The translations under genes were made by a program, and so were the position numbers. The notes below the pieces were generated by a model. The model had not been told where the DNA came from, made no database searches, and saw only the letters and a program-made list of their open reading frames with translations. A stretch of DNA of 64,000 nucleotides from positions 22,466 to 86,465 of the forward strand of contig CALRHC010000001.1 of NCBI GenBank assembly GCA_943359335.1, written 5' to 3'. Shown one piece after another: positions 1-64,000 of this stretch. The DNA comes from Candidatus Yanofskybacteria bacterium (GTDB lineage: Bacteria; Patescibacteriota; Minisyncoccia; JACQLN01). Within the stretch, counting starts at the first letter, position 1. Every line of letters starts with the position of its first letter.

Positions 1-866
1 ACCCTTACTTTGTTTCTTCTGGTTTGAGTGGTCGCTATATCGAAAAGGCTAGCTTGGCTTTTGATCCTCAAACGTCTCGCCCCGAGGTTTTATTAGAATT
101 TGATTCTGAAGGTAAAGAGCTTTTTGCTCAAATAACTAAAAAGAATGTAGGCAAACAATTAGCTATTTATTTAGACGGCTTACCAATTTCGGCTCCAGTT
201 GTTCAACAAGAAATTTTAGATGGCAGTGCTCAAATAACAGGAAAATTTTCTATAGATGAAGCCAAAACATTGGTAGAGCGTTTAAATTCTGGTGCTTTGC
301 CTGTGCCTATTGAATTAATTTCTCAACAAAGTGTAGGCGCAACGCTTGGCCAAGTTTCTTTAGAGAAAAGTTTAACAGCAGGTATTATAGGTTTTATTTT
401 AGTGGTTATATTTATGATTGTTTGGTACAGAATGGCCGGCATCATGGCGGTTATTGCTTTAATAATTTATACAATAATTTCTCTTTCTATTTTTAAACTT
501 ATTCCGGTTACATTAACCTTGGCCGGTATTACAGGCTTTATTCTTTCTATAGGTATGGCGGTGGATGCTAACGTTTTAATATTTGAAAGAGTGAAAGAGG
601 AATTAAGAAGTGGTAAATCTTTTGGATTATCTTTAAGAGAAGGTTTTACTAGGGCATGGACATCTATTCGCGATTCCAATGTTTCCAGTTTAATAACGGC
701 TTTTGTGCTTTATATATTTGGTTCTAGTTTGGTTAGGGGTTTTGCGTTAACACTTATTATTGGTATTTTGGTTTCTATGTTTTCCGCTATTACATTAACC
801 AGAACATTTTTAAGGGCTTTCGAAGGCACAAGGTTAGAAAAAATAAAGTTTTTGTGGAGACAATAA
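1..866 (+). CDS. secD: protein-export membrane protein SecD, C-terminal part (frame open to the 5' window edge; the TTG at 24 is an internal codon)
   Basis: Translation has the SecD periplasmic-head motif (LAFDPQ..LLEFDSEGKELFAQIT..LDGLPISAPVV) followed by 6 TM helices; lies directly upstream of secF with a 1-nt spacer. Confidence 0.8.
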   Translation, partial: PYFVSSGLSGRYIEKASLAFDPQTSRPEVLLEFDSEGKELFAQITKKNVGKQLAIYLDGLPISAPVVQQEILDGSAQITGKFSIDEAKTLVERLNSGALPVPIELISQQSVGATLGQVSLEKSLTAGIIGFILVVIFMIVWYRMAGIMAVIALIIYTIISLSIFKLIPVTLTLAGITGFILSIGMAVDANVLIFERVKEELRSGKSFGLSLREGFTRAWTSIRDSNVSSLITAFVLYIFGSSLVRGFALTLIIGILVSMFSAITLTRTFLRAFEGTRLEKIKFLWRQ

Positions 867-867
867 T

Positions 868-1755
868 ATGATATCTATAATTCCTAACAGAAAATTTTAT
901 TTAACTATTTCGGCAATATTGGTTGTTGTTAGTATTTTGCCCGTTGTTTTTTGGGGTTTAAAGCTCGGTATAGATTTTACTGGTGGTTCACAATGGGAAG
1001 TAGAGTTTAAAGATAATCGACCTGCCAACGAAGAAGTTTTAAAATCTTTAGATTTTTATAAATTAGAAAATTCTGTTTTACAACCAACAGGAGACAGGGG
1101 TTTAATTTTAAAGTTTAGATCTGTTAACGAAAATACACACGAAGCAATGAAGCAAGATTTAAATTCTGTCTTTCCAATAGAAGAGAAAAAGTTTGATTCT
1201 ATAGGGCCAGTTATAGGCAAAGAACTTCAGAAAAAATCTTTAAAAGCGGTTATATATGTTCTAACTTTAATAGTTATTTATATTGCTTGGGCGTTTAGAA
1301 AAGTTTCTAAACCTGTTTCTTCTTGGAAATACGGAATAATTGCGATTATTGCTTTAGTGCACGACGTAACAATTCCAATGGGTGTATTTGCTACTCTTGG
1401 TCATTTTTATGGGGTAGAAATCGATGCTTATTTTATTACAGCTATTCTTACAATTTTAGGTTTTTCGGTTCACGATACCATTGTAGTTTTCGATAGAATA
1501 AGAGAAAACCTAAGAAAGAATCCTTCTGAAGGCTTTTCTGTAACTATAAATAACAGTGTTAACCAAACCCTTGCTCGTTCTATTAATACATCCCTTACCG
1601 TATTCTTAGTGCTTTTGGCTAGCTACCTATTAGGAGGGGAAAGTACGAAAAATCTATCACTTGTTCTGCTTATAGGGGTCTTTTTTGGGACTTATTCCTC
1701 TATATTTTTGGCGAGCCCTATTTTAAGCCTTTGGGCAGGTTCCAAGCATAAATAG
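868..1755 (+). CDS. secF: protein-export membrane protein SecF
   Basis: 295 aa with N-terminal TM, periplasmic domain and C-terminal 5-TM SecDF-type domain (HDVTIPMGVFA, FDRIREN); gene order secD-secF. Confidence 0.85.
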   Translation: MISIIPNRKFYLTISAILVVVSILPVVFWGLKLGIDFTGGSQWEVEFKDNRPANEEVLKSLDFYKLENSVLQPTGDRGLILKFRSVNENTHEAMKQDLNSVFPIEEKKFDSIGPVIGKELQKKSLKAVIYVLTLIVIYIAWAFRKVSKPVSSWKYGIIAIIALVHDVTIPMGVFATLGHFYGVEIDAYFITAILTILGFSVHDTIVVFDRIRENLRKNPSEGFSVTINNSVNQTLARSINTSLTVFLVLLASYLLGGESTKNLSLVLLIGVFFGTYSSIFLASPILSLWAGSKHK

Positions 1756-1782
1756 CATATTTCCTTGGGGTACGTAGGGTAT

Positions 1783-1811
1783 TTGACATATATTTTAGGT
1801 AGTGATAGTAT
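1783..1811 (+). promoter_or_regulatory. sigma-70-type promoter (TTGACA-17-TAGTAT) upstream of 1843 gene
   Basis: Consensus -35 hexamer and 17-nt spacer; core ATTTGACATATA is shared with the promoter at 3459. Confidence 0.5.
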
Positions 1812-1842
1812 ATAAAAGCTTAAAAGTTAATACTTAATCAAA

Positions 1843-2874
1843 ATGGTCAAGTTTGATATCAAAAAAATTGTTAGCCGATTAGTAGATAACCTATCGGACC
1901 GCTCAAAGGACATAATCTTGTCCCGATTTGGCATTGGTAAAGATGACTACGATACCCTAGAAGCTATAGGGCAACGCTATGGCATTACTCGTGAAAGGGT
2001 TAGACAGATAGAAGCCGACGCTTTAAAGCATATTAAAAGTGCTTCTAATGAATCTATTATAAAACCGGTAATAACTGTTTTAAATGAATTCATAAAATCT
2101 AACGGTGGTGTTATGGATGAAAATGATCTAAAAGCTAGTTTTGCTTCTAATCATTTTGAAACAAAGCCAGAACCTACAAATAAGTACGAAGGCGCTACAA
2201 TGTTTTTCTTAAACTTGGCGGGTTCATTTGTTAGAACAAAAGAAGACGAAAATTTTTGGCCTCGCTGGGCATTAGAAAATTCTTATGTAAAAAACCAAGA
2301 AGCTTTGGTTGCTCATTTAACTGGTCAATTAAAAAAAGAAAAGAAAGTTGTTGGTTTTGAAGAAATGATTAATTGGGCCAAAAAACATAATACTGTTTTA
2401 AACAAAGATATTGTTTTGGCTTACTTAGCTTCTGCTAAAAATATTTCTAAAAATTCTTTTAGTGAATGGGGAATGATTTCTTGGGCAGAAGTTTCTCCTC
2501 GCGGTGTTCGTGACAAAGCCTACTTGGTAATGAAGCGCACGCAAAAGCCTATGCACTTTACAGAAGTTGCAGGCGAAATTAACAAAGCCAGTTTTTCTAA
2601 ACGCGTAGCTTTGCCTCAAACAGTTCACAATGAACTTATTAAAGATGGTAGATTCGTTTTGGTTGGCCGTGGTTTGTATGCTCTAAAAGATTGGGGTTAC
2701 GAAGCTGGCACAGTTAAAGATGTAATCAAAAGCGTACTTGCAGCCAAGGGTCCAATGAACCGAGAAGATGTTGTAAAATCTGTTTTGGCTAAGCGTATGG
2801 TAAAACCAAGTACAATTATTTTAAATTTAAACGGTTTTAAAAAGAAAGACGATAACAAGTATTATTTACTCTAA
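1843..2874 (+). CDS. sigma-70 region-4-like HTH domain protein, C-terminal 270 aa of unknown function
   Basis: N-terminus ILSRFGIGKDDYDTLEAIGQRYGITRERVRQIEADALKHIK matches the sigma-70 region 4.2 HTH; rest has no recognisable motif. Confidence 0.5.
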   Translation: MVKFDIKKIVSRLVDNLSDRSKDIILSRFGIGKDDYDTLEAIGQRYGITRERVRQIEADALKHIKSASNESIIKPVITVLNEFIKSNGGVMDENDLKASFASNHFETKPEPTNKYEGATMFFLNLAGSFVRTKEDENFWPRWALENSYVKNQEALVAHLTGQLKKEKKVVGFEEMINWAKKHNTVLNKDIVLAYLASAKNISKNSFSEWGMISWAEVSPRGVRDKAYLVMKRTQKPMHFTEVAGEINKASFSKRVALPQTVHNELIKDGRFVLVGRGLYALKDWGYEAGTVKDVIKSVLAAKGPMNREDVVKSVLAKRMVKPSTIILNLNGFKKKDDNKYYLL

Positions 2875-2895
2875 TAAAGTTTAACTAAACTTTCA

Positions 2896-2928
2896 AAAAC
2901 AGCTCCGATCTTGTATCGGAGCTGTTTT
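2896..2928 (+). terminator. intrinsic terminator hairpin (ACAGCTCCGAT-loop-ATCGGAGCTGT + T-run)
   Basis: Perfect 11-bp inverted repeat followed by TTTTGT; near-identical copy at 18309. Confidence 0.7.
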
Positions 2929-2987
2929 GTATTGTAGGCTTATGCTTAAGAATCTGTTCTTTAACTTTTAACTTCGAAAGGATAATT

Positions 2988-3374
2988 ATGGAAACTCCTT
3001 CCGTTGTAATGAATGAAGTTCAGGGGGAATTGTTTTTATTGAAAATGCTATTGAGTAATCTTAAGGCGGCGGAATTATTTATTTCTGCCGGTGTTGAAAT
3101 GGCGGATGCGTTAGTTGATTTATATCCTGCTGCCGATACAGTAGTTACAGAAAAGATGCGGCCCAAGACAATAGAATTTTTTAGATCGTTCGATAGGTCT
3201 ATGAATGCTCTTTCTAAGGATTTTCCAAAAGACTTAATCAAACAAGTCGAGAGTAGAGTAACTATTTTGGAAAAAACAACTACAGAAGGTTTGATAGATC
3301 AATCATCTAATGTTGGCACAGTACAAGGATCCGGAACTAATATTCATGATCCCGACCATACTGCAGAGTTGTAG
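2988..3374 (+). CDS. hypothetical protein (128 aa)
   Basis: ORF with ATG start 7 nt after an A-rich/GGA region; no recognisable motif; moderately elevated GC. Confidence 0.35.
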   Translation: METPSVVMNEVQGELFLLKMLLSNLKAAELFISAGVEMADALVDLYPAADTVVTEKMRPKTIEFFRSFDRSMNALSKDFPKDLIKQVESRVTILEKTTTEGLIDQSSNVGTVQGSGTNIHDPDHTAEL

Positions 3375-3458
3375 TTACTGTTTCGTCCCTAATAAAATGG
3401 GGACGATTTTTTTGTCTTCAAAAATTAGCCCGAGTAAAATCTAAAAATCACATTATAT

Positions 3459-3487
3459 TTGACATATAGTCAAATATTTGCTTTAAT
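3459..3487 (+). promoter_or_regulatory. sigma-70-type promoter (TTGACA-17-TTTAAT) upstream of lipoprotein gene
   Basis: TATATTTGACATATAG shares a 12-nt core with the promoter at 1783. Confidence 0.4.
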
Positions 3488-3539
3488 TTACACTCGTGTT
3501 CCTTGATTTTTTACTTTAATACCTTAAGTGGAGGTTGCA

Positions 3540-5474
3540 ATGATTCGTCGTCTGCTTTGTCTTTTTGCTATTTTGCTAGGCTTAAACGCCTGCGATAGCA
3601 AACGTGATGCGAACAAGATTTTGTCGCCAAATGTGGATGAAGAAGTGGTGGTCGCCCAAACGGAAAAAGAAGATACATCTTCTTGGGATTTAACCAAGGA
3701 TGTGTCTCTAGATTCTGTGCTGGCTATGCCAGTAGGTACAAAGATGTATTTTCGTACGGCTTTCGTCGGTAAGGTTTTGGAAGATTTCGAAGTCACTTTA
3801 GGTTATGGCAAAGTCGTATATGACCTCACTGCGCCGATGCCAGTGATACACTTGATAGCTTCCGACTCGAGGCTAATCGCTTTGGGTGGAGTATCTCACG
3901 GTATGAGTGGATCCCCAGTTTTTACCAAGGACGGCAAGGTCGGTGCGTTATCCATGAGTTTCGATGAGCAGACTGAGGACAAGAACATTGCTTTTTTTGC
4001 GACGTCGATTGAATGGATGAGGAAGGAAATTCCCAACAAGGAAATCAGGCTGGGTAAGCCGGTGGTTTGGAGGGGGTACATTGTAAGGCCATTGGCTCTT
4101 CCTCTGCTGATGTCTGGCGTTAACAATCATCTGATGAATGCGGCCATTCTCGAATACGCCGACAAACTGGGCGACGGCAATCTCAATATGTTATCGGCAT
4201 CAGGTTCGGCCGGAGCCGGTGGTAATATTGAACAGAAGTTTGAAGATGGTAGCCCGTTGACCGGAGTATTATTTACGGGAGACGAGGTGATCATCGGTGC
4301 CACAGGAACGGCAACCGATGTCCGAGGCAATAACATTTTCGGTTTCGGCCATCCCTGGTGGGGTAACGGGCAGACTTCGTTAGCCATGGTGGCCACCGAA
4401 ATTCTGGCCGAGGTTAGTGGTCCGTCGCCGTTCAAGTTAGCCAGGTTGGGCAATAAGGTTCTTGGGGAAATTATTTACGACCGTATGCCTGGAGTTGGGG
4501 GAGTTTTGGGCCAAATGCCCGAAATGATTCCCTTGGTTTTTAACGCTTCAATTTTTGGCGAGAAGGCGTTAAGCATGAATCATCAAATGTCTCCGGTAGT
4601 TTTATCCGGTTTCGACATGTTCATGCAGGCCATAATGGCCGGTACCACACTTCTTTCTCCTCTGGCCAATAGGCTAGACAATGCCAACGACAAAAGTTTG
4701 ATAGTTCGGACCAAAATCGACTTTAAGGGTTCTAACTTGAAGGTTGATTTTGAAAGGACTTATGCCCAGCCTCATGCTGGTGTATTGGATTTGATGAATG
4801 GTCCTTTGTTTGGTTTTGTTAATGCCTATTTAGGTTCTGTGGGTAACGATTATGCTGATCTGAAAGTTAGCAACATCCAAATGAATGTGGATGTTGTGGA
4901 CGAACCTTTGTTCGCAATCATACAAGGCTTCGAGGCGGATAGTGTCGTTACCGCTGGTAGTGATTTGCCAGTTAAGATCAGTTTAAGGGTTGGAGCAACT
5001 AAAGACGTCGATCTTAACTTGGCTTTTGCTGTGCCGGATAGTTTTGAGGCCGGCATCTATAGCCTGACGGTGGGTTCACTCGCAGCTTTGGAATATTCTT
5101 CCTATGAACCTTCCGATCCGAGCAAGTTTAAAAATCTGGAAGATGTGTTTGAAGACATCAACGAGGTTGATGGTAGTACCACTTTAAAGCTGGTTTTGTC
5201 TTTCAACGAGCCTTTGCCAGTGGAGGCCCCAGATAGCTTGGTGATTGTTGTGCCTGATACAGTAGTTGTGCCTGCTGATACAGTAAAGGTGGATTCACTG
5301 ATGCCTGTGCCACCACCAGTGATGGGTGGTGGTTCGATTGTGTCCTCACCAGGATTGCTACCTCCTTATCAAGAATCTATTGTCTATAACGATAAAGCCA
5401 GTATGGAAAAAAAGATAGACTGGGTTTTGCAGTATGATACAGGTACGGTTAAGGTGAAGGCGATGAAGAAGTAA
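3540..5474 (+). CDS. exported lipoprotein with SpoIVB/S55-like serine-peptidase motif (GMSGSP...GK.GA) and C-terminal Pro/Val-rich repeats
   Basis: ATG at 3540 preceded by GGAGG (the ORF-track start at 3528 is a GTG inside the SD); signal peptide MIRRLLCLFAILLGLNAC with a lipobox Cys; motif GGVSHGMSGSPVFTKDGKVGALSMSF resembles the catalytic-Ser region of peptidase S55; GC about 45-50% versus about 34% genome. Confidence 0.45.
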   Translation: MIRRLLCLFAILLGLNACDSKRDANKILSPNVDEEVVVAQTEKEDTSSWDLTKDVSLDSVLAMPVGTKMYFRTAFVGKVLEDFEVTLGYGKVVYDLTAPMPVIHLIASDSRLIALGGVSHGMSGSPVFTKDGKVGALSMSFDEQTEDKNIAFFATSIEWMRKEIPNKEIRLGKPVVWRGYIVRPLALPLLMSGVNNHLMNAAILEYADKLGDGNLNMLSASGSAGAGGNIEQKFEDGSPLTGVLFTGDEVIIGATGTATDVRGNNIFGFGHPWWGNGQTSLAMVATEILAEVSGPSPFKLARLGNKVLGEIIYDRMPGVGGVLGQMPEMIPLVFNASIFGEKALSMNHQMSPVVLSGFDMFMQAIMAGTTLLSPLANRLDNANDKSLIVRTKIDFKGSNLKVDFERTYAQPHAGVLDLMNGPLFGFVNAYLGSVGNDYADLKVSNIQMNVDVVDEPLFAIIQGFEADSVVTAGSDLPVKISLRVGATKDVDLNLAFAVPDSFEAGIYSLTVGSLAALEYSSYEPSDPSKFKNLEDVFEDINEVDGSTTLKLVLSFNEPLPVEAPDSLVIVVPDTVVVPADTVKVDSLMPVPPPVMGGGSIVSSPGLLPPYQESIVYNDKASMEKKIDWVLQYDTGTVKVKAMKK

Positions 5475-5481
5475 GCTCTTT

Positions 5482-5516
5482 AGAGCGAAGCGGAAAAACC
5501 GCTTCGCTCTTTTTAT
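5482..5516 (+). terminator. intrinsic terminator (AGAGCGAAGCGG-AAAAA-CCGCTTCGCTCT + TTTTT)
   Basis: 12-bp perfect stem followed by a T-run immediately after the stop at 5474. Confidence 0.75.
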
Positions 5517-5554
5517 TTTATTAAGATAATAAAAGTGATAAAATATAATATAAG

Positions 5555-6871
5555 ATGTTGCAAAATCCGTTTAGTTTAATATTCGATATTTTGGGAGTAG
5601 TCTCACACCATATTTGGTTATGGGGTTGGGTTTTTTTGCCGATTCTTTTGGCACCATTTTTATGGGATGCCTATATGTACCACATTCGTATTAAAACTTT
5701 AAAAAAATTTAAATGGCAGATGTTGGAATTTCGCTTACCGCCAGATGTGGAAAAAAGCCCATTGGCAATGGAACAGGTTTTAGCAATCTTACAAAGCACT
5801 CTTTTTAAAGGTGGTTGGTGGAAACGCTATGTGGAAGGGCGCGTTCAAGAATGGTTTAGTTTAGAAATAACTTCTTTCGAAGGCGAATTACATTTTTATA
5901 TTCGAACACTTGGGCAATTTAGAAATTTAGTTGAGGCGGCAATTTATGCACAATATCCACAAGCCGAAATTTTTGATGCTGAAGATTATACGGCAAACGT
6001 TCCAGCAATAATCCCAAACGAAACCCACGACCTTTTTGGTTGCGAACTTAAATTGGCACGTGAAGATGGTTACCCAATACGCACCTATAAAGATTTCGAA
6101 TTAAAGACCGAAAGTAGCAAAGAAGGTGGTTCTAATATTTCTTTGGTGGATCCTTTGGCGGGCATAGCCGAAACAATGACGCGTTTAAAAAAAGGTGAAC
6201 AAGCTTGGATTCAAATCGCTATAAGACCAACCGATGACGGTTGGAAAAAAGTAGCAATGGAGACGGTTTTAAAATTAGTCGGGCGCCCTAAAAAAGAAGT
6301 GCCACAGGGTTCTTATATGTGGGCGTTACTTAAAAAAGAATTATCCGATTTTGCTAAGGGAGCAGTGCAAGCGCCTTTTAAAACTCCGGAATTTGAACCT
6401 TTTGAATGGGGTTCACCAAAAAGTGATAAGCCTCACTCATTAATGCAGTTTCTTACTTCGGGTGAAAAAGAAATTATAGAGGCAATAGAAAGAAAAACCT
6501 CTAAAGTGGGTTTTGAGACAGTTATTAGAGTTGTGTATATAGGTACTAAAGAAGCTTTTTATATACCAACATTTTTTCAGGTGGCTTCCGGTTTTAACCA
6601 GTTTAGTACACAAAATTTAAATTCTATAAAAAGAGATGGCGCCACATTAACTGCAGGAAAATTTCCTTTTAAAAAATTTAAAGAAATGCAAAAGAAGAAG
6701 TGGATGTTATATAAATATAGAATTCGCGGCCGACCAGATACTATGTTTGTAATGAATACAGAAGAACTGGCAACACTTTACCACTTCCCAGGACGAGTTG
6801 TTATGGCGCCAAGCTTGCCTAGAGTTCAAGCTAAAAAAGGCGAACCACCAGCAGGATTACCCAGTTATTAG
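5555..6871 (+). CDS. hypothetical membrane protein (2 N-terminal TM segments plus large soluble domain), putative partner of the downstream ATPase
   Basis: 438 aa; hydrophobic N-terminus LIFDILGVVSHHIWLWGWVFLPILLAPFLW; no catalytic motif recognised. Confidence 0.5.
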   Translation: MLQNPFSLIFDILGVVSHHIWLWGWVFLPILLAPFLWDAYMYHIRIKTLKKFKWQMLEFRLPPDVEKSPLAMEQVLAILQSTLFKGGWWKRYVEGRVQEWFSLEITSFEGELHFYIRTLGQFRNLVEAAIYAQYPQAEIFDAEDYTANVPAIIPNETHDLFGCELKLAREDGYPIRTYKDFELKTESSKEGGSNISLVDPLAGIAETMTRLKKGEQAWIQIAIRPTDDGWKKVAMETVLKLVGRPKKEVPQGSYMWALLKKELSDFAKGAVQAPFKTPEFEPFEWGSPKSDKPHSLMQFLTSGEKEIIEAIERKTSKVGFETVIRVVYIGTKEAFYIPTFFQVASGFNQFSTQNLNSIKRDGATLTAGKFPFKKFKEMQKKKWMLYKYRIRGRPDTMFVMNTEELATLYHFPGRVVMAPSLPRVQAKKGEPPAGLPSY

Positions 6872-6896
6872 CTTCATTAGCTTTCAGCTTCTTTAG
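6868..6896 (+). repeat. left arm (AGCTTCATTAGC type) of the intergenic palindromic repeat family
   Basis: TTAGCTTCATTAGCTTTCAGCTTCTTTAG; its complementary arm lies at 7258..7289, beyond the four-helix-bundle gene. Confidence 0.6.
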
Positions 6897-6903
6897 ATAT
6901 TAG

Positions 6904-7266
6904 ATGATAAATTCTTACAAAGATTTAATTGTTTGGCAAAAATCATTGAAGTTATCATTGTTGGCTTATGAACTTACCGAAAAATTTCCAAAAGAAGAAA
7001 TCTATGGCTTAACATCGCAAATAAGAAGATCGGCAGTATCAATACCGTCTAATATAGCTGAAGGAAGATATAGAGGGACAAAAAATGATTTTACTCAGTT
7101 TTTAAGAATAGCTTATTCTTCGGGCGCAGAATTAGAGACACAAATAGAAATAGCTAGAAATTTATCAAAGACAAAAGATTTAGATTATTCAAAAATAGAT
7201 ATTTTAATAGTAGAGGTTATGAAGATGTTAAATGTTATGATAAGAAATATAAATCCTAAAAGCTAA
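6904..7266 (+). CDS. four-helix-bundle protein (23S rRNA intervening-sequence protein family)
   Basis: 120 aa, LIVWQKSLKLSLLAYELTEKFPKEE...QIRRSAVSIPSNIAEG..F..IAYSSGAELETQIEIA is the signature of this family. Confidence 0.75.
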   Translation: MINSYKDLIVWQKSLKLSLLAYELTEKFPKEEIYGLTSQIRRSAVSIPSNIAEGRYRGTKNDFTQFLRIAYSSGAELETQIEIARNLSKTKDLDYSKIDILIVEVMKMLNVMIRNINPKS

Positions 7267-7289
7267 AGAAGCTAGTGAAGCTAAAAGCT
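7258..7289 (+). repeat. right arm (GCTAATGAAGCT type) of the palindromic repeat family, ending at the ATG at 7290
   Basis: AGCTAAAGAAGCTAGTGAAGCTAAAAGCT|ATG; same arm precedes ATGs at 15601, 20835, 23430, 33591 and 36412(-). Confidence 0.6.
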
Positions 7290-9005
7290 ATGAATGACGA
7301 AATAACTTTATTTGCCGAAACAAATTTTAGAAACGAGAAGCGTCGTTTTGGTATTAAAAAAGACGATCGCCGCAGGCACACCTATATTATTGGAAAAACC
7401 GGTATGGGTAAAACGACCATGCTCGAAAACATGATTATTTCGGATATTATTCATGGCAAGGGTTTAGGTTTTATAGACCCACACGGGGATTCGGCCGAGA
7501 AAATTTTAGAATTTGTTCCACCAGAACGCATAAACGATGTAATTTATTTCGATCCTTCCGATTTAGAAATGCCTATAGCTTTTAATGCTATAGAAAATGT
7601 TGAAGCCGAAAAAAAGCATTTAGTAGCTTCGGGTTTGATGGGTGTGTTTAAAAAAATCTGGCCCGATGTATGGTCGGCCAGAATGGAATATATTTTAAAC
7701 AATACTATTTTAGCTTTGCTAGATTACCCTGGCGCCACTATTTTGGGTATTATGCGAATGCTTTCTAATAAAGAATACCGCAAGCAAGTGGTGGATGAAA
7801 TTAAGGATCCAATGGTTAAATCTTTCTGGGTAGATGAATTTGCTAAGTATACAGATAGATTTGCGGCCGAAGCCACTCCAGCTATTCAAAACAAAGTTGG
7901 GCAGTTTTTATCGGCTGCGGTTATTCGTAATATTGTAGGCCAAGTAAATAGTGCTATGGATATGCGCAAGGTTATGGACGAAGGCAAGATTTTAATTATG
8001 AACCTTTCCAAGGGCAAAATCGGCGAAGATAATTCTAAACTTTTGGGTGGTTTGCTGGTTACAAAATTACAGTTAGCAGCTATGAGCCGTGTAGATATTC
8101 CCGAAGAAGACCGTAAAGATTTCTTTTTATACGTAGACGAGTTTCAGAATTTTGCGACAGAATCTTTTGGTAATATTCTTTCCGAAGCTCGCAAATATCG
8201 CTTAGCCCTTATTTTGGCTAATCAGTACATTGCTCAATTAGTGCAAAGCGTGGGTGGTTCTAAAAGCACAGCGGTGCGAGACGCAATATTTGGTAACGTT
8301 GGTACCCTAATTTCTTTTAGGGTAGGCGCCGAAGATGCCGAATATTTAGAAAAAGAATTTGCACCAGAATTTGTGGCAACCGATATTGTTAATTTAGCCA
8401 AATACAATGTTTACTTAAAACTTATGATAGACGGCGCAGCTTCGCGGGCTTTTTCGGCCACAACTTTAGCTCCATACCCAAAACCAGCTGTTAATAATCG
8501 CGATGCCATTATTAAACATTCTAGGGAAACTTATGGCACACCTCGCGAAGACGTAGAAAATGAAATAGCCGATTGGGCTGGTGTTAGAGATTTAATGCCA
8601 TCTAGTATAAAAGCAGCAAAAGCAGAAAGTGATGCTGCTTTTCGTGATGGTTACGATACAGAAGCCGCACCAGCGGTTTCTGCTTCCAAGCCAAAAAGCG
8701 ACAAAGATCTTTTTGAAGCTGTTTGTTGGGAGGGTGGGGAAAAAGTTTGGGTGCCATTTAAACCAGATGGAGTCCGCCCAATTTATTGTAAAAACCATTT
8801 ATATAAATTAAACGAAGTTAAACAGCAAGTTATTTTTGAACAGTTTAAACCAGTAAGTTTGAAAGATGCTTTGCAGAAGGGCGGCATAGTTAATCACATA
8901 GGTAATAATCCTCGTCCAAATAAAAAGAAAAATAAACCTAAAGAACCTCCAGCCGATATAGAAGGTTTGCGTTCGCTGCTTTCCGATATCAAGCCAACTA
9001 CTTAA
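7290..9005 (+). CDS. P-loop ATPase of the TraD/VirD4/HerA-FtsK-like superfamily (T4SS DNA-binding-domain type) with C-terminal Cys/His zinc-ribbon-like motif
   Basis: Walker A IIGKTGMGKTT, Walker B LYVDEFQNF; C-terminus CWEGGEKVWVPFKPDGVRPIYCKNH; start set at ATG 7290 (ORF-track GTG 7275 lies inside the repeat arm) by analogy with the other repeat copies. Confidence 0.6.
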   Translation: MNDEITLFAETNFRNEKRRFGIKKDDRRRHTYIIGKTGMGKTTMLENMIISDIIHGKGLGFIDPHGDSAEKILEFVPPERINDVIYFDPSDLEMPIAFNAIENVEAEKKHLVASGLMGVFKKIWPDVWSARMEYILNNTILALLDYPGATILGIMRMLSNKEYRKQVVDEIKDPMVKSFWVDEFAKYTDRFAAEATPAIQNKVGQFLSAAVIRNIVGQVNSAMDMRKVMDEGKILIMNLSKGKIGEDNSKLLGGLLVTKLQLAAMSRVDIPEEDRKDFFLYVDEFQNFATESFGNILSEARKYRLALILANQYIAQLVQSVGGSKSTAVRDAIFGNVGTLISFRVGAEDAEYLEKEFAPEFVATDIVNLAKYNVYLKLMIDGAASRAFSATTLAPYPKPAVNNRDAIIKHSRETYGTPREDVENEIADWAGVRDLMPSSIKAAKAESDAAFRDGYDTEAAPAVSASKPKSDKDLFEAVCWEGGEKVWVPFKPDGVRPIYCKNHLYKLNEVKQQVIFEQFKPVSLKDALQKGGIVNHIGNNPRPNKKKNKPKEPPADIEGLRSLLSDIKPTT

Positions 9006-9456
9006 ACTTTATAGGTATTTCTATTTTATCGTCGTGTTCGGGCAATCCGGATGGATTGTCTTTTTTTAGTATTAAAAAACCAGTGCTTGTTGTTGGTTCT
9101 TTTTCAAAATAAAATTCTTGAGAAAACGGAACAAAATCTGTGGTCATCCATTCTGCTTTTGCTTGAATTGGTTCTAAAAGTAAAACATTTTCATCTGCAT
9201 CTTTAAGTTCTATTGGAAACGAAGCTTCGAAATACCAATTGCCTCTGGCTTCGCCTTCTATTACAAATGGATTTGTTATAATATCCCCAGCTTTAATATT
9301 ATTAACTTTAATTAAATCTTTTTTAGCATCTATTTTTTCTTGGTAACTAGAAATAAATTCTTTAGAAAAAACCGGAGCATATTTTTTATAAACAAATAGT
9401 CCTAGTATAGAAATGGCTGTTACGAAGCAGATAAATATAAGTAATTTTTTAAGCAT
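8998..9456 (-). CDS. hypothetical N-terminally anchored or exported protein (152 aa)
   Basis: Single N-terminal hydrophobic helix LLIFICFVTAISILGLFVY; no motif. Confidence 0.4.
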   Translation of the reverse strand: MLKKLLIFICFVTAISILGLFVYKKYAPVFSKEFISSYQEKIDAKKDLIKVNNIKAGDIITNPFVIEGEARGNWYFEASFPIELKDADENVLLLEPIQAKAEWMTTDFVPFSQEFYFEKEPTTSTGFLILKKDNPSGLPEHDDKIEIPIKFK

Positions 9457-9512
9457 AGATTAAGTTTAAACCAGATGTGACAAAATATCCAAAAAATGAT
9501 ATTTATTAATTT

Positions 9513-10616
9513 ATGTCAAATAGTGTTGATCGAAAGGTATACATAGGAATGTCGGGCGGGGTTGATAGCTCTGTTGCCGCTTTGTTGTTAAAAAACGAAG
9601 GCTATAATGTAACCGGTGTTTTTATGAAAAACTGGAGCGATCCAGCTTGGCCTTGCCCATGGGAAGAAGATCGCGCCGATGCTATGCGAGTTTGTTTAAA
9701 ACTTGGTATACCTTTCGAAACTTGGGATTTTACTAAAGAATACAAAGAAAAAGTTGTAGATTATATGATCCGCGAATACGCGGCCGGCCGAACGCCAAAC
9801 CCAGATGTAATGTGCAATAAAGAAATTAAGTTTGGTTTATTTTTTAATAAAGCCATAGAACTTGGTGCAGATTTTATTGCAACGGGACACTATGTGAGAA
9901 AAATCAAAAATCAAAAATCAAATCTCAAAAATTATGTACTCGCTCGCGCTCGCTATTTAGATAAGGATCAGTCTTACTTTCTTTGGACGCTCAAGCAGGG
10001 TCAGATAGAAAAATGTTTGTTTCCAATAGGCGAAATAGAATCTAAAGCCGAGGTTAGAAAAATTGCAGAAGGAGCAAGCCTGCCTACGGCAGGTAAAAAA
10101 GATTCGCAGGGAATTTGTTTTATGGGACCGGTAGATATAAAAGAATTTATAAAACCATTTGTTAAAAAAGAAATTGGCGATATTGTTACAACTTCTGGCC
10201 CTGGTCGGGCAAGCCAAAAAGTTGGCACGCATGGCGGTTTAGATTTTTATACTATCGGCCAACGCAAAGGTGTCGGCATTGGCGGCACGGGACCATATTA
10301 TGTTGCTAAAAAAGATTACGAAACTAATACACTAATTGTTTCACCTGTTACAGATATGCAATCATTGGAATCCAAATCGCTTACAGCTTCCGATATAAAT
10401 TTTATAGATGAGCGATTTGTCCCGAGTGCAGCCGAGGGAATCCAAATTCAAGCTTCTATTCGTTATCGCCAAGAACCAGTCTCGGCAGTATTGTCGAAAT
10501 TAGAAAACAATAAATACAAGGTAGAATTTGAAAAACCAGTTCGTGCCGTATCTTCCGGCCAATCAGTTGTGTTTTATAATGGAGACGAAATGTTGGGTGG
10601 TGGCGTGATAGAATAA
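9513..10616 (+). CDS. mnmA: tRNA-specific 2-thiouridylase MnmA
   Basis: PP-loop SGGVDSSVAA, catalytic Cys region, C-terminal barrel; contains a low-complexity insert KIKNQKSNLKN encoded by (ATCAAAA)3. Confidence 0.85.
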   Translation: MSNSVDRKVYIGMSGGVDSSVAALLLKNEGYNVTGVFMKNWSDPAWPCPWEEDRADAMRVCLKLGIPFETWDFTKEYKEKVVDYMIREYAAGRTPNPDVMCNKEIKFGLFFNKAIELGADFIATGHYVRKIKNQKSNLKNYVLARARYLDKDQSYFLWTLKQGQIEKCLFPIGEIESKAEVRKIAEGASLPTAGKKDSQGICFMGPVDIKEFIKPFVKKEIGDIVTTSGPGRASQKVGTHGGLDFYTIGQRKGVGIGGTGPYYVAKKDYETNTLIVSPVTDMQSLESKSLTASDINFIDERFVPSAAEGIQIQASIRYRQEPVSAVLSKLENNKYKVEFEKPVRAVSSGQSVVFYNGDEMLGGGVIE

Positions 10617-10656
10617 TTTTGATTTTATTACCCATTTTCCGTTACAATAAAGCCAC

Positions 10657-12375
10657 ATGAATTCTCAAGAAATAAGACAGAGGTTTCTTAAATTTTTCCA
10701 AGAACAGGGGCATAAGGCTGTGCCGTCTAGTTCGCTTGTCCCAACCGATCCCTCGGTTCTTTTAACAACTGCAGGAATGCAGCAGTTTAAACCGTACTTT
10801 GTTGGTCAAAAAGATCCGCTAGCCGATTTTGGTTCTAAAAATACTGTGTCTGTTCAAAAATCTTTCCGCACTTCGGATATTGATGAGGTGGGCGATGAAA
10901 CCCACCTAACATTTTTCGAAATGTTAGGGAACTTTAGTTTTGGCGGGTATTTTAAAAAAGAAGCTATCCATTATGGTTATGAATTTATAACCAAAGAAAT
11001 GGGTCTCACTATCGATTACGTTAGTGTTTTTGAAGGAGACTCGGAAGTCCCAGCCGATACGGAATCGGAAGAAATTTGGAGATCTTTAGGAATTACAAAA
11101 ATAGAAAGATTCGGCAGAAAAGATAATTTTTGGGGTCCAACTGGTGCCGAAGGCCCATGTGGCCCAACCACAGAAATTTATGTTAACGGTGTAGAGGTTT
11201 GGAATATAGTTTTTAATGAATACTATATGAAGCCAGATAAAACTTTAGAACCCTTAAAACAAAAAGGCGTAGATACCGGTATGGGTTTAGATCGTTTAGC
11301 GGTTATGGTACAAGGTAAAAAAAATGTTTTTGAAACAGACTTATTAGAACCAATTTTAAAAATTTTGCCAGAGAGTATGGATTCTCGGCACAAGCGAATA
11401 ATAGCCGATCACTTACGTGCTTCTGTCTTTCTTTTAGCCGACGGTGTAATGCCTTCTAATAAGGATAGGGGTTATATTTTGCGCCGATTGTTGCGCCGAG
11501 CATTTACATACGAACATATATATAAATTTTCACCTCAAACTGGCGAATCTTTAATTATAGAAGTTATAAAAAAATATGGTGATTTTTATCCCGAACTACA
11601 AAATCAAAAAAATAATATTATAGATATATATTTTGGCGAGTGGCAAGGTTTTAAATCGGCTTTAGAACGCGGTTTAAAGGTTTTAGAAAAAGAGAATAGT
11701 ATAGATGCCGAAAAAGCTTTTAATTTTTATGAAACATATGGTTTGCCTTACGATATTATAAAAGAAATTGCCGGTGTTAAAGCAGAAAGTTTAACATTAG
11801 AGGGTTTTGATGAAGAGTTTAAAAAACACCAAGAAATTTCTCGTGCTGGGGCCGAAAAAAAGTTTGGCGGGCATGGCATGGTGGAAGGTGATTTGACTGC
11901 GTTAGATGCGGCCGAGATGAAAGTAAAAACCGGTTTGCATACAGTTACACATTTGTTGAATGCGGCGTTGCACAAAGTTTTGGGCGAAGAAGTTTCTCAG
12001 CGTGGATCCGATATAACCGCAGAAAGAACTCGTTTTGATTTTGTTTTTAATAGGAAACTAACCGATGAAGAAATTAAAAAAGTAGAAGATTTGGTAAACG
12101 AAGCTATCTCAGCCAACTACCCAGTTAAAATAGAAACCATGCCACTGGAGGATGCTAAAAAATCTGGCGCTTTATATTTTTATAAAGGTAATTTTCCAGA
12201 AATGGTTAAGGTTTATTCTTTCGGTCCTTCGGCAGACTCAGGATCTCCTTTCAGTCGAGAAATATGTGGTGGTCCACATGTTTCAAGTACTGGAGAAATT
12301 GTAGGAAAATTTAGAATAATCAAAGAGGAAAGTTCAAGCGCAGGTATTCGCAGGATTAGAGCTACTGTGGAATAG
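10657..12375 (+). CDS. alaS: alanine--tRNA ligase, compact 572-aa form lacking the C-Ala domain
   Basis: N-terminal FLKFFQEQGHKAVPSSSLVP...TTAGMQQFKPYF class-II AlaRS motifs; editing-site HTVTHLLNAALH and CGGPHV present. Confidence 0.8.
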   Translation: MNSQEIRQRFLKFFQEQGHKAVPSSSLVPTDPSVLLTTAGMQQFKPYFVGQKDPLADFGSKNTVSVQKSFRTSDIDEVGDETHLTFFEMLGNFSFGGYFKKEAIHYGYEFITKEMGLTIDYVSVFEGDSEVPADTESEEIWRSLGITKIERFGRKDNFWGPTGAEGPCGPTTEIYVNGVEVWNIVFNEYYMKPDKTLEPLKQKGVDTGMGLDRLAVMVQGKKNVFETDLLEPILKILPESMDSRHKRIIADHLRASVFLLADGVMPSNKDRGYILRRLLRRAFTYEHIYKFSPQTGESLIIEVIKKYGDFYPELQNQKNNIIDIYFGEWQGFKSALERGLKVLEKENSIDAEKAFNFYETYGLPYDIIKEIAGVKAESLTLEGFDEEFKKHQEISRAGAEKKFGGHGMVEGDLTALDAAEMKVKTGLHTVTHLLNAALHKVLGEEVSQRGSDITAERTRFDFVFNRKLTDEEIKKVEDLVNEAISANYPVKIETMPLEDAKKSGALYFYKGNFPEMVKVYSFGPSADSGSPFSREICGGPHVSSTGEIVGKFRIIKEESSSAGIRRIRATVE

Positions 12376-12409
12376 ATTTTGTTTAAATGTAGTATAATAT
12401 AAGGCAAAC

Positions 12410-14113
12410 ATGTCAAAAGAAAATATATATATAGAACTCCACGAAGATATTCAATCGGCAGTTGAAAAAATACAATCTTCCGAAGCCGACACAATAGACC
12501 TAGTAATTCCAACAGGCGCTAGAATATTACAAAATATAGTAGATGCCCATTTAATAAAAGATGTTGCCGATGAATGTGACAAAGATTTAACCGTGATTAC
12601 AAGTGATCTTATGGGTAAAATTTTTGCAGAACGTGCTGGGTTAGCCGTTACTGGTTTAAATGGTGCCGAGGAATCGGGTGTAGTAGTTTCTCAGGCAATA
12701 TCATCTACCGGTAGAATTAGCGATATTATTCCAAGAAAAAGAGGAATACCAATAGGAATATCTTCCGAAAAAAAACAACAAGCAGTTTTAACCGCTAGAA
12801 CAAAAACCGTGGCAAGGTCTTCTGGTGGTTCTAGATCTAACGATAAAAAAGCAGAAGATTTTTATTTAAAGAAAAATAAAGGTGAAAATGGTGCGAGTTT
12901 TTTAAAATCATACAGAGAAGAACGTTCCAAAGCGAATGTTTTTGGTAATTTAAGTAAAATAAATCATAAAAAGTTTTTAAGCCCTAGTTCTTTTGTAGGG
13001 CTTATTGTTTTTGTAGCACTAGCAGTTTCTTTTGTTGTATTTAGCCAAGTTTTACCAAAGGCAGATATTTTGGTATATCCAGCACGTGAAGCAAAAAATG
13101 GAAGCATAGAAGTTTTTATTTCTGGGAAAGATTCTAAAACAGATTTAGAAAAAGGTATAATCCCTGGCGAACTTTTAACGAGCGAAAAAATGGAAAGTAT
13201 CGAATCTCCAGCAACAGGTACCCAAAGTTCTTCTGGTAAGGCACGAGGCAAGATAACTATATATAATACTTATTCAACACAGGCTCAAAAATTTGTATCT
13301 TCGAGATTTCAATCGGAAAGTGGAAAAATATTTTGGACAGTATCTAGTGTTAGTGTTCCTGGGTACACCACAAAGAGCGGGAAAATAGTTCCCGGAGAAA
13401 TTACAACCGATGTTGTAGCAGCCGAAGGTGGGGATTCTTATAATATTGCCTCTTCCAAATTTACAATGCCCGCATTTAAAGGTACTGCTAAGGGAGATAA
13501 AATTTATGCTGTATCTAAAGAAGCTATGACAGGTGGCGGAGCCAATGGAGCCAAAATTGTTTCAACTAATGACGCTACAAATGCATACGATAGCTTAAAA
13601 GAAGAAATAAAACCTCAGTTTGATTCTTTTAAACAAAATTTACCACAAGGTTTTAGTTTTTGGCCCGAAGCCTATAACGAAGAATTGGCTTCGAGTTCTG
13701 TTTCTCCGGAAGTTGGTTCGGTTGCCGAAAAATTTACAGCTACTGTAAAAATGGTGGCTAGAACGATTGTATTTAAAAACGACGATCTAGATTTATACAT
13801 AAACAAAAGAATCTCTAAAGATATAGACGAAAATAAAACATTGTTAACTAGTTCTAAAGATGTTTCTTTCTTAAAACAACCACTTGTCGATTACCAAAAA
13901 GGTACGGTTTCTGCGACTCTAAATGTTAAATACGATGTAATGGATGACTTTAATATAGATTCTTTCAAGAAAAGTATATTAAATAAAAAGAAAACAAACA
14001 TCGATATCGCCGATTATAAAGCCGACCGCATAGAAGTTAACCTTTGGCCGTTCTGGGTGAGGTCTATTCCATCTAATCCGGATAGGGTAAATGTGACCAT
14101 TGTAGGGCTTTAA
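12410..14113 (+). CDS. hypothetical membrane-anchored protein (567 aa; cytoplasmic N-domain, one TM, large Ser/Thr-rich extracytoplasmic part)
   Basis: TM at about residue 190 (FVGLIVFVALAVSFVVF); no recognised motif. Confidence 0.45.
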   Translation: MSKENIYIELHEDIQSAVEKIQSSEADTIDLVIPTGARILQNIVDAHLIKDVADECDKDLTVITSDLMGKIFAERAGLAVTGLNGAEESGVVVSQAISSTGRISDIIPRKRGIPIGISSEKKQQAVLTARTKTVARSSGGSRSNDKKAEDFYLKKNKGENGASFLKSYREERSKANVFGNLSKINHKKFLSPSSFVGLIVFVALAVSFVVFSQVLPKADILVYPAREAKNGSIEVFISGKDSKTDLEKGIIPGELLTSEKMESIESPATGTQSSSGKARGKITIYNTYSTQAQKFVSSRFQSESGKIFWTVSSVSVPGYTTKSGKIVPGEITTDVVAAEGGDSYNIASSKFTMPAFKGTAKGDKIYAVSKEAMTGGGANGAKIVSTNDATNAYDSLKEEIKPQFDSFKQNLPQGFSFWPEAYNEELASSSVSPEVGSVAEKFTATVKMVARTIVFKNDDLDLYINKRISKDIDENKTLLTSSKDVSFLKQPLVDYQKGTVSATLNVKYDVMDDFNIDSFKKSILNKKKTNIDIADYKADRIEVNLWPFWVRSIPSNPDRVNVTIVGL

Positions 14114-14143
14114 ATACCCTTGTTTTAAGCCATTATTTTATTG

Positions 14144-14172
14144 TTGACGCCACTGTTTCTATTTGTTATACT
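14144..14172 (+). promoter_or_regulatory. sigma-70-type promoter TTGACG-17-TATACT upstream of infA
   Basis: Good -35/-10 hexamers with 17-nt spacer 18 nt upstream of the infA ATG. Confidence 0.55.
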
Positions 14173-14189
14173 CTTGCAGTTACTAAATA

Positions 14190-14405
14190 ATGAAAAAGGA
14201 TGCTATCCGAAAGGAAGGAGTCGTATTAGAGGCTCTTCCAAGTGCCATGTTTAAGGTTCAATTAGACGATGGTACGGAGGTATTAGCCCATCTTTCAGGA
14301 AAGATGAGGTTGAATTTTATTCGTATTCTCCCTGGAGATAAAGTTGCTATGGAATTCTCTCCATACGACCCAAAAAGAGGTAGAATAGTGTATAGAGGAA
14401 GATAG
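14190..14405 (+). CDS. infA: translation initiation factor IF-1
   Basis: 71 aa S1-like fold, [31 protein letters not shown]...I.PGDKV. Confidence 0.9.
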
Positions 14406-14479
14406 ATTTATTTACACTGTAATTAAGATGATCTTTATTAAAAGATAAGGATTGTTTCTTTGCTGTTTGCAAATTAAAA

Positions 14480-14596
14480 ATGAAAGTTCAACCATCAGTT
14501 AAAAAAATATGCAATAAGTGTAAGACCGTTCGACGTAAGGGTAGAATTTACGTTATTTGTTCTAATCCTAAACATAAACAGCGTCAAGGCGCTTAG
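14480..14596 (+). CDS. rpmJ: 50S ribosomal protein L36
   Basis: Not in the ORF track (below its length cutoff); manual translation gives [38 protein letters not shown] (38 aa, zinc-ribbon L36). Confidence 0.85.
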
Positions 14597-14597
14597 T

Positions 14598-14655
14598 CTT
14601 GAAACTCGCAACTTGTAGCTTGTAACTCAAAAAGTTTCAAGCTTCAGGTTACAAG
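14598..14655 (+). promoter_or_regulatory. H-type pseudoknot in the rpmJ-rpsM leader (candidate S4-type autoregulatory element)
   Basis: Helix 1 CTTGAAACT(14598-14606)/AGTTTCAAG(14633-14641); helix 2 CTTGTAAC(14619-14626, inside loop 1)/GTTACAAG(14648-14655); 3' strand overlaps the AAGG just upstream of the rpsM ATG. Confidence 0.45.
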
Positions 14656-14668
14656 GTATAAGATTTAT

Positions 14669-15055
14669 ATGAGAATTGCAGGTATAAACATTCCAGATAA
14701 CAAAAGAGTAGAAGTCGCTTTGACTTATATTTTTGGCGTTGGTTTAACACTTTCTAAAGGTATTTTAAAAGCTACAAAAATAGATCCAGATAAAAGAGCT
14801 AAAGATTTAACTTCGGACGAAGCTAATAAGATTAAAGAATACGTTGAAAAGAATTTTAAAATAGAAGGAGAATTAAAAAGAGAAATAACTCAGAATATAA
14901 AAAGAAAGAAAGATATTGGTTCGTATCAGGGAATAAGGCATATGCGTGGTTTGCCAGTTCGTGGCCAGCAAACAAAAACAAATAACAGAACCAGAAGAGG
15001 GAATACAAGAAAGACTATGGGTTCTGGCAGAAAACCATCAGCACAGAAAACATAG
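14669..15055 (+). CDS. rpsM: 30S ribosomal protein S13
   Basis: [25 protein letters not shown]...; canonical S13. Confidence 0.9.
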
Positions 15056-15082
15056 ACCTAGCTTTAATATATAAATATTCAA

Positions 15083-15520
15083 ATGGGTAAAAAAAGAATT
15101 ATAGAAAAAGAGGAAAAGACAGGTGAAGCTTCAGAGGCTAAAGCTGCTCCAGCACAGAGCCGTAAGGTTGGTGCTGTAGAAAAGGGTAGGGTTTATATTC
15201 AGGCTAGCTATAACAATACTTTAATTAGTTTCACAGATGATGGAGGAAACTTGATTGCTCAGTCTTCAGCTGGAGCCTTAGGTTTTAAAGGACCAAGAAA
15301 AGCTACTCCATATGCTGCTAATAGAATAATCGAAACTTTGGGAGAAAAAATGAAGAAGGTTGGTTTAAGGGATGTAGTGGTTTTTGTAAAAGGCATTGGC
15401 TCTGGTAGAGAAGCTGCAGTTAGAGCTTTAGTAGGACAAGGTTTAAATGTTACTTCTATAAAAGATGTAACCCCTGTACCGCATAATGGCCCTAAGCCAC
15501 CTAAACCAAGAAGGGTATAA
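15083..15520 (+). CDS. rpsK: 30S ribosomal protein S11
   Basis: YIQASYNNTLISFTDDGGN...GFKGPRKATPYAA. Confidence 0.9.
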   Translation: MGKKRIIEKEEKTGEASEAKAAPAQSRKVGAVEKGRVYIQASYNNTLISFTDDGGNLIAQSSAGALGFKGPRKATPYAANRIIETLGEKMKKVGLRDVVVFVKGIGSGREAAVRALVGQGLNVTSIKDVTPVPHNGPKPPKPRRV

Positions 15521-15600
15521 ATCATCAGCTTCACTAGCTTCATTAGCTTATTAGGATATCAAACCTAAAAACTAAAGAAGCTAAAAGCTAAAAGCTAAAC
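15521..15600 (+). repeat. intergenic palindromic repeat (AGCTTCACTAGCTTCATTAGC ... GAAGCTAAAAGCTAAAAGCTAAAC|ATG)
   Basis: Member of the six-copy family; fills the whole rpsK-rpsD spacer and ends at the rpsD ATG. Confidence 0.6.
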
Positions 15601-16206
15601 ATGTATCAATCAACTTGTAAAAAATGCAGAAGACTAGGTTATAAGGTGTGTGATTCCGCTAAATGCGGTATGGTTCGCAAACCTTATCCACCAGGACAGC
15701 ACGGAAAAAATATTCGTCGCCGTCTTTCTGAATATGGAACCCAGCAAGCCGAAAAACAAAAGCTTAAACTTATTTATGGTTTAAGAGAAAAACAATTTAA
15801 AAAATATTTTGATACGGCTTCTAAAAAAAGCGGTATTACTCCTCAAATAATGATGGAGCTTTTAGAACGAAGATTAGACAATGTTATTTTTAGATTAGGA
15901 CTTGCTCCAACCAGACGTGCCTCAAGGCAATTAGTTGGGCATGGTCATATCACAATAAATAGCAAAAAGGTTAGCTCACCGTCTTATTCTGTGAGCCCAG
16001 GGGAATTAATAGATATTAAAGAATCCAGCAAAGCTAAAAAGACTTTTTCTGAAACCAAAACAATTTTAAAGAAATTTAATCCACCAAGATGGTTAGAGTT
16101 AGATAAAGAAAATCTTTCCGGAAAAGTGATTAGCGTACCAGATAAAGAATTTTTAGCTGGATTACCGGTAGAGGTTTCAAAAGTTTTGGAATATTATTCA
16201 AGATAA
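15601..16206 (+). CDS. rpsD: 30S ribosomal protein S4
   Basis: N-terminal Cys cluster CKKCRRLG..C..C, YPPGQHG, S4 domain. Confidence 0.9.
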   Translation: MYQSTCKKCRRLGYKVCDSAKCGMVRKPYPPGQHGKNIRRRLSEYGTQQAEKQKLKLIYGLREKQFKKYFDTASKKSGITPQIMMELLERRLDNVIFRLGLAPTRRASRQLVGHGHITINSKKVSSPSYSVSPGELIDIKESSKAKKTFSETKTILKKFNPPRWLELDKENLSGKVISVPDKEFLAGLPVEVSKVLEYYSR

Positions 16207-16269
16207 TAAATTAATAAATAATTCCGATCTAGCTTTGCCAAGTGGCTAACCTGGACGGTTATAAAAAAC

Positions 16270-17016
16270 ATGCAAAAATTTTCACTACCACAGTCACCAA
16301 AGATAGTAAAAAAAGATGGTAATTCAGCAGTCATTGAAGTTGACTCTCTTTACCCAGGATACGGCACAACTTTAGGCAATGCTTTGCGTAGAGTTCTTTT
16401 GTCGTCTATTCCGGGAGCTGCTATTACAACCGTAAAAATAACTGGAGTCGATCATGAGTTTTCTACTATCCCTAATGTAATGGAAGATGTTATTCATATT
16501 CTTTTAAATTTAAAACAGGTAAGATTTAAACTTTTTAAGGACGAAGCTATAACAATCAAATTATCTGTGAAAGGGGAAAAAAAGGTTACTGCAGCCGATT
16601 TTCAAACAATTGGCGGTGAGGTGGAAATCGTAAACACCGATGCTTATATTGCTACTCTTACCGATAAAAAAGCTAGCTTAGAAATAGAAGCTGAAATTAC
16701 TCCAGGCGTAGGTTACGAACCAATCGAAAGAAGAAAGAAAGATAAAATTGCTATTGGTAGTATTGCACTTGATGCTATCTATACTCCAGTTAGAAAGGTA
16801 ATGTTTAGCGCAGAAAATATGCGCGTAGGCGACAGGACAGATTTTAATAAATTAGTTTTTGAAATAGAAACAGACGGTTCTATAAGGCCGGAAGAAGCTT
16901 TTAAAAAAGCTGTAGATATTTTAGATGAACACATTAAAATTTTAGGTGAAATAGAAATTACCGAAGAAGAGGAAGTAAAGAAGGTGTCTAAGAAATCTAA
17001 AAAATCCGAAGAATAA
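16270..17016 (+). CDS. rpoA: DNA-directed RNA polymerase alpha subunit, N-terminal domain only (no alpha-CTD)
   Basis: 248 aa; alpha-NTD motifs (EVDSLYPGYGTTLGNALRRVLLSSIPGAAIT); ends in an acidic/Lys tail EEEEVKKVSKKSKKSEE instead of the usual 80-aa CTD. Confidence 0.8.
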   Translation: MQKFSLPQSPKIVKKDGNSAVIEVDSLYPGYGTTLGNALRRVLLSSIPGAAITTVKITGVDHEFSTIPNVMEDVIHILLNLKQVRFKLFKDEAITIKLSVKGEKKVTAADFQTIGGEVEIVNTDAYIATLTDKKASLEIEAEITPGVGYEPIERRKKDKIAIGSIALDAIYTPVRKVMFSAENMRVGDRTDFNKLVFEIETDGSIRPEEAFKKAVDILDEHIKILGEIEITEEEEVKKVSKKSKKSEE

Positions 17017-17021
17017 AAAAT

Positions 17022-17372
17022 ATGCGACACGTATCTAAGAAAGGCAGAAAATTCGGCAGGGTAAAGAAAGTAAGAAAGGCTTTGTTAAAGAGCTTGTGTT
17101 TAGCTTTGATTTTAAGAGGTAGAATCAGGACCACCGAAGCTAAAGCTAAAGAATTAGGTACGGTTATTTCACCATTTATCACTAAGGCTAGAAAAGGAGG
17201 ACTTGCCAATATAAAACTTATTGCTAAATTTTTACCAGAACAAGCTGTTAGTAAGTTAGTTAAAGAAATTGGTCCTAAGTATCAAGATAGAAACGGCGGA
17301 TACACCAGAATAATTAAATTGGGAGAAATGAGAAAAGACGGCGCTAGAATGTGTTTAATTGAATTTGTTTAG
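17022..17372 (+). CDS. rplQ: 50S ribosomal protein L17
   Basis: MRHVSKKGRKFGR...GGYTRIIKLG.R.GD. Confidence 0.9.
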   Translation: MRHVSKKGRKFGRVKKVRKALLKSLCLALILRGRIRTTEAKAKELGTVISPFITKARKGGLANIKLIAKFLPEQAVSKLVKEIGPKYQDRNGGYTRIIKLGEMRKDGARMCLIEFV

Positions 17373-17390
17373 ACCACGTAAAATACAAAC

Positions 17391-17765
17391 ATGAAAACAA
17401 ACAAAGAATACAAATTTGATGCAAAAGGAAAAATACTTGGTAGACTCGCTACCGAAGTGGCTTTGGTTTTGCGTGGCAAGGACGGTGCTGATTTTTCTCC
17501 TAATATGCCAGATCTAAGCAGAAAAGTAACTGTTTATAATACCGATGAATTAAAATTTACTGGTAATAAGCTGGAAGACAAAAAATATCATGTTTATTCT
17601 GGCTACCCAAGCGGTATTAGAACAAGAAGACTAGAAGAACAGATGGAAAGAGATTCCAGGGAAGTTTTAAAATTGGCGGTTTATGGTATGTTACCGAAAA
17701 ACAGATTAAGAAACAGATTTATTGCCAATTTAAAATTATTAAAAAAGGGATTAAAAGGCGAATAA
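17391..17765 (+). CDS. rplM: 50S ribosomal protein L13
   Basis: KILGRLATEVALVLRGKD..., canonical L13. Confidence 0.85.
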   Translation: MKTNKEYKFDAKGKILGRLATEVALVLRGKDGADFSPNMPDLSRKVTVYNTDELKFTGNKLEDKKYHVYSGYPSGIRTRRLEEQMERDSREVLKLAVYGMLPKNRLRNRFIANLKLLKKGLKGE

Positions 17766-17771
17766 AATAAT

Positions 17772-18287
17772 ATGGCTACAAAAGTACAAGAAAAAGAAAA
17801 AATCGAAGAGGTTGTTGAGGATTTAGATACCGAAAAGGAAGAGGCTACTGTTTTTAATACAGATAAAAAAGATTCTAAAAAATATTTTGAAGCAGTTGGC
17901 CGTAGAAAACGATCTATCGCTAGAGTCAGAATTTTTACAACTAACCCTAAAGAATCTGCTTCGCAAGGAGGTTTTGTTGTTAACGATAAAACATTAAAAG
18001 ATTATTTTGGTAGCACCCCAGCTTTTGTGGAAATGGCTTTAGAATCTTTGAACCGATTAAAAGCCTCCGATCATTTTAAAGTTTCGGTTAAGGTTAATGG
18101 TGGCGGAACAAATTCGCAAGCCGAAGCTATTCGTTTAGGTATTGCTCGGGCTTTGGTTAAATTCGATCTAAATTTTAGAAAGAAACTTAAAAAATCTGGA
18201 ATGTTACGCCGCGATCCACGTGAAAAAGAACGCCGCAAGTATGGTTTGAAGAAAGCTCGAAGAGCTCCGCAATTTTCAAAACGTTAA
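17772..18287 (+). CDS. rpsI: 30S ribosomal protein S9 (with about 40-aa acidic N-terminal extension)
   Basis: GRRKRSIARVRI...GGGTNSQAEAIRLGIARAL...RRDPREKERRKYGLKKARRAPQFSKR. Confidence 0.9.
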   Translation: MATKVQEKEKIEEVVEDLDTEKEEATVFNTDKKDSKKYFEAVGRRKRSIARVRIFTTNPKESASQGGFVVNDKTLKDYFGSTPAFVEMALESLNRLKASDHFKVSVKVNGGGTNSQAEAIRLGIARALVKFDLNFRKKLKKSGMLRRDPREKERRKYGLKKARRAPQFSKR

Positions 18288-18308
18288 GTCTATATACAAA
18301 AAAACAGC

Positions 18309-18345
18309 TCCGATCGATATCGGAGCTGTTTTTTATTACTTATTA
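18309..18345. terminator. bidirectional intrinsic terminator (ACAGCTCCGAT-CGAT-ATCGGAGCTGT flanked by A-run/T-run) between convergent rpsI and the 18343 gene
   Basis: Near-identical to the hairpin at 2896; A-run on the left and T-run on the right. Confidence 0.7.
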
Positions 18346-19659
18346 AAACTCCCCATCAAAAACTTTTACAGTAGAGTTTTCTAAAATATACAACTTAGAT
18401 TCTTTAGGTAAATAAATTACTTTATCAATTTTATTTTCTGGCCAAGAGGCGATATTTACATTGGAACGAGTGTCTATTTCTGCGGTTTTGAATAATTGTT
18501 CTTCGCTAAATAAAACATATTCGTCAAAGTGATGCCAAAACATTTCTCTTCTAATGGTTTCATTGCTTTGGTAAACTAACTCTTGATCGTTGGTTTTTTT
18601 AATTTGCCCGTTGGTTACTTCTTTTAACCAAATAACGCCAATATTTTTTCCGTTGGAATAAACAGCTTTGTCGCCTTCAAGGGAAAATTCTATAAAGTTT
18701 GGGTTTTCGAATTTAGTTTCACCCAAAGCCGAAATATTTTGTATGGCAGAATCCATCATTAAAAGTATGTTTGGGTTTTTAATAGCGATAATTTTGTTTT
18801 CAAATACATCGAAACTTTGAATGTTACTAAAGTTAAGATCGGTAACTTTTTCTTCTTTAACGTCTATTAAAAACAATTTAGCATCTATTAAGGCGATGAT
18901 GCTGTTTTTGCCAAACCATCTTAGTTCTGTTGGTAAAAACTTTGTAGGCAATGGTGTTGGGCTGGGGTTTTTTAATACTAGTTTTTTTTCGTATAGAGTT
19001 GTTAAGTTGGTAAACAAGTTACTAGTAGAATCGTAAAGATACCAGTTTTTAATAGCTCTTGTTGTTTCTCTTAAAACAATCAATTTTTGTGAATTCTTAG
19101 ACCAACCTTTATTGTTTTCTAAAAAGTTTACACTTTTATTTTTTAACTTATCTGGGAATTTTAATTCAGTCGAAGTGGCATTTATATTTGTTAAATCGCG
19201 CATTAAAATTTTTGCTGTATCTATTTTAATAGCAATAAGTTTTTTATCGTTAGAGATTGAAAAATCGTTTAAGCCTTGTGTTTCCGGCCAAACGATTTGG
19301 CTTTGTAATTGCTTAGGAAAGAGTATTACGTTTTCTGTGTTGGTTACTAAACCTGCGGTAACCTGAAATTCTTTTCCCCATGTTTGAAAAGTTTCTTTAG
19401 AAACATTAATAGTATATTTTTTTGAAGGTAAAAGATTTTTTATTAAAGCTGATCCTTTTTTATTGTAAACCTTACTGTTGTAAGTAATTTCTGTTTCTTT
19501 TGGATACGTTGATTTTACATAGATAGCTCCTGAAAGAACGAAGTTGTTATTTGAAAAATCCCAACGGTAACCTCGGGCGTACACAAGCAAGACAGAGCCT
19601 GCAGTTAAAAATATAACTACGGCTATGCCGAGCAAAATTCGTCTAATTCTTATAGTCAT
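18343..19659 (-). CDS. hypothetical membrane-anchored protein (438 aa, single N-terminal TM, probably beta-rich extracytoplasmic domain)
   Basis: N-terminal LLGIAVVIFLTAGSVLLVYA anchor; no catalytic motif. Confidence 0.4.
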   Translation of the reverse strand: MTIRIRRILLGIAVVIFLTAGSVLLVYARGYRWDFSNNNFVLSGAIYVKSTYPKETEITYNSKVYNKKGSALIKNLLPSKKYTINVSKETFQTWGKEFQVTAGLVTNTENVILFPKQLQSQIVWPETQGLNDFSISNDKKLIAIKIDTAKILMRDLTNINATSTELKFPDKLKNKSVNFLENNKGWSKNSQKLIVLRETTRAIKNWYLYDSTSNLFTNLTTLYEKKLVLKNPSPTPLPTKFLPTELRWFGKNSIIALIDAKLFLIDVKEEKVTDLNFSNIQSFDVFENKIIAIKNPNILLMMDSAIQNISALGETKFENPNFIEFSLEGDKAVYSNGKNIGVIWLKEVTNGQIKKTNDQELVYQSNETIRREMFWHHFDEYVLFSEEQLFKTAEIDTRSNVNIASWPENKIDKVIYLPKESKLYILENSTVKVFDGEF

Positions 19660-19753
19660 TTTATCGACTTTAAGTTAGCACACTTTTCTTTATTTGAAAA
19701 ACTCCAAAGTGATGTTAGGATAAAGGCCAGATTAGAGTCTTATTTTTGTAAAC

Positions 19754-20758
19754 ATGTCGGTAAAAATTGGAATTGATTTGGGAACCGCTAATATTTTGGT
19801 GTTTGTCCCGTCAAAAGGGATAGTTATTAACGAGCCTTCAGTGGTAGCGGTTTCTTTAGATGAAAACAAAATTATGGCGGTTGGGCACGAGGCTAAAGAG
19901 ATGATTGGTAGAACACACGAAGGTATTATAGCTGTTCGGCCCGTTAAAGATGGAGTTATTGCGGATTATCGTATAACCGAAGCTATGATTCGGCACTTTA
20001 TTAAAAAAATAACCGGCAGGTTTAGCTTTTTTAGGCCTGAAGTTATGGTGGCAGTTCCGGCTGGTGTAACATCAACCGAAAGACGGGCTGTTATAGAAGC
20101 TACACTTAAAGCAGGGGCTAAGGCAGCATATGTTGTTAAGGAACCAATTCTTGCTGCTTTAGGCGCTGGCATACCTATAAACGAAGCTTCGGGTAATATG
20201 ATAATAGATATAGGCGGAGGCACTACAGAGGTGGCTGTAATATCGTTAGGAGGGATTGTGGCGTGGGCATCGGCTCGTGTTGGGGGTAATGCAATTGATA
20301 CAGCTATTCAAAACTATATTCACAAGGTTCATAATTTAGCTGTAGGCGAGCGTACTGCCGAGCAAATTAAAATTGCAATAGGTTCTGCTGTGCCAAAAAA
20401 AGAAGAAGAAATTTTAGAGATTCGTGGCCGTGACCTCGTGGCTGGTTTGCCTAAAACCATAGAACTCCATTCCAACGAAATTCCTAAAGCCATAAAAGAT
20501 ACTTTGGCTGAAATTATAAAGACAGTAAAAATGGTTTTACAAGAAACTCCACCCGAGCTTTCCGCTGATATAATGGATAAAGGCATGATTATTTCTGGTG
20601 GTACAGCTTTATTGCGAAATTTGGATAGTTTAATAACTCAAGAAACTGGCGTGCCTTGTTATGTTGCCGATGATCCACTTTTCTGTGTGGTTAAAGGCAC
20701 AGGGATAGCTTTAGAAAATTTAGAATTATATAAAAGAGCGTTGTTTGCTAAGAGATAG
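19754..20758 (+). CDS. mreB: rod-shape-determining protein MreB (copy 1)
   Basis: Actin-fold motifs IGIDLGTANILV, VAVPAGVTSTERRAV, IIDIGGGTTEVAVISLGG. Confidence 0.85.
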   Translation: MSVKIGIDLGTANILVFVPSKGIVINEPSVVAVSLDENKIMAVGHEAKEMIGRTHEGIIAVRPVKDGVIADYRITEAMIRHFIKKITGRFSFFRPEVMVAVPAGVTSTERRAVIEATLKAGAKAAYVVKEPILAALGAGIPINEASGNMIIDIGGGTTEVAVISLGGIVAWASARVGGNAIDTAIQNYIHKVHNLAVGERTAEQIKIAIGSAVPKKEEEILEIRGRDLVAGLPKTIELHSNEIPKAIKDTLAEIIKTVKMVLQETPPELSADIMDKGMIISGGTALLRNLDSLITQETGVPCYVADDPLFCVVKGTGIALENLELYKRALFAKR

Positions 20759-20834
20759 CTTCAAAAGCTTGTTAGCTTCTTTAGCTTGGTTAGGAAAATC
20801 TAAAAGCTAATGCAGCTAATGAAGCTAAATTTTA
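20759..20834 (+). repeat. intergenic palindromic repeat (AGCTTGTTAGCTTCTTTAGCTT ... AAGCTAATGCAGCTAATGAAGCTAAATTTTA|ATG)
   Basis: Family member ending at the holB ATG. Confidence 0.6.
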
Positions 20835-21581
20835 ATGTATTCTCGTCAACTAAAATATTTAGATCTAGTTTTAAAGAACAACGCAGTGCCTCACGCTTTT
20901 CTTTTTTATGGTTCCGATTTTAATTATCAAGTTAATTTAGCCAAAGATTTTTTAATAAAAATAAACAAAGCCGAAGATAAAAAACAAATAATAAACGAAT
21001 CTCATCCCGATACTATTTTTATAAGCCGTGAAGATGAAAAAAAAGAAATAGGCATTGCTCAAATGAGGCGTCTTAAGGATTTTGCATCTTTAACCTCGAA
21101 CCACCTTAAATGTAAGGGTATTTTTATAAAGGAAGCTGAATATTTAAACGAAGAGTCTTGGAACGCGCTTTTAAAAACACTAGAAGAACCAATGGGTAAT
21201 AGTATTATCTTTATTCTTTCTAGTAACATTAAAAACATACCAAAAACTATTGTTTCTCGGGTTGTGAGCTTACCTTTTTATAATGAGGATATTTTAAACA
21301 AAGTCCATAGTCCAAAAGATGATATAATTATTACTAAGCTTTGCAGTATAGAAAAACTTGCTTTTGCAGAAAGAATTGATTTAGCAGAAGAAATAGCAAA
21401 AAAAGAAAATTTTTTTCCGTTATTAGACACTTGGCTAATTAAATTAAGATCAGATTTGCTAGTTAATAATAAAAAAGAAACAGCCGAGTTTATGGAAAGT
21501 TTGGCTAAAGCAAAAAATATTTTACTTTCGACCAACGTAAATACCCGTTTAGTTTTGGAGAATTTATTTTTTAGGGTTTAG
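20835..21581 (+). CDS. holB: DNA polymerase III delta-prime subunit (clamp-loader, AAA+ lid)
   Basis: VPHAFLFYGSDFNYQVNLAKDFL plus the sensor region; 248 aa. Confidence 0.6.
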   Translation: MYSRQLKYLDLVLKNNAVPHAFLFYGSDFNYQVNLAKDFLIKINKAEDKKQIINESHPDTIFISREDEKKEIGIAQMRRLKDFASLTSNHLKCKGIFIKEAEYLNEESWNALLKTLEEPMGNSIIFILSSNIKNIPKTIVSRVVSLPFYNEDILNKVHSPKDDIIITKLCSIEKLAFAERIDLAEEIAKKENFFPLLDTWLIKLRSDLLVNNKKETAEFMESLAKAKNILLSTNVNTRLVLENLFFRV

Positions 21582-21624
21582 TTTAGGATTTAAAAAGTTT
21601 TAAGTTATAGGTTACAAGATTTTT

Positions 21625-22761
21625 ATGGCTGGGTTATTAAAATTTATAATTTTCGCTGCTATCGTAGGTTCATTAGCCCTCTTTTTTGGGCAGATCTATT
21701 TTGGCCAATTTTTAAACCCACAAGGAGGTTTTTTTGTTAGCGCAGATAGAGGTACTACATGGAAAAAAATAGGTTTATTGGCCACAGGAGGGAGCATAAA
21801 TAGATTAAATATTTTAGAAATAAAATCTAACCCTAAAGATTCTAGAATCTTATACGCTATTACTTTAGGTGCCGGAGTTTTAAAAAGTGTAGATGGTGGA
21901 GAGGTTTGGTATAAATTAGGAGATAAAAATAATATTTTGATTCCTCGGGCAAATGTTCTTGCTTTAGCTACGGATTATCGTTACCCAGATTACAATAAAG
22001 ATATTCCGGATAAATTTTATTTAGCGGTTTATCAAAATAAATCTGGAAAAGTTTTAAAAACGGAAGATGGTGGTATTTCGTTTAAAGAAGTTTACATAAC
22101 CTCTCGTTCGGGTTTTCCTGTTTATGATGTAGCTTTGGACCCACGTAACCCAAATATTGTTTGGGTGGCTACGGGCGAGGGAAATTTATTAAAAAGCCCA
22201 GATGGTGGCGCAACTTGGAAGTTAGTGCAGGAATTTGGCAAAGCCATAAGTTTTTTGTTAATTAATCCTTCTAACCCAAGCTCAATGCTAGTTACTACTT
22301 TTACCGGAAGTATTTTTACTTCGCAAGATGGTGGTGCTACGTGGACAGACGATACCGAAGGAATTATATCTTTTAAAAATGCTCGTTTAATAGAAAAAGT
22401 TTTATATAACCCAACTGACGGTGGAGTTTATTTAACAAGTAAATTTGGTTTAATAAAATCTTATGATTTTGGCATAAACTGGCAGGCGATGGATGTTGTT
22501 ACCGCTAACGATATTTTACCTGCAACCGATGTTGCCTTTGGGCGGTTGTTAGGTTCGCAAAATGTTTATGTTTCTGCCAGCAACTTTATTTATTCTAGTA
22601 AAGATGGCGGAAAATTTTGGCAAATACGAAAACTTGGCACCGCTAGGCAAATTAGAACTTTATGGGTTGATCCTAAAAACCCAGATAAAATAATCGTTGG
22701 AACCAGTGGTTCTGGCAAGAAAGCTAAAAGTTCGTTGTTTATGTTTCCTACTGGGAAATAG
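21625..22761 (+). CDS. BNR/Asp-box repeat beta-propeller protein (Ycf48/sialidase-like), N-terminal TM anchor
   Basis: Six S/TxDGGxTW Asp-box repeats (SADRGTTW, SVDGGEVW, TEDGGISF, SPDGGATW, SQDGGATW, SKDGGKFW). Confidence 0.7.
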   Translation: MAGLLKFIIFAAIVGSLALFFGQIYFGQFLNPQGGFFVSADRGTTWKKIGLLATGGSINRLNILEIKSNPKDSRILYAITLGAGVLKSVDGGEVWYKLGDKNNILIPRANVLALATDYRYPDYNKDIPDKFYLAVYQNKSGKVLKTEDGGISFKEVYITSRSGFPVYDVALDPRNPNIVWVATGEGNLLKSPDGGATWKLVQEFGKAISFLLINPSNPSSMLVTTFTGSIFTSQDGGATWTDDTEGIISFKNARLIEKVLYNPTDGGVYLTSKFGLIKSYDFGINWQAMDVVTANDILPATDVAFGRLLGSQNVYVSASNFIYSSKDGGKFWQIRKLGTARQIRTLWVDPKNPDKIIVGTSGSGKKAKSSLFMFPTGK

Positions 22762-22827
22762 TAGAAATTTATCGAAGTTCCATGGTTTATACTAAAAACA
22801 TTTTCATGCTATGCTAATTTTATTAGT

Positions 22828-23358
22828 ATGGAGACACAAGAATTTAAAATTAAACTAAAAGAAGTCGCTACATTTTTGGCGAACGAACTATCAAAAGTGC
22901 GCAGTAACCGTGCTTCACCAGCTTTAGTGGAAGATATATCGGTAGATTATTTTGGCAATAAGACTCCAATAAAGGGTATTGCTAGCATAAGTTCATTAGA
23001 CGCTAGAACCTTGGTTATAGAACCTTGGGATAAAAGTGCCTTGGAACCAATTGCAAAGGCTATTGCCAATGCTAGTATTGGCGCGCAACCTATTGTAGAT
23101 AGCAAAAGCGTTAGATTAAGCTTGCCACAATTAACTCAAGAGCGTAGGCAAGAACTTATAAAATTGGTTTCTCAAAAAATGGAAGAAGCAAAAATAAGAG
23201 CTCGCAGATTGCGTGATGATGCCGTAAAAAGCGCCCAGCAAGAAAAATCCGAAGATATTAAGTTTAGAAAGAAAGACGAAATCGAAAAGGCGATGAAAGA
23301 AAATAATCAGGCTTTGGAAGATTTAAAAAGTAAAAAAGAGAAAGAGTTAATGAACTAG
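22828..23358 (+). CDS. frr: ribosome recycling factor
   Basis: LSKVRSNRASPALVEDISVDYFGNKTPIKGIASIS...LPQLTQERRQELIK. Confidence 0.9.
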   Translation: METQEFKIKLKEVATFLANELSKVRSNRASPALVEDISVDYFGNKTPIKGIASISSLDARTLVIEPWDKSALEPIAKAIANASIGAQPIVDSKSVRLSLPQLTQERRQELIKLVSQKMEEAKIRARRLRDDAVKSAQQEKSEDIKFRKKDEIEKAMKENNQALEDLKSKKEKELMN

Positions 23359-23429
23359 CTTTCAGCTTCATTAGCTTTTAGGAAACTACCTATAAGCTAA
23401 CGAAGCTAACGAAGCTAACGAAGCTAATC
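23359..23429 (+). repeat. intergenic palindromic repeat (AGCTTTCAGCTTCATTAGCTTTT ... (GCTAACGAA)x3 GCTAATC|ATG)
   Basis: Left arm complementary to the right arm; right arm is a 9-bp tandem repeat; ends at the rseP ATG. Confidence 0.65.
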
Positions 23430-24509
23430 ATGACAGTTTTAATATTTTTTATTGTATTATCTGTTCTAGTTCTGGCTCATGAATATGGCCATTACATAAC
23501 TGCTAAGCGCGCCGGCGCTAAGGTGGAGGAATTTGGTTTTGGTTTTCCGCCTAAAATTTTCTCTATAAAAAGGGGCGATACTGTTTTTTCTTTTAATTTA
23601 ATTCCCTTTGGCGGTTTTGTAAAAATATTTGGTGAATCTGGCGAACACAGAAACGAAGTTGGTAGTTTTTCGTCTTTAAAAATATCTAAACGAGCTAAAA
23701 TAGTTTGTGCCGGTGTTTTTATGAACTTGGTTTTAGCCTATGTGCTATTAAGTTTCGGAAATTTAATGGGCAGGCCAATGATTTTAGATGAAACAAATAG
23801 TGCTAAAGCTACTAATATTAAAATTCAAATAACTGCACTTTCCGAAAATTCTCCCGCATCAAGTAATGGTATTAAAGTGGGTGATTCTGTTATGGGTATA
23901 AAGTTAACCGATGGCACATTAAAAACATTTCCCGAAGTTTCCGAATTTAGATCTTTTGTAGAAAGCGAAGCCGGAAAAGAAATAAATTTAGTTTTATTGC
24001 GAGGCAAAGAAAATATAGATATTAAAATTACTCCACGTGTTAACCCGCCAGAAAACGAAGGTGCTTTGGGTGTGGCTCTAGCTAAAACTGGTTTGGTTAA
24101 ATCGCCGTGGTACTTATTTTTATGGAGCGGATTAAAAGATTTAGGCTTTATGGTTTGGATGATCGGATCCGCACTACTTTTATTTTTTAAAACTTTATTT
24201 ATTGAGGGCAGGGTAATGGGTGAAATTACAGGGCCAATAGGCATAGCTTCTTTAACGGGCGAGGCTTACAACATGGGTATAGTTTATTTGTTAAATTTAG
24301 TAGCCATACTTTCTGTTAATTTGGCTATACTAAACATAATGCCTTTTCCGGCGCTTGATGGTGGCAGGTTAGTGTTTTTAATCATAGAAAAAATAAAGGG
24401 CTCGCCTTTAAGCCAAAAATTTGAAAATACAGTAAACGTTGCTGGGTTTATTTTGTTACTTGCACTAATGTTTTTTGTAACTTGGAAAGATATAGTTAAA
24501 TTTTTCTAA
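23430..24509 (+). CDS. rseP: RIP site-2 zinc metalloprotease RseP (M50)
   Basis: HEYGHYITAKRAG (HExxH), PDZ insert, C-terminal LDGG motif (FPALDGGRLVF). Confidence 0.85.
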   Translation: MTVLIFFIVLSVLVLAHEYGHYITAKRAGAKVEEFGFGFPPKIFSIKRGDTVFSFNLIPFGGFVKIFGESGEHRNEVGSFSSLKISKRAKIVCAGVFMNLVLAYVLLSFGNLMGRPMILDETNSAKATNIKIQITALSENSPASSNGIKVGDSVMGIKLTDGTLKTFPEVSEFRSFVESEAGKEINLVLLRGKENIDIKITPRVNPPENEGALGVALAKTGLVKSPWYLFLWSGLKDLGFMVWMIGSALLLFFKTLFIEGRVMGEITGPIGIASLTGEAYNMGIVYLLNLVAILSVNLAILNIMPFPALDGGRLVFLIIEKIKGSPLSQKFENTVNVAGFILLLALMFFVTWKDIVKFF

Positions 24510-24516
24510 TACTTTA

Positions 24517-24604
24517 TCAAAATATCACTCCTCGCAGACGACACGGAGGCCTCTCAATTGTAGAATCGGTCATCTCCGTGATGCTACTCGGATTGATGTT
24601 TTGA
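24517..24604 (+). ncRNA. structured RNA-like element E1 (homolog of the element at 39787..39909), starts 8 nt after the rseP stop; strand inferred
   Basis: 15-nt terminal helix TCAAAATATCACTCC/GGATTGATGTTTTGA; inner helix ACGGAG/CTCCGT; conserved joining strands TCGCAGACGAC and GATGCTACTC identical or near-identical to E2 with compensatory changes in both helices. Confidence 0.5.
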
Positions 24605-24653
24605 TTTTCATGCTATATATAAAAAGCCCCGACAAAGGTCGAGGCTTACTCTT

Positions 24654-25073
24654 TTAACAACACAACTTGGTTTGAGATTTTTTTCTTAATATTATACTTG
24701 TTACTACATCTGAACTTGGAGATTTTGTTTCGTGGGGCATTAGTATTTGGCCCACACATACAGGCATAGTTATATCAATTCCCCCAATTTCTGTATTGTG
24801 TATATGAAGGGCTTTTATTGTAACTTCGCAAATACTCCAGATATTTCCAGTCTTACATAGTTTACAGAAGATCTCCGATTCAGCCGGCCAGTGTTCGGGA
24901 AAAATCTTTATTCTGGCTTCTTTGGTATGGCCATGGATCTTTTTCGGCTTCACATATTCCAGTTCAGCTTTTGCTATGGGCATCCAACCATCCAGTGTGC
25001 CTATAAACAAGTCGTCTAGTCTTACTAAGAGTCTGCAAATTTCTAGTGTCATAGAGCCGATTATATGCCTCAT
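24654..25073 (-). CDS. hypothetical Cys-rich protein (139 aa); weak HGHT-type metal-binding motif
   Basis: KIHGHTKE...HIHNTEIGG; GC slightly above background; no confident family. Confidence 0.35.
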   Translation of the reverse strand: MRHIIGSMTLEICRLLVRLDDLFIGTLDGWMPIAKAELEYVKPKKIHGHTKEARIKIFPEHWPAESEIFCKLCKTGNIWSICEVTIKALHIHNTEIGGIDITMPVCVGQILMPHETKSPSSDVVTSIILRKKSQTKLCC

Positions 25074-25211
25074 AACAATTTTCTCCCCGTTTAGTGTGTT
25101 TGAAAGAACTTTAATAAAATAACACTTAGTTTATTTTTTGTCAAAATAATTGTCAGGTGTCGAATGGAGTGTTAAAATCTATCAATTATTAGAATCTAGA
25201 CTATTTATTTT

Positions 25212-26462
25212 ATGCGTTACTCTCAATCGTTTATAAATACTCGTCGGGACGATCCAAAGGACGAAACAGCCACAAATGCTCGTTTGTTAATTCGTGGTGG
25301 TTTTATAGACAAGCTTATGGCTGGTTCTTACACCTTCCTGCCTTTAGGTTGGCGGGTTTATCAAAAAATAGAACAGATTGTTCGCGAAGAAATGAATGCT
25401 GTTGGTAGTGGCGAAATTTTAATGCCACTGCTTCATCCACGCGATGTTTGGAATGAGACTGGTCGCTGGGCGGATCCAAACGTTAAACAGATAATGTATC
25501 AGTTTAAATCCGTAGATGAAAAAGAATATGGACTTTCGTTTACACACGAAGAAATATTTTTAGATGTTGTTCGCAAAAATTCTTTAAGTTACAAGAATTT
25601 ACCAATAAAGCTTTATCATTTTTCTACCAAGTTTAGAAACGAACCTCGGGCGAAATCTGGTTTATTGCGTGGCCGTGAATTTATAATGAAAGATTTATAT
25701 AGCTTGCACGCTACTCAAGACGATTTAGATAAATTTTATTGGGAAGTTAAAGATGCATACTTACGTGTGTTTGATCGGGTTGGATTAAAAGATGTTAAGG
25801 TGGTTGAAGCTTCGGGTGGAGTTTTTACTTCTGGGCATACACACGAATTTCAGCTAGTAAGCCCAGTAGGTGAAGATAATATTTATTTTTGCGATAAATG
25901 TGATTGGGCACAAAACAAAGAAATTTATACACATAAAATTGGCGAAGCTTGCCCAAAGTGTGGCGGACAAGTTGAAGAAGCAAGCTCCATTGAAGTTGGA
26001 AATATTTTTAGATTTGGTACGGTATATTCCGAAAAAATGGGAATTAATTTTAAAGATTCCGATGGTAAAGATAATCCACCATATTTAGGTAGTTATGGTA
26101 TAGGTATGAGCCGTTTGGTTGGAGTTTTGGCCGAAGTATTTAATGATGAAGCTGGAATGAAGTGGCCAAAAAGTGTGGCTCCATTTTTGATCCACCTTAC
26201 TTTTTTGGGTGGCGCTAAAGATGAAGCCGAAAAATTATATAAATCTTTAGCCCAAAAGAATATGGATGTTTTATGGGATGATCGCGAAGAGTCTGCTGGA
26301 GTAAAGTTGTCGGATGCAGATTTAATTGGTATTCCTTATAGAGTAATTGTTAGCGATAAAACTTTGGCTAAAGATAGTGTAGAAATAAAAGAAAGAGGTA
26401 GTGATAAAGTAGAGATGGTTAAATTGGATGAATTGTCTTCTTGGTTGGAAAGGTTAGAGTAG
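25212..26462 (+). CDS. proS: proline--tRNA ligase, short form without the INS editing domain
   Basis: Class-II motifs (FRNEPRAKSGLLRGREF, GYGIGMSRL), anticodon-binding C-domain; CxxC-x18-CxxC insert CDKCDW...CPKCGG. Confidence 0.8.
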   Translation: MRYSQSFINTRRDDPKDETATNARLLIRGGFIDKLMAGSYTFLPLGWRVYQKIEQIVREEMNAVGSGEILMPLLHPRDVWNETGRWADPNVKQIMYQFKSVDEKEYGLSFTHEEIFLDVVRKNSLSYKNLPIKLYHFSTKFRNEPRAKSGLLRGREFIMKDLYSLHATQDDLDKFYWEVKDAYLRVFDRVGLKDVKVVEASGGVFTSGHTHEFQLVSPVGEDNIYFCDKCDWAQNKEIYTHKIGEACPKCGGQVEEASSIEVGNIFRFGTVYSEKMGINFKDSDGKDNPPYLGSYGIGMSRLVGVLAEVFNDEAGMKWPKSVAPFLIHLTFLGGAKDEAEKLYKSLAQKNMDVLWDDREESAGVKLSDADLIGIPYRVIVSDKTLAKDSVEIKERGSDKVEMVKLDELSSWLERLE

Positions 26463-26468
26463 ATTTTT

Positions 26469-27530
26469 ATGTATTTACTGAATAAATTTTTTGGTCATTT
26501 TGCTAAAGATATAGGTGTTGATCTGGGAACAGTCAACACCCTTATTTATGTTAAGGATAGAGGTATTGTTGTTAACGAACCTTCTTTAGTTGCGGTTAAT
26601 AAAAAAACAGGGCAAGTTTTGGCAATTGGTAGGGAAGCTAAAAAAATGTTGGGGCGAACTCCTAATCATATTATAGCTATTAAGCCTTTGGCTAACGGAG
26701 TAATTTCCGATTTTGAAGTGACAGAACAAATGCTTAAACATTTTTTCCAAAAAGTTCATGGAGAATCTTTTTATATGGTGCCTCGGCCAAGGGTTGTTAT
26801 TGGAATTCCATCGGGTGTAACCGAAGTAGAAAAAAGAGCTGTCGAGGAAGCTGCGCGCAACGCCGGCGCTAGAGAGGTTATGTTAGTAGAAGAACCCGTG
26901 GCTGCGGCATTAGGCGCTAGATTACCTGTACAGGAGGCACTTGGTAATATGATTGTAGATATTGGTGGCGGTACCACCGAAGTTGCTGTTATTTCTTTGG
27001 GTGGCTTAGTGGCTGGAAGAAGTTTAAGGGTAGCGGGAGAAAAATTAAACGAAGATATTATTCAGATGGCTCGGGACGATCATAGCTTGCTTTTGGGGCC
27101 TCGTTCAGCAGAAGAAATTAAAATAGCAGTTGGTAGTGTAGTAGATTTAAGCGAAAAATTGGAAACTGTTATGCGTGGCCGCGATTTAATAACTGGTTTA
27201 CCAAAAGAAGTTATAGTAACCTCAAAAGATGTAAAAAAAGCTATATCAAAATCGGTTAAAACTATTGTAGATATGGTTCGCGAAATTGTTGAAAAAACTC
27301 CGCCGGAACTTTTAGGTGATATTATGAAACGTGGAATTGTTTTGGCCGGTGGTGGTAGCTTGTTACGTGGTATAGATGAATTAATAAATAAAGAAACGGG
27401 AATTGTTGTTAAAGTTGCCGATGATCCCTTAACTGCCGTGGCTCGTGGCACGGGGATAATTTTAGAAGATACAGAAAAATACAAAGAACTTTTGGCTTCG
27501 AGGGATTATGTTACTGCGCCAAAAGATTAA
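26469..27530 (+). CDS. mreB: MreB paralog (copy 2), immediately upstream of mreC
   Basis: IGVDLGTVNTLIYV, IGIPSGVTEVEKRAV, IVDIGGGTTEVAVISLGG. Confidence 0.85.
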   Translation: MYLLNKFFGHFAKDIGVDLGTVNTLIYVKDRGIVVNEPSLVAVNKKTGQVLAIGREAKKMLGRTPNHIIAIKPLANGVISDFEVTEQMLKHFFQKVHGESFYMVPRPRVVIGIPSGVTEVEKRAVEEAARNAGAREVMLVEEPVAAALGARLPVQEALGNMIVDIGGGTTEVAVISLGGLVAGRSLRVAGEKLNEDIIQMARDDHSLLLGPRSAEEIKIAVGSVVDLSEKLETVMRGRDLITGLPKEVIVTSKDVKKAISKSVKTIVDMVREIVEKTPPELLGDIMKRGIVLAGGGSLLRGIDELINKETGIVVKVADDPLTAVARGTGIILEDTEKYKELLASRDYVTAPKD

Positions 27531-27532
27531 TT

Positions 27533-28327
27533 ATGTCTAATTGGCAGAAAATTGCTATAACCCTTTTTACAGCGACTATTTTATTTTTTTTAGATAAAGC
27601 TGGTTTTTTTAATTTTTCTGTAAATTTACTAAATCGTTTTGGAGTGGCTCCAATTACAAGATCGGTTTTTTATTTAGGCAAGGAAAGCAGTTTTTTATTT
27701 AAAAATATTTTTGGTGTAAGAGATTTAATAAAAGAAAATATCTTTTTAAAAAGTGAAAGAGATTTTTTTAGGGGAGAATATTTTAAAATTCTGCAGTTAA
27801 AAGAAGAAAACGATTTTTTGCGTAAAGCTTTAAGTTTGGGCCAAAAAGAATCTAAAAAAATAATTTTTGCAGACACTCTTTCGCTAGACCCATTCCAAGC
27901 TAGTGATTCTTTATTAGTAAATAAAGGTTTTAAAGATGGGGTTGGTGTGGGTGATTCGGTAATTCTTTCTGGAAATATTTTAGTTGGTCGGATAAAGGAA
28001 GTTTTTGCTAAAGAGAGTAGGGTTACCTTAGTAACATCAGCTCAAAATAAAGTTACGGTTGCTTCCGAAGACAGTGGGGTTAAGGGTGTAATAACGGGTT
28101 CTGCTAGTGGCGTGCTTAATTTAGATCTTGTTTTAAAAGAATCGGAATTAATAAGTGGGCAGATCCTCTTAAGTTCTGGGTTGGATGGTTTTTTTAAAGG
28201 TGGTTTTTTAGTAGGAGAGGTTGTTAAGGTTAGTAATAGCGATTCTGATCCTTTTAAAAAAGCTTTAGTGCGACCATTCTTTAATTCTAAGGATTTAAAA
28301 CAAGTTTTCATTATTGTTTCCGAATAG
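27533..28327 (+). CDS. mreC: rod-shape-determining protein MreC
   Basis: N-terminal TM, coiled-coil, two beta domains (GDSVILSGNILVGRIKEV; LLSSGLDGFFKGGFLVGEVVKV). Confidence 0.7.
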   Translation: MSNWQKIAITLFTATILFFLDKAGFFNFSVNLLNRFGVAPITRSVFYLGKESSFLFKNIFGVRDLIKENIFLKSERDFFRGEYFKILQLKEENDFLRKALSLGQKESKKIIFADTLSLDPFQASDSLLVNKGFKDGVGVGDSVILSGNILVGRIKEVFAKESRVTLVTSAQNKVTVASEDSGVKGVITGSASGVLNLDLVLKESELISGQILLSSGLDGFFKGGFLVGEVVKVSNSDSDPFKKALVRPFFNSKDLKQVFIIVSE

Positions 28328-28385
28328 TTGCTTATTTGTATTTTTTCTTGCTAAGATTCTTAAATAATTTAAATACCATTATCAA

Positions 28386-29075
28386 ATGGAACCACAACAA
28401 GAAACCACTCAATCTGTAAAAAGCTCTCTTTCGGTCCCGCTCTCTATTGTAGTAGCCGGCTTATTAATAGCGGGGGCTGTTTGGTTTAGGGGTACAGGAA
28501 ATATAGATACCACAGCTCAAGTTGGTACGAAGCCCGTTAAGGTTGATTTAGGTAACTTGCCTGTTTTAGGAGATGAAAATGCAAAAATAACCATAATAGA
28601 ATTTGCGGATTATCAATGTCCATATTGCGAAGCTTTTTTTACTCAAGTTGAACCAATACTAAGAGAAGAATATGTAAAAAAAGGGCTAGTTAAGGTGCAG
28701 TGGCGAGATTTTGCTTTTTTGGGTCCTGAATCTTTTTGGGCAGCCGAAGCAGCAAGGTGTGCTAACGATCAAGGAAAGTTTTGGCAATATCATGACTTGT
28801 TGTTAAATAGGCAAAAAGGAGAAAATGAAGGTGCTTTTAGTAAAGAAAATTTAAAAACCTTTGCCGGCGAACTTGGTTTAAATACAGCAGATTTTGATTC
28901 TTGTTTAGACACAGGCAAATATGTTCAAACTGTTAAGGATGACACCGATTATGGCCGTTCGGTTGGCGTTACTGGTACGCCAGGAACATTTATAAACGGC
29001 GAACAAGTTGTTGGTGTAGATAGAAATGATCCGTTTACTCAGTTTAAAGTTGTAATAGATAAATATTTAAAATAA
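28386..29075 (+). CDS. DsbA-family thioredoxin-fold thiol:disulfide oxidoreductase (membrane anchored)
   Basis: IIEFADYQCPYCEAFF (CPYC active site), N-terminal TM. Confidence 0.75.
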   Translation: MEPQQETTQSVKSSLSVPLSIVVAGLLIAGAVWFRGTGNIDTTAQVGTKPVKVDLGNLPVLGDENAKITIIEFADYQCPYCEAFFTQVEPILREEYVKKGLVKVQWRDFAFLGPESFWAAEAARCANDQGKFWQYHDLLLNRQKGENEGAFSKENLKTFAGELGLNTADFDSCLDTGKYVQTVKDDTDYGRSVGVTGTPGTFINGEQVVGVDRNDPFTQFKVVIDKYLK

Positions 29076-29079
29076 CTTA

Positions 29080-29550
29080 ATGAATAAAAAAAGAATAATA
29101 ATTTTAATAGTTATTTTAATAATTGCACTAGGTGCTTTTTGGTTTTTAAAATCGCCTTCGGAAAAACCAGGTGAAGCTGTGTCTATCCAACCTAATGAAA
29201 TTATAAAACCGGGCGATCCATTACCGGGATTATATCTTACAAATCCGCCAGTTTCTGGCTGGCATTATGCCGACAAAGCTAATTGGGGAATTTATACAGA
29301 AGAATTACCAGATCAAACGTTAATAGCTAATCTAGAAGATGGTGGTGTTTGGATTTCTTACCACCCAGATGCTCCACCAGAAATGGTTGAAAGTTTAAGC
29401 AAAATAGTTTCCAATTATAAAACCGGTGTAATTTTAACTCCCAGAACCAGTAGTGATAAATTAATTTCTTTGGCGGCTTGGGGCAGGTTAGATAAGTTTG
29501 ATTATTTTGACGAGGCAAGAATTTTAAAGTTTATAAAAGCATATAAATAA
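29080..29550 (+). CDS. hypothetical N-terminally anchored protein (possibly DUF3105-like) co-located with DsbA
   Basis: TM then PPVSGWHYADKANWGIY...GGVWISYHPDAPPE; family assignment tentative. Confidence 0.35.
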   Translation: MNKKRIIILIVILIIALGAFWFLKSPSEKPGEAVSIQPNEIIKPGDPLPGLYLTNPPVSGWHYADKANWGIYTEELPDQTLIANLEDGGVWISYHPDAPPEMVESLSKIVSNYKTGVILTPRTSSDKLISLAAWGRLDKFDYFDEARILKFIKAYK

Positions 29551-29578
29551 GTTTGCTCTTTAAAAAAGGAGGTTTAAA

Positions 29579-30001
29579 GTGCTAATAAAAGTTGATATAG
29601 AAATCAACAACGGTCATGAGGTTGGAACTTTTCTTGGTGAGGTTTTAATAACATTTCCAGAGATGAATATTTTTGGAAGGAGTTTTACTTTTTTTGTTGA
29701 AGAATCTGGAGGTGTTGTTTTTCTTACTATTTATAGAGACGGCGATGTTTACGCTAAAGCATTCTATAACAACAGCAGAAGTCCGACTATTTTACTAGCA
29801 GAGAATAATGGGTTTGGGCAACTTTGGTTGGTTAGGCATATCTGTAACCTTATTAGCGTTGCGGCAATGTTTTTAGAAACTAACACTTTTTCATCCGATT
29901 GTTTTATTTATCAAAATACTCTTAAGACACCTTTAACAGAAATTGACGATCGTATTTGTGGTGTTGTCTCTATGATGTGCCGCCAAACCGTTCCAAAATA
30001 A
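29579..30001 (+). CDS. hypothetical protein (140 aa), GTG start preceded by AAGGAGG
   Basis: Strong SD 7 nt upstream of GTG; no motif. Confidence 0.4.
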   Translation: MLIKVDIEINNGHEVGTFLGEVLITFPEMNIFGRSFTFFVEESGGVVFLTIYRDGDVYAKAFYNNSRSPTILLAENNGFGQLWLVRHICNLISVAAMFLETNTFSSDCFIYQNTLKTPLTEIDDRICGVVSMMCRQTVPK

Positions 30002-30002
30002 A

Positions 30003-30037
30003 AATCCCGCTTAGCGTTTTTGCCTAGCGGGATTTGT
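30003..30037. terminator. bidirectional terminator hairpin AAATCCCGCTTAGCG-TTTTT-GCCTAGCGGGATTT
   Basis: Imperfect 12-bp stem with flanking A/T runs between convergent transcripts. Confidence 0.6.
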
Positions 30038-30041
30038 TTGT

Positions 30042-30158
30042 GGCGACAGAGCTGTGTAGCAGTGACCCGACGTTTCCGTCAACGCCTAAGGTGGGCTGAG
30101 CACTGAACTACAAGAAATTCCTACTTATGGAATTTCTCCTTTCGGCAACTCTGCCGCC
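30042..30158 (-). ncRNA. unassigned structured small RNA (about 117 nt, three stems)
   Basis: On the minus strand: 10-bp closing helix GGCGGCAGAG/CUCUGUCGCC (G·U on minus, A-C mismatch on plus), perfect 9-bp hairpin AGAAAUUCC-AUAAGUA-GGAAUUUCU, third arm UGUAG..CAGUG..GACG-GAAA-CGUC..CACUG..CUACA with a GNRA loop; no ORF; lies 3' of the two tRNAs. Confidence 0.45.
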
Positions 30159-30169
30159 GGTATAATTTT

Positions 30170-30250
30170 TGGTGGGGGCAGCGGGATTTGAACCCACGAC
30201 CTACCGATTGGCAATCGGTAGCTCTTCCTACATATCTGAGCTATGCCCCC
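30170..30250 (-). tRNA. tRNA-Gly (anticodon GCC), CCA encoded, unusually long 13-nt D-loop
   Basis: Hand fold: acceptor GGGGGCA/UGCCCCC, anticodon arm ACCGA-UUGCCAA-UCGGU, T-arm GUGGG-UUCAAAU-CCCGC, 3' ACCA. Confidence 0.7.
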
Positions 30251-30260
30251 ACGCAAAATT

Positions 30261-30336
30261 TGGCTGTGCCCCAGGGAGTCGAACCCCGATAGCCTCCTCG
30301 TTTAGAGGTGGTGTCCTGCCATTGAACGAGGGCACA
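30261..30336 (-). tRNA. tRNA of unresolved identity with non-canonical anticodon arm (19 nt in place of 17)
   Basis: Acceptor UGUGCCC/GGGCACA (U1-A72), D-arm GUUC-AAUGGCA-GGAC, T-arm CGGGG-UUCGACU-CCCUG, encoded GCCA; anticodon region CCACCUCUAAACGAGGAGG folds only as an imperfect stem with a 5-, 7- (CUAAACG) or 9-nt loop. Confidence 0.5.
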
Positions 30337-30412
30337 GCACAGAAAAGATCTGGGTAGTAATTTAGCAATTACCTAAAAAACTGTCAATTCTTCTTTTGTA
30401 AGCTATTTTTCT

Positions 30413-32734
30413 GTGTTATTATTTTCTAGTAATATACTCAACCTAATGCCAGCTGAAAAAGAAAAAGAGGATATTAAAAATCCTAAAAAACCTCAAACAA
30501 AAAAGCTAAAAAAGGAAACTTCTTGGCTTCATTTAGAATCAGGCGTCAAAAGAAGCGTTGCAGGCGTTTTATTGTTAGCTGTGGCTCTGGTAACAACTTT
30601 AGCTTTTTTTGGCTTGTCTGGATCTTTTTCGGAAGCCATCACCAGTGGCGCCGATTATTTGTTTGGCTCCGGCAGTTTCTTTGTGCCCTTAACAATGTTT
30701 TTAATGTCGTTTTTTATTTTAACTTCCGATAAGAAAAAAATATTGGGTTCCACTATAATTGGTGGCAATCTTTTGATTTTAAGTTTTTTAGGAATGATGG
30801 AAGTTTTTTCTAATAACCATGCTGGTGGAAATATTGGATATTATTTTAGTTGGCCGTTTATGCAAATGTTTGGTTTTTGGGGTTCGCTAGTATTTTTTAT
30901 AGCATTTTTCTTTTCAGCCATGTTAATTGTTTTTCGCTTGCCACTTAAAGACCAAATAAAAGAAAAGGTTACGTTTAAGGCAGATGAAAACGGTGAAATG
31001 ATTTCAGAAAAGAAACTAGTTTTAGAAAAGGGTTTGGTAACAAAAATTGCAACATTGGCGAATAAAGCAAAATTACCACAAGTAGCTGTTAAAAAAGCAG
31101 AAGCCCCAAAACCTGCTGGTGATACTGTTACTATAAATTCTCCACAAGGTAACGCGCTTGCAGCAAAAACAGACGAAGCTCCAAAAAAGAAACAAGACAT
31201 GGCCAGCGGGTTTAGTGTTTTACCTTTGTCTGTTAATTACAAATTTCCACCACTCGATTTATTAGAAGACGAAGGTTCGATGCCGGTTACCGGTGACATT
31301 AAGGGTAATGCCATAATTATTCAAAAAACTTTAGAGAATTTTAATATTCCAGTAGAAATGTCGGAGGTTAATATTGGGCCTGCGGTTACACAATTTACCT
31401 TAAAGCCAGCAATGGGAGTTAAGCTTGCCAGTATTTTAGCTTTGCAAAAGGATTTATCTTTGGCTTTGGGTGGGGAGTCTTTAAGAATAGAGGCGCCGAT
31501 TCCAGGGAAGTCTTTGGTGGGTATAGAAATACCAAATCAAAAATCGATGGTTGTGCGTTTAAAGGCTTTGCTTCAAGGCTTTGAGGCATCGGAACATAAA
31601 AACTTTTTAAATATTGGTTTAGGTAAAGATGTTTCGGGTAGGTCAACTTGGTCGGCATTAACAAAAATGCCTCACTTACTTATTGCAGGAGCCACGGGTT
31701 CTGGTAAAAGTGTTGCCATAAATTCTTTAATAGTTAATTTACTGTATCAACATTCTCCAGAAATTTTACGTTTTATAATGGTGGATCCAAAAAGAGTTGA
31801 ATTAACTTTATATAATGGTATTCCTCATTTATTAACACCAGTTATTGTGGAACCTAAAAAAGCTGTATCTGCTTTAAAATGGGCAGTTTCCGAAATGGAA
31901 AGAAGGTATACAGTGCTATCGGAAAAAGGCGTAAGAGATATTGGTAGTTTTAATTCTCAAATAGATGGTAAAAAAGGCGACGATTTAATGCCTTATTTGG
32001 TTATTATAATAGATGAGCTTGCCGATTTAATGTCTACATATGGTAGAGAGATTGAAGCTACTGTTGTTCGTTTGGCTCAAATGGCTCGCGCAGTTGGAAT
32101 CCATTTGGTTTTAGCTACCCAGCGTCCATCGGTAGAAGTTATTACCGGATTAATTAAGGCTAACATTACTACACGCATAGCTTTTGCGGTGGCCTCGCAA
32201 ATAGATTCAAGAACAATTTTAGATTCTGCTGGTGCCGAAAAACTTTTGGGTATGGGCGACATGCTTTTTGTAACTTCCGATTCACCAAAGCCAAAACGTA
32301 TTCAAGGAACTTTCGTTTCGGAAAAAGAAGTTAAAAAAGTTGTTGGGTTTATAAAATCTAATTTACCCGAAGATGCGCCAGATACCAACCCAGACGAAGC
32401 TCTTGGTTTGGAAAAAGCTGTTTCCGATCATAAACCAATATTGGCTGGCGTAGATTTAAGTAGTATGGATTCTAATGGCGAAGATGATGACGAACTTTTG
32501 CCTCAAGCCAAAGAAGCTATTATGCAGGCAGGTAAAGCCTCGGCTTCGCTATTGCAGCGTCGATTACGCGTAGGTTATGCACGCGCTGCCAGATTACTCG
32601 ATATTCTAGAGGCTCAAGGTATGATTGGCCCAGGGGAAGGTGCTAAGCCAAGGGAAGTTTTGGTAAAAGCTGAAACATCTGCAGAAGATCAACAACTAGA
32701 TTCCGAACTTGATAAGTCAAGTGAAACTATTTAA
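30413..32734 (+). CDS. ftsK: DNA translocase FtsK/SpoIIIE
   Basis: N-terminal 4-5 TM, motor domain GATGSGKSVAINSLI, C-terminal gamma winged helix LLQRRLRVGYARAARLLDILEAQGMIGP. Confidence 0.85.
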   Translation: MLLFSSNILNLMPAEKEKEDIKNPKKPQTKKLKKETSWLHLESGVKRSVAGVLLLAVALVTTLAFFGLSGSFSEAITSGADYLFGSGSFFVPLTMFLMSFFILTSDKKKILGSTIIGGNLLILSFLGMMEVFSNNHAGGNIGYYFSWPFMQMFGFWGSLVFFIAFFFSAMLIVFRLPLKDQIKEKVTFKADENGEMISEKKLVLEKGLVTKIATLANKAKLPQVAVKKAEAPKPAGDTVTINSPQGNALAAKTDEAPKKKQDMASGFSVLPLSVNYKFPPLDLLEDEGSMPVTGDIKGNAIIIQKTLENFNIPVEMSEVNIGPAVTQFTLKPAMGVKLASILALQKDLSLALGGESLRIEAPIPGKSLVGIEIPNQKSMVVRLKALLQGFEASEHKNFLNIGLGKDVSGRSTWSALTKMPHLLIAGATGSGKSVAINSLIVNLLYQHSPEILRFIMVDPKRVELTLYNGIPHLLTPVIVEPKKAVSALKWAVSEMERRYTVLSEKGVRDIGSFNSQIDGKKGDDLMPYLVIIIDELADLMSTYGREIEATVVRLAQMARAVGIHLVLATQRPSVEVITGLIKANITTRIAFAVASQIDSRTILDSAGAEKLLGMGDMLFVTSDSPKPKRIQGTFVSEKEVKKVVGFIKSNLPEDAPDTNPDEALGLEKAVSDHKPILAGVDLSSMDSNGEDDDELLPQAKEAIMQAGKASASLLQRRLRVGYARAARLLDILEAQGMIGPGEGAKPREVLVKAETSAEDQQLDSELDKSSETI

Positions 32735-32846
32735 CTAATATCAAGGTTAAACCTTGATATGTTTAAAATCACCCAACGCGGGTGGTTTTTTCTTGCTTAC
32801 AAAATATTGCGGTGTTAATCTAAAGTAAATATTTTTACATACTATC

Positions 32847-33506
32847 GTGCCCATAGCTCAAACTAAAGACAATTTAAAGCTCAATGATTATTTAACAGAA
32901 AGAAGAAAATTTTTAAAGATTTCTTTCGGGGATTTGGTTACAAAAACAGGAATTCCGGCGAAGCATTTAAAAAAAATTGAAAAAGGTGAGTGGTGCGATC
33001 TGCCCTCGGGGGTTTATGTTAAAGGTTTTTTAAAAAAATATGCCGGAGTGGTTGGCTTAGACGAAAACGAATTAGCTTTAAGATATGAAAACGAATGGCA
33101 GCAGATTTGCAAAATTGATTTACCCAAACAAGGTAATAAAACCTTAAATAAAATAAATTTTCTAAAACAATTTTCTTTCAGGTGGGTTGTTTTGGGAGTT
33201 ATCGGAGTTTTTGTGCTATTTTATATCGGTTGGCAGTTTAAAGTTATTTTAGAAAAACCAGATTTAAATTTGAATTATCCTATTGGAAGCGATACTATTG
33301 TGGATAATCCTAAGATGGAGTTTAAAGGAAAAGTTTCGGAAGATTCAGTCTTAACTATAAATAATGAAATAGTCTTGATGACAGAGGATGGATCTTTTAT
33401 TAAGGAAGTGGAATTACTTAATGGAATCAATACATTCGAGATAAAGGCAGTAAGTAGATTTGGTAAAGAAAATAAAATAATTAGACGGGTAACATATAAT
33501 CCATAA
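32847..33506 (+). CDS. rodZ: RodZ-like HTH/TM cytoskeleton protein (GTG start)
   Basis: N-terminal XRE-type HTH with YVKGFLKKYAGVVGLDENEL (RodZ signature), single TM, C-terminal beta domain. Confidence 0.5.
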   Translation: MPIAQTKDNLKLNDYLTERRKFLKISFGDLVTKTGIPAKHLKKIEKGEWCDLPSGVYVKGFLKKYAGVVGLDENELALRYENEWQQICKIDLPKQGNKTLNKINFLKQFSFRWVVLGVIGVFVLFYIGWQFKVILEKPDLNLNYPIGSDTIVDNPKMEFKGKVSEDSVLTINNEIVLMTEDGSFIKEVELLNGINTFEIKAVSRFGKENKIIRRVTYNP

Positions 33507-33587
33507 ACACAGCTTCGTTAGTTGTTAGCTTCGTTAGCTTTTAGTAAATTTTGAAAGCTAGTGAAGCTAGAAGCTAAAAGCTAAATA
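33507..33587 (+). repeat. intergenic palindromic repeat (CAGCTTCGTTAGTTGTTAGCTTCGTTAGC ... GCTAGTGAAGCTAGAAGCTAAAAGCTAAATATTG|ATG)
   Basis: Family member ending at the recA ATG (33591). Confidence 0.6.
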
Positions 33588-33590
33588 TTG

Positions 33591-34634
33591 ATGGCTAAAA
33601 AAAATATAGTTCCAGAAGAAAAATTTCCTGTAAAATCAAATAGTAAGGGTTTACAAGAAACCGTAAAAGAAATCAGAGAACGTTTTGGAGAAGGTTCCAT
33701 AATGGCTTTGGGCGATGCACCAAAAGTAGATGTTGATGCGATTCCAACAGGATCAATTTCTTTGGATCTGGCTTTGGGTGTGGGTGGAATACCAAAAGGA
33801 AGGGTAGTAGAAATATATGGCCCGGAAAGCTCTGGTAAAACAACTCTAACTTTGCATATTGTAGCCGAAGCACAGCGACGTGGTAGTTTAGCTGCTTTCG
33901 TTGATGCTGAACACGCACTTGATCCAGACTATGCTAAAAAGATTGGTGTTAACATAGATGATCTTTTGGTTTCACAACCAGATAATGGTGAACAAGCATT
34001 AGACATTGTGGAGGCCTTGGTAAAATCTGGTAGGGTCGGTGTTGTGGTTGTAGATTCTGTAGCAGCATTAACTCCTCAAGCCGAAATAGATGGCGAGATG
34101 GGCGATATGCAAATGGGTTTGCAAGCAAGATTAATGTCTAAGGCGCTTCGAAAACTTACAAACATTGCTTCTAAAAGCGGAACAACAGTTATATTTACAA
34201 ACCAAATAAGAATGAAACTTGGTGTTATGTTTGGCAACCCAGAAACTACTCCGGGTGGAAATGCTTTAAAGTTTTTTTCTTCGGTAAGAATGGATATTCG
34301 CCGCATCGCGCAATTAAAAAGCAAAGAAGAAATTGTTGGAAACCGTGTCCGTGTAAAAGTTGTAAAAAATAAAGTAGCCGCGCCTTTTAGGCAAGCAGAG
34401 TTTGATATTATGTATAACCAAGGTATTGCATCGCTCGCGGATATTTTGCAAACAGGTGTGCGCTTGGGTGTGCTAGATAAATCTGGTTCTTGGTATCAAT
34501 ACTCTGGGCAGAAAATAGGGCAGGGCACAGAAGCCACAGTAGCCTATTTAAAAGAAAACGTTAAAACATCTTTACAGATATTAGAAGAAATAAAAAAGAA
34601 ATCTATAGACGCTCAAACAGCTTTAACAGCCTAA
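33591..34634 (+). CDS. recA: recombinase RecA
   Basis: [13 protein letters not shown] Walker A, L1/L2 loops; ATG 33591 preferred over TTG 33588. Confidence 0.9.
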
Positions 34635-34636
34635 AC

Positions 34637-34668
34637 AAAAACCCTCCGACCAATATCGGAGGGTTTTT
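34637..34668 (+). terminator. intrinsic terminator ACCCTCCGA-CCAATA-TCGGAGGGT + TTTTT
   Basis: CTCCGA-family hairpin; sibling at 35617. Confidence 0.7.
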
Positions 34669-34738
34669 GACTATATGGGGTTTTTGTTTTAATATTCAAA
34701 AATTGTTATACAAGGTTCTTTAATAAAAGGAGGTTCGT

Positions 34739-35614
34739 ATGCCTCGTAAACGTCAGGCTGCCGAATTAGTTTTTGATGATGAGTCTGAATTGTTAATTTA
34801 TTTTAATGATATAGAAAATTCAAGAGGTCTCTCAGCAGAGATAGAACAAGTACTTTCAAGGGATATAAAAAATGGAGACGAGGAAGCTCTAAAAAGACTT
34901 GTTTCGAAAAACCTTCGCTTTGTTGTTAGTATTGCTAAAGAATATGTGGGTAATGGTGTATCTCTCCCTGATCTAATTCAAGCCGGTAATATGGGTCTTA
35001 TTGTGGCAGCTAAGAGATTTGATGGAACAAAGGGTTTTAAACTTATTTCATATGCTGTCTGGTGGATAAGGCAAGGAATTCTTCAGACTTTAGCGGAACA
35101 TTCTCGTATAGTTCGTTTGCCAACAAATAAAGTTGGTGAACTGATTAGATTGGGTAAGATAGATAAAAAAATGACTCAAGTCTTGGGACGCGCTCCAACT
35201 ACAAAAGAAATTACTGAGGCATACAAAGAGATTGATAATATTGAAGATCTTAGGATGATATCACAAAAGCCGGTTTCTTTAGACGAAAGGCTTGAAGACG
35301 ACAGTCTGAATACTTTTTTAGATTATTTAACGGATAACAGTCAGTCTGTAGAAGAATCTATAGAAGTTAGCGAGATACGTACTATTATTTCCGATGGTAT
35401 AAAACTCCGTTTGGATGATAGAGAAGCTAGGGTTATAAGGCGTTATTTTGGTTTAGATGGAGCTCCTCCTCAAACCTTAGAACAAATAGCTACAGAGTTG
35501 AAAGATAAAAAAGGAACTAGAAAACTAACAAGAGAAAGAGTTCGTCAAATAAAGGAAAGGGCTTTGCCCAAGTTGCGTGCCTATATTAGAAGTAGAATGG
35601 TTGATGTTCTTTAA
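34739..35614 (+). CDS. RNA polymerase sigma factor, sigma-70 family (alternative; regions 2-4 only), strong SD AAAGGAGG
   Basis: Region 2 LVSKNLRFVVSIAKEYVGNGVSLPDLIQAGNMGL..YAVWWIRQ, region 4.2 TLEQIATELKDKKGTRKLTRERVRQIKERAL. Confidence 0.75.
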   Translation: MPRKRQAAELVFDDESELLIYFNDIENSRGLSAEIEQVLSRDIKNGDEEALKRLVSKNLRFVVSIAKEYVGNGVSLPDLIQAGNMGLIVAAKRFDGTKGFKLISYAVWWIRQGILQTLAEHSRIVRLPTNKVGELIRLGKIDKKMTQVLGRAPTTKEITEAYKEIDNIEDLRMISQKPVSLDERLEDDSLNTFLDYLTDNSQSVEESIEVSEIRTIISDGIKLRLDDREARVIRRYFGLDGAPPQTLEQIATELKDKKGTRKLTRERVRQIKERALPKLRAYIRSRMVDVL

Positions 35615-35616
35615 AC

Positions 35617-35650
35617 AAAAACCCTCCGATATTGTTCGGAGGGTTTTTTA
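35617..35650. terminator. bidirectional terminator ACCCTCCGAT-ATTGT-TCGGAGGGT between convergent sigma gene and rpsR
   Basis: A-run upstream, T-run downstream. Confidence 0.7.
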
Positions 35651-35651
35651 T

Positions 35652-35897
35652 TTATCTTACGTGTTGTGTAAACGGTAGCAAGCCGGCAATGCGGGATCGC
35701 TTTATAGCGTTAGCCACTCGGCGTTGGTGTTTAGAACAATTGCCAGTACGAGTTCTAGAAGCGATTTTATATTGGTGGGTTAAAAAGCTTTTAAGCCCAG
35801 CTGCTTCTTTAAAATCGACAACGTCAATATCGTTCGTGCAAAAATAGCACTGCTTTTTTTCTACCTTTGCTTTTTTATGTGTTGGTTTATATGCCAT
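35652..35897 (-). CDS. rpsR: 30S ribosomal protein S18
   Basis: CYFC..IDVVDFK....LK.F.....KI..RTRTGNCSKHQRRVANAIKRSRIAGLLPF. Confidence 0.85.
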   Translation of the reverse strand: MAYKPTHKKAKVEKKQCYFCTNDIDVVDFKEAAGLKSFLTHQYKIASRTRTGNCSKHQRRVANAIKRSRIAGLLPFTQHVR

Positions 35898-35929
35898 GTT
35901 TTTCTATGAATTTCTTAGTATAGACAATA

Positions 35930-36412
35930 TTAGAAGGGAATGTCCGAAATGTCAACTTCCTCGGCATCTTGTTCTATTATTGGTATGTTTTCTTCTTTTT
36001 GATTTTGACTTCTTTCTTGGGGTTTATTTGCTACTGGAGTATTTGGTCTGCTAGATGTAAAACTTGCTCCGCTTGTCTCACCAGCTGTTCTGGGTCCTAA
36101 CTGTATAGCTTCGGCGACAACTTCGGTTCTGTATTTTTTTGTGCCATCGGCTGCGTCCCAGCTTCGGTTTTGAATTCTACCTTCTACTAAAACCATTTTG
36201 CCCTTGTTTAAATATTTGGCACAGGTTTCAGCCATTCTGCCAAAAACAACAACATTATGAAACTGAGTATCTTGTTGTTTTTGTCCGCTTTTGTCGTTCC
36301 ATACTCTGTTGGTAGCAACTGCAAAGCTTGCGACAGTTCCGCCTGATGGTAGCGAACGCACTTCTGGGTCTCGGGTTAAATTACCAAGAACAAATATTTT
36401 GTTAAGATTCAT
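35930..36412 (-). CDS. ssb: single-stranded DNA-binding protein
   Basis: OB fold NKIFVLGNLTRDPEVR...FHNVVVFGRMAE..YL.KG..V.VEGR; acidic tail ending DISDIPF. Confidence 0.9.
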   Translation of the reverse strand: MNLNKIFVLGNLTRDPEVRSLPSGGTVASFAVATNRVWNDKSGQKQQDTQFHNVVVFGRMAETCAKYLNKGKMVLVEGRIQNRSWDAADGTKKYRTEVVAEAIQLGPRTAGETSGASFTSSRPNTPVANKPQERSQNQKEENIPIIEQDAEEVDISDIPF

Positions 36413-36497
36413 TAATTAGCTTTTAGCTTTTAGCTTTTAGCTTTTAGCTTTTTAGAAAATTCCTAACAAGCTAATGAAGCTAATGAAGCTAGTTTTA
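36413..36497 (-). repeat. intergenic palindromic repeat (minus-strand reading: TAGCTTCATTAGCTTCATTAGC ... (AGCTAAA)x5 AGCTAA|ATG of ssb)
   Basis: Five 7-bp tandem AGCTTTT units on plus; same family and same placement immediately 5' of a start codon. Confidence 0.65.
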
Positions 36498-36959
36498 CTA
36501 CTTAAGTAATTCTTCTAATTTTTTATCAACTTCTTCTGTATTCATTTCTACAACTTCTGGTTTTTGTTCAACTACAGGAGCGGTCTCGAAAACAGGAGCA
36601 GGTTTTCTTTCTGTTCTATATTGGCGAGGTTCAAATACAGGTAACGATTTTGTCTTCTTTAACATTTTTTCTGTCTTGGCAATAAGCATATAGCGCAAAA
36701 CATTTTCGCCGTGGCGTAATTGAGTTTCAACTTCTTTAGGAAAGATAGCTTCTTCTCCACCAGAAAGTTCTAAATCTACAGTGTTACCCTGCATAGAATG
36801 TTTAATAGGGTATGGTAAATATTCTCCTAATTTTATTTTAGAGTATGTGATCCCAAAACCACTTTTTGCTAAAGTATCGGTTGTTTCGGAAACAAATTTA
36901 TTAACGCCTTCTTCGTTTAAAGTTGGCTTTAAAACAATATATAGTTCGTACAATCTCAT
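36498..36959 (-). CDS. rpsF: 30S ribosomal protein S6
   Basis: MRLYELYIVLKPTLNEE...; start moved to the internal Met (36959) because S6 begins MR.YE..; rpsF-ssb-rpsR order conserved. Confidence 0.85.
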   Translation of the reverse strand: MRLYELYIVLKPTLNEEGVNKFVSETTDTLAKSGFGITYSKIKLGEYLPYPIKHSMQGNTVDLELSGGEEAIFPKEVETQLRHGENVLRYMLIAKTEKMLKKTKSLPVFEPRQYRTERKPAPVFETAPVVEQKPEVVEMNTEEVDKKLEELLK

Positions 36960-37124
36960 AGACCCGAGTTTATCAGGTTTTACTTGCCAAAACAAGAGGT
37001 TTAGGTTGACTATTGACAATACCTTTAATATAGACTATACTATAACCATAGTTCATTTTTTATAAAATAGGCGGCGACGGCCTATGACGGTCGCTATTTA
37101 AATGTTTTTCAATGGGAGGTTCCT

Positions 37125-37946
37125 ATGAGTTCTTCGAGGCAGTTGGTTGAGAGGTTGGAGAAGGCGGAAGTTCAAAGAAACACCCGTCTCAATCCGATGA
37201 CGGTCATCGGGAAAGAAGAGATCATGCTCCGGTGGAGCAAACAGCAGATCGCGATCCTTATCCCTGGGGACAAGATCATGACTGACCTCTACGAAGAGGC
37301 TCTGGAAGCTGATCCCTGCATGGTGCTCCGCGACGGCGATTCGTTCGAGTACGAGGGTGTCGACGAACACGGACGAAAAATAAAGTACTGGGTGACCTGC
37401 TACCTAAACGAACATGGCTTGGCTCGTTACAGCCGTGACGACGAGACCAAGAAAAACACTCGAGAGAGGTACCAGACAGAGGCTGCAGAGATCGCCAAGC
37501 TGAAGGACACCTATGGTTTCGATGGTGTCGCCATCAACAAGTTGAGAGCGGCATCCCGAGTAGGGCTTCTGCTTTCCCCTGTGGTTTGGCTCGAGAATGC
37601 TTTGAAGATGCAGGGTGAGGCAGATGTGGTGAGGAATCTTCTCGCAACTCTCTTCAAGGGTGCTGAGAATTTTCCGGAGAAAGAATTCCGGAGCATCCTG
37701 AATCACATCGGCTTCGAACCCCCCGTTGAAACTGGCAGGGACTTTGTCTCCGTATGCTTCGGGGTGAGGGCTTTGCTGGTGAACATCGACTTTGGCAAGA
37801 AGGTTGTTGAGCCCGAGACCAATGGTCACGCGAAGATCAACGGCAACGGTTACCACAATCCCTCCGAAGACGGGCCTGCCATCGGTCCAGAACACGCCAA
37901 ACGGGCGGCTGGCATCAGCGAAACGTTCGCGCCGGTCGTCCAGTAA
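37125..37946 (+). CDS. hypothetical protein (273 aa) in a GC-rich (about 55%) laterally acquired insert; own SD GGGAGG and terminator
   Basis: Sharp compositional break versus flanking about 34% GC; many antisense ORFs typical of high-GC coding DNA; no motif recognised. Confidence 0.55.
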   Translation: MSSSRQLVERLEKAEVQRNTRLNPMTVIGKEEIMLRWSKQQIAILIPGDKIMTDLYEEALEADPCMVLRDGDSFEYEGVDEHGRKIKYWVTCYLNEHGLARYSRDDETKKNTRERYQTEAAEIAKLKDTYGFDGVAINKLRAASRVGLLLSPVVWLENALKMQGEADVVRNLLATLFKGAENFPEKEFRSILNHIGFEPPVETGRDFVSVCFGVRALLVNIDFGKKVVEPETNGHAKINGNGYHNPSEDGPAIGPEHAKRAAGISETFAPVVQ

Positions 37947-37970
37947 TAGCTACAAGTAAGCAGTACCTTA

Positions 37971-38000
37971 AGAGGTTCCTAAACAGGAACCTCTTTTTTA
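37971..38000 (+). terminator. intrinsic terminator AGAGGTTCCT-AAAC-AGGAACCTCT + TTTTTTA
   Basis: Perfect 10-bp stem and T-run 25 nt after the stop. Confidence 0.8.
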
Positions 38001-38033
38001 TTTTTGCTTACTGATACATAATGCAAATATAAT

Positions 38034-39785
38034 ATGAATTCTCAAGTAGAAGATATTAAAAATCGCTTAGATATCGCCGAAGTTATTCAGGGCTATTTAA
38101 AATTGCAAAAAGCTGGTGCCAACTGGAAAGGCTCGTGCCCGTTTCATCACGAAAAGACCCCTTCTTTTGTGGTAACACCTGCTAGGCAAATTTGGCATTG
38201 TTTTGGTTGTGGTGAAGGTGGTGATGTTTTTTCGTTTGTGCAAAAAATGGAGGGTTTGGAATTTTATGATGTTTTAAAAATGTTGGCCGAAAAAGCTGGA
38301 GTTAAATTAATAAAACGCGACCAAGATGTAGAGTTGGGTTCGCAGAGAAAAAGAATTTACGAAATTTCGGAACTTGCTACAAAATTTTTTGAACGCCAGT
38401 TGTTATCAAAGCAGGGTCAGCTAGCTGGAGAATATTTAAAAGATAGAGGTGTAACCAAAGAATCTTTAATTAGTTTTAGAATTGGTTGGGCACCCGATAC
38501 TTGGCAATCATTGCATAACTTTTTAAGTAGTGAGGGTTATACCGATGATGAAATAGATAAATCGGGACTTGCAGTAAAAAGCGAAACAACGGGCGAATAT
38601 CACGATAGGTTTAGACACAGAATAATGTTTCCCATAGCCGATAGCCAAGGGCAGGTGATTGGTTTTACCGGAAGAATTTTTGAAAAAGTAAAAGGTAAAA
38701 CTGTGCACGAAGATGCGGGAAAATATGTTAATACTCCAAGTACAATTTTATACGATAAATCGCAGGCACTTTATGGTTTAGATAAATCTAGAACATATAT
38801 TAGAAACGAGGGCTGTATTTTGCTGGAAGGTACAATGGATGTTTTAATGTCGCACCAAGCTGGTGTAAAAAATGTTGCGGCAACTTGTGGTACGGCTTTT
38901 GGTGTGGGGCATGCCAGAATAATTAAAAGATACACAGAAAAATTAATGCTAGCGTTTGATGCCGATGATGCAGGAGATTCTGCTTTAAAAAAAGGTGTGA
39001 ACATGGCAATTGCTTCGGGGCTTAATGTTTCGGTAATTTCTATTCCCTCGGGTAAAGATACGGCGGACGCTGTAAAAGAAGATCCAAAACTTTGGAGCGA
39101 GTCGGTTTCAAAACCCGTGCCATACTTAGCTCATATTATAAATAGATCGCTAAAAGATTTTTCTGGAACATTGGAATCTAAAAAGAATGTTTTAGTAAAT
39201 GTTTTGCCGTTTATAAAAAGTATTGTTTCTCCGTTAGATAAAGATTATTGGTTAGAAGAACTTTCGCATAGAGTTGGTGTAGCAAGGGATGTTTTAAATT
39301 TGGAATTAAAACAATTACCTGTTCAGGATTTTAACTCCACATTACAGGCTCCCAGTATACTTTCTTCTAAGGTTATTGCTTCTCCAAAAGATTTGCCGGG
39401 TTTACGTCAAGAAGAGTATCTGCTATCTTTACTATTAAGATATCCAGACTTAAAAGGCCGCCTTGGCAATGAGGAGCTAGAATTATTCTCCCAGCCAAAC
39501 TTATTTTCGCTGGCCCAAAGTCTACTGGCAAATGACGGAACCAAAATTCCGGATTCGGCTGATTCTCGCTTGATTGCTATGAGCGAACTAATAGCCGATT
39601 TTAATATTGATCCGGAAGACGAATTTGCTAGAACTCTTGTTAGTTTAAAAAAACAAAGTTTGCAGTCTAAGCTTAAAGTTATTCAAGCCGATATTAAAAA
39701 AGCTGAAGCCGATGGCGACAGCCAAGCTTTGAATCTTTTGCTTAAGGAATTTGGCGAACTTTCTCAAAAATTATTAAATATATAA
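38034..39785 (+). CDS. dnaG: DNA primase
   Basis: Zinc-binding CPFHHEKTPSF..WHCFGCGEGGDV, TOPRIM domain (EGTMDV, LAFDADDAG). Confidence 0.9.
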   Translation: MNSQVEDIKNRLDIAEVIQGYLKLQKAGANWKGSCPFHHEKTPSFVVTPARQIWHCFGCGEGGDVFSFVQKMEGLEFYDVLKMLAEKAGVKLIKRDQDVELGSQRKRIYEISELATKFFERQLLSKQGQLAGEYLKDRGVTKESLISFRIGWAPDTWQSLHNFLSSEGYTDDEIDKSGLAVKSETTGEYHDRFRHRIMFPIADSQGQVIGFTGRIFEKVKGKTVHEDAGKYVNTPSTILYDKSQALYGLDKSRTYIRNEGCILLEGTMDVLMSHQAGVKNVAATCGTAFGVGHARIIKRYTEKLMLAFDADDAGDSALKKGVNMAIASGLNVSVISIPSGKDTADAVKEDPKLWSESVSKPVPYLAHIINRSLKDFSGTLESKKNVLVNVLPFIKSIVSPLDKDYWLEELSHRVGVARDVLNLELKQLPVQDFNSTLQAPSILSSKVIASPKDLPGLRQEEYLLSLLLRYPDLKGRLGNEELELFSQPNLFSLAQSLLANDGTKIPDSADSRLIAMSELIADFNIDPEDEFARTLVSLKKQSLQSKLKVIQADIKKAEADGDSQALNLLLKEFGELSQKLLNI

Positions 39786-39786
39786 A

Positions 39787-39909
39787 ATAAAATATCGTTC
39801 TTCGTAGACGATATGGAGCCTCTTTATTGTATCAAAAGTCTTCCTGCCTACGGCAGGTAAACTCCATACCTGCCCGCCTCTGGCGGGATGCTACTCAGAA
39901 CGATATTTT
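39787..39909 (+). ncRNA. structured RNA-like element E2 in the dnaG-rpoD spacer, homolog of E1 (24517..24604); strand inferred
   Basis: Perfect 13-bp terminal helix AAAATATCGTTCT/AGAACGATATTTT; inner helix ATGGAG/CTCCAT; extra hairpins CCTGCC-TAC-GGCAGG and CCCGCC-TCT-GGCGGG; joining strands TCGTAGACGAT and GATGCTACTC; begins 2 nt after the dnaG stop. Confidence 0.5.
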
Positions 39910-39924
39910 CTCGTAAATTTTTCT

Positions 39925-41103
39925 ATGCCAAAAAAGAAAAAGATAAAAAAAATAAAGAAATCTAAACCAAAAAAGGTTTCTAAAAAAACCTCTAAAGTTA
40001 AAAAGGCTAAGCCAAGCCATAAAGCTAAAACTCCGGTTGTTACCGAAGAAAAATTAGCCGATTTAGTTAGACGTGGTAAAAGCAGGGGTTTTATTACTGA
40101 ATCAGAAATTATTCAAACTTTTCCAAATATCGAACAAGATATTTCTGGTTTGGAGTATTTGTATACTCACTTAGAATCTATAAATATAAAAATAATTAGT
40201 GCGCAGGAGAGACTTAAAACTTTAGAACCTGGCAAAGAAAAAACAAAGAAATCGGATCATGTGGGTTTAGGACCTTTGTTTGATTCTGTTCAAATATATT
40301 TACGCGAAATTGGCAGAGTGCCGCTTTTGCGTGGTCCAGAAGAAGTTGAACTTGCTAAAAGAATAGAAAAAGGTGATGCGGAAGCTAGGCAAAAACTAAC
40401 CCAAGCAAATTTGCGTTTGGTGGTTTCGATTGCTAAAAAATATGTTGGTAGAAGTTCGCATTTAACACTGCTCGATTTAATTCAAGAAGGAAATATTGGT
40501 TTAACCAAAGCCGTAGAAAAATTTGATTACACCAAAGGTTATAAATTTTCTACTTATGCCACTTGGTGGATTCGCCAAGCAGTAACTCGCGCTTTAGCCG
40601 ACCAAGCCAGAACAATTCGTATTCCGGTACACATGGTGGAAACGATTTCTAAATACACACAGGTAAAAAGGAGATTGCTTCAAGATCTTGGCCGAGAACC
40701 TTTAGCCGAAGAAATTGCTCAAGAAATGGATATGGATGTAACCAAAGTTAGGCACATTCAAAAAATTACACAAGAAGCAGTATCGTTAGAATCTCCAGTG
40801 GGCGATAGTGACGAAGACAGTACACTTGGCGAACTTATAGAAGACGAAAAAACTTTATTGCCTTCGCAAGTAGCGGCTCAACAATTATTACGCGATCAAA
40901 TTAAAATGATAATAGACGATCTTTCGCCACGCGAACAAAAAATATTGCAGATGCGTTTTGGTTTGGAAGATGGCGCCACACACACTTTAGAAGAAGTGGG
41001 TAAAGAGTTTGGTGTAACTCGCGAACGTATTAGGCAGATCGAAGCCAAAGCTTTAGACAAAATACGTGGCCACGAGAGGATTCATAAATTGAGGGAGTAT
41101 TAA
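39925..41103 (+). CDS. rpoD: primary RNA polymerase sigma factor RpoD (Lys-rich N-terminus replacing region 1.1)
   Basis: Region 1.2 [12 protein letters not shown], 2.x [34 protein letters not shown], 3.0 [13 protein letters not shown], 4.2 [24 protein letters not shown]; dnaG-rpoD synteny. Confidence 0.9.
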
Positions 41104-41112
41104 TTTTGTATA

Positions 41113-41148
41113 AAAAAAATCCACGCACTGTTTTTGGTGCGTGGAGTG
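41113..41148. terminator. bidirectional terminator ATCCACGCAC-TGTTTTTG-GTGCGTGGA between rpoD and the convergent helicase
   Basis: 9-bp stem with A-run/T-run. Confidence 0.65.
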
Positions 41149-41163
41149 AAGGCAAGGTATTAT

Positions 41164-43254
41164 TTACTCTTTGCCAAGGAATTTTTTCCAGCCAGGGAAA
41201 TCCTTATAGAAATAATATGGATTACCCGGAAGTTTTGGATCATTTCTATATGATCTTGTATACATAGGTCCTGAGATGATGTTCAGCTTTATCGCCGCTC
41301 TAGAAGCTTCTTTCCATGTTTTGTACTTAATGGATCCACCCAAGAATATAATCCAGCCAGGGAAATCTTTATAAGTCTCATCCGGATTACTTGGGAGTCT
41401 CTCATCTTTTTTGTAGTATCTTTGATACTTGGGTCCAGATGTGATGCCTAGAGATATGGCCGCTACTCCTGCCTCTTGCCAAGTCGGATATCTAACAGTT
41501 CTGTCTAAGAATACTGACCATCCCGGAAAGTTTTGGTAAGTAATTCTAGGTATTGATGGTAGCTTTCTATCTTTTTTATATTCTCCACTTTTATAACCAG
41601 ATGATGTTTTGATGCTCAACTTTACCGCCGCTCTAGAAGCTTCTTGCCAAGTTGGGTAAAAAATATTTTGTAAGAATTCTCCATATCCAGGAAAATCAGG
41701 ATAGGTACTGTTTGGATTTGATGGTAGCCTAGGGTCTTCCTTGTATCTCTCGTTCTTCTTGTAGTCTGTCGTATCTCTAATACCCAACTTTATCGCCGCT
41801 CTAGAAGCTTCTTGCCATGTCGGATACACATTTTCAGCAGTACGCTTGGGACCGCCCTTTCCTAAAAAAACATTCCAACTAGGAAAGTTTTTATAGGTAT
41901 ATGATGGATCTGGTGGTAACTTGTTATCTTTGCGATACATCTCTCGGTATTCGGATACTTTTTTAAGACCAAGTTTTTGTGTGGCTTGTGACGCTTCTTC
42001 CCATGTAGTATAGAATTCTCTTTCGCAATGATCTAGAACTTTCATTAAATCCACTACCTCATCAGAGAAAGTGAACTCAAATCCCTTTCCAGACACTTCA
42101 AACTTTTGTCTAGTATAACCTTCATGTTCTATCTCTTTTTTAGAAGTGTATTCTTCGTGAAGATTGGAAATTTTGTTCATCATCTCAAGTACTAGCTGAA
42201 TACGCTCAAGATTTCCCACAAAGTCTAGAACTATGAGCTTATCTTTTCCAGGACGAAGTCCGCGGCCAAGTTGTTGCCGAAAGACAGTCAAAACTCCAGT
42301 AACTCGGCAGAATGCAACCAATCCAACAGATGGAACATTAACTCCTTCGTTGAAAGCATTTACTGCACATACCCTGCGAACCGTTCCGTTATGCAAAGCT
42401 CCGAGAACTTTTTGGTTCTTACTCCAAGAGTCGTTCTTGTCTTTGCCTTTGCGTGAATGAAATGTTTCTGAAAGTTCAAGTGATTTACTGAGTCTTTCAG
42501 CGTGGGTAATTGAGTCGCAAAATACAACTGCTTTTTCAAGATAACCATTTATGATTCTCGTGATTTCTTCGTCACGTTTCCTTATAAAGATTCGGCGGTT
42601 AACTTCTGCCATGGTAAAACGTTTCTTGCCTTCATGGATTTCAGCTGTAATTTCTTGAAGTACTTTATCGTCCAAACTCTGGTCGGTAATAACGTGATAC
42701 TCAATTCTAGGAAGCCAACTACGGGCAATAGCTTCTTCTAGAGTTATGTTAATCACTTCGGGACCAAAGATGCTACGAATGTCTGCTCCATCTTCGCGGT
42801 CAGGTGTAGCAGTAAGACCGAGCTTAGCTCCGGTGAAGTAATTAGTTACTGGTCGATACGTTTCAGCTTCCGAGTGATGGGCTTCGTCTACGATGATCAA
42901 ACCAAAATGATTTCGTGACCATTGTTTAAGATTGTTTCTCATGGTCTGCCAAGTGGCAAAAACAATATCTCCTTCTTTTGCTCCGTTCTTTGACATGCCA
43001 TTATATATAACCATTCTAGTTTTTCTTTCATCAAAAACTAGGCCGAATTCATCAAGGGCGTGTTTCAGAATATGGTTGTTATGAACCAAAAACAAGGTTT
43101 TTTTGGGACGAAATTTCTTTGTAACAAATATAGCTGTTAGGGTTTTGCCCAAACCAGTAGCCATTACAACCAATGCTCTTTTAGAGTGACTACGTAATTC
43201 TTTCAGAGCGGCTTTAGTGGCTAGCTCTTGGTAAACACGAGGTTCTATCTTCAA
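41164..43254 (-). CDS. SF2 DEAD/DEAH-box (ResIII-type) helicase with five C-terminal tandem repeats of about 55 aa
   Basis: Walker A MATGLGKT, DEAH box IVDEAHH, helicase-C QQLGRGLR; repeats YPTWQEASRAAIKLGI...YK.D.RLPSNP..TY.DFPGW..FLG x5; GC about 41%. Confidence 0.65.
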   Translation of the reverse strand: MKIEPRVYQELATKAALKELRSHSKRALVVMATGLGKTLTAIFVTKKFRPKKTLFLVHNNHILKHALDEFGLVFDERKTRMVIYNGMSKNGAKEGDIVFATWQTMRNNLKQWSRNHFGLIIVDEAHHSEAETYRPVTNYFTGAKLGLTATPDREDGADIRSIFGPEVINITLEEAIARSWLPRIEYHVITDQSLDDKVLQEITAEIHEGKKRFTMAEVNRRIFIRKRDEEITRIINGYLEKAVVFCDSITHAERLSKSLELSETFHSRKGKDKNDSWSKNQKVLGALHNGTVRRVCAVNAFNEGVNVPSVGLVAFCRVTGVLTVFRQQLGRGLRPGKDKLIVLDFVGNLERIQLVLEMMNKISNLHEEYTSKKEIEHEGYTRQKFEVSGKGFEFTFSDEVVDLMKVLDHCEREFYTTWEEASQATQKLGLKKVSEYREMYRKDNKLPPDPSYTYKNFPSWNVFLGKGGPKRTAENVYPTWQEASRAAIKLGIRDTTDYKKNERYKEDPRLPSNPNSTYPDFPGYGEFLQNIFYPTWQEASRAAVKLSIKTSSGYKSGEYKKDRKLPSIPRITYQNFPGWSVFLDRTVRYPTWQEAGVAAISLGITSGPKYQRYYKKDERLPSNPDETYKDFPGWIIFLGGSIKYKTWKEASRAAIKLNIISGPMYTRSYRNDPKLPGNPYYFYKDFPGWKKFLGKE

Positions 43255-43364
43255 TTTAGACCACCTTTCTTTTCGGTAGGTATTTAATTTTTAAGGATCA
43301 AAAAGCATTTTATGCTTTGGCAACGATTATAACAATAATTATAGTTTTGTCAAGATTTTATTAG

Positions 43365-43415
43365 CTTTCTTAGTTCGCAATCTTTTTCGCCGCAGAATTT
43401 GTTCCAAAACCTTAA
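43365..43415. repeat. direct repeat DR1: degenerate copy of the last about 22 codons of the 43993..46866 gene
   Basis: CTTTCTTAGTTCGCAATCTTTTTCGCCGCAGAATTTGTTCCAAAACCTTAA matches 44006..44065 (about 85% identity, 9-nt deletion); minus-strand translation gives LRFWNKFCGEKDCELRKLIKS* versus LKFWNKFCGEKDCEYCELRKLIS*. Confidence 0.7.
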
Positions 43416-43441
43416 GTTTCACTGTTACTGTGGATAGAGTG

Positions 43442-43470
43442 TTGACTTCGCTTAAGTGTGTGAGTATAAT
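43442..43470 (+). promoter_or_regulatory. sigma-70 promoter TTGACT-17-TATAAT for the toxin-antitoxin cassette
   Basis: Consensus hexamers 40 nt upstream of 43510. Confidence 0.6.
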
Positions 43471-43509
43471 TGTAACATAATTTGTTACAATTAATTTTTT
43501 AATAAAAAC

Positions 43510-43725
43510 ATGCGTAATATAGTTAATATATCTTTACCTAAAGAGATGGTTCAAGCAGTAGAAGAAAGTATGAAGAAGAATAATTTTGCTACCAAAAGCG
43601 AATTTTTTAGGGCTATTTTGAGAACTTGGTTGGAAGATAAATTAGCTAAAGAACTAGAGGAGAGTAGAAAAGAATTACAGCAAGGTAAGGGTAAAATTTT
43701 AAAATCTCTTAAAACTCTTAGGTAA
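43510..43725 (+). CDS. ribbon-helix-helix (CopG/ParD-like) antitoxin
   Basis: 71 aa; ISLPKEMVQAVEESMKKNNFATKSEFFRAILRTWL is a RHH motif; directly upstream of a RelE/ParE-like ORF. Confidence 0.65.
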   Translation: MRNIVNISLPKEMVQAVEESMKKNNFATKSEFFRAILRTWLEDKLAKELEESRKELQQGKGKILKSLKTLR

Positions 43726-43734
43726 ACTTACCCA

Positions 43735-43992
43735 ATGCAGATTTACTATTCCACCAAGTTTAAGAGGGAATATAAAAAACTGCCAAAACAAGTAAAACTT
43801 TTAGCGGAAGAAAAAGAACAAATTTTCAGAAAAGATCTTTTTGATAAAAGGCTAGATACTCATAAATTACACGGTAAGCTAAAAGAATATTGGGCTTTTA
43901 GTATAGATGGTAAAAATAGAATAGTTTTTGAGTTTGCCAAGAAAAATGCTATTTGGTTTCATTCAGTTGGCGATCATTCTATTTATTATTAA
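43735..43992 (+). CDS. RelE/ParE-family type II toxin
   Basis: 85 aa; YSTKFKREYKKLPKQVK..L..HKLHGKLKEYWAFSIDGKNRIVFEF.....I.FHSVGDH fits the RelE/ParE fold signature. Confidence 0.65.
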   Translation: MQIYYSTKFKREYKKLPKQVKLLAEEKEQIFRKDLFDKRLDTHKLHGKLKEYWAFSIDGKNRIVFEFAKKNAIWFHSVGDHSIYY

Positions 43993-46866
43993 TTAGGAAA
44001 TTAACTTCCTTAGTTCGCAATATTCACAGTCTTTTTCACCGCAGAATTTATTCCAGAACTTTAAATTTAAAATTTCATCGGTACATTTTACGATAGTTTC
44101 TTTTAGCTCTTTGGTATGTTCGTTAGAAATTTCAAAAACCTCTCTTTTAAATCTGTTTTTATCGTCAGGCTCGGTAAAATCAATTGCACCTGCCATCATA
44201 TTATATTTTTTATTTGGCAATGAATCTAAAAGTAATTTGTAAAAAACCAATTGCCTAAAGTAATTACCGTCGGCGTTTTTTGTGTTGCCTAAAATTTCGT
44301 TACGGCTTTTGGCCGCACCTGTTTTGTAATCAACTACAGTTACAGCTGGGCTATTTGGTTTTAACTCAAGTCTATCTAGTTTTCCGCTTAGCTTAATTTC
44401 ATGTTTGCCTAAGTTTAAACTAACGCCTTTTATATTAAGCTCGTTAACTGTTTTTTGCGGTAAAGAGTCTTTATAAAAATTATAATAAGCCGTTAAACTT
44501 TCTATTCCTTTTTTAAGCAGGGCTTCGTGATCTTTCGGCATTAAAGGGTAATTTCGCAAATCTTCTATAAATTTTTCTATTATAAATTTATAAGTTATTT
44601 TTTTGTTTTTTTCTCTTTCGTCAAAGAATAACTGCAAAGCCTTGTGTTTGGCATTGCCGTAAATTAAATAATTAGCTTGGGCTTTAGGTATACGCAGTAA
44701 ATTGTTGTAGAAAAAATTCCAAGGGCAATCTAAGTAGTTGTTTAGAGAAGTAGGCGAGAAGCCGCGGTGTAAAAAGAGATCAATCACAAAAGATTTTTCA
44801 TTTATTTTTGGTTTTTCGTTATTAGAAGTTGAAACTAAAACAATCTTTTTAATTTCCGAGTTTGGTTTAGCAACAATTTCTTCTTTTAAAGATGGGTTAA
44901 TTTCGTTTATAAATTGGCTAGGGACTTGTTCTTTGCCATCGAACGAAGTTGTTGAGTAGGTAATAAAAGCTTCTTTTTTGGCGCGAGTTATGGCCATATA
45001 GAATAATCTGCGCTCGTCCTCGTTTTTTTCTATTTTACTAGCATCAAAGCTGGTTTTAATTGGTAGTTTAATATGGCTCATGTTTCGTTTATTGCCCCAG
45101 TGGCCGTTGTAGGCGCCAATAATAAAAACATAATCAAATTCTAAGCCTTTGGCTCGATGGGCTGTCATAAGCCGAATATTTTCCGGCAGGGTTTTTGTTT
45201 TAATTTGTATAGGTAGGTTGTGTTCTTTTAAAATTTCTAAATGGTTTATGTAATCTGGTAAAGAGAAGTTATGGTTAGCAAAATTTATTTTTTTAACTTC
45301 ACTAAAAAGAGTATGAAGCTTATTTAGTTTATCGTTGTAATTTTGCCCCGCTAGTAAATTTTTTAAATAACCAGATTCATTTATTACTTTTTCGAAAAAC
45401 TTAACAAATATATTGTTATGGCTATATTTTTTCCACTCGCCGATCTTTTTAAATAAATTAGAAACAGTAGGCGAACTATTAGGATTTTTTGATTCTATGG
45501 TTTGGAAAGTTTCAAGTGGATTAATATTTAAAAAATCTAAATGAAGTGCTGGGGCTAAAAACTCTAACGAGGGAAAGTTTTCTATAGCCTTAAAAAGTAT
45601 ATTTAATTTTTTAATATCTATGTCTTCTAGAATATTTTCATCGGATTCTACACCATGAGTTATATTTTGTTTGGTTAAAAAATCAGATAAAGAAAAAGCA
45701 TCTTTGTTTTCTCTGTATAAAATGGCAATTTTATGCGCCTCAACTTTTTGTTTTAGTAATTCTTTTATTTTTTGAGTTATAAAAAGATATTCAGATTCTG
45801 GAGATTCAAAAGAAATAACTTTAATATTGCTACCAGTGGTTTTTTGGTTTGCTTTCAATTGTACTGCAGCAAGTATGGTTTGGTTTTTTTCTATTAAACT
45901 ATGCGAAGCATCTAATATTTTTTGAGTAGAACGATAGTTTTGTTTAAGCTCTACTAATTTGGCTTTTTTAAATTTTTCTTTAAAATATAAAAAGTTTTCC
46001 AAACTAGCACCTTGAAACCTATATATAGCTTGTTTTTCGTCGCCTACAACGAACAGGTTTGGGTTTGTATCATAACTAGTTAAAAGTTCTAAAGCTTTGT
46101 TTTGGGCGCCGTTTGTATCTTGGTGTTCGTCTACTAATATGTACTGGTACTTTTCCTGAAGATCTAACAAAAAATCTTTATTCTTTTTAAGTGAATCTAT
46201 GGTTTCTAAAATCATATCTTCAAAGTCGTATAATTTTTTCTTTGAAAGTTCGTCTTGGTATTTTTTATAAACCAAAGATAATTCCTTTAAACGTTCAGTG
46301 TTCTTTTCCTCTTTAATATCTTCGGTGTTTATTTTTGAAGTTATATTTTTAAATTCTAAAGGATTAATACCTTCGCTTTTTAGTTGGCGGATATTTTTTA
46401 AAATTTCGGTAACATAATAATATTTATTGCCGAATGGTTTTAAGTTTTTAAAATTATTTTCGTCTATAATTTTTCTAACAATTTGAATTTGATCTACTTG
46501 GTTGGCATTATTGGAACCAATTATTTTTGGAAAATTTTCTGGGTAGTCTTGAATAATTTTGTTACAAAAGCCATGGAAGGTATGGATATTAATATAGTAG
46601 CTAGGCGTCCCTATCAAACTAGTCAAACGTCGCCTCATATTAGCAGTGGCGGATTCAGTAAATGTTAAAGCTAAAATATTTTCTGGGTTGGTATCGGTTT
46701 TGTTTAAGATATTAGCAATGCGCAAAGTTAAAATTTGAGTTTTACCTGTGCCAGGCCCAGCAATAACCATAACCGGGCCATCTATAGTTTCCACCGCTTG
46801 GCGCTGTTCGGGGTTTAAAGAAGTTAATTCTTTTTTGAATTTAGAGATGTCCATATTGGTTACCAT
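43993..46866 (-). CDS. UvrD/PcrA-type SF1 helicase fused to a C-terminal RecB/Cas4-like PD-(D/E)xK nuclease with Fe-S Cys cluster
   Basis: Walker A AGPGTGKTQ, UvrD motifs; C-terminus CPWNFF...DRLELK...VVDYKTG...CGEKDCEYC (4-Cys cluster plus DYK nuclease motif). Confidence 0.75.
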   Translation of the reverse strand: MVTNMDISKFKKELTSLNPEQRQAVETIDGPVMVIAGPGTGKTQILTLRIANILNKTDTNPENILALTFTESATANMRRRLTSLIGTPSYYINIHTFHGFCNKIIQDYPENFPKIIGSNNANQVDQIQIVRKIIDENNFKNLKPFGNKYYYVTEILKNIRQLKSEGINPLEFKNITSKINTEDIKEEKNTERLKELSLVYKKYQDELSKKKLYDFEDMILETIDSLKKNKDFLLDLQEKYQYILVDEHQDTNGAQNKALELLTSYDTNPNLFVVGDEKQAIYRFQGASLENFLYFKEKFKKAKLVELKQNYRSTQKILDASHSLIEKNQTILAAVQLKANQKTTGSNIKVISFESPESEYLFITQKIKELLKQKVEAHKIAILYRENKDAFSLSDFLTKQNITHGVESDENILEDIDIKKLNILFKAIENFPSLEFLAPALHLDFLNINPLETFQTIESKNPNSSPTVSNLFKKIGEWKKYSHNNIFVKFFEKVINESGYLKNLLAGQNYNDKLNKLHTLFSEVKKINFANHNFSLPDYINHLEILKEHNLPIQIKTKTLPENIRLMTAHRAKGLEFDYVFIIGAYNGHWGNKRNMSHIKLPIKTSFDASKIEKNEDERRLFYMAITRAKKEAFITYSTTSFDGKEQVPSQFINEINPSLKEEIVAKPNSEIKKIVLVSTSNNEKPKINEKSFVIDLFLHRGFSPTSLNNYLDCPWNFFYNNLLRIPKAQANYLIYGNAKHKALQLFFDEREKNKKITYKFIIEKFIEDLRNYPLMPKDHEALLKKGIESLTAYYNFYKDSLPQKTVNELNIKGVSLNLGKHEIKLSGKLDRLELKPNSPAVTVVDYKTGAAKSRNEILGNTKNADGNYFRQLVFYKLLLDSLPNKKYNMMAGAIDFTEPDDKNRFKREVFEISNEHTKELKETIVKCTDEILNLKFWNKFCGEKDCEYCELRKLIS
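44006..44065. repeat. direct repeat DR2 (authentic 3' coding end of the helicase-nuclease gene), partner of DR1
   Basis: See DR1; the two copies bracket the 43510..43992 toxin-antitoxin cassette and its promoter. Confidence 0.7.
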
Positions 46867-46901
46867 TTAATCATTTTTAGATGTTTGCTACAATCTAATT
46901 A

Positions 46902-47471
46902 ATGAATTCTAAAACCATAATTGTTTTAGGTAGGTCGGGGTCGGGTAAAGGTACACAGGTTGAGCTTTTAAAAAAACTTATAGAACCTTGTCTTTATATT
47001 TACGCCGGCGATCTTTTTCGTGAACTTTCTGAATTCGATACAGTGGCTGGCAAAAAAATAAAAGCCGATTTAGCAACTGGTGGTTTACCACCAGAATGGA
47101 TCGCCGCTTTTTTGTGGCAAAAAGAACTAGTTTATGGTGTTCATGGGCTAGAAAATATTATTATTGATGGTTCACCTCGCCGTTTAGACGAAGCCAAAGA
47201 AATAGACAAAGTTTTAAGTTGGCTAGGTAGAACCGATATTAAAGTTATTTTAATAGATATTACAGAAGATGAAGCTGTTAAGCGTTTGCTTAAACGTGGC
47301 CGCGCCGATGACACCGAAGAATCAATTCGCTCGCGTTTAAGTTGGTTTAATACAGATGCTATGCCTGCGATTGAATATTACGAAAAATCGAATAGGTTGA
47401 TTAAAGTTGATGGTATGGGTAGTATAGACGAAATCCATGAGCGTATAAAAACAGCTCTAGAAATTGAATGA
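46902..47471 (+). CDS. adk: adenylate kinase-like nucleoside monophosphate kinase
   Basis: P-loop LGRSGSGKGTQ, NMP-binding and LID-less short form (189 aa). Confidence 0.7.
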   Translation: MNSKTIIVLGRSGSGKGTQVELLKKLIEPCLYIYAGDLFRELSEFDTVAGKKIKADLATGGLPPEWIAAFLWQKELVYGVHGLENIIIDGSPRRLDEAKEIDKVLSWLGRTDIKVILIDITEDEAVKRLLKRGRADDTEESIRSRLSWFNTDAMPAIEYYEKSNRLIKVDGMGSIDEIHERIKTALEIE

Positions 47472-48229
47472 TAGCCATAAAGACACCAGAAGAAATAGAA
47501 ATCATGCGCCAAGGAGGAAAAATCCTGGCGCGTGTTTTACAGGAGCTCGCTTTAGAAGTAAAGGTGGGCGTTAGTTTGAATTACCTAGACGATTTAGCCG
47601 AAAAACTTGTTTTAGGTTATGGAGCTAAGCCTTCTTTTAAAGGTTATAAACCCGCTGGAGCTAAGAAAGCTTATCCGGCTACTTTGTGTGCTTCGTTAAA
47701 CTACGAAGTTGTTCATGGTGTGCCCGACGATAGAGTTTTAAAAAATGGAGATATTATTAGTTTAGATTTGGGAGTTTTTTATAATGGTTATCATACAGAT
47801 AGCGCTGTAACTTTTGGTGTGGGCGAAATTTCTGAAAAAGCTACGCAACTTTTATTGGTAACCGAAGGTGATTTGGATTTAGCTATAACTTTAATAAAAC
47901 CAAATGTTTATTGGGGTGATATCGCTTACGAAATGCAGCGTCATGTGGAGGCTGCAAGATTTTCCGTGGTAAAAGATTTAACGGGGCATGGTGTTGGAAA
48001 AAATTTACAAGAAGAACCGTTTTTGCCTAATTACGGCAGTAAAGGCGACGAACCAATGTTAAAAGAAGGAATGGTTATTGCAATTGAACCTATGGTGGCT
48101 GTTGGTAAATCTGCGGTAGAATTAGGTTTGGATGGTTTTGTGTATCAAACAAAAGATAAAAGTTTAGCTGCACACTTTGAACATACAATTGTTGTTACCA
48201 AAAAGGGTGCCGAGGTTTTAACGAAATAA
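47468..48229 (+). CDS. map: methionine aminopeptidase type I
   Basis: pita-bread fold metal ligands (D..D..H..E..E context: VHGVPDD, DLGVFYNGYHTDSA, HGVGK, IAIEPM). Confidence 0.85.
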   Translation: MIAIKTPEEIEIMRQGGKILARVLQELALEVKVGVSLNYLDDLAEKLVLGYGAKPSFKGYKPAGAKKAYPATLCASLNYEVVHGVPDDRVLKNGDIISLDLGVFYNGYHTDSAVTFGVGEISEKATQLLLVTEGDLDLAITLIKPNVYWGDIAYEMQRHVEAARFSVVKDLTGHGVGKNLQEEPFLPNYGSKGDEPMLKEGMVIAIEPMVAVGKSAVELGLDGFVYQTKDKSLAAHFEHTIVVTKKGAEVLTK

Positions 48230-48240
48230 TATTAGTCCTT

Positions 48241-48798
48241 ATGACTTTAGATATCGGTTTAGGTATTTTATTTTCGATTTTAGTTTCTAAAATATTCAAT
48301 ATAGAATTAACGCCACAACTTATAATGATTGGTGCTGGTTTTTCTTTGTTGCCAGATTTAGATGTTTTTGTAGAATTAGCAAAGCGAGGACGAATAGGTG
48401 GTAGGGTTCAAGGGCATCATCGCGAATTAACACATTTTCCTTTAACTTTTTTGATAGTTGCTGTACTAGTTTATATATATTTTGGAGGGGTTTGGTTTTC
48501 TCTTTTTTCTTTAACTATTTTGGCTCATTTTCTACACGATAGTTTCGGAATGGGTTGGGGGATACAATGGTTATGGCCTTTTACTAATAGGGCTTACAAA
48601 TTTTTTTCTAATAAAGACGGCAGCTTTTCGAAAAACTTTATTGTTTCTTGGAAACCCAATGAATTAAAAGAGACAATAAAAAAATATGGAGATGATCATT
48701 GGCTTAGGAATTACTATTTAAAATTGCACCCAATAGCCATTTTCGAATTTTTGTTTTTGGTTTTTTCTCTAATAGTGCTATATATAAGTTTACAATGA
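48241..48798 (+). CDS. membrane-bound metal-dependent hydrolase, YdjM/DUF457-like
   Basis: 5 TM; His-rich motifs HHRELTHFPL and HFLHDSFGMGWGIQWLWPF. Confidence 0.5.
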   Translation: MTLDIGLGILFSILVSKIFNIELTPQLIMIGAGFSLLPDLDVFVELAKRGRIGGRVQGHHRELTHFPLTFLIVAVLVYIYFGGVWFSLFSLTILAHFLHDSFGMGWGIQWLWPFTNRAYKFFSNKDGSFSKNFIVSWKPNELKETIKKYGDDHWLRNYYLKLHPIAIFEFLFLVFSLIVLYISLQ

Positions 48799-49166
48799 TT
48801 TACTTAGGAATTGATTACGGCGAAAAGAGAATAGGTTTGGCTAAGGGTGATAGTTTATTGAAAATAGCCACACCTTTAAAAACTATTTTAAATGGTGAAG
48901 GTGTTTTAAATGAACTCGCGCACATTGTTAATACAGAAGTTGTAGAAAAGATAATTGTAGGCATACCCGTAAGTTTTAATGGCGAAGTAAACGAATTTGC
49001 TGAAAAGATAATAGAATTTTCCGAAGATTTGGAAGCCAGAACCGATATTCCAGTTGAAACTATCAATGAAATTTTTTCTTCTAAAATGGCTGGTCAAAAT
49101 TCTACTAAAATAGATGAATCTTCCGCGGCCTTAATTTTGCAAACATACCTTGACAAAAGGGTATAA
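48795..49166 (+). CDS. ruvX: Holliday-junction resolvase-like nuclease RuvX/YqgF
   Basis: MIYLGIDYGEKRIGLAKGD N-terminal RNase H-like motif, 123 aa. Confidence 0.75.
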   Translation: MIYLGIDYGEKRIGLAKGDSLLKIATPLKTILNGEGVLNELAHIVNTEVVEKIIVGIPVSFNGEVNEFAEKIIEFSEDLEARTDIPVETINEIFSSKMAGQNSTKIDESSAALILQTYLDKRV

Positions 49167-49401
49167 ATTTTGTAAGTTATTGTTTATAAATTTGTTCTTT
49201 TCACCATCAAATAGAAAGGATGGTTGGTTATGCTAGGTTTGCAAGAGATTGTGAGCTTTTTAACTCCGTCAAGTTGGAAGAGTTTCTTATACGGAGGTGT
49301 TGCTTGCCCAGTAATTTTATGTATATTTTTTGTTATAGTACTTCTTTGTTTTTGGGTGGTGGGCGATTTGCGGTCAAGGCGACGCGTAAGGAGAGGTTAA
49401 T

Positions 49402-49704
49402 ATGACAGAAAAAGTTCCTTTTAAATGTGCGGTTTGTGGAAACACAAGTTATGAATCAATAGGTCACTCTTCAAGAGAGTCTAGGGTGGGTATAGTAGGT
49501 ACTTTCAGAGCTGTAAATCTTTTCGCTTGTACAAGATGCACCAATGTTTTTACAGATCCAAAAAAATTCACTTCCATCATTGGTATAATGCCGCTCTTAA
49601 GCAATCAAGAAGAAGAGCTCGAGAGGGATATGGAGTTTATCGATAAAACTGGTGAAGAAATCCAAGCCTTAGGAGTAATAGGAGGAGAATCGGCGTTCCA
49701 TTAA
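49402..49704 (+). CDS. hypothetical zinc-ribbon protein (100 aa), strong SD AAGGAGAGG
   Basis: CAVCGN...CTRCTN four-Cys ribbon; terminator hairpin AAAACGGAGCCGTTTTT follows. Confidence 0.4.
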   Translation: MTEKVPFKCAVCGNTSYESIGHSSRESRVGIVGTFRAVNLFACTRCTNVFTDPKKFTSIIGIMPLLSNQEEELERDMEFIDKTGEEIQALGVIGGESAFH

Positions 49705-49814
49705 AAAACTCCGAGCTGAACGTCTATGTATATGTCGGCGATTACGGTTCCGTATAAAAACGGAGCCGTTTTTATTTGGCTTTAAATGTTGTAGAGTGAT
49801 AAAATTAAAATATT

Positions 49815-50552
49815 ATGAATCCCTATATCTCTGTCGTTATTCCTTCTTATAACGAGGAAAAAAGAATAGCTAAAACCTTGCAAAGGTTTAAAGAATATTT
49901 ATCGGTTCAAGATTACACTTACGAAGTTTTGGTTGTAGTGGATGGTGCTCGCGATAATACCGCCGAAGTTGCCGAAAAATTTAGTTTAGATTGGACGCAA
50001 TTAAAAGTTGTTAATAATAAACAAAATCATGGTAAAGGTTTTGTGGTTAAGCAGGGAATGCTAGAAGCTAAGGGCGAATATAGAGTTTTTACCGATGCCG
50101 ATAACTCTACCGATATTAAACATTTGGAAAAAATGATTCCAAAGTTTAAAGAAGGTTTTAAAGTTGTTATTGGTTCACGCGATTATAAAGATGCGATTGG
50201 TGCTAAACAGGCAATTCCACAATCTGGTTTTAAACGTTTACTGGGTAATATGGGTAATATTTTTATTCAAGTTGTGGCAGTTTTTGGTATATGGGATACC
50301 CAAGCTGGTTTTAAGGGTTTTTCGGCTGAGGCCGCAGAGAAAATATTTTCTAAGGCAACAATTGAACGCTGGGGTTTCGACATCGAGGTTTTGGCCCTTG
50401 CCCGCAAGTTTGGTTATAAAATTGCAAAAATTCCTTTGTATTGGGAAAACGATACAGAGAGTCATGTAAAGTTATCTAGTTATTTGGGTGTTTTACGTGA
50501 CACTGTGAAAGTAAGGATTAACTTATGGAGTGGAAAATATAATGCAAAATAA
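49815..50552 (+). CDS. family-2 glycosyltransferase (dolichyl/polyprenyl-phosphate sugar synthase-like)
   Basis: VVIPSYNEE, VVVDGARDNT (DxD-like), QAGFKGF motifs. Confidence 0.75.
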   Translation: MNPYISVVIPSYNEEKRIAKTLQRFKEYLSVQDYTYEVLVVVDGARDNTAEVAEKFSLDWTQLKVVNNKQNHGKGFVVKQGMLEAKGEYRVFTDADNSTDIKHLEKMIPKFKEGFKVVIGSRDYKDAIGAKQAIPQSGFKRLLGNMGNIFIQVVAVFGIWDTQAGFKGFSAEAAEKIFSKATIERWGFDIEVLALARKFGYKIAKIPLYWENDTESHVKLSSYLGVLRDTVKVRINLWSGKYNAK

Positions 50553-51537
50553 AAAAGATATTTCAGAACTTCGCCAAGATCCAGTTAGCCGTGATTGGAT
50601 TATAATTTCTTCTGGCAGATCTAAAAAGCCGGATTTTTTTGGGTCGAACAAAAATCTCCACGAAGAAACGCCCATTAATCTTTGTCCTTTCGAAGACCCC
50701 AAAGCTCACGGTAATGAAATTGTAAAAAATTATTCATCGGGTATAAAAGTGGTTAATAATAAATTTCCCATAATAAGGGGCGAGGTTTGTAATTCAGAAA
50801 AAAGATATGGTCCGTATTTAATAAAAGATTCAGCAGGTTATCATGAAGTTGTAATTTTTAAAGATCATAAAAAAGGTATAGCCGAATTAGATAGCGAAAG
50901 CGTTTGGCAAATTGTTTCGGCTTATCACGATAGATATAACAATCTTAAAAATAAAGAATGCGCTAATTATATTTTAATAATTCATAATCATGGACGTGAG
51001 GCTGGGGCTTCGGTTTCTCATCCGCATTCCCAAATATTAGCCATACCTTTTATACCGTCGGATATTAGCCGGAGTTTATCTGGTTCGGCTATATATAAGA
51101 TGGAAAGAAAGCGTTGCGTCCATTGCGATATTATAGAATGGGAACTTAAAGAACAAAAAAGAGTAATATTCGAAAATGATAGTTTTGTAGCGTTGGTGCC
51201 TTATGTACCAAGATTTTCGTACGAAATAAGAATTTTTCCTAAAAAACATCAAGTCTTTTTTGAAGAAGCGGATAATTTAGAATTAAAAGATTTTGCCGAA
51301 GCCTTAAGAGTTTCTTTAGCCAAGATTTTTCATGGCTTAAATAATCCTGCCTATAATTTTTTTATACATACTCCGTCCACCGATGCCGAACATGATTACG
51401 GTTTTTACCATTGGCATTTAGAAATAAACCCAAGATTAGGCGTTTGGGGCGGTTTTGAATTAGGTACGGGCGGTGAAGTTATAAATACTGACCCAGATGA
51501 AGCAGCGGAATACCTTAGGAGGGTGAATTACGAATAA
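50530..51537 (+). CDS. galactose-1-phosphate uridylyltransferase-family (HIT-like) nucleotidyltransferase
   Basis: HIT-type HPHSQ active-site motif (SVSHPHSQILAIPF) and second-half YHWHLEI; overlaps upstream gene by 23 nt. Confidence 0.55.
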   Translation: MENIMQNKKDISELRQDPVSRDWIIISSGRSKKPDFFGSNKNLHEETPINLCPFEDPKAHGNEIVKNYSSGIKVVNNKFPIIRGEVCNSEKRYGPYLIKDSAGYHEVVIFKDHKKGIAELDSESVWQIVSAYHDRYNNLKNKECANYILIIHNHGREAGASVSHPHSQILAIPFIPSDISRSLSGSAIYKMERKRCVHCDIIEWELKEQKRVIFENDSFVALVPYVPRFSYEIRIFPKKHQVFFEEADNLELKDFAEALRVSLAKIFHGLNNPAYNFFIHTPSTDAEHDYGFYHWHLEINPRLGVWGGFELGTGGEVINTDPDEAAEYLRRVNYE

Positions 51538-51602
51538 AGAATTAAGAATTATGATAAGAAAGTTTTTTCTTAATTCATAATTCCTGATTCATAATTCTTT
51601 TT

Positions 51603-52340
51603 ATGAAACTTATTATTGCCAATTGGAAATTAAATCCAACGACATTAAACGAGGCTATTGCTTTAGTTTCTGGTTTAGCTCATTTAATGAAAGTAGAAGA
51701 ATTTGAAAGGATTGTTATTTTGCCGCCATTTATTTTTTTAGAAGAATTAGTAAAACGTTTTAAGCATTTTAAATGGGGAGCCCAAAATGTTTTTTGGGAA
51801 AAGATAGGCGCTTATACCGGTGAAGTTTCTTTGCCGATGCTAAAGGGCGTTGGCGCGGAATGGGTTTTAGTGGGTCATTCCGAGCGTCGTTTAATTTTTG
51901 GTGAAACCGATGAAGATATTAATAAAAAAATGAATACAGCTTTAGAAGCTGGTTTTAATGTAATAGTTGCTGTAGGCGAACTTCAGAAAGATGATCACTC
52001 GGATGAAGTTATAAAAAGTTTTAAAAAAAGTATTACGGGCGCTGATAAATCAAAATTAGAAAAATTAATTGTGGCTTACGAACCTGTATGGGCTATAAGT
52101 ACTACACCCAATGCTAAGCCAGATAACCCAGCGCGGTCTAACCAAATAATAGGGGAACTTAAACATACTGCATTTAAAATGTTTGGCGAAGATTCTAAAA
52201 AGATAAAGTTTTTGTATGGCGGTTCGGTTAATGCAGAAAATGCAAGTAAGTTTTTAAGTGAACCATATATTGACGGCGCTTTGGTGGGTGGAGCTTCTTT
52301 AAAAAGTGATGAATTTTACGAAATAATAAAAAAATCATAA
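51603..52340 (+). CDS. tpiA: triosephosphate isomerase
   Basis: IANWKLN, VGHSERR, AYEPVWAIST, GGSV motifs. Confidence 0.9.
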   Translation: MKLIIANWKLNPTTLNEAIALVSGLAHLMKVEEFERIVILPPFIFLEELVKRFKHFKWGAQNVFWEKIGAYTGEVSLPMLKGVGAEWVLVGHSERRLIFGETDEDINKKMNTALEAGFNVIVAVGELQKDDHSDEVIKSFKKSITGADKSKLEKLIVAYEPVWAISTTPNAKPDNPARSNQIIGELKHTAFKMFGEDSKKIKFLYGGSVNAENASKFLSEPYIDGALVGGASLKSDEFYEIIKKS

Positions 52341-52343
52341 CCA

Positions 52344-53525
52344 ATGTTACCTAGTTTAAAAAAAATAACCGATCTAAATGGAAAAAAAGTTATTTTAAGA
52401 GCCGATGTTAATGTACCTATTGTTGATGGCGAAGTAGCAGTGGGGGCGGATTGGCGGATTCGCGCGATTTTGCCCACTTTAAATTATCTTTCCAATGCTG
52501 GAGCAAAAATAATAATAATTGCTCATTTAGGCAGACCAAAAGGGCATGATATGCATTTTAGTTTGTACCCAGTTTTTTCTAGGTTAAAAGAGCTGTGGCA
52601 CAAGGATAAAATATTTTTTAGTACTGAAGTTATTGGTAAGGAAACAGAAAATAAAATAGCTAAATTAAATGAAGGTGAGGTCTTAATGTTGGAAAATTTA
52701 AGGTTTCACAAAGAAGAAGAATCTAACGAAGAAAATTTTTCTAAAAAATTGGCTAGTTACGGCGAAATTTTTGTAAACGATGCTTTTGCCGCTTCGCATA
52801 GGGCACATGCCTCCATTGTGGGTTTGCCAAAATTTTTAAAATCTTACGCCGGTTTTCTTTTAGAGAAAGAGGTTTCTATTTTAGGAATGATTAGGGCTAA
52901 ACCTCGTCACCCGTTAGTTTTTATAATGGGTGGAGCCAAGGCTGATACAAAACTAAAATTGATTAAGGAATTTTTAAATAAATCCGAAGCAATTTTACTA
53001 GGCGGTATTTTAGCTAACACCGTTCTTAACGCTAAAGGTTTAAGCGTGGGCCAGTCTTTAGTAGAAGAAAAATTGTTAGCCGAGGCCAAAAGAATTAGTT
53101 CTGCTTCTAATAATTTATTTTTGCCAACAGATGTTTCTGTTACAGAATCTTTAGCCAGAGCTAAAAATATAGCTACAAGAAAAATAAAAGATGTTAAACC
53201 CGAAGAATTTGTGGTTGATATCGGGCCGGAAACAATTTTTTCTTTTAAAAAAATAATTAAAACAGCCAAGATGATTGTTTGGAATGGTCCGGTAGGCTAT
53301 GTTGAATTGCCCGATTTTAGAAAGGGTTCGTTAGAAATTGCTAAAGCCGTAGCCGAAAACAGTGGAGAGAAAATAATAGGTGGGGGAGACTTGATTGGTT
53401 TTTTAGCCGAAGAAGGTTTAACGGATAAAATGACATATATTTCCACAGGCGGAGGTGCGATGTTAGAATTTTTGGCAGGAGATGAACTGCCTGGGGTAAA
53501 AGTGTTAGAATCATGGAGTAAATAA
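52344..53525 (+). CDS. pgk: phosphoglycerate kinase
   Basis: ILRADVNVP, IAHLGRPKG, GGGA...FLAG C-terminal motifs. Confidence 0.9.
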   Translation: MLPSLKKITDLNGKKVILRADVNVPIVDGEVAVGADWRIRAILPTLNYLSNAGAKIIIIAHLGRPKGHDMHFSLYPVFSRLKELWHKDKIFFSTEVIGKETENKIAKLNEGEVLMLENLRFHKEEESNEENFSKKLASYGEIFVNDAFAASHRAHASIVGLPKFLKSYAGFLLEKEVSILGMIRAKPRHPLVFIMGGAKADTKLKLIKEFLNKSEAILLGGILANTVLNAKGLSVGQSLVEEKLLAEAKRISSASNNLFLPTDVSVTESLARAKNIATRKIKDVKPEEFVVDIGPETIFSFKKIIKTAKMIVWNGPVGYVELPDFRKGSLEIAKAVAENSGEKIIGGGDLIGFLAEEGLTDKMTYISTGGGAMLEFLAGDELPGVKVLESWSK

Positions 53526-53532
53526 AATTGAC

Positions 53533-55248
53533 ATGAAATATAAATGGATTTTTAATGATCAGGCCGAGCCTGATTTTTTATCTAAAGCGCCGGAATATTC
53601 AGAAATAATATCTGCACTGCTTTTGGATAGAGGTTTAGATTCTAAAGAAAAAATAGAAAGTTTTTTTAATCCGGAATATTCTACCGGTTTGCACGATCCT
53701 TTTTTACTTAAAGATATGGATAAAGCTTGCGAGCGTGTCAAACGCGCTATAGCTAACAAGGAAAAAATTGTTATCTATTCCGATTACGATGTAGATGGCG
53801 TTTGTTCGGCTACAGTTTTAGGAGAATATTTTAAAAGCATAGATTATCCAATAGAGGTGTATATGCCCGATCGGCAAAAAGAAGGTCACGGTGTTAATCA
53901 AACTGCTTTAGAATCAATTATAGCTAATGGAGCTAAACTTATAATAACTTTGGATTGCGGTACTACTAACATTAAAGAAATAGAGTGGGCGAAAAATAAT
54001 GGGGTAGATATGATCGTGGTAGATCACCATCAAACCGTGGCAGGAAATCCAGCGACAGTGGCTTTTGTAAATCCCTATCAAGAAGGCGACACATATCCGT
54101 TTAAGGGTTTGTGTGGCACGGGACTCGCTTTTAAATTACACTGCGCTCTTAAGGGTGGAGATAGTTCTTCGCCGAAATGGCTTTTAGATTTAGTGGCTAT
54201 GGCTACTGTAGCCGATATGATGCCACTTTTGGATGAGAATAGGATGTTGGTTAAATATGGTTTATTTGTTTTAGCTAAAACAAAAAGAGTTGGTTTAAGA
54301 AAATTAATGGAATCAGCTGGAGTTGAGGCTAAATATAATTTAGAAACCATTAGCACTAATCTAGATAGCTTTACTTTGGGCTTTACTTTAGGCCCACGCA
54401 TAAATGCGGCAAGCCGTATGGCTCATGCCAATTTAGCTTACGAACTTTTAACCAGTAACGATGAATCTAAAATAGATGAATTAGTTTTATCTCTTAACGA
54501 TAATAATCGTAAACGTCAGCAAGTTGTAGATAAAGTTTTAAAAGATGTTCGTTCCAGAATAGACGCTTATTCAGAATTACCTAGTTTTATAGTGGAGGGT
54601 TCATCTGATTGGTCTATTAATCTTTTGGGTTTAGTAGCTTCAAAAATTACAGAGCGTTATCAAAGGCCAGTGTTGTTGTATCAAAACAAAGATGAGACTA
54701 AGGCCAAAGGCTCGCTTCGTAGTATAGACGGTTTTAATTTAATTGATGCCTTAGGATCGATTAGCAATTTACTTATTCAATATGGTGGGCATACTGCTGC
54801 GGGCGGTTGCACCTTCGAAATTTCTAATGCAGAAAAAGTAAAACTAGGTTTAGATGCTTATGCTAAAAATATTTTAACTCCAGAATTATTACAAAAAAAG
54901 TTAAAAATTAGCGCAGAAATAAATTTGGCTAAAATAGATTGGCCACTAATGGAAACACTCAAAAAATTTGAACCATTTGGCATGGCAAATCCTAAGCCAA
55001 AGTTTTTAAGTAGAGATATCGAAGTTACAAAACTGGTATTACTAGGGCAGAAAGCGGAACATTTAAAAATTTTTATAACCGATAAAAAAATAAATAAAAC
55101 TTTTCCAGTTTTGTTTTTTAGACATAATGGACTTGCCGAAGATTTTAAAATCGGCGACACTTTAGATGTTGTTTACGAGTTAGATATTAACGAATGGAAC
55201 GGGAATAGGGAAATACAATTAAAATTAATAGATTATGCCAAAAAATAA
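53533..55248 (+). CDS. recJ: single-stranded-DNA-specific exonuclease RecJ
   Basis: DHH motifs (YSDYDVDGV, DCGT, VVDHHQ) and DHHA1 YGGHTAAGG. Confidence 0.85.
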   Translation: MKYKWIFNDQAEPDFLSKAPEYSEIISALLLDRGLDSKEKIESFFNPEYSTGLHDPFLLKDMDKACERVKRAIANKEKIVIYSDYDVDGVCSATVLGEYFKSIDYPIEVYMPDRQKEGHGVNQTALESIIANGAKLIITLDCGTTNIKEIEWAKNNGVDMIVVDHHQTVAGNPATVAFVNPYQEGDTYPFKGLCGTGLAFKLHCALKGGDSSSPKWLLDLVAMATVADMMPLLDENRMLVKYGLFVLAKTKRVGLRKLMESAGVEAKYNLETISTNLDSFTLGFTLGPRINAASRMAHANLAYELLTSNDESKIDELVLSLNDNNRKRQQVVDKVLKDVRSRIDAYSELPSFIVEGSSDWSINLLGLVASKITERYQRPVLLYQNKDETKAKGSLRSIDGFNLIDALGSISNLLIQYGGHTAAGGCTFEISNAEKVKLGLDAYAKNILTPELLQKKLKISAEINLAKIDWPLMETLKKFEPFGMANPKPKFLSRDIEVTKLVLLGQKAEHLKIFITDKKINKTFPVLFFRHNGLAEDFKIGDTLDVVYELDINEWNGNREIQLKLIDYAKK

Positions 55249-55684
55249 TAAAGTAGTTGTTTATACAGACGGTGGTTCTAGGGGTAATCCTGGCCCATCG
55301 GCGGTTGGAGTGGTGGTTTACGATGAATCGGAGAAAATAGTAAAAGAATATAATCAGGTTCTAGAAGTTTCTACCAATAATGAAGCTGAATACGAAGCGG
55401 TTATTTTTGCTTTAAAAAAACTAAAACAGCTTTTCGGTAAGGATGGCACTAAAAATTTAGATATAGAATTTAGAATGGATAGCCAGCTTATTGCTTCGCA
55501 ATTAGGTGGTAAATTTAAAATAAACGAAGAAAGAATGCAGGCACTTTTTATTAAGGTTTGGAATTTAAAATTTGAATTTGGAAATATAATCTTTAAATAT
55601 ATTCCACGCGAACAAAACAAACGCGCTGATCAATTAGTAAACGATGCGCTTGACGGCAAAGGAAAAAACGATAAATTACTCTAA
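55235..55684 (+). CDS. rnhA: ribonuclease H (type 1)
   Basis: VVVYTDGGSRGNPGPSAVGVVVYD, NNEAEY, catalytic D/E/D spacing; overlaps recJ by 14 nt. Confidence 0.8.
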   Translation: MPKNNKVVVYTDGGSRGNPGPSAVGVVVYDESEKIVKEYNQVLEVSTNNEAEYEAVIFALKKLKQLFGKDGTKNLDIEFRMDSQLIASQLGGKFKINEERMQALFIKVWNLKFEFGNIIFKYIPREQNKRADQLVNDALDGKGKNDKLL

Positions 55685-55687
55685 AAA

Positions 55688-55727
55688 CAAAACATCCAGC
55701 TCGCCTAGAGAGCTGGATGTTTTTGTT
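55688..55727. terminator. bidirectional terminator AACATCCAGCTC-GCCTAGA-GAGCTGGATGTT with A-run/T-run; 3' end of both rnhA (+) and rnpB (-)
   Basis: 12-bp perfect stem; core CCAGCT...CCTAGA...AGCTGG repeated at 56221. Confidence 0.7.
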
Positions 55728-56170
55728 AAGAAAGTCGTAAGCCGAATTCTGTCTTGCCTCAACGGCAAGGATAATCATCTGTCTGGGATTGTTATTGCTA
55801 ACAACCTCTGGCGACTCTTCCTTAATAATTTAGATTACTAAGGACACGGTCTTGCACCAAGTGGGGTTTACAACTATTTAGTATTGCTACTAAACAGAAT
55901 CGCGTTTGACGCGACACTTTTCACCTTTAGACTCAATTTTTACATTGAGCTTAGTATAGTCTCTGTTGCATAGGCTCACGGAATCAGCTGTCATCAATGA
56001 ACCTATATCCAATAAAGGACACTTTCCCTGGGCTTGAACCTAATTTTCATTAGATCTGCTCCCGGTTGCATTTCGCAACCACTTGTTTCCTCCGTTTATT
56101 CAACGGATTCGGTGTTCGGACTTTCCTCAATCCATTTTTAGATGAATTGCGATTATCTCACTTTCTTAAC
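55725..56170 (-). ncRNA. rnpB: RNase P RNA (bacterial type)
   Basis: Minus strand carries the universal GAGGAAAGUCCGAACACC (P4 5' strand), ACAGAAUUCGGCUUAC (P4 3' strand) and a perfect P1 GUUAAGAAAGU/ACUUUCUUAAC; minus-strand promoter TTGACT-17-TATCAT at 56205..56177; no ORF of substance. Confidence 0.85.
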
Positions 56171-56220
56171 AATATAATGATAATGTTTTTGTTATATTTA
56201 GTCAATATTGAATTTGGCAT

Positions 56221-56257
56221 AACAATACCCAGCTTACCTAGAAAGCTGGGTATTGTT
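56221..56257. repeat. perfect 15-bp palindrome AACAATACCCAGCTT-ACCTAGA-AAGCTGGGTATTGTT between the rnpB promoter and the 56314 gene
   Basis: Same CCAGCT / CCTAGA-loop / AGCTGG core as the rnpB terminator hairpin at 55690. Confidence 0.6.
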
Positions 56258-56313
56258 ATTATCAAGGTGTTACTGATAAACTTAATAGATATTTCTTTTA
56301 TTTTTCTTACTAA

Positions 56314-58719
56314 ATGAGCTCGGATTTTGTTTTTATAGACCCTAATAAAATTCCTCCACGCAGATCGGTTAAACCAGCGAGGTCTGGTCGTTTTAAGGTT
56401 AAGAAAATATCATCTAAGGTTTGGGAAAATAATTATGAAGAAGAGGTAGAATCCCAAGAAGAAGTTCCCGAATTTAATTTACTCGATAGTGTTTTACCGC
56501 AAAATAATATTGCGGTTCAAGCCAGTAGCATTGACCCTTTGAGTCAAGCTATATTTACACCAGAAAAAGTTGTTTTTAGTTCTATAAATAATTATTTACC
56601 TCAAGCAGTTGTAAAAAATAATACAAAAACAAAAGAAGATTTTCGCAAAGAACTTTTAGCGGAAATAGAAAATATCTATGCAAAGGACGATGAACTTTCT
56701 AGAAGAATAAACGAAATGTCTTCTACTTCTCGTTCGGTTCCAATGCATCTAGTCAGCTCTTCTATAATAAATAAAGATATTGATGATAATGGTAATTTAA
56801 AAATTCATATTGCTCCTAAACAAGATTTTTATAAAAACTTTGGAGATAAAGAAAATAAAGATATTTATATTGCAGAGACTTTCATTAAAAAAGATTTGAC
56901 CGAACGTTATAGAGCGGAAAGCGATTGGTTTCAGGTTAGTTCGACAGCGCCTTCTAGGGTTTCTGATTTAAAAAAATACTATGAAGCTAAAGATAGACGT
57001 GGTTCTAATTCTCAACAGGTAAAGTTTGAATTATCTAAAAAAGATAATAGATTTAATTTAAAATCTATCGTTGGGTATATGTCGGTATTTTTAGTCCCTG
57101 TTTCCTTGGTGTATCTTTTTGTTTCCGGTCAGTTTTCTCTTTCTGGTTTTGTTTTAGGTAGTGGAAACTTTGTAAAAACTGCTTTGGGTGGGGTTAATTC
57201 TAAGTTATTAAGCACATCTAGCTTTACCTTGGTTAATTCTAAGGATAGTGAAATTTTTCCACAACTTACAGAATTTAGTTCACAAATTAAAGAGGCTGGT
57301 TTAGGTAAAGAGTTAAGCGATAGTATAGAAAGCTTTTTACAAAAGAATGCAGAATTTTCTTGGTTTAATCTTTTTAAGAGTAAATCTATAAACAATAATT
57401 TTTCTATAATCGAGACAGAAAGTTTAGCCAAAGTTAAAAATGCTTTAAACACTTTAAGTATTAATAATAAAAATTTAATTAGGCTTAGTTCGGAGTTTTC
57501 TAACTATCTTTCCATCATTTCTTTTTGGAATCAGGTTTTGTTGCCAGATAAAAATTATTTAATAGTAGTTTTAAATTCTGAACGTTCTTGGCCGGGTGGG
57601 GGTGAACCAAAAAATTATGTTGTTGTTAGTACCTCTAAAGAAGGTTTAGAAACAGTGTCATCTGGTAAATTTTCCGAACTAGATGCTGCATTCGATTTAA
57701 AAGTAGTTCCGCCCGATCCAATTAAAGTAGCTAGCACTTCCTGGTTACCATCGCAATCTTTTTGGTTTATGGATTTTAAAGAATCCGCCAAAACAATTAC
57801 AAACTTTTTTGAAAATACTTCTGGAAAAAGAATCGACGGCGTAATTGCGGTAAATGAAAGCTTTTTAAAAAATTTAAGTTTTAAAGAAAGTTTAACAATG
57901 GATACTTCTTCACCTAGTTGGTTTTATGGTTTTTACGAAGCTTTTGGTCGCAAGCCGGCTGGCAGATGGGTATCTTTAGCAAGTATTTTAAATAATGGTT
58001 TAAATTCTCACGATGTTCAGTTTTATTTTAAAGATTCTGCGTTAGAAAAATTTGTTGAAGGCTCTGGTTGGTCAACTAAAGTTGCTAGTGAAGACTCAAA
58101 AGATATTTTAGGTGTTTCTTGGGCTAGTATAAAGGGCGGATCTTTAAATTTGGAACTGGCTGAATATAGAACACAAATATTTCAAGATGGTTCGGTTATA
58201 GTAAAACTTAATTTAATGGTTCGTCAAAATATTGGAGATGAATCGTTAAGTTATTTAAAAGTATATTTGCCAAAAGGTGCTCAAGTTTTGAAAGCAGAAG
58301 GTTTTTCGGTTAAAGAAAAAATTCCAAAATTTAGTTATGCAGTTAAGGGTTTTTCTTCGGATAGAAGAATAAATAATTTTACAGATTCTAAGGCGGGCGA
58401 TATAGATATTTTTGATGAAGGCAATAACGCTGTTGTGGGTGGTTGGATTAACTTAAAAAGAAACGCAAGAAACACGGTTAATTTGGAATATATTTCTTCT
58501 ACAAAAATTTCGCGGGTAGATGGAAAAGGAGATTATTCTTTGAAAATTATTCGGCCAAGTCAAAAAGATAATGTCCCTTTTCGTTATGTGATTACTCCAC
58601 AAGAAGGTGTAATTATTGAATCTTTAGAACCAAATGGTTTTGTAAGCCAGAACCTGGGTGAATATCAGGGCAATATTTCGCAGGATCTAAATTTAATTTC
58701 ATCGTTTTTGTTTAAATAA
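56314..58719 (+). CDS. large hypothetical membrane-anchored protein (801 aa; TM near residue 250, Ser/Asn-rich extracytoplasmic region)
   Basis: Single internal TM YMSVFLVPVSLVYLFVSGQF; no recognised motif. Confidence 0.4.
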   Translation: MSSDFVFIDPNKIPPRRSVKPARSGRFKVKKISSKVWENNYEEEVESQEEVPEFNLLDSVLPQNNIAVQASSIDPLSQAIFTPEKVVFSSINNYLPQAVVKNNTKTKEDFRKELLAEIENIYAKDDELSRRINEMSSTSRSVPMHLVSSSIINKDIDDNGNLKIHIAPKQDFYKNFGDKENKDIYIAETFIKKDLTERYRAESDWFQVSSTAPSRVSDLKKYYEAKDRRGSNSQQVKFELSKKDNRFNLKSIVGYMSVFLVPVSLVYLFVSGQFSLSGFVLGSGNFVKTALGGVNSKLLSTSSFTLVNSKDSEIFPQLTEFSSQIKEAGLGKELSDSIESFLQKNAEFSWFNLFKSKSINNNFSIIETESLAKVKNALNTLSINNKNLIRLSSEFSNYLSIISFWNQVLLPDKNYLIVVLNSERSWPGGGEPKNYVVVSTSKEGLETVSSGKFSELDAAFDLKVVPPDPIKVASTSWLPSQSFWFMDFKESAKTITNFFENTSGKRIDGVIAVNESFLKNLSFKESLTMDTSSPSWFYGFYEAFGRKPAGRWVSLASILNNGLNSHDVQFYFKDSALEKFVEGSGWSTKVASEDSKDILGVSWASIKGGSLNLELAEYRTQIFQDGSVIVKLNLMVRQNIGDESLSYLKVYLPKGAQVLKAEGFSVKEKIPKFSYAVKGFSSDRRINNFTDSKAGDIDIFDEGNNAVVGGWINLKRNARNTVNLEYISSTKISRVDGKGDYSLKIIRPSQKDNVPFRYVITPQEGVIIESLEPNGFVSQNLGEYQGNISQDLNLISSFLFK

Positions 58720-58746
58720 AAAACCGACCCGTTTTGGGTCGGTTTG
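58720..58746. terminator. bidirectional terminator AAACCGACCC-GTTTTG-GGTCGGTTT
   Basis: Perfect 10-bp stem between convergent genes. Confidence 0.75.
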
Positions 58747-58768
58747 TGGTAACACTCTTAAGGAGATA

Positions 58769-59431
58769 TTATTCGGTTTCTATTTCCAGATTCTCCAATT
58801 CTTGTCTGATGGTATAGCGCGAGATACCTCTTGATCGACGTAGTTTTCCAACCAAGTTTACCGATACGCCTGCACATTCGGCTATGATCTTATCGCTCAA
58901 ATGTCCAAGAAATGGACCGACTTTATCTCTCCAATTGTTTTTATTTATTTCTGTAAAAGAATATTTTTTTCCGATTCTTTCAAAGGCCTGGGTAAGTCCT
59001 CCAAAGTGAACCACGGCCGAGTGGTAAATAGCTGGATGTTCCTTTAGCATCTCTTCCGGTGATAGACCTTCTTTGCCAAACAACTTAGGCAAAGTCTGAG
59101 CCGCACAGAAAAAAGGCAACTCTATATTGCTATATCTACCATGGCAAATAAGCTTGGGTTGAAAGCGATTGCCGCAACCAGAACAAGCTGTGGTGAAATC
59201 ATCTGGATCAGGTAAAAAACCTTTAATAATCTCTAGAGCCGTCATTTTACAACTACACTTGGGGCATGTTGCTTGGGGTTCGTACTTGTCGCCCCTCAAC
59301 GCTTCAACTAAATCCAAACGCATCTGAAGTTGTGCTTGCTGGATATATATACGTTGCTCAACATTCAATGATAGAGTGATTCTTTGCATATTTCTCAAAC
59401 TCTGCGAAAGTGACACTTCTTGCATCAACAT
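58769..59431 (-). CDS. hypothetical zinc-ribbon plus C-terminal HTH protein (220 aa), GC about 42%
   Basis: CPKCSC...CSGCGNRF ribbon; C-terminal LVGKLRRSRGISRYTIRQEL resembles an HTH. Confidence 0.4.
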   Translation of the reverse strand: MLMQEVSLSQSLRNMQRITLSLNVEQRIYIQQAQLQMRLDLVEALRGDKYEPQATCPKCSCKMTALEIIKGFLPDPDDFTTACSGCGNRFQPKLICHGRYSNIELPFFCAAQTLPKLFGKEGLSPEEMLKEHPAIYHSAVVHFGGLTQAFERIGKKYSFTEINKNNWRDKVGPFLGHLSDKIIAECAGVSVNLVGKLRRSRGISRYTIRQELENLEIETE

Positions 59432-59580
59432 CTTTTCTCTCCTCTTAAGGGGTTTAAATGAGCTTTTTTTATTTTACTTAATATTATATATTTGTCAAGT
59501 GACAACCTCTTTAGTCCGCAGTTTAATTTGGAATGAATGTTTTTATTTGTACTCTCTATTTATGCTAATATCTAGTAACA

Positions 59581-61200
59581 ATGGCTCTAGACAGATTTAA
59601 CGGCTTTTTAAGCCAAAAAACAAAAGGTGTTTTGGCTGCAGCAAGTATATTGGCTTTGGCTGGTCTTTTGAGCCGTTTGCTTGGCTTTGGCAGAAACGCA
59701 TTGCTGGCTTACTACTTTGGAGCAGGCGATGTTTTGGATGCTTATTTTTTAGCTTTTAGATTACCTGATTTCTTTTTTAATCTATTATTTTTTGGTGCTT
59801 TTTCAGCTGGTTTTGTTCCGGTGTTTATAAAAATTAAAAACGAAAATGCAGAGCGTGCTTGGAAGTTGGCTAGCGATGTTTTAAGTATTACACTTGTGAT
59901 ATTTGCAGTGTTTGGCGCTTTATTTTTTGTAGCGGCTCCATGGATTTTAAAACTAATTGCCCCCGGTTTTGAAGGCGAAAAATTGGACCTTGCTGTAAAA
60001 TTAAGCAGAGTAATGTTTTTACAGCCCATGTTTTTAGGTGTGTCGGTTGTGTTTTCGGGAATACTACAATCAACACATAGATTTTTGGCTTATGCTTTTG
60101 CTCCAATTTTTTATAACATCGGGATAATAATTGGTATTTTATTTTTTGCTACTAGACTCGGTCCCATTGGTTTAGCTTGGGGTGTTGTTTTGGGTGCTTT
60201 GCTACATATGTTAGTACAGTATCCAGCAGCTAAGCATAGTGGTTTTAATTACAAACCTTCTTTTTCTTTTAAGGAAAATTCTATAAGGGATATTTTTCAT
60301 ATAATAATTCCACGTTCTTTGAGTTTGATTTTGGCTCAACTTAATTTAGTTGTTTTGGCCGGAGTAGCTTCTTTTTTAGGTTCGGGCAGAGTTTCTATTT
60401 TTAGTTTTGCAAACGATTTAAACGGTTTAATTTTGGGTGTGGTAGCAGTGCCGCTTGGTGTGGCCGTGTTTCCGGTTTTTGCTAGCGAAATATCTAAAAA
60501 AAGATTCGAAGAGTTTTCTGCTATTTTTATAAAAACATTGCGCCAGCTTTTATTTGTAATGATACCAGCCACTGCTTTGTTTTTTGTTTTGCGTGCACAA
60601 ATAGTGCGTTTAACTTTAGGCTATGGCCAGTTTGACTGGCTTGATACTGTTTTAACGATAGATACCTTAGGATTATTTTTGATAGGTTTAATTTTTCAAG
60701 GAATGCTCGCTATTATTCTTAGAGCATTTTTTGCTTTGGAAGACGCCAAGACAACTTTTTGGGTTCTATTATTTGGTGTTTTAATAAGCGTAGTTAGCGC
60801 TCTGTCTTTGGGACCAATTATGGATGTTCCGGCTTTGGCGCTTGCAATGAGCATAGCTTCTGTGTTTAATACAGTTGTTTTATTTATATTTTTAACAAAA
60901 AGAATTAAGACTATTTCTTTAAAACTTTTATTAAAACCAGTTAGTGTCTTTATTCTTGGAGCCTTAGTTGCTGGTTTTTTGGCTCACTATACACTTTATT
61001 TTATAGATAGATTTATAGATACGCACAAAGTTTTACATTTAATTATACAGGGGTTATTATCGGGTCTTGTTGGGTTAGTAGCGTACTTTGTTGTTTTGGG
61101 TTTTTCTGGAATAGAGGAATACAAGTTTATTGTTGAAAAAATTAAATCTAGTAAAAAAATTATTTTACCGAACTTAGACGAAGAAACACATCAAAGCTAG
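59581..61200 (+). CDS. murJ: lipid II flippase MurJ (MviN)
   Basis: 14-TM MOP-family; N-terminal LLSRLLGFGRNALLAYYFGAGDVLDAYFLAFRLPDFF. Confidence 0.85.
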   Translation: MALDRFNGFLSQKTKGVLAAASILALAGLLSRLLGFGRNALLAYYFGAGDVLDAYFLAFRLPDFFFNLLFFGAFSAGFVPVFIKIKNENAERAWKLASDVLSITLVIFAVFGALFFVAAPWILKLIAPGFEGEKLDLAVKLSRVMFLQPMFLGVSVVFSGILQSTHRFLAYAFAPIFYNIGIIIGILFFATRLGPIGLAWGVVLGALLHMLVQYPAAKHSGFNYKPSFSFKENSIRDIFHIIIPRSLSLILAQLNLVVLAGVASFLGSGRVSIFSFANDLNGLILGVVAVPLGVAVFPVFASEISKKRFEEFSAIFIKTLRQLLFVMIPATALFFVLRAQIVRLTLGYGQFDWLDTVLTIDTLGLFLIGLIFQGMLAIILRAFFALEDAKTTFWVLLFGVLISVVSALSLGPIMDVPALALAMSIASVFNTVVLFIFLTKRIKTISLKLLLKPVSVFILGALVAGFLAHYTLYFIDRFIDTHKVLHLIIQGLLSGLVGLVAYFVVLGFSGIEEYKFIVEKIKSSKKIILPNLDEETHQS

Positions 61201-61230
61201 TATTTAGAATAGAGACAAGAAAAAACAAAG

Positions 61231-63030
61231 ATGAAACCAGAAACTCAAAATATAAGAAACTTTTCAATAATTGCCCATATCGATCACGGCAAGTCTACTT
61301 TGGCCGATAGGCTTTTAGAATTAACGAAAACCGTAGAAGTGCGCCAGATGCATTCGCAGTATCTAGATATGATGGATTTAGAACAGGAACGTGGCATAAC
61401 CATTAAAATGCAGCCGGTTAGAATGCAATACAATGGTTATATTTTAAATTTAATAGATACACCAGGGCATGTAGATTTTTCCTACGAAGTTTCCCGTTCT
61501 TTGGCTGCAGTAGAAGGCGTTATTTTATTAGTAGATGGAACTAAAGGTATACAAGCGCAAACCTTGGCGCATTTGAGCCAGGCTCAAAAGCAAAATAAAG
61601 TTATAATTGCGGCGGTAAATAAAATAGATTTACCTAATGCTCGCCCAGAAGAAATAGAAGAAGAGTTAAAAAATCTTTTAGGTCAAGATGTAGAAATTTT
61701 TAAAATATCGGCTAAAGACGGCACCAATGTAGATAAGCTTTTAGATACAGTTATAGAAAGAGTGCCTTCACCTAAAAATTCACCAAGCTCTTTAGATAGA
61801 GCTTTGATTTTTGATTCCACTTACGATTCTTACAAAGGAGTTTTAGCATATGTACGTGTTTTTAACGGTAGTTTTAGGGGTGATCAAAAAATAAAATTAA
61901 TCGCTCAAAATAAAGAAGCAGGAATTATGGAAGTTGGGCATTTTAAACCCCAGCTTTCGGTTCAAAAAGAAATCAAAGAAGGGGAAATAGGTTTTATTGC
62001 CACAGGCTTAAAAGACCCTTCACTTATAAGAGTGGGTGACACCGCAGTTATTTTAAATTCGGAATCTCAATTTTTAGATTTAAAAAACTTTGCCCTAGAA
62101 GGTTACAAAGATCCTCGTCCAGTTGTATTTGCCAGTATGTTTCCAAAGGATGGTGCGGAGTTTGCTATGTTAAAAGATTCCTTACTTAAACTTAAACTTT
62201 CCGATGCGGCTTTAACTTTCGAACTAGATTCACAAGAAGTTTTAGGACGAGGTTTTAGATGTGGGTTTTTGGGTTCCTTGCATATGGAAATTGTTTTAGA
62301 ACGCTTGGAACGGGAATATAATTTATCTTTAATAACAACGACACCTTCGGTAAGTTACGAAATAATTTTAAGAGATGGAACAATTCAGAATATTTTCTCG
62401 GCGGCTGATTTGCCAACTTCTGATAGATATTCAGAAGTTCGTGAACCTTGGGTTTCTTTAACTTTGCTTTCACCTTCAAAATATATTGGAGGTATTTTAG
62501 AACTTTTAGCTCACCGCCGCGGAATTTCTAAACACACTGAATATATTTCGGAAGACAGGGTAGAAATTTTTTATGAAATACCCCTTGCCGAAATTATTGT
62601 AGATTTTCACGATAAGTTAAAAAGCGTTTCTTCGGGCTATGCTTCGCTAAGTTACGAATTTTTAGAACTTAGAAAAGGCGATTTAATTAAATTAGATATT
62701 TTAGTAGCAGGTGAACTAGTTGATGCTTTAAGCCGAATTGTGCCGAGCGATCAAGCCCAAGACGAAGGCAAAAGAATTGTAGAAAGATTAAAAGAACTTT
62801 TACCAAGGCAGTGGTTCGAAGTAATGTTACAAGCCGCCATTGGTGGAAAAATAATTGCTCGCGAAAATATCGCCGCTTTAAAGAAAGATGTAACTAGCCA
62901 TATGTATGGAGGCGATATTACACGCAAAATGAAGCTTAGGGAAAAGCAAAAAAAGGGTAAGAAAAAAATGAAAGAAAGGGGAAGAGTAGACATTCCAAAC
63001 TCTGTTTTTTTCGAATTATTAAAGCGCTAG
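61231..63030 (+). CDS. lepA: elongation factor 4 (LepA)
   Basis: G domain AHIDHGKST, DTPGHVDF, NKID; LepA C-terminal domain. Confidence 0.9.
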   Translation: MKPETQNIRNFSIIAHIDHGKSTLADRLLELTKTVEVRQMHSQYLDMMDLEQERGITIKMQPVRMQYNGYILNLIDTPGHVDFSYEVSRSLAAVEGVILLVDGTKGIQAQTLAHLSQAQKQNKVIIAAVNKIDLPNARPEEIEEELKNLLGQDVEIFKISAKDGTNVDKLLDTVIERVPSPKNSPSSLDRALIFDSTYDSYKGVLAYVRVFNGSFRGDQKIKLIAQNKEAGIMEVGHFKPQLSVQKEIKEGEIGFIATGLKDPSLIRVGDTAVILNSESQFLDLKNFALEGYKDPRPVVFASMFPKDGAEFAMLKDSLLKLKLSDAALTFELDSQEVLGRGFRCGFLGSLHMEIVLERLEREYNLSLITTTPSVSYEIILRDGTIQNIFSAADLPTSDRYSEVREPWVSLTLLSPSKYIGGILELLAHRRGISKHTEYISEDRVEIFYEIPLAEIIVDFHDKLKSVSSGYASLSYEFLELRKGDLIKLDILVAGELVDALSRIVPSDQAQDEGKRIVERLKELLPRQWFEVMLQAAIGGKIIARENIAALKKDVTSHMYGGDITRKMKLREKQKKGKKKMKERGRVDIPNSVFFELLKR

Positions 63031-63087
63031 AAAATGGCTTAAAACCGAGTTTTTCTAGCAATATTTACGGTTTTTGGGTTGTAGGAC

Positions 63088-63115
63088 TTGACAGGATTTA
63101 TGGCTATGGTATACT
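63088..63115 (+). promoter_or_regulatory. sigma-70 promoter TTGACA-16-TATACT driving the GC-rich locus
   Basis: Consensus hexamers immediately upstream of the compositional jump. Confidence 0.55.
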
Positions 63116-63118
63116 GGA

Positions 63119-63787
63119 AACATCATTGATCGTTAGCGGTTTCCCTCCCCGAGGGCCACTAGCTGATCATAGTTCATTCATTTTCAAAGAAAGAAAGGAA
63201 GGTGCCAAGTGGACGAGAGCCGTGGACAGCCGTCTGGGTTCACCCTATTCCAAATTTCTCGCTCCGGCTAACCTGGTCCTCGACGACCTGGTCGCCAACT
63301 TCTCCGCCGGCGCTGGCCATACCGAATAGGTTCTGGCCGCAGCCCGCGCGAAGGTGAGTGTAAGTCGACTCAATAGCGAGTCGCTGCTCGCGATGCTCGG
63401 CAACTGCGAAAGTTGCCGAGTCTGCCCGAACGCTCTGGAGACGCCAGATGCGTTATTGTCCGATGGATCGCCCCCGTAACGCGGAGGCTCTACCGTGCCA
63501 AGAAGGCGCTGCGGAATTCCAGGTCCTATTTAGGACGAGGGTTCAGGGAATAAGATTCTCCTAGTGTTGTCTAACTGTTTAGATGATGTCTTCGCTCAAA
63601 TTGTTTCTAGCGAGACAGCCGATCTGGCAGTTCAATGCATAGGATAAAAGAATCTTAACAATCCTCGTCCTGTGTCACCTTTTGGAGTTAGTTAGATGGC
63701 CCTCCGCCTCCTTTCTTTGTTGTTTTAATGAAATTGGGAGCGGACACCCCGATTTCACCCCCGACACTACGGTGTCGGGGCTTTTTA
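63119..63787 (+). other. GC-rich (about 52-55%) promoter- and terminator-bounded locus without a convincing ORF: candidate large structured RNA or decayed foreign gene
   Basis: About 670 nt between the promoter and hairpin CCCCGACAC-TAC-GGTGTCGGGG+TTTTT; only a 67-codon ORF (63126..63329) interrupted by in-frame TAG; GNRA hairpin GGCAAC-UGCGAAAG-UUGCC; sharp GC break from neighbours. Confidence 0.4.
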
Positions 63788-63867
63788 TTTATTTAACACT
63801 AAGTGTTGAACAAATATCCTGAGTGAGTAAAACGAATCGAAGGATTTAAGATGGGTTTTATTTATTA

Positions 63868-63905
63868 AAAAACTCCTTCGATTTGGTATCGGAGGAGTTT
63901 TAGTT
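63868..63905. terminator. CTCCGA-family hairpin AACTCCTTCGA-TTTGGTA-TCGGAGGAGTT
   Basis: 11-bp stem with one G·U; A-run/T-run flanks. Confidence 0.55.
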
Positions 63906-64000
63906 TTCTTGAGGTTCGGTTTCTGCTTTAGCAAAGCTTTTTATTATAGGGTCCATATTGCCATCTAAAACTTTATCTATTTGGCTCCAACTTTTTTTAA

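Follow-up and report, generated by a model that had tools for sequence, protein, structure and literature searches.

The six palindromic loci of the window (the whole 64,000-nt stretch of DNA analysed) are probably copies of a single mobile family of palindromic cassettes that resemble the intervening sequences (IVS) of rRNA and are tolerated in operon spacers. Each cassette would consist of two inverted-repeat arms, pairing as an imperfect stem of ~25–35 bp, and a loop that is either nearly empty or contains a 23S_rRNA_IVP (IVP) gene; the copy at 6868–7289 would represent the ORF-bearing form and the other five ORF-less derivatives. These elements, and two further palindromes found in the window, are as follows.

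6868..6896, + strand: left arm of the ORF-bearing cassette, TTAGCTTCATTAGCTTTCAGCTTCTTTAG; a 438-aa gene upstream ends with the TAG at 6869–6871
6904..7266, + strand: 120-aa ORF in the cassette loop, 23S_rRNA_IVP/four-helix-bundle (Avd-like) protein; Pfam, TIGRFAM and PDB matches
7258..7289, + strand: right arm of the ORF-bearing cassette, CTAAAAGCTAAAGAAGCTAGTGAAGCTAAAAGCT; adjoins the ATG (7290) of a TrwB/VirD4-like ATPase gene
15521..15600 (arms 15526–15597), + strand: ORF-less copy in the S11–S4 spacer; z = -5.0
20756..20834, + strand: ORF-less copy in the MreB–DNA polymerase III delta' spacer; z = -2.4; the TAG stop is the first arm triplet
23356..23429, + strand: ORF-less copy in the RRF–M50 protease (RseP-like) spacer; z = -6.8; right arm (GCTAACGAA)×3
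33507..33590, + strand: ORF-less copy in the HTH_25–RecA spacer; z = -4.3
36413..36497, - strand: ORF-less copy in the S6–SSB spacer; z = -3.3; right arm (AAGCTAA)×5
14597..14660, + strand: second palindrome family, in the L36–S13 spacer; CTTGAAACT / ACTTGTAGC units; z = -2.8
51524..51600, + strand: third palindrome family, in the GalT–TIM spacer; GAATTAAGA / TCATAATTC units; z = -3.1

Architecture and placement of the repeats

The window has a G+C content of ~36%, is ~91% coding and carries housekeeping genes; the nearest relatives in databases go under the names Parcubacteria, Patescibacteria or Minisyncoccia, and an Rfam search of the window identified RNase P RNA and tRNA only, with no rRNA. 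Matches to AGCTTCRTTAGC (at most one mismatch) number 19, against 0.65 ± 0.89 expected and with none of 100 shuffles reaching this count, and 17 of them sit within the six loci, where the core heptamers TTAGCTT and AAGCTAA are likewise concentrated. These counts and the predicted hairpins bear out the repeated, REP/MITE-like family of intergenic palindromes with tandem sub-repeats that an earlier note on this DNA had described. Each left arm consists of two to four units of the type (T/C)AGCTTCNTT, and each right arm of two to five complementary units, either AANGAAGCT or the heptamer AAGCTAA. The units can be written N-TAGCTT, the base before TAG being T, C or G, and the elements have inverted termini (TAGCT...AGCTA). 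Solo (ORF-less) copies are 60–100 bp long with multi-unit arms, and their short loop, 6–13 nt in the predicted folds of the five, has TTAGGA or TTAG at its 5′ end and CTAA at its 3′ end. Copy number of the units does vary, as had been anticipated: two to five are present in copies of the window, and up to 9–10 in L072 and L130. The array previously read as (AAGCTAAA)×3 at 15578–15598 is actually a heptamer repeat, (AAGCTAA)×3, with 7-nt spacing and no octamer.

All six loci for which complementary arms had been reported are intergenic in this largely coding window, each copy occupying the whole spacer between two co-oriented genes, with 0–6 nt from the upstream stop codon to the left arm and 0–7 nt from the right arm to the next start codon. 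In three of the six (6868, 20756 and 23356) the TAG stop of the upstream gene is itself the first triplet of the arm. The neighbouring gene pairs, as confirmed by Pfam, are S11–S4, MreB–DNA_pol3_delta2, RRF–Peptidase_M50, HTH_25–RecA, S6–SSB and, at the ORF-bearing cassette, unknown–TrwB-like ATPase. Each locus folds into an imperfect hairpin with a stem of 23–31 bp (17–40 bp over all 17 copies folded), and z for the five short copies ranges from -2.4 to -6.8 when compared to dinucleotide shuffles. Independent assemblies (L206, which is the source contig ERZ27280297 k141_152035, L207, L208 and L209) carry the S11–S4 copy without any difference, and it is thus not an assembly artefact.

The second and third palindrome families (14597..14660 and 51524..51600) have the architecture of the AGCT family, built from other units; in the third, the left arm shares bases with the stop codon of the preceding gene. 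The second family also fills the S11–S4 spacer of L212, and arms resembling it flank IVP genes in L142 and L183. A contig scan with the bare 14-mer AGCTTCATTAGCTT was unspecific (at least 120 stretches, mainly chance matches), the informative stretches among the matches listed being those in L044, L056, L072, L077, L086 and L119. AGCT-type arms occur in several other Patescibacteria, Parcubacteria and Saccharibacteria assemblies, contrary to the lineage specificity first assumed. Viral contigs scanned with the 24-nt right-arm repeat yielded no palindromes, and coding EANEAN... repeats in six large contigs.

The ORF-bearing cassette and its probable ORF-less derivatives

The first locus is split into 6868–6896 and 7258–7289 because an IVP gene lies between its arms. 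The ORF (6904–7266) matches PF05635 (23S_rRNA_IVP; Pfam, E = 3.5e-36) and TIGR02436 (E = 7.9e-35), and the closest solved structure to the encoded protein is the pentamer of a Xanthomonas S23p-family member (2gsc; E = 7.7e-23). The arms on either side pair together in both the MFE and centroid folds, the last codons and stop of the ORF lie inside the right arm (..AATCCTAAAAGCTAA), and the total size of the ORF-bearing copy is ~420 nt. Thousands of homologues, with 70–94% identity to the window IVP, are found in Parcubacteria, Wolfebacteria, Moranbacteria and others. Comparison with the L121 ortholog gave a dN/dS of 0.13 at a dS of 0.58; judged by this ratio, the IVP gene is under purifying selection and is not decaying.

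In full cassettes, the innermost part of the left arm reads ..TTAGGAAAG(N5-8)ATG, in which AGGA is the ribosome-binding site of IVP (e.g. L124, L127), and the IVP ORF ends in ..(T)CCTAA at the point where the right arm begins (window, L121, L122, L126, L131 and L133). The inner TTAGGA...CCTAA stem of a full cassette contains the ribosome-binding site of IVP together with its stop region. All five solo copies keep this inner stem, the remnant expected if the ORF had been lost by internal deletion in the manner of MITEs, and on these sequence features the five short palindromes look like ORF-less derivatives of the IVP cassette. The order could also be the reverse, with solo copies ancestral and the IVP gene inserted into a solo loop. 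Complete solo palindromes stand on either side of an IVP gene in L130, L133 and L195, so both arrangements exist.

Arm-IVP-arm cassettes in other genomes

Every IVP context inspected has AGCT-type arms on both sides: L121, the orthologous IVP locus; L122, where the cassette lies between a DUF4325 gene and fpg; and L124, with one intact and one decayed cassette around a PrgI gene in a T4SS-like operon. The same AGCT-type arm-IVP-arm unit is also present in L126, L127, L129, L130, L131, L133, L136 and L139.

A metagenome scan supplied 80 further IVP loci (47–75% identity), 68 of which were used with both flanks. Long spurious extensions inflated the duplex-folding energies of 120-nt flanks, and a local-alignment test against shuffles was used instead. 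By this test the 80 nt upstream of the gene and the sequence that closely follows it share an inverted repeat in 54 of the 68 loci (p ≤ 0.01), with scores of 14.5–15 for IVP loci compared to a median of 7.5 and a maximum of 12.5 for control genes of the window. Tandem periodicity, mostly of 7, 8 or 14 nt, was detected in 48 of 68.

AGCT-type arms are carried by the closest IVPs (62–75% identity), and none was seen around an IVP below 62% identity to the query. More distant IVPs have other arm units (e.g. GTGGTTAGT, TAGGGTT, GGATTCAAG, GTAGTTC, GACTAGY and GGCACAAAG), and for each of these unit types the downstream arm is complementary to the upstream arm. With units wholly different between lineages and arms still complementary, complementarity is kept while sequence changes. 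Across lineages, TAG is strongly enriched in upstream arms (213 occurrences against 92 ± 9 expected) and CTA in downstream arms (200 against 83 ± 9), and stops in all three frames are present in 52 of 71 upstream arms (30 ± 4 in shuffles).

Rfam identified rRNA at none of 60 scanned IVP loci, making '23S rRNA intervening sequence protein' a misnomer for this subfamily. IVP ORFs have also been reported within rRNA insertions of CPR bacteria (PMC11270868). The data indicate that in Patescibacteria the IVS-type cassette lives mostly between ordinary protein genes, and a genome table for Flavobacterium, in which an entry named 'four helix bundle protein' separates gmk from nadD (PMC5524665), suggests that this intercistronic habit reaches beyond Patescibacteria. 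No description of IVP cassettes, ORF-less derivatives or these palindromes in intercistronic spacers was found in the literature.

Turnover at orthologous spacers

Comparison of orthologous spacers, an approach put forward in the earlier note, revealed differences among relatives in the presence or absence of elements (S11–S4, RRF–RseP and MreB–holB). In the S11–S4 spacer, an 80-nt element is present in the window and in L207 (~98.5% identical) and is absent from L210 (30-nt spacer; identical S11 protein, ~96% nt identity) and from L211 (12-nt spacer; S4 93% identical), while L212 has the different palindrome family mentioned above and L213 has other repeats. In L211, the RRF–RseP spacer contains a hairpin unrelated to the AGCT element found there in the window. 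At MreB–holB, an orthologous but diverged AGCT element is common to the window and L211, and L213 has a 31-nt spacer with no element. Copies ~90% identical to the window S11–S4 element are located in L211 at IF1–L36 and L36–S13, and in UBA2135 (L072) an element is found at almost every gene junction of the S10/spc ribosomal operon, with three to at least nine right-arm units per copy. Presence/absence, combined with ~90% identical copies at non-orthologous spacers, indicates that the elements are mobile, and the way in which they are present, absent or swapped at orthologous positions is the behaviour of a mobile element and not of a conserved regulatory site.

Alignment of the filled and empty S11–S4 sites gave no clean insertion junction and no target-site duplication, the spacer having been replaced. 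No gene for a transposase, Y1 protein, reverse transcriptase (RT) or RNase III (rnc) was identified among the ~60 window ORFs scanned. The close relative L211 has a gene for a Y1_Tnp protein that weakly matches the model for RAYTs, the REP-associated tyrosine transposases (39 bits, E = 5.5e-10; cut-off 80), and this gene is not flanked by the palindromes.

Folding and relation to flanking genes

Location immediately 5′ of a start codon, emphasised in the earlier note, holds for the six window loci and is not obligatory, as shown by L086, where convergent genes flank two of the copies. The reported lack of a Shine-Dalgarno (SD) sequence at the downstream genes is real yet nothing special: even a lenient SD is present in only 14 of 61 window genes, and with 47 of 61 (77%) lacking one, the six genes simply follow the rule of this genome. 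Sequestration of the start region by the hairpin is not predicted, since the AUG and the 6–12 nt before it are unpaired in MFE folds. Against a role in translation initiation stand the orthologous spacers of close relatives, which have no element or another palindrome, and the elements are probably not a translation-start signal. In sense orientation, a tally by hand found more units in the right arm than in the left in 10 copies, the reverse in two, and ties in six. The excess of right-arm units gives an unpaired A-rich leader before the AUG, and is a modest hint that such a leader is favoured.

A suggested terminator role likewise failed: neither terminator-like nor promoter-like (sigma-70) matches are present in the three copies scanned (15521–15600, 20756–20834 and 23356–23429), and the genuine terminators of the window (2896–2928 and 18299–18334) have short, GC-richer stems followed by a T-run.

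Among 17 copies, folding was better for the sense strand in seven and for the antisense strand in 10, with 29 G-U pairs in sense compared to 44 in antisense, and the seventh base of the 9-mer, which varies, is mismatched in most cases instead of forming a compensated pair. The strands therefore fold equally well, which gives no sign that pairing is selected in mRNA specifically; upkeep at the DNA level is possible. As a test of RNA-level selection by way of a G-U against A-C asymmetry, sense versus antisense folding was thus negative for these copies, and for IVP flanks it was marginal (43 vs 24, p = 0.06). An apparent strand asymmetry ('G/T-rich left arm, C/A-rich right arm') was dropped, being symmetric under reverse complement.

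Proposed model and alternatives

According to the preferred model, mobile and selfish cassettes of an IVS-like or MITE-like kind would be transcribed with the host operon from the short spacers of co-transcribed genes, and would persist there because they are nearly harmless: the TAG-rich outer arm would give the upstream gene its stop codon, extra unpaired A-rich units of the right arm would leave the next start codon free, and most genes of this organism would need no SD sequence. Flush placement would require no special targeting, as the residual flanks (0–13 nt in total) lie in the size range of native spacers of these operons (e.g. 5, 6, 18 and 27 nt). Judging from the analogous rRNA IVSs and Correia elements, it is plausible that RNase III cleaves the stem, which would part the cistrons and excise the IVP mRNA. 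Copies may spread by recombining at arms they have in common, or with the help of a Y1 (RAYT-like) transposase, specific for hairpins, that acts in trans. A bolder and distinctly doubtful extension is that IVP and TAG-unit arms constitute a self-contained class of mobile cassette not recognised before, in which IVP, as an Avd-like pentamer, would be targeted to the units of its own arms and would drive or safeguard copying of the cassette, rRNA IVSs then being a minority of a mainly intercistronic population in Patescibacteria and other phyla.

Mobility could instead reside entirely at the DNA level, the palindromes being REP/MITE-like transposons mobilised in trans by a Y1 (RAYT-like) enzyme through their TAG units, with IVP a passenger and the RNA hairpin incidental. 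The TAG/CTA-rich arms recall the GTAG head cleaved by RAYTs, folding has no sense/antisense bias, L211 encodes the Y1_Tnp protein with its weak, below-cut-off RAYT match, and REP termini likewise donate TAG stops (PMC3733652). However, the elements have multi-unit arms and measure 60–100 bp, not the 20–40 bp of REPs, with no fixed GTAG/CGTC head; the Y1 gene of L211 has no flanking palindromes and none is present in the window; and the low dN/dS of IVP and its co-variation with arm type run contrary to random cargo, leaving this reading possible but unlikely. The dependence of arm type on IVP sequence similarity would also be expected if the tandem units were binding sites of pentameric IVP, with arms and protein forming a ribonucleoprotein or nucleoprotein complex by which the cassette is protected, processed or copied. 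In diversity-generating retroelements, the homologue of IVP is Avd, an accessory protein that binds nucleic acid and RT; IVP is also conserved, as its thousands of homologues and dN/dS attest. Nevertheless, co-descent of gene and arms accounts equally for the correlation, no RT is nearby (window ORFs scanned), and Coxiella S23p is apparently unexpressed (PMC4990558), all of which leaves this type of binding with very little chance of being the explanation.

It is improbable that the hairpins are host cis-regulators replacing the SD sequence, through stop-start coupling at the base of the stem or occlusion of the leader. Stop and start codons do border the stem base at all six loci, and the right arm is richer in units, but the 77% of window genes without SD lack the element too, orthologs in close relatives have no element or an unrelated palindrome, the AUG is unsequestered in predicted folds, and copies lie between convergent genes (L086) and around a selfish-looking ORF. 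Stable hairpins between genes might also be taken for intrinsic terminators or attenuators that partition operons. This is extremely improbable: the elements have no GC-rich stem with a U-tract and differ in form from the genuine terminators of the window, the three copies scanned gave no terminator-like match, and in L072 an element is found at nearly every junction of an essential ribosomal-protein operon. The class of intrinsic terminators was rejected.

Significance

Questions about where rRNA IVSs and the S23p/IVP protein come from, how they move and what they do have stood since the early 1990s (PMC4990558). What is new here is the intercistronic location of IVP cassettes and their probable ORF-less derivatives, by which the old IVS/S23p puzzle becomes a comparative data set, with a mechanism that is proposed only. 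The cassette occurs with and without its gene, in several arm 'dialects' per genome and with turnover between ~96% identical strains, providing a large comparative population of elements for the role of IVP, for stems as operon-punctuating RNase III sites and for the spread of transposase-less palindromes. The elements also explain gaps in CPR assemblies, where N-runs (L072 and L211) are located exactly at repeated copies, and the annotation '23S rRNA intervening sequence protein' is misleading for most family members.

Comparison with known systems

Correia elements (NEMIS) of Neisseria are 100–155 bp long, with terminal inverted repeats and a TA target duplication, and are co-transcribed as hairpins cleaved by RNase III. 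Like these MITEs, the window elements are short, non-autonomous palindromes near genes that are polymorphic between strains and predicted to form long mRNA hairpins. Unlike them, they show no clean target-site duplication (S11–S4 site) and their arms are internally tandem-repetitive, and the ORF-bearing relatives encode only the IVP four-helix bundle, which is not a known transposase. In the early mRNA of phage T7, intercistronic RNase III sites are unique, conserved processing signals. The window elements are similarly imperfect hairpins between cistrons, which would be separated by cutting, but form a repeated mobile family in which one copy has an ORF.

With REP/BIME sequences, the elements share a multi-copy, extragenic, palindromic nature, a TAG motif and the donation of TAG stops, GTAG REP termini often supplying a TAG stop to flanking ORFs (PMC3733652), and a RAYT-like gene is present in relative L211. 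They differ in size (60–100 bp vs 20–40 bp) and in having no fixed GTAG/CGTC head, and no REPtron-like arrangement was seen in the window or at the L211 Y1 gene. TIGR-Tas arrays, in which two alternating repeats of 8–12 nt and variable 9-nt spacers form 5–15 units with a Nop-domain Tas gene (PMC12045711), were rejected, as units here are contiguous without variable spacers and there is one palindrome per housekeeping-gene spacer. A diversity-generating retroelement was also rejected: the window has no RT, the RVT_3 match at 55235–55684 being an RNase H fold, and IVP reaches only 20.5 bits with the Avd equivalog model (cut-off 80).

In Coxiella burnetii, RNase III excises an IVS of 428–444 nt with a 28-bp terminal stem, an S23p ORF in the loop and variable tandem heptamers (PMC4990558). 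For rRNA IVSs as a class, excision by RNase III is not followed by re-ligation. The window family matches rRNA IVSs (Leptospira, C. burnetii, Brucella) in the ~420-nt size of its ORF-bearing copy, the terminal stem of ~25–30 bp, the PF05635 ORF in the loop, the existence of short ORF-less forms, the variable-number tandem repeats of 7–9 nt beside the ORF and the sporadic distribution among relatives. It departs from them in that the arms are arrays of TAG units supplying stop codons, and in lying between protein genes of operons instead of in 23S helix 25/45 (or 16S in CPR). The elements are thus built like rRNA IVSs yet fail their defining trait, residence in rRNA.

Palindromes and hairpins in operon spacers

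Besides the AGCT palindromes (the intergenic hairpin family with AGCT-type tandem-unit arms), the window carries two other palindromic families and a pair of hairpins:

14597-14660: second palindromic family, GTCTTGAAACTCGCAACTTGTAGCTTGTAACTC...GTTTCAAGCTTCAGGTTACAAGG, occupying the L36|S13 spacer
51524-51600: third palindromic family, tandem units GAATTAAGA / TCATAATTC, occupying the GalT|TIM spacer
2896-2928 and 18299-18334: perfect hairpins of near-identical sequence, AAAACAGCTCCGAT-loop-ATCGGAGCTGTTTT, bordered by A- and T-runs

The second family also occupies the S11|S4 spacer of the syntenic relative L212, and similar arms (ACTTGTAGC/GTTACAAG) bracket genes coding for IVP (23S rRNA intervening-sequence protein; PF05635) on contigs L142 and L183. 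In the third, the left arm and the stop codon of the gene upstream overlap. The paired hairpins look like bidirectional intrinsic terminators, one and the same terminator-like sequence being used at two operon ends.

Other operon spacers of the relatives hold more, unrelated hairpin families (L211, 20,416–20,557; L213, 7,241–7,360; S13|S11 of L211 and L212), e.g. GCAGACGACACGGAG...CTCCGTGATGCTGC and GTAGTCCTCCTTCGC...GCGAAGCGAGGAGCGAAGG, and the S11|S4 spacer of L213 contains two copies of a ~57-nt unit in direct orientation. L211, the 93%-identical relative, has a 1046-nt insertion (18,839–19,884) between a BNR-repeat gene and frr, where the window has a spacer of 66 nt and no insertion.

Runs of N in L211 (8,912–9,012) and in L072 (UBA2135; 5,840–6,126) coincide exactly with the sites of two nearby copies of the AGCT element. 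These represent either assembly gaps or masking, and metagenome assemblies appear to be broken or collapsed by these repeats.

A Y1_Tnp gene in L211

L211 encodes a 263-aa Y1_Tnp (PF01797) protein (13,542–14,333), which matches the REP-associated tyrosine transposase model below threshold. Its gene and that of a 191-aa unknown protein form a joint insertion after rpsI. No AGCT palindromes flank the Y1_Tnp gene in L211, and the window lacks the gene.

Translation signals and structural RNAs

Under lenient criteria, a Shine-Dalgarno-like motif precedes only 14 of the 61 window ORFs, with a strong AAGGAGG in a few (29,579, 34,739, 37,125, 49,402 and 58,769). Stop codons are TAA (42), TAG (16) and TGA (3). 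Structural RNA calls include:

30261-30336, minus strand: tRNA-Phe with the unusual anticodon AAA (ARAGORN), adjoining tRNA-Gly(GCC)
55723-56168, minus strand: RNase P RNA, bacterial class A (145 bits)

At the gathering threshold, Rfam reported only the tRNA at 30,173–30,250 in the tRNA-Phe/tRNA-Gly region. The listed ORF at 56,066–56,317, overlapping the RNase P RNA, is probably spurious.

Gene contexts of IVP cassettes

The first four contexts looked at include three (window 7,290–9,005; L121; L124/L125) where the IVP cassette (left arm, IVP gene, right arm) lies within a type-IV-secretion-like or conjugation-like gene cluster (TrwB/VirD4-like ATPase; PrgI, TraC-like, TraG-like). In Flavobacterium columnare, the gene lying between gmk and nadD, ~35 nt from each, is annotated as a ‘four helix bundle protein’ (PMC5524665, Table 5), which suggests that IVP-type genes have the same intercistronic habit in Bacteroidota.

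Follow-up and report, generated by a model that had tools for sequence, protein, structure and literature searches.

Two hairpin elements behind stop codons

Within the window, the whole 64,000-nucleotide stretch of DNA analysed here, rseP (Peptidase_M50) ends with a stop codon at 24509, and 7 nt past it on the plus strand lies E1 (24517–24604), a complete type-A copy of a hairpin repeat that scores 107.7 bits with covariance model CM R1 and 94 bits with CM R2. Its terminal helix, P1, covers 15 positions, including one U.G and one C.U mismatch, and is formed by the 5' arm TCAAAATATCACTCC (24517–24531) and the 3' arm GGATTGATGTTTTGA (24590–24604). In the 5' arm, the inner ATCACTCC is conserved in the family and the outer TCAAAAT is specific to this copy. 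The 5' joiner TCGCAGACGAC (24532–24542) and the 3' joiner GATGCTACTC (24580–24589) contribute helix P1a, in which GCAG (24534–24537) pairs with CTAC (24584–24587) with one C.A mismatch, and a conserved internal loop of ACGA (24538–24541) facing ATG (24581–24583). Helix P2 (24542–24580) pairs CACGGAG (24542–24548) with CTCCGTG (24574–24580), and so contains the inner helix ACGGAG (24543–24548)/CTCCGT (24574–24579); it encloses a 25-nt loop, GCCTCTCAATTGTAGAATCGGTCAT. An ordinary GC-rich bidirectional terminator (24624–24647), common to rseP and the convergent open reading frame at 24654–25073, stands outside E1 and is kept in a relative that lacks E1.

The second element, E2 (39789–39909, plus strand), is a type-B-like copy (41.4 and 35.1 bits) in the dnaG/rpoD spacer, 3 nt past the dnaG stop codon, which ends at 39785, and 15 nt before the ATG of rpoD, which begins at 39925. 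Its 5' arm AAAATATCGTTCT (39789–39801) forms a perfect 13-bp P1 with 39897–39909. The 5' half of the core (39802–39818) reads TC, GTAG, ACGA, T and ATGGAG, and its first 11 nucleotides are the 5' joiner TCGTAGACGAT (39802–39812). ATGGAG (39813–39818) forms the inner helix with CTCCAT (39862–39867), and the 3' strand of P2 (39862–39868) adds an A that partners T39812. The 3' half (39887–39909) consists of GATG, CTAC, TC and the 3' arm AGAACGATATTTT, and carries at 39887–39896 the same 3' joiner GATGCTACTC as E1. The greater length of E2 comes from two nested GC-rich mini-hairpins, CCTGCC-TAC-GGCAGG (39843–39857) in the P2 loop and CCCGCC-TCT-GGCGGG (39873–39887) between P2 and the 3' joiner. 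The first of these with four further nucleotides makes up the 19-mer CCTGCCTACGGCAGGTAAA (39843–39861), which occurs a second time at 10079–10097 of the window. The initial annotation had given the coordinates and motifs of E1 as we find them and had placed both elements directly behind stop codons, from which they lie 3–7 nt away; the start of E2, given there as 39787, is corrected to 39789.

Homology of the pair and database searches

Single 10–11-mers shared by E1 and E2 occur no more often than by chance if one mismatch is tolerated, but the combined pattern occurs twice against an expected 0.00, and covariance-model E-values are ∼1e-23 to 1e-26 for E1 and ∼1e-6 to 1e-8 for E2. Together with the shared layout described below, this bears out the proposal that the two are homologous. 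The covariance models found no copy beyond E1 and E2 within the window. Compared with shuffled sequences, both elements fold more stably on the plus strand (z = -3.5 for E1 and -6.3 for E2) and on the minus strand (z = -4.7 and -7.4).

Rfam at gathering thresholds reported just RNase P and one tRNA in the whole window and nothing at E1 or E2; hammerhead, twister, twister-sister, pistol, hatchet, HDV-like, riboswitch and sRNA families did not reach their gathering thresholds. Even at E ≤ 10 nothing credible overlapped either element, and the best nearby match, BSnc120 (30 bits against a threshold of 114), falls on the neighbouring terminator (24603–24693). BLAST against phages and plasmids gave no match to the element, and a scan of IMG/VR with four patterns gave chance matches only. 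An exact-pattern scan, too strict for types with ACAG/CUGU or TCGCTC joiners, returned 12 matches in a 185k-species genome set, two of them genuine, and 23 in JGI/ENA metagenomes, of which one was genuine and came from the same genome as L010, a sister sequence that holds a copy.

Copies in related genomes

As the initial annotation had suggested, further copies were looked for in relatives. Covariance-model searches of ∼240 kb of sequence from sister genomes, whose genes are ∼78–90% identical in DNA, yielded at least 14 at E ≤ 1e-6. The initial annotation had named a lack of further copies as a ground for its refutation, and it survives this check. They lie in L010 (5023–5115), L011 (1670–1760), L040 (16190–16282, 17633–17724, 20711–20803 and 19592–19696), L170 (2452–2542), L169 (9861–9951 and 12978–13070), L045 (11152–11240, 20822–20915 and ∼19655–19790), L037/L047 (9881–9989) and L047 (∼20918–21030). 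No copies were found in L041, L043 and L171–L175, including 21 kb of L173. All copies are intergenic and measure ∼85–120 bp; the further ones represent three subtypes and are spread over 13 spacers. The typical site is a short spacer immediately 3' of an open reading frame, with the element on the same strand as the upstream gene, and orientation is biased by ∼13:1, 13 sites being sense and one existing in both states. The copies are flanked by housekeeping genes unrelated to one another (rseP, dnaG/rpoD, polX/ogt, murF-like/tRNA, adk/map, ydjM/ruvX, galT/tpiA, GT2/galT, mreB-like/holB, frr/rseP and proS/mreB). Distribution is patchy: where present, copies occur about once per 15–30 kb, with four inside 5 kb of L040, and ∼16 copies in ∼300 kb drawn from several genomes extrapolate to tens per Mb-sized genome. 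E1 and L010 have the same 58-nt core at different loci of genomes that are ∼85% identical, which puts conservation of the core above what neutral change allows.

A common fold with a conserved core and variable arms

E1 and E2 share one layout, which runs inwards from a long terminal helix through a UC/UC mismatch, a 4-bp helix GYAG/CUAC and an ACGA/AUG internal loop to a 7-bp helix closed by the loop CCUCU...GUCUU. The joiners, originally described as conserved and single-stranded, are indeed conserved but pair in part, GYAG with CUAC and Y11 with R1'. Similarly, the terminal helix had been said to differ between copies, which is true of its outer part, where the outermost 5–7 bp vary (TCAAAAT, GGAAAC, CAATCGC, GGAGGC), but not of the inner 8 bp, which carry the conserved family sequence ATCRYYCC/GGRRYGAT. 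The arms read AAAAY-ATCRYYCC ... GGRRYGAT-RTTTT, and sequence is preserved in the core and at a few unpaired or mismatched positions, complementarity alone in the arms. Among copies, P1a covaries (GUAG/CUAC, GCAG/CUGC, ACAG/CUGU) and the ACGA/ATG loop is invariant in types A and B, bar one G in the copy L169b; the joiners of type C are completely different from those of the other subtypes. An A.C mismatch (G.T on the bottom strand) at the fifth P1 pair is kept in types B and C although their arms differ. The P2 loop and the junction between P2 and joiner accommodate insertions of 15–30 nt, and every copy has a TATAAT-like hexamer in its loop.

Several other readings of these motifs were rejected. 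The coding frame ATG-GAG-CCT-CTT-TAT stops at differing places after 6–30 codons and type A has no ATG, and direct inspection of the copies showed that minus-strand reading frames through the element are not conserved. A pseudoknot between loop GUCU and joiner AGAC shows no covariation, and type C keeps GUCUU and loses AGAC. By inspection, the internal loop does not fit the consensus of a K-turn or an 11-nt receptor. The original statements that neither element holds an open reading frame and that neither belongs to a recognised RNA family (Rfam search) both stand.

Covariation and strand asymmetry

Across the aligned copies, 17 of 25 pairs have changed on both sides, a number reached in none of 500 shuffles, and 89.6% of cells pair, compared with 38–51% when the partner strand is slid. 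P2 (columns 29–35 with 64–70) is 98.8% paired, with two pairs changed on both sides. Both helices originally reported to covary do so, and with 12 sequences aligned covariation reaches a third helix (columns 21–24 with 74–77). Mismatches on the sense strand are predominantly A.C, in 11 cells at six or more positions, against one or two G.U, and the complement folds better than the sense strand in 12 of 13 sense copies. From the sequences, an excess of A.C over G.U combined with a better-folding complement is not what selection on a sense RNA would predict. By GC skew, the bottom strand of the element is the leading-strand template.

The initial annotation had taken covariation as a sign of selection on RNA rather than DNA. 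This step is not supported, as mobile DNA hairpins typically show compensatory change too, and it has been documented for REPINs (PMC3116915); intrastrand template switching could be another source of it. The step is further weakened by the dispensability of the element at orthologous sites, by one orthologue that is inverted relative to the genes, by A.C in place of G.U, and by an antisense strand that folds better (12/13).

Gain, loss, replacement and inversion

Presence or absence of the whole unit is polymorphic at six or more orthologous sites, and the unit concerned is the entire hairpin with its outer arms and a few flanking bases. The adk/map and ydjM/ruvX spacers are filled in L040 only; the window, L037 and L045 have overlapping genes there (ATGA). 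E1 is absent from L170, the closest relative (RseP 94% identical), where 5 nt separate the stop codon from the terminator. The GT2/galT site is filled in L040, L037/L047 and L045, and in the window the two genes overlap; this site at least is better read as a loss than as a gain. At frr/rseP, mreB-like/holB, rseP-3' and galT/tpiA, unrelated palindromes replace the element in sister genomes, and other hairpins are nested inside E2 and the copies L037m, L047d and L045c. In the dnaG/rpoD spacer, arms and flanks are identical between the window and L037/L047, and the core is inverted in L037/L047. This inverted core has decayed, the 5' strand of P2 being replaced, so that the sole inverted copy is also the sole copy with a broken core (P2 lost).

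No direct repeat that would mark a target-site duplication was found on comparing filled with empty sites at rseP-3', adk/map and ydjM/ruvX. Insertion into existing terminator hairpins was rejected, as the empty adk/map, ydjM/ruvX and rseP-3' sites have no palindrome at the position of the element, and so was an origin of the outer arms from target flanks, to which they show no similarity in filled versus empty sites. The evidence for gains and mobility is indirect and comes from parsimony on a rough tree.

Search for a mobilising enzyme

Neither a transposase nor an autonomous parent of the element was found in the ∼300 kb examined. L169 encodes two Y1 genes (2985–3776 and 17158–17832), which are RAYT-like and score 39 bits with NF047646, below its cut-off of 80. 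The element does not flank either of them, and the second is flanked by a different hairpin, AAAAAGGACCGCCCTTTT. Y1 HUH genes are present in the H52 genome. The only insertion sequence seen, L173 14830–15801 (rve_3), has unrelated 32-nt inverted repeats. A tie of the element to the RAYT-like genes or to the rve_3 insertion sequence was rejected because ends are not shared, and no tyrosine recombinase is present in the loci that carry the element.

Discussion

We consider it probable (roughly 0.6) that E1 and E2 are copies of a lineage-restricted interspersed quasi-palindromic DNA repeat, transcribed together with the upstream gene into a 3' hairpin. The family is best read as confined to a genus-level clade of Patescibacteria (Parcubacteria/'Minisyncoccia') and as REP/REPIN-, ERIC- or MITE-like in kind, a reading favoured over a dedicated RNA gene because copies have been gained, lost, swapped and once flipped among these closely related, ultra-small bacteria. 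Of the three origins offered in the initial annotation, a miniature mobile element and a lineage-specific 3'-UTR module fit best, and a small ncRNA family fits less well.

REPs and REPINs are known together with RAYT transposases (Bertels & Rainey 2011, PMC3116915; Di Nocera et al. 2013, PMC3733652), a REP unit being a 20–40-nt GC-rich palindrome with an unpaired GTAG/CGTC tag and a REPIN two such units inverted around a spacer (PMC3733652, PMC3116915). Like them, the family described here comprises short extragenic palindromes, mostly 3' of open reading frames between co-directional or convergent genes and plausibly transcribed, that form a long imperfect hairpin of ∼80–110 nt. As in REPINs, the hairpin is preserved by compensatory changes (17/25 pairs, 89.6% of cells), several subtypes occur within one genome, at least one host genome has Y1/RAYT-like genes, and GTAG/GCAG and, on the complement, CGTC stand at the foot of the inner hairpin. 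In contrast to REPINs, whose ends are conserved and whose middle is variable, it is here the centre that is conserved and the outer arms that vary. Furthermore, neither half (GYAG-ACGA-YAYGGAG and its imperfect inverse) is a small GC-rich palindrome in its own right, GYAG has a pairing partner in CURC and is no unpaired tag, copies would by extrapolation number in the tens and not the hundreds (high copy number in REPINs is ∼100 or more per genome), and the RAYT-like genes are below the family cut-off and have no copy of the element at their flanks.

ERIC, Correia/NEMIS, RUP and similar MITE-like repeats are referred to as a class in PMC3184786 and PMC3116915. The element is similar to them in size class, in its single hairpin and spacer position, in the turnover of whole units and in nesting, but differs in its copy-specific outer arms, the lack of a visible duplication and its ∼13:1 orientation. 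Repeats of this class are ∼70–150 bp long and form a single long hairpin in transcribed intergenic spacers; strains differ in having or lacking the whole unit, and other repeats may be nested in it. They have sequence-conserved terminal inverted repeats, usually duplicate TA or another target, occur in both orientations and act via mRNA processing and stability, not as an RNA gene. A full-length insertion sequence with the same ends, as expected of a MITE, was not found in the ∼300 kb examined. A Neisseria DUS-like uptake signal, with which the element has CGTCTG in common, was rejected in view of copy number and size.

Somewhat unlikely, in our view, is a dedicated cis-acting structured RNA in 3' UTRs or intercistronic spacers, protein-binding, serving in processing or possibly catalytic, that was duplicated to several operons and is kept by RNA-level selection for tuning stability or expression of neighbouring genes. 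Three helices with strong covariation would agree with it, as would the invariant unpaired nucleotides (UC/UC, ACGA/AUG, loop CCUCU...GUCUU), the sense orientation right behind stop codons at 13 of 14 sites, the loss of P2 in the only inverted copy and the identity of the E1 and L010 cores despite ∼15% genomic divergence. Against it, the element is dispensable, the closest relatives having overlapping genes or another palindrome at orthologous sites; the flanking genes have nothing in common, the sense strand has A.C rather than G.U and folds less well than the antisense, 15–30-nt insertions are tolerated in the P2 loop and at the junction between P2 and joiner, the type C joiners are wholly different, and Rfam gives no match even at E ≤ 10. 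Very unlikely is a site for recombination or transposition of bottom-strand single-stranded DNA, comparable to attC, IS200/IS605 or REP hairpins, at which a recombinase or HUH nuclease reads the fold and its mismatched bases and marks or moves adjacent open reading frames or the element itself. Integron attC sites are 57–141 nt long, follow directly after a stop codon, are co-oriented with the open reading frame and conserve structure rather than sequence; the bottom strand is functional, the terminal structure is variable, extrahelical or mismatched bases are conserved, and the R''/R' core sites RYYYAAC...GTTRRRY form the base of the hairpin. With its 85–120 nt, its co-oriented position immediately behind open reading frames, its variable stems with conserved unpaired or mismatched positions (such as A.C at the fifth P1 pair in types B and C) and its better bottom-strand fold, the element recalls attC, and Y1 HUH genes are encoded in the H52 genome. 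Unlike attC, it has a strongly conserved central loop sequence, no RYYYAAC/GTTRRRY boxes in its arms and neither IntI nor a cassette array nearby, its neighbours being core genes in conserved synteny. Moreover, Y1 genes are not bordered by the element, and its bottom strand is the leading-strand template, opposite to the strand preference of IS608-type elements.

We give little credence to a transcriptional punctuation cassette, in which the long A-rich...U-rich hairpin is an intrinsic terminator or attenuator of the upstream gene, with an optional loop promoter from which transcription of the downstream gene restarts, its boxes being the -35-like ACGACA in the 5' joiner and TAKAAT in the loop. 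An A-tract, stem and T-tract behind stop codons do recall a bidirectional intrinsic terminator: like local terminators of this kind, the element has an A-rich 5' arm and a T-rich 3' arm, and the structure model cross-matches real ones. The stem here is ∼30 bp, AT-rich, interrupted and closed by a 25-nt loop, though, and the consensus terminator scan calls the hairpin at 24624–24647 and neither E1 nor E2. That hairpin, a genuine, canonical GC-rich terminator, follows 20 nt past E1 and is present without E1 in L170, and many copies sit inside operons, between genes that are otherwise translationally coupled. For a promoter, the scan matches ACGACA-17 nt-TAGAAT within E1 and all copies have a TATAAT-like loop hexamer, but promoter-like matches come to 1 per 500 nt against a shuffle expectation of 1.3, type C lacks the -35-like box, and the loop promoter was rejected because box spacing is inconsistent among copies (14 to 17 nt). 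Chance likeness of two unrelated terminator-like hairpins has next to no probability: each short motif singly is no rarer than expected with one mismatch, but with a joint pattern expected 0.00 times, covariance-model E-values down to 1e-26 and more than 12 homologues in relatives, a chance resemblance of E1 and E2 is already refuted.

Returning to the interspersed repeat, we propose that it spreads rarely, by way of a folded single strand whose shape and conserved unpaired bases would serve for recognition. The best enzyme candidate would be of the HUH/Y1 type, of which distant RAYT-like genes occur in one host genome, with no link found. Complementarity of the arms would be maintained because only hairpin-competent copies propagate or persist, and intrastrand template-switch correction may contribute. 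Once inserted, the element would be transcribed with the upstream gene and fold into a generic hairpin, 3' or intercistronic, whose effects would be modest, possibly in protection from 3' exonucleases, as a processing site or in partial termination. Several observations count against the repeat. Copies are sparse and unevenly spread, the searches found no transposase, target-site duplication or parent, and the core is more conserved than the arms, the reverse of REPINs; the orientation bias and the broken inverted core would also fit a function at the RNA level. Identity of the core across species, the fixed mismatch and the 13:1 orientation go beyond what a decaying selfish repeat needs. A new, hitherto undescribed kind of structure-recognised element, either a mobile hairpin for an attC- or HUH-like enzyme of the Candidate Phyla Radiation (CPR) or a small catalytic or protein-binding RNA, is distinctly unlikely. 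In its mobile version, the substrate could be the bottom-strand single-stranded DNA fold with its fixed G.T mismatch and conserved internal-loop bases. In its RNA version, the core of UC/UC, GYAG/CURC, ACGA/AUG and GGAG-CCUCUUUAUU...GUCUU-CUCC could be under strong purifying selection, and the seeming mobility could reflect duplication of a useful module.

No description of small interspersed palindromic repeats in the CPR was found in the literature searched; they have hardly been described in these genomes, which are thought to be extremely streamlined. Together with the other hairpin families that take its place in the same spacers, the family shows that, unexpectedly, even ∼1-Mb genomes with overlapping genes keep swapping intergenic hairpin modules between species. 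It also calls for caution, as clean compensatory covariation among paralogous copies is alone insufficient to call an RNA gene. A model of the repeat would be useful to CPR annotators, who could avoid miscalling it as a small open reading frame, a terminator or a novel ncRNA. Should the strand asymmetry and the conserved mismatch be marks of a single-stranded DNA fold that is recognised as such, an unknown mobilising enzyme could be reached through this family.

E1 and E2 are two copies of one element

We read the window sequence directly and found, as the initial annotation had described, two elements with shared motifs after stop codons. E1 (24517-24604, + strand) starts 7 nt past the TAA of rseP, a Peptidase_M50 gene, and E2 (39789-39909, + strand) starts 3 nt past the dnaG TAA and ends 15 nt ahead of the rpoD ATG. 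Both have a long terminal helix, A-rich on its 5' side and T-rich on its 3' side, joiners of TCGYAGACGAY (5') and GATGCTACTC (3'), an inner helix of AYGGAG/CTCCRT and a common loop start, (G)CCTCT..ATTGTA. E2 is the longer because two GC-rich mini-hairpins (39843-39857 and 39873-39887) are nested in it. With one mismatch allowed, no short motif by itself was scarcer than expected by chance; the joint pattern was observed twice (expected 0.00). A covariance model run across the 64 kb gave exactly these two sites (107.7 and 41.4 bits for E1 and E2), its remaining matches being ordinary terminators alike only in A-stem-T shape, and the rest of the window holds no further copy.

The window has two identical copies of a 19-mer, CCTGCCTACGGCAGGTAAA, which forms a GC-rich 6-bp hairpin. 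One is at 39843-39861, where it extends the first E2 mini-hairpin by 4 nt, and the other at 10079-10097, inside ORF 9513-10616. The dnaG-rpoD spacer of L040, a locus from a relative's genome, is filled by similar GC-rich hairpins. This type may be a separate mini-hairpin repeat able to sit in coding sequence.

E1 and E2 fall in no known RNA family in Rfam. At gathering thresholds the only matches in the whole window were an RNase P RNA and a single tRNA, and permissive scans over both element regions gave nothing credible, the best nearby match being the GC-rich terminator adjoining E1. The RNase P RNA (55723-56168, - strand; 145 bits) is of bacterial type A, one of its helices bearing a 75-nt insertion; the tRNA lies at 30173-30250 (- strand). 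The tRNA position upstream of ftsK holds tRNA-like sequences and a RAYT-like gene in the Hainich H52 genome.

Related genomes carry further copies with a covarying core

Whether further homologs exist, a question left by the initial annotation, is answered by copies in sister genomes. Exact-pattern scans of one genome set and one metagenome set, with a pattern that proved over-specific, matched mostly by chance in GC-rich genomes; real copies came from two MAGs, one in the polX-ogt spacer of L010 (L010 and L035 being one genome, a Patescibacteria bin from Hainich groundwater) and one flanked in L011 by a Mur ligase gene and a tRNA. Orthologous loci were fetched via RpoD, RseP and DUF8128 homologues. 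As their genes share ~78-90% DNA identity with the window in conserved synteny, and RpoD encoded in the L011 assembly is 86% identical to the window's, the family appears, as far as seen, to be confined to one genus-level clade. With covariance models R1 and R2 we found more copies in adk-map, ydjM-ruvX, galT-tpiA and GT2-galT of L040, mreB-like-holB of L170, frr-rseP and proS-mreB of L169, rpoD-3', galT-tpiA and GT2-galT of L045, and dnaG-rpoD and GT2-galT of L037/L047. The search covered ~300 kb of the clade. There were no copies in L041, L043 and L171-L175, in pattern scans of IMG/VR, or in phage and plasmid collections. Three types coexist: A (ACGGAGGCCTCTCAATTGTAKAATCGGTCAT; E1, L010, L169a), B (ATGGAGCCTCTTTATT...AGTCTT) and C (TCGCTC joiners at both sides).

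Parsing all copies gave a layout of three helices. The outermost, P1 (12-18 bp), has an inner 8 bp conserved across the family (ATCRYYCC/GGRRYGAT) and an outer 5-7 bp that differs by copy and is complementary nonetheless. A UC/UC mismatch separates it from P1a (4 bp), which is GUAG/CUAC, GCAG/CUGC or ACAG/CUGU, with C.A intermediates. There follow an internal loop of ACGA opposite AUG, P2 (7 bp; Y-R plus AYGGAG/CUCCRU, two of its positions exchanging C-G for U-A) and a terminal loop of ~24 nt that starts with CCUCU and ends with GUCUU. In a 12-sequence alignment 89.6% of cells were paired, compared with 38-51% when the partner was slid, 17 of 25 pairs had changed on both sides, and 0/500 shuffles attained the observed pairing and covariation values. 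The covariation originally claimed from two sequences is thus correct, with support well past that number.

Elements are gained, lost and replaced at orthologous spacers

The element is dispensable and is turning over between genomes. The adk-map and ydjM-ruvX spacers are filled in L040 only, the genes overlapping (ATGA) in the window, L037 and L045. E1 is missing in L170, whose RseP is 94% identical; there 5 nt separate the rseP stop from a terminator, the same one found 20 nt past E1 in the window. The proS-mreB spacer is 7 nt in the window and copy-bearing in L169. GT2-galT is filled in three genomes, the genes overlapping in the window, where the empty state is probably a loss (the polarity of gains and losses throughout being taken from a rough identity-based tree). 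As empty sites have no palindrome at the element's position, the unit of insertion or deletion is the whole hairpin, arms included; comparison of filled and empty sites revealed no target duplication.

At four spacers, sister genomes hold unrelated palindromes instead: TTAGCTT/AAGCTAA-repeat hairpins, the GAGCTTACGA/TCGTAAGCTC palindrome, or GC-rich or AT-rich hairpins. The galT-tpiA spacer has an AT-rich hairpin, AAGAATTATGA...TCATAATTCTT, in the window (51530-51600), a type-B element in L040 and a type-C element in L045, and so three different hairpins in three species. The dnaG-rpoD copy of L037/L047 has arms and flanks as in E2, a core inverted relative to the genes, and its P2 5' strand replaced by another hairpin. 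At least four copies contain smaller, nested hairpins, and P2 appears to be a hotspot region for such secondary insertion. Small perfect hairpins AACCTTRCTTGAGYAAGGTT, CTATCTGCCGACAGGCAGATAG and ATGAATCTTGCCTAAGCAAGATTCAT are nested at L047 ~20940-20970, L045 ~19685-19715 and ~19740-19762, and L037 9915-9945.

Other hairpins and mobile elements

A second intergenic hairpin family consists of TTAGCTT/AAGCTAA heptamer repeats, with tandem AAGCTAAYG units opposite inverted copies (window 20760-20832, 23350-23429, 33513-33588, 36459-36494, 6856-6903 with 7251-7286, and 15568-15602). It occupies mreB-like-holB and frr-rseP in the window, the spacers where L170 and L169 have the E-element. Palindromes of 40-46 nt, perfect or nearly so, with GAGCTTACGA/TCGTAAGCTC at their centre, lie in L169 at 9055-9094 and 11047-11092, the latter at rseP-3', E1's position in the window.

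The best candidate mobiliser is an HUH/Y1 enzyme. L169 encodes two paralogous Y1 HUH (RAYT-like) transposases (2985-3776 and 17158-17832; 38% identical to each other); such sequence also occurs at the start of L037/L047, and the window has no homologue. As the L169 genes score 39 bits on NF047646, below the NCBIfam cut-off of 80, and a different hairpin, AAAAAGGACCGCCCTTTT, in direct copies, flanks the second in place of the E-element, we draw no link between them and the family. AAAAAGGACCGCCCTTTT is also found singly in L045 and L173. A small IS in L173 (14830-15801; HTH_32 and rve_3 ORFs) ends in 32-nt imperfect inverted repeats, which are unrelated to the E-element. Four tandem coding repeats (165-168 nt, 62-76% identical) lie at window 41255-41826 in ORF 41164-43254 (- strand), a gene shared by the window and L037; in L040 it is missing from the interval bounded by rpoD and the UvrD-like gene.

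The nature of the E-element

The initial annotation took the covarying helices as a sign of selection on RNA structure and listed a small ncRNA family among its options. Compensatory change could also come from quasi-palindrome correction by template switching. Hairpin-preserving compensatory change is documented for REPINs, which are mobile DNA hairpins (PMC3116915). We did not adopt the RNA-gene reading, given dispensability, turnover, one inversion, nested hairpins and A.C mismatches on the sense strand. These mismatches number 11 A.C/C.A cells at at least six positions versus 1-2 G.U, and in 12 of 13 sense copies the complementary strand gives the more stable RNA fold (mean gain ~6 kcal/mol). 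As many mismatch cells are inherited and not independent, the asymmetry (cell-level binomial test, p ~0.1) is only suggestive against an RNA gene. On its sense strand the element has more C than G (skew -0.14), and the surrounding leading strand has more G than C (+0.14; +0.04 to +0.22 throughout 1-64000 of the window + strand). Reading E1 and E2 as terminators is weak, since terminator scans call neither; so is a promoter in the loop, as E1's -35/-10-like boxes are inconsistently spaced in other copies and missing in type C.

The E-element is dispersed, polymorphic, invertible and hairpin-preserving, and we favour, at a probability of roughly 0.6, reading it as an interspersed, quasi-palindromic DNA repeat specific to the lineage. 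In behaviour it resembles REP/REPIN, ERIC or MITE-type repeats, but it fails the defining tests of each, and is therefore a new family of a known kind. Unlike REPINs, it lacks the REP doublet architecture and, in the ~300 kb examined, a RAYT flanked by the element; unlike MITEs, its termini are conserved over part of their length only, the sites compared show no target duplication, and the same ~300 kb gave no parent IS; unlike integron attC, it has neither attC boxes nor an integrase. Its arrangement is unusual in that the centre is conserved and the outer arms vary with compensation, and the strand asymmetry is unexplained. Literature searches turned up no account of repeats of this sort from Patescibacteria.

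Such a repeat would propagate rarely via a folded single-strand intermediate, recognized by shape and conserved unpaired bases. REP and ERIC elements have generic effects on mRNA decay, processing or read-through. Comparable mRNA effects are described for REP elements (PMC3733652). After insertion the E-element would simply be transcribed along with the upstream gene, whose mRNA would carry it as a hairpin, 3' or intercistronic, that may affect decay, processing or read-through generically.

Some features go beyond a decaying selfish repeat. Orientation is sense at 13 sites and inverted at one, gene orientation being confounded with replication orientation because nearly all neighbouring genes are on the leading strand. 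The sole inverted copy is also the sole copy whose core is broken. E1 and L010, which lie at different loci of genomes ~85% identical, share a 58-nt core without a single difference, and an A.C at the fifth P1 pair is kept in copies of types B and C with otherwise differing arms. Such features call for purifying selection on the core or else for recent exchange, and would fit specific protein recognition of single-stranded DNA or RNA.

Follow-up and report, generated by a model that had tools for sequence, protein, structure and literature searches.

A candidate structured small RNA carried as the last gene of a tRNA operon in a single Patescibacteria lineage

The tRNA regions of T-even phages undergo whole-gene swaps between close relatives. 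The transcript of the phage T4 tRNA cluster is the precursor not of tRNAs alone, being also that of the species I and species II RNAs, and it terminates after the species I gene (PMC2330249). Both of these RNAs are small and stable, are cut from the tRNA precursor and have no known function. Other RNAs associated with tRNA genes include pseudo-tRNAs, of which tRNA-Other of Bacillus cereus is an example, and the 3′ external transcribed spacer (3′ETS) RNAs, such as 3′ETS-leuZ of Escherichia coli, which are short and largely unstructured, include the terminator and act as base-pairing sponges. The Patescibacteria (CPR) combine tiny genomes and scarce intergenic DNA with odd rRNAs, tRNA introns and RNase P insertions, and to our knowledge almost nothing has been reported on their non-coding RNAs. 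Here we analyze a 117-nt structured RNA encoded next to two tRNA genes in a 64,000-nt stretch of the chromosome of an uncultured groundwater member of the Patescibacteria (hereafter, the window). The explanation we favor, with middling confidence, is that it is a real small RNA gene that folds on its own and forms the last cistron of a stable-RNA operon with three genes, and that the RNA is lineage-specific, accessory and released by tRNA-processing nucleases.

The window has a G+C content of about 36%, and identical DNA is present in Hainich groundwater assemblies. The FtsK protein encoded just upstream is 94% identical to the FtsK of two groundwater MAGs, and the remaining neighbors are core genes (an aminoacyl-tRNA synthetase, mreB, mreC, a dsbA-like gene, a DUF3105 gene, recA and a sigma factor) together with an orphan ORF of 140 amino acids; the core-gene character continues farther from the locus. 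Almost all protein genes lie on the plus strand and the RNA genes on the minus strand, where promoter, aberrant tRNA, tRNA-Gly(GCC), spacer, 117-nt RNA and terminator follow one another in this order. The elements of the locus are as follows.

30359..30387, minus strand: near-consensus sigma-70-type promoter, TTGACA-17-TAAATT with a TG extension (10/12 matches).
30261..30336, minus strand: first cistron, an aberrant tRNA called 'Phe AAA' by ARAGORN and scoring only 33.5 bits with the Rfam tRNA model.
30170..30250, minus strand: second cistron, tRNA-Gly(GCC), 62.6 bits, with an encoded CCA and a 13-nt D loop.
30159..30169, minus strand: 11-nt A/U-rich spacer AAAAUUAUACC between the CCA end of tRNA-Gly and the 117-nt RNA.
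30042..30158, minus strand: the 117-nt structured RNA, which reads GGCGGCAGAGUUGCCGAAAGGAGAAAUUCCAUAAGUAGGAAUUUCUUGUAGUUCAGUGCUCAGCCCACCUUAGGCGUUGACGGAAACGUCGGGUCACUGCUACACAGCUCUGUCGCC from 30158 to 30042.
About 29995..30035, minus strand: intrinsic terminator AAAUCCCGCU...AGCGGGAUUU followed by the U-tract UUUUUAUUUU, 6 nt past the RNA.
29579..30001, plus strand: convergent orphan ORF (140 aa), within a block that it shares with the RNA and that is near-identical across strains.

The aberrant tRNA has canonical acceptor, D and T arms and an encoded CCA, together with an over-long anticodon arm of 19 nt, and is separated from tRNA-Gly by 10 nt. The terminator, whose loop of more than 8 nt caused it to be missed by a simple terminator scanner, is bidirectional and overlaps the stop codon (29999..30001) of the convergent ORF. 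Cotranscription of the RNA with the two tRNAs, put forward in the preliminary description of this sequence, is made very plausible by the promoter, the 10- and 11-nt spacers, and the hairpin and U-tract. Encoded inside the predicted tRNA transcription unit, between promoter and terminator, the 117-nt RNA is placed like a tRNA-operon passenger of the T4 species I/II type, a grouping by function and not by homology, and the 11-nt spacer that precedes it is likely the nuclease entry site and forms the left edge of the conserved block.

Structure prediction with RNAfold yields one dominant structure of −53.6 kcal/mol, in which centroid and minimum free energy (MFE) folds coincide. It comprises the following elements.

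30146..30158, minus strand: 5′ strand of the terminal helix P1 (RNA nt 1-13), pair probabilities 0.98-1.00.
30042..30054, minus strand: 3′ strand of P1 (nt 105-117), the last two C of which read CCA together with A30041.
30138..30145, minus strand: 2-bp mini-hairpin CC-GAAA-GG (nt 14-21), pair probability about 0.9.
30113..30137, minus strand: P2, a perfect 9-bp hairpin (nt 22-46), pair probabilities 0.9-1.0.
30055..30112, minus strand: P3, a long branched arm of 58 nt (nt 47-104).

The terminal helix pairs GGCGGCAGAG with CUCUGUCGCC, G5·U113 included, and is brought to 13 bp in RNAfold by the added pairs U11·G107, U12-A106 and G13-C105. The mini-hairpin sits between P1 and P2, the strands of which (AGAAAUUCC and GGAAUUUCU) enclose the 7-nt loop AUAAGUA. 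P3 is built from a 5-bp base, a UU bulge and a 5+3-bp middle helix, followed by two apical hairpins, one of 3 bp with the loop CACCUUA and the other GACG-GAAA-CGUC; its pair probabilities are 0.94-0.99 at the base and 0.5-0.73 in the apical third, for which an alternative fold lies within 0.4 kcal/mol of the MFE. The predicted topology is that of a four-way junction with zero unpaired junction nucleotides, and the model makes two coaxial stacks likely, P1 on P3 and the mini-hairpin on P2. In place of the mini-hairpin, AAGG (nt 18-21) could pair with CCUU (nt 68-71), a putative contact suggested by the sequence. The stems drawn in the preliminary description can all be read as described (paired ends with a G·U on the minus strand, the 9-bp hairpin with its AUAAGUA loop, and a longer imperfect arm with a GAAA tetraloop at its tip), but the count of three has to be revised, as the CC-GAAA-GG hairpin turns the structure into a four-way junction.

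The structure is more than chance. The mean energy of dinucleotide-shuffled sequences is −31.4 kcal/mol (z = −6.8), and none of 200 shuffles is as stable as the RNA. When the whole intergenic DNA of this stretch, 6.4 kb in total, was scanned on both strands in 117-nt windows, the segment 30042..30158 ranked lowest in energy and second-best in z-score among 680 windows. The reverse complement, read from the plus strand, folds at −41.4 kcal/mol with z = −3.3, so that the fold is 12 kcal/mol better on the transcribed strand, a difference attributable to the three G·U pairs. A covariance model (R1) made from the minus-strand RNA sequences of the window and of the related locus L083, the only two known, scores 143 bits on the minus strand versus 26 bits on the plus strand. 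Energy, z-score and model score all favor the minus strand, the one assigned at the outset, and no ORF of at least 30 aa runs across 30042..30158, in line with the original reading that none is present.

Searches against known families left the RNA without an assignment. At gathering score, Rfam 15 reported across the whole window only tRNA and an RNase P RNA (55723..56168), the latter detected despite a 75-nt insertion. At E ≤ 10, on slices of 551 and 129 nt around the RNA, no SRP, 6S, Y_RNA, YrlA, 5S, tmRNA, ribozyme or riboswitch model was returned, and the matches over the 117-nt RNA itself amounted to microRNA-type hairpin noise of 12-13 bits. The status of the RNA as unassigned in the preliminary description thus survives the Rfam scan suggested there as a check, whereas the SRP-variant and Y-RNA-like identities that it had entertained find no model match at E ≤ 10 on either slice. 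Bacterial SRP RNA (RF00169 and RF01854) is further set aside by the topology, a four-way junction and not an extended rod, and the apical arm lacks the symmetric-loop sequence, in agreement with the earlier failure to find an SRP domain IV signature by eye. For Y RNA and YrlA, the absence of a match at E ≤ 10 is accompanied by the absence of a T-loop sequence in the 117-nt RNA. Linkage to rsr (Ro60/TROVE) was likewise not seen: a Pfam scan of 40 ORFs (24..43254), which include every ORF of at least 120 aa within about 13 kb of the RNA, found housekeeping genes only and no TROVE domain. The 6S RNA was rejected on the lack of a match at E ≤ 10 and on a branched fold without a central bubble, and 5S rRNA on the lack of a match at E ≤ 10, its matching length notwithstanding. 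Small self-cleaving ribozymes (hammerhead, twister, twister-sister, pistol, hatchet and HDV-like) gave no match at E ≤ 10. The earlier argument against a riboswitch holds, since only the terminator and the convergent ORF lie downstream and no riboswitch model matches.

The RNA is not recognized as a tRNA either. The Rfam tRNA model matches both neighbors and not the 117-nt RNA, ARAGORN makes no call on it, not even when introns are permitted and thresholds relaxed to 80%, and the mascRNA model does not detect it. Comparison of the operon by blastn with 50,697 phage records and a plasmid collection returned matches to the tRNA-Gly part alone, two sequence patterns searched against viral contigs found nothing, and the sole match to a degenerate 28-nt pattern in JGI metagenomes (L084) was an AT-rich chance hit.

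The RNA was found only in one species-level lineage, as three identical contigs (such as L081 and L082) and one strain with 2 substitutions. This strain, L083, comes from another Hainich sample; contigs L081-L083 originate from wells H41 and H52. One of its substitutions, G5A, converts the G5·U113 pair of P1 into A-U, and the other, G56A, breaks one predicted G-C pair in the middle of P3; with only two distinct sequences, there is no covariation signal. The RNA is single-copy, model R1 run with filters off finding no second copy in the window. R1 was also run on 80 ftsK loci from CPR relatives (about 1 Mb) and on 25 more loci reached through neighboring proteins (about 1.1 Mb for all loci), and in the whole of this material only the window and L083 matched. 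Among these loci are the relatives L085-L105, reached through the DUF3105 and FtsK N-terminal proteins, none of which carries the RNA. Conservation in relatives, the lack of which the preliminary description had named as evidence against its proposal, is therefore seen in part: the RNA is kept at 115 of 117 positions in a second strain, whereas it is missing at the corresponding site of two sister species and from the more distant relatives.

In L083 the tRNA that precedes the RNA is a tRNA-Thr(GGU), only 46/76 identical to the tRNA-Gly of the window, and the tRNA before it differs too. Along the locus, the two strains compare as follows.

29475..29551: last 77 nt of the DUF3105 gene, 13 differences.
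29552..30035: orphan ORF and most of the terminator, 0 differences.
30036: within the 6-nt linker between RNA and terminator, 1 difference.
30042..30158: the 117-nt RNA, 2 differences.
30159..30169: 11-nt spacer, 2 differences (9/11 identical).
From 30170: tRNAs, homology lost.

The block of about 29552..30160 that holds the RNA thus shows only 3 differences between the window and L083, and a third strain (L091, L092) repeats the pattern on the ORF side, with a DUF3105 gene about 6% divergent and no difference in the ORF. ORF, terminator and RNA therefore make up a single unit of about 610 nt with a recent exchange or sweep behind it, and the tRNA part is swapped independently. The ORF itself offers few clues. 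Only three distant relatives of it were found among 1.84 billion representatives, and nothing usable was obtained from Pfam, PADLOC or a single-sequence AlphaFold model (pLDDT 44). The ORF is 100% identical in nucleotide sequence between the window and L083, leaving no synonymous divergence from which to gauge constraint.

In several relatives, the same site carries other RNAs. In two sister species, the flanks are about 85% identical in DNA sequence and the 117-nt RNA is absent at the syntenic site. The intergenic region of L001 contains a Y1-transposase-like (Y1_Tnp-like) ORF flanked by repeated hairpins, a tRNA-His, an 85-nt cloverleaf-like RNA, a tRNA-like gene and the shared terminator, recognizable as a 46-nt stretch 89% identical to that of the window. 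In the 85-nt RNA of L001 the acceptor-like helix has 7 bp; the hairpins are GGCU-GAAA-GGCC, one of 8 bp capped by a GAGA loop and one of 5 bp, and the 3′ end is U-CCA. The adjacent tRNA-like gene has a canonical T loop and a long hairpin that replaces the anticodon arm. In L002, the promoter is conserved and heads a sister operon that begins with an orthologue of the aberrant first tRNA, distinguished by a compensatory change in the acceptor and by another anticodon arm. A Gly-type tRNA follows, its anticodon loop interrupted by a hairpin of about 65 nt, and the operon closes with a terminator of its own. Further relatives carry a 64-nt three-way-junction RNA adjoining a tRNA-Asn whose D loop is enlarged by about 50 inserted nt (L094), a four-way junction of 114 nt that is closed by an 11-bp helix (z = −5.7) and has neither a tRNA beside it nor an Rfam match (L099), and a 103-nt element with a 14-bp closing helix (L104), while in L095-L098 just a 78-nt spacer separates an ORF homologue from ftsK. 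A run of 100 N located exactly at the site in L089 is explained most simply as a scaffold gap of the standard kind, such as L019 also has.

None of the positional analogues in L001, L094, L099 and L104 is similar in sequence to the 117-nt RNA or is matched by R1. A descriptor of the form 'acceptor-like helix + GAAA hairpin + NCCA' returned 21 matches, mostly L001 copies, versus 4 in shuffled sequence, and only the L001 cloverleaf stood above background; in the sequences covered, no broad family emerges. Because the RNA is absent at this site in the sister species and in about 100 related CPR loci, it is not required there. Judging from these sequences, it behaves at this site as an accessory element, in a locus whose RNA content is swapped among close relatives, and the content of the locus points to a rapid, possibly conflict-driven turnover of tRNA-like RNAs.

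Under the reading we favor, a single precursor transcript would start at the promoter (30387..30359) and stop at the hairpin and U-tract (about 30035..29995). RNase P would cut the 5′ ends of the tRNAs, endo- and exonucleases would act in the A/U-rich 11-nt spacer and in the 3′ tail, and release of the tRNAs would free the 117-mer as a by-product. The 13-bp terminal helix would shield both of its ends, so the 117-mer should accumulate as a stable species, which would then most likely serve in trans as a scaffold for binding protein or RNA. What the analysis establishes is the sequence, the fold statistics, the strand, the operon signals, the absence from Rfam and the distribution, whereas transcription, processing, stability and action in trans are all inferred here. 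That this is a real RNA gene and not an accident of sequence is argued by the promoter and terminator, the short spacing of the tRNA cistrons, the strand-specific stable fold, and the retention of the RNA while the tRNAs next to it were replaced. The tiny genomes and scarce intergenic DNA of the CPR also make it unlikely that a promoter-driven structured RNA of 117 nt is idle.

The same position between the last tRNA and the terminator would, however, also suit a cis-acting 3′ trailer, that is, a structured external spacer that would block 3′-to-5′ exonucleases, aid termination or shield the operon from the convergent ORF and would be broken down once the tRNAs are freed, with no separate functional RNA. 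Long closing-helix structures in other intergenic spacers, both in this genome (39786..39924) and in the relative L104, suggest that such structures may be a generic habit. Yet the terminator is complete alone and is conserved in L001 without the RNA, the sister operon of L002 ends in a terminator without any such element, a 117-nt four-way junction of −53.6 kcal/mol far exceeds what exonuclease protection needs, and the RNA remains 98% identical between strains whose upstream tRNA has been replaced, all of which leads us to regard a trailer as rather unlikely. The shared bidirectional terminator, the common lineage specificity, and the presence of both elements in one near-identical block of about 610 nt with divergent flanks could instead make the RNA a partner of the convergent ORF, either as an antitoxin-like or regulatory RNA that overlaps the 3′ end of the ORF if termination is leaky, or as an RNA bound by its protein. 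Such a partnership appears improbable to us, given that L095-L098 keep a positional homologue of the ORF without the RNA operon, that the ORF has no family, defense-system or confident structural assignment, and that no complementarity extends beyond the common terminator.

A different kind of explanation places the function in the DNA, with the 13-bp inverted repeat and the 9-bp palindrome as relic or cargo of a mobile element, whether as MITE-like ends or as single-strand hairpins for a Y1 (IS200-type) transposase, and with the RNA fold as incidental. The site is variable between strains, the L089 assembly breaks at it, and L001 has its Y1_Tnp-like ORF and repeated hairpins in the same intergenic region, but the element resembles none of those hairpins. 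It is single-copy in 64 kb and has no copy in about 1.1 Mb of related loci, no transposase lies near it in the window, no target duplication is visible at its ends, the phage, plasmid and viral collections hold no match to it, and the fold is better by 12 kcal/mol on the transcribed strand. We hold mobile DNA to be as improbable an account as a partnership with the ORF. Most improbable of all is a divergent housekeeping RNA (SRP 4.5S, 6S, Y/YrlA or 5S) that the Rfam models miss in an unusual phylum. Its length of 117 nt, paired ends, GNRA-capped arm and strong promoter and terminator signals would fit such an RNA, and the RNase P RNA with its 75-nt insertion illustrates that unusual housekeeping versions exist here. 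Against this stand the lack of a family match at E ≤ 10 on the 129-nt slice, a multi-branched junction unlike the rod of SRP or 6S RNA, an apical arm without the symmetric loop of SRP domain IV, and absence from the syntenic site of sister species with 85% identical flanks, which bears on the site only, since a housekeeping RNA could lie elsewhere in those genomes.

If the RNA is indeed an independent gene product of the operon, the most attractive specific hypothesis for what it does, although a speculative one that leans on the predicted fold, is that it is a tRNA mimic. The attraction comes from its cloverleaf topology and from its neighbors and counterparts, which are aberrant tRNAs or, in L001, a cloverleaf ending in CCA. 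Besides the four-way junction, its cloverleaf-like traits are a second arm that is short and capped by a GNRA loop, a 7-nt loop with U as second base on the third arm, a fourth arm directly adjoining the 3′ strand of P1, and GUCG-CCA at the 3′ edge, where the CC of the candidate CCA is paired with G1 and G2 and overlaps the last two pairs of P1. Against tRNA-likeness, there is no T-loop or D-loop motif, the terminal helix has 13 bp versus 7 bp, and the tRNA detectors fail. A bolder version would unite the 117-nt RNA, the 85-nt cloverleaf of L001, the 64-nt RNA of L094 and the aberrant tRNAs, with their altered or expanded anticodon and D arms, in an unrecognized class of fast-evolving tRNA mimics, for which this CPR clade would keep a swappable RNA cassette locus upstream of ftsK, and we deem it distinctly unlikely. 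If it were true, the tRNA machinery would produce and trim the mimics. These could be decoys for tRNA-binding proteins or be their substrates, with tRNA-targeting toxins, phage nucleases and non-ribosomal aminoacyl-transfer enzymes as examples of such proteins, and an arms race would explain both the strain-variable content of the cassette and the sweeps of single near-identical cassettes.

The RNA would, if expressed, add an orphan class to the odd RNAs of this phylum. The more interesting object is the locus, where the tRNAs at one site vary between close relatives, aberrant tRNAs interrupted by hairpins occur and structured RNAs unrelated to each other are found as well, and its significance would rise substantially should it prove to encode a class of tRNA mimics. 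As it stands, we present the 117-nt RNA as a candidate, and not as a discovery: a single-lineage, new orphan member of the loosely defined group of stable small RNAs carried in tRNA operons.

By analogy, its closest counterpart would be the species I RNA of phage T4. Like species I and II, it is a small RNA encoded with tRNAs in one predicted transcription unit and, as with species I, it is the last before the terminator. Unlike them, it resides in a bacterial chromosome and not in a phage, and shows no sequence similarity to them, the blastn comparison of the operon with the phage records matching only its tRNA part; T4 species I and II are not in Rfam, and the likeness is one of gene arrangement. 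It is about as long as bacterial small SRP RNA (RF00169), its 5′ and 3′ ends are likewise paired and one of its arms likewise bears a GNRA tetraloop, but it is branched, and its GAAA caps a 4-bp stem without flanking symmetric or asymmetric loops. As with tRNA 3′ETS RNAs, its source is the stretch that separates the last tRNA from the terminator, and tRNA processing is predicted to release it, whereas, by comparison with the general description of the 3′ETS-leuZ type, it is large, folds autonomously and lies ahead of the terminator. Pseudo-tRNAs and tRNA-like RNAs, such as YrlA and mascRNA and, as far as its general description allows the likeness to be drawn, tRNA-Other, resemble it in its location among tRNA genes, predicted four-way junction, long terminal helix and possible 3′ CCA, and the 7-nt loop with U in second position on its middle arm is itself a tRNA-like feature; what sets it apart from them is the lack of T and D loops, the 13-bp terminal helix and the 58-nt branched arm.

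The first cistron of the minus-strand tRNA operon that ends in the 117-nt RNA is itself a tRNA of aberrant form, detected by ARAGORN and the Rfam tRNA model, and it has an orthologue in one of the sister species:

window 30261..30336 (-), aberrant first-cistron tRNA
L002 260..336 (-), orthologue of the aberrant tRNA in a sister species

The window copy has canonical acceptor, D and T arms, carries G73 and encodes CCA, its aberrant part being an anticodon arm of 19 nt; ARAGORN labels it 'Phe AAA' and it scores only 33.5 bits against the Rfam model. Everything in this tRNA is kept in L002 except the anticodon arm, which is replaced by a different 20-nt sequence, and the acceptor shows a compensatory change from U-A to C-G with respect to the window.

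Large insertions that do not resemble introns were found in three tRNA genes of close relatives, comprising both sister species (L001 and L002) and a related CPR genome (L094):

L002 112..248 (-), Gly-type tRNA whose anticodon loop holds an inserted hairpin of about 65 nt
L001 4848..4972 (-), tRNA-like gene in which the T loop is canonical, the D loop measures 21 nt and the anticodon arm is replaced by a long hairpin
L094 about 1884..2008 (-), tRNA-Asn(GUU) with about 50 nt inserted in the D loop

At their lengths, all three insertions fall far short of group I introns.

Two further structured RNAs and a tandem array were located outside the window:

L001 4978..5062 (-), 85-nt cloverleaf-like RNA, the same in L085-L088 (related CPR loci)
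L099 3719..3832 (-), perfect four-way junction of 114 nt, closed by a helix of 11 bp (z = -5.7), in a related CPR genome
L029 1..288, tandem pair of units, each about 117 nt long, adjoining a tRNA-Ala gene

The cloverleaf-like RNA lies directly 3' of tRNA-His and consists of a 7-bp terminal helix, the element GGCU-GAAA-GGCC and two more hairpins, the first of 8 bp and capped by a GAGA loop, the second of 5 bp and closed by a loop of 11 nt, followed by U-CCA; it receives no tRNA call. The four-way junction is located upstream of ftsK, without an adjoining tRNA, and its Rfam search returned no match. In both tandem units the opening 18 nt repeat the start of the adjacent tRNA-Ala gene, and unrelated sequence follows; the units are duplicated tRNA 5' fragments.

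The region upstream of ftsK contains two other features in the relatives:

L001 5272..5946 (+), Y1 (IS200-like) transposase-like ORF
L089 5054..5153, run of exactly 100 N in a related CPR genome, immediately preceding the terminator that lies upstream of ftsK

The transposase-like ORF separates the promoter of the RNA operon from ftsK and has copies of the hairpin AAAAGGGCGGTCCTTTTT on both sides. The run of N occupies the expected place of the RNA operon and is most likely a scaffold gap arising from strain heterogeneity.

Convergent with the operon, the orphan ORF (29579..30001) shows 100% nucleotide identity between strains (window 29552..30035 against L083, L091 and L092). The adjoining DUF3105 gene differs by 6-17% between the same strains, and the contrast indicates that a small block containing the ORF was recently recombined or swept. 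Between sister species the ORF is divergent, almost beyond recognition.

Elsewhere in the window, a gene pair and three structured elements were recorded:

6904..7266, 23S rRNA intervening-sequence protein gene (PF05635)
7275..9005, TrwB/TraG-like type IV coupling protein gene
39786..39924, structured intergenic element between dnaG and an rpoD-like sigma gene
56219..56259, perfect 17-bp hairpin (AUAACAAUACCCAGCUU...) in the spacer adjoining RNase P RNA
55723..56168 (-), RNase P RNA

The PF05635 gene lies directly upstream of the coupling protein gene. The intergenic element folds into three hairpins inside a perfect 13-bp closing helix, at -54.3 kcal/mol on the minus strand versus -45.6 on the plus strand, and is therefore more stable antisense to its flanking genes. 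The RNase P RNA matches class A at 145 bits, with about 75 nt inserted.
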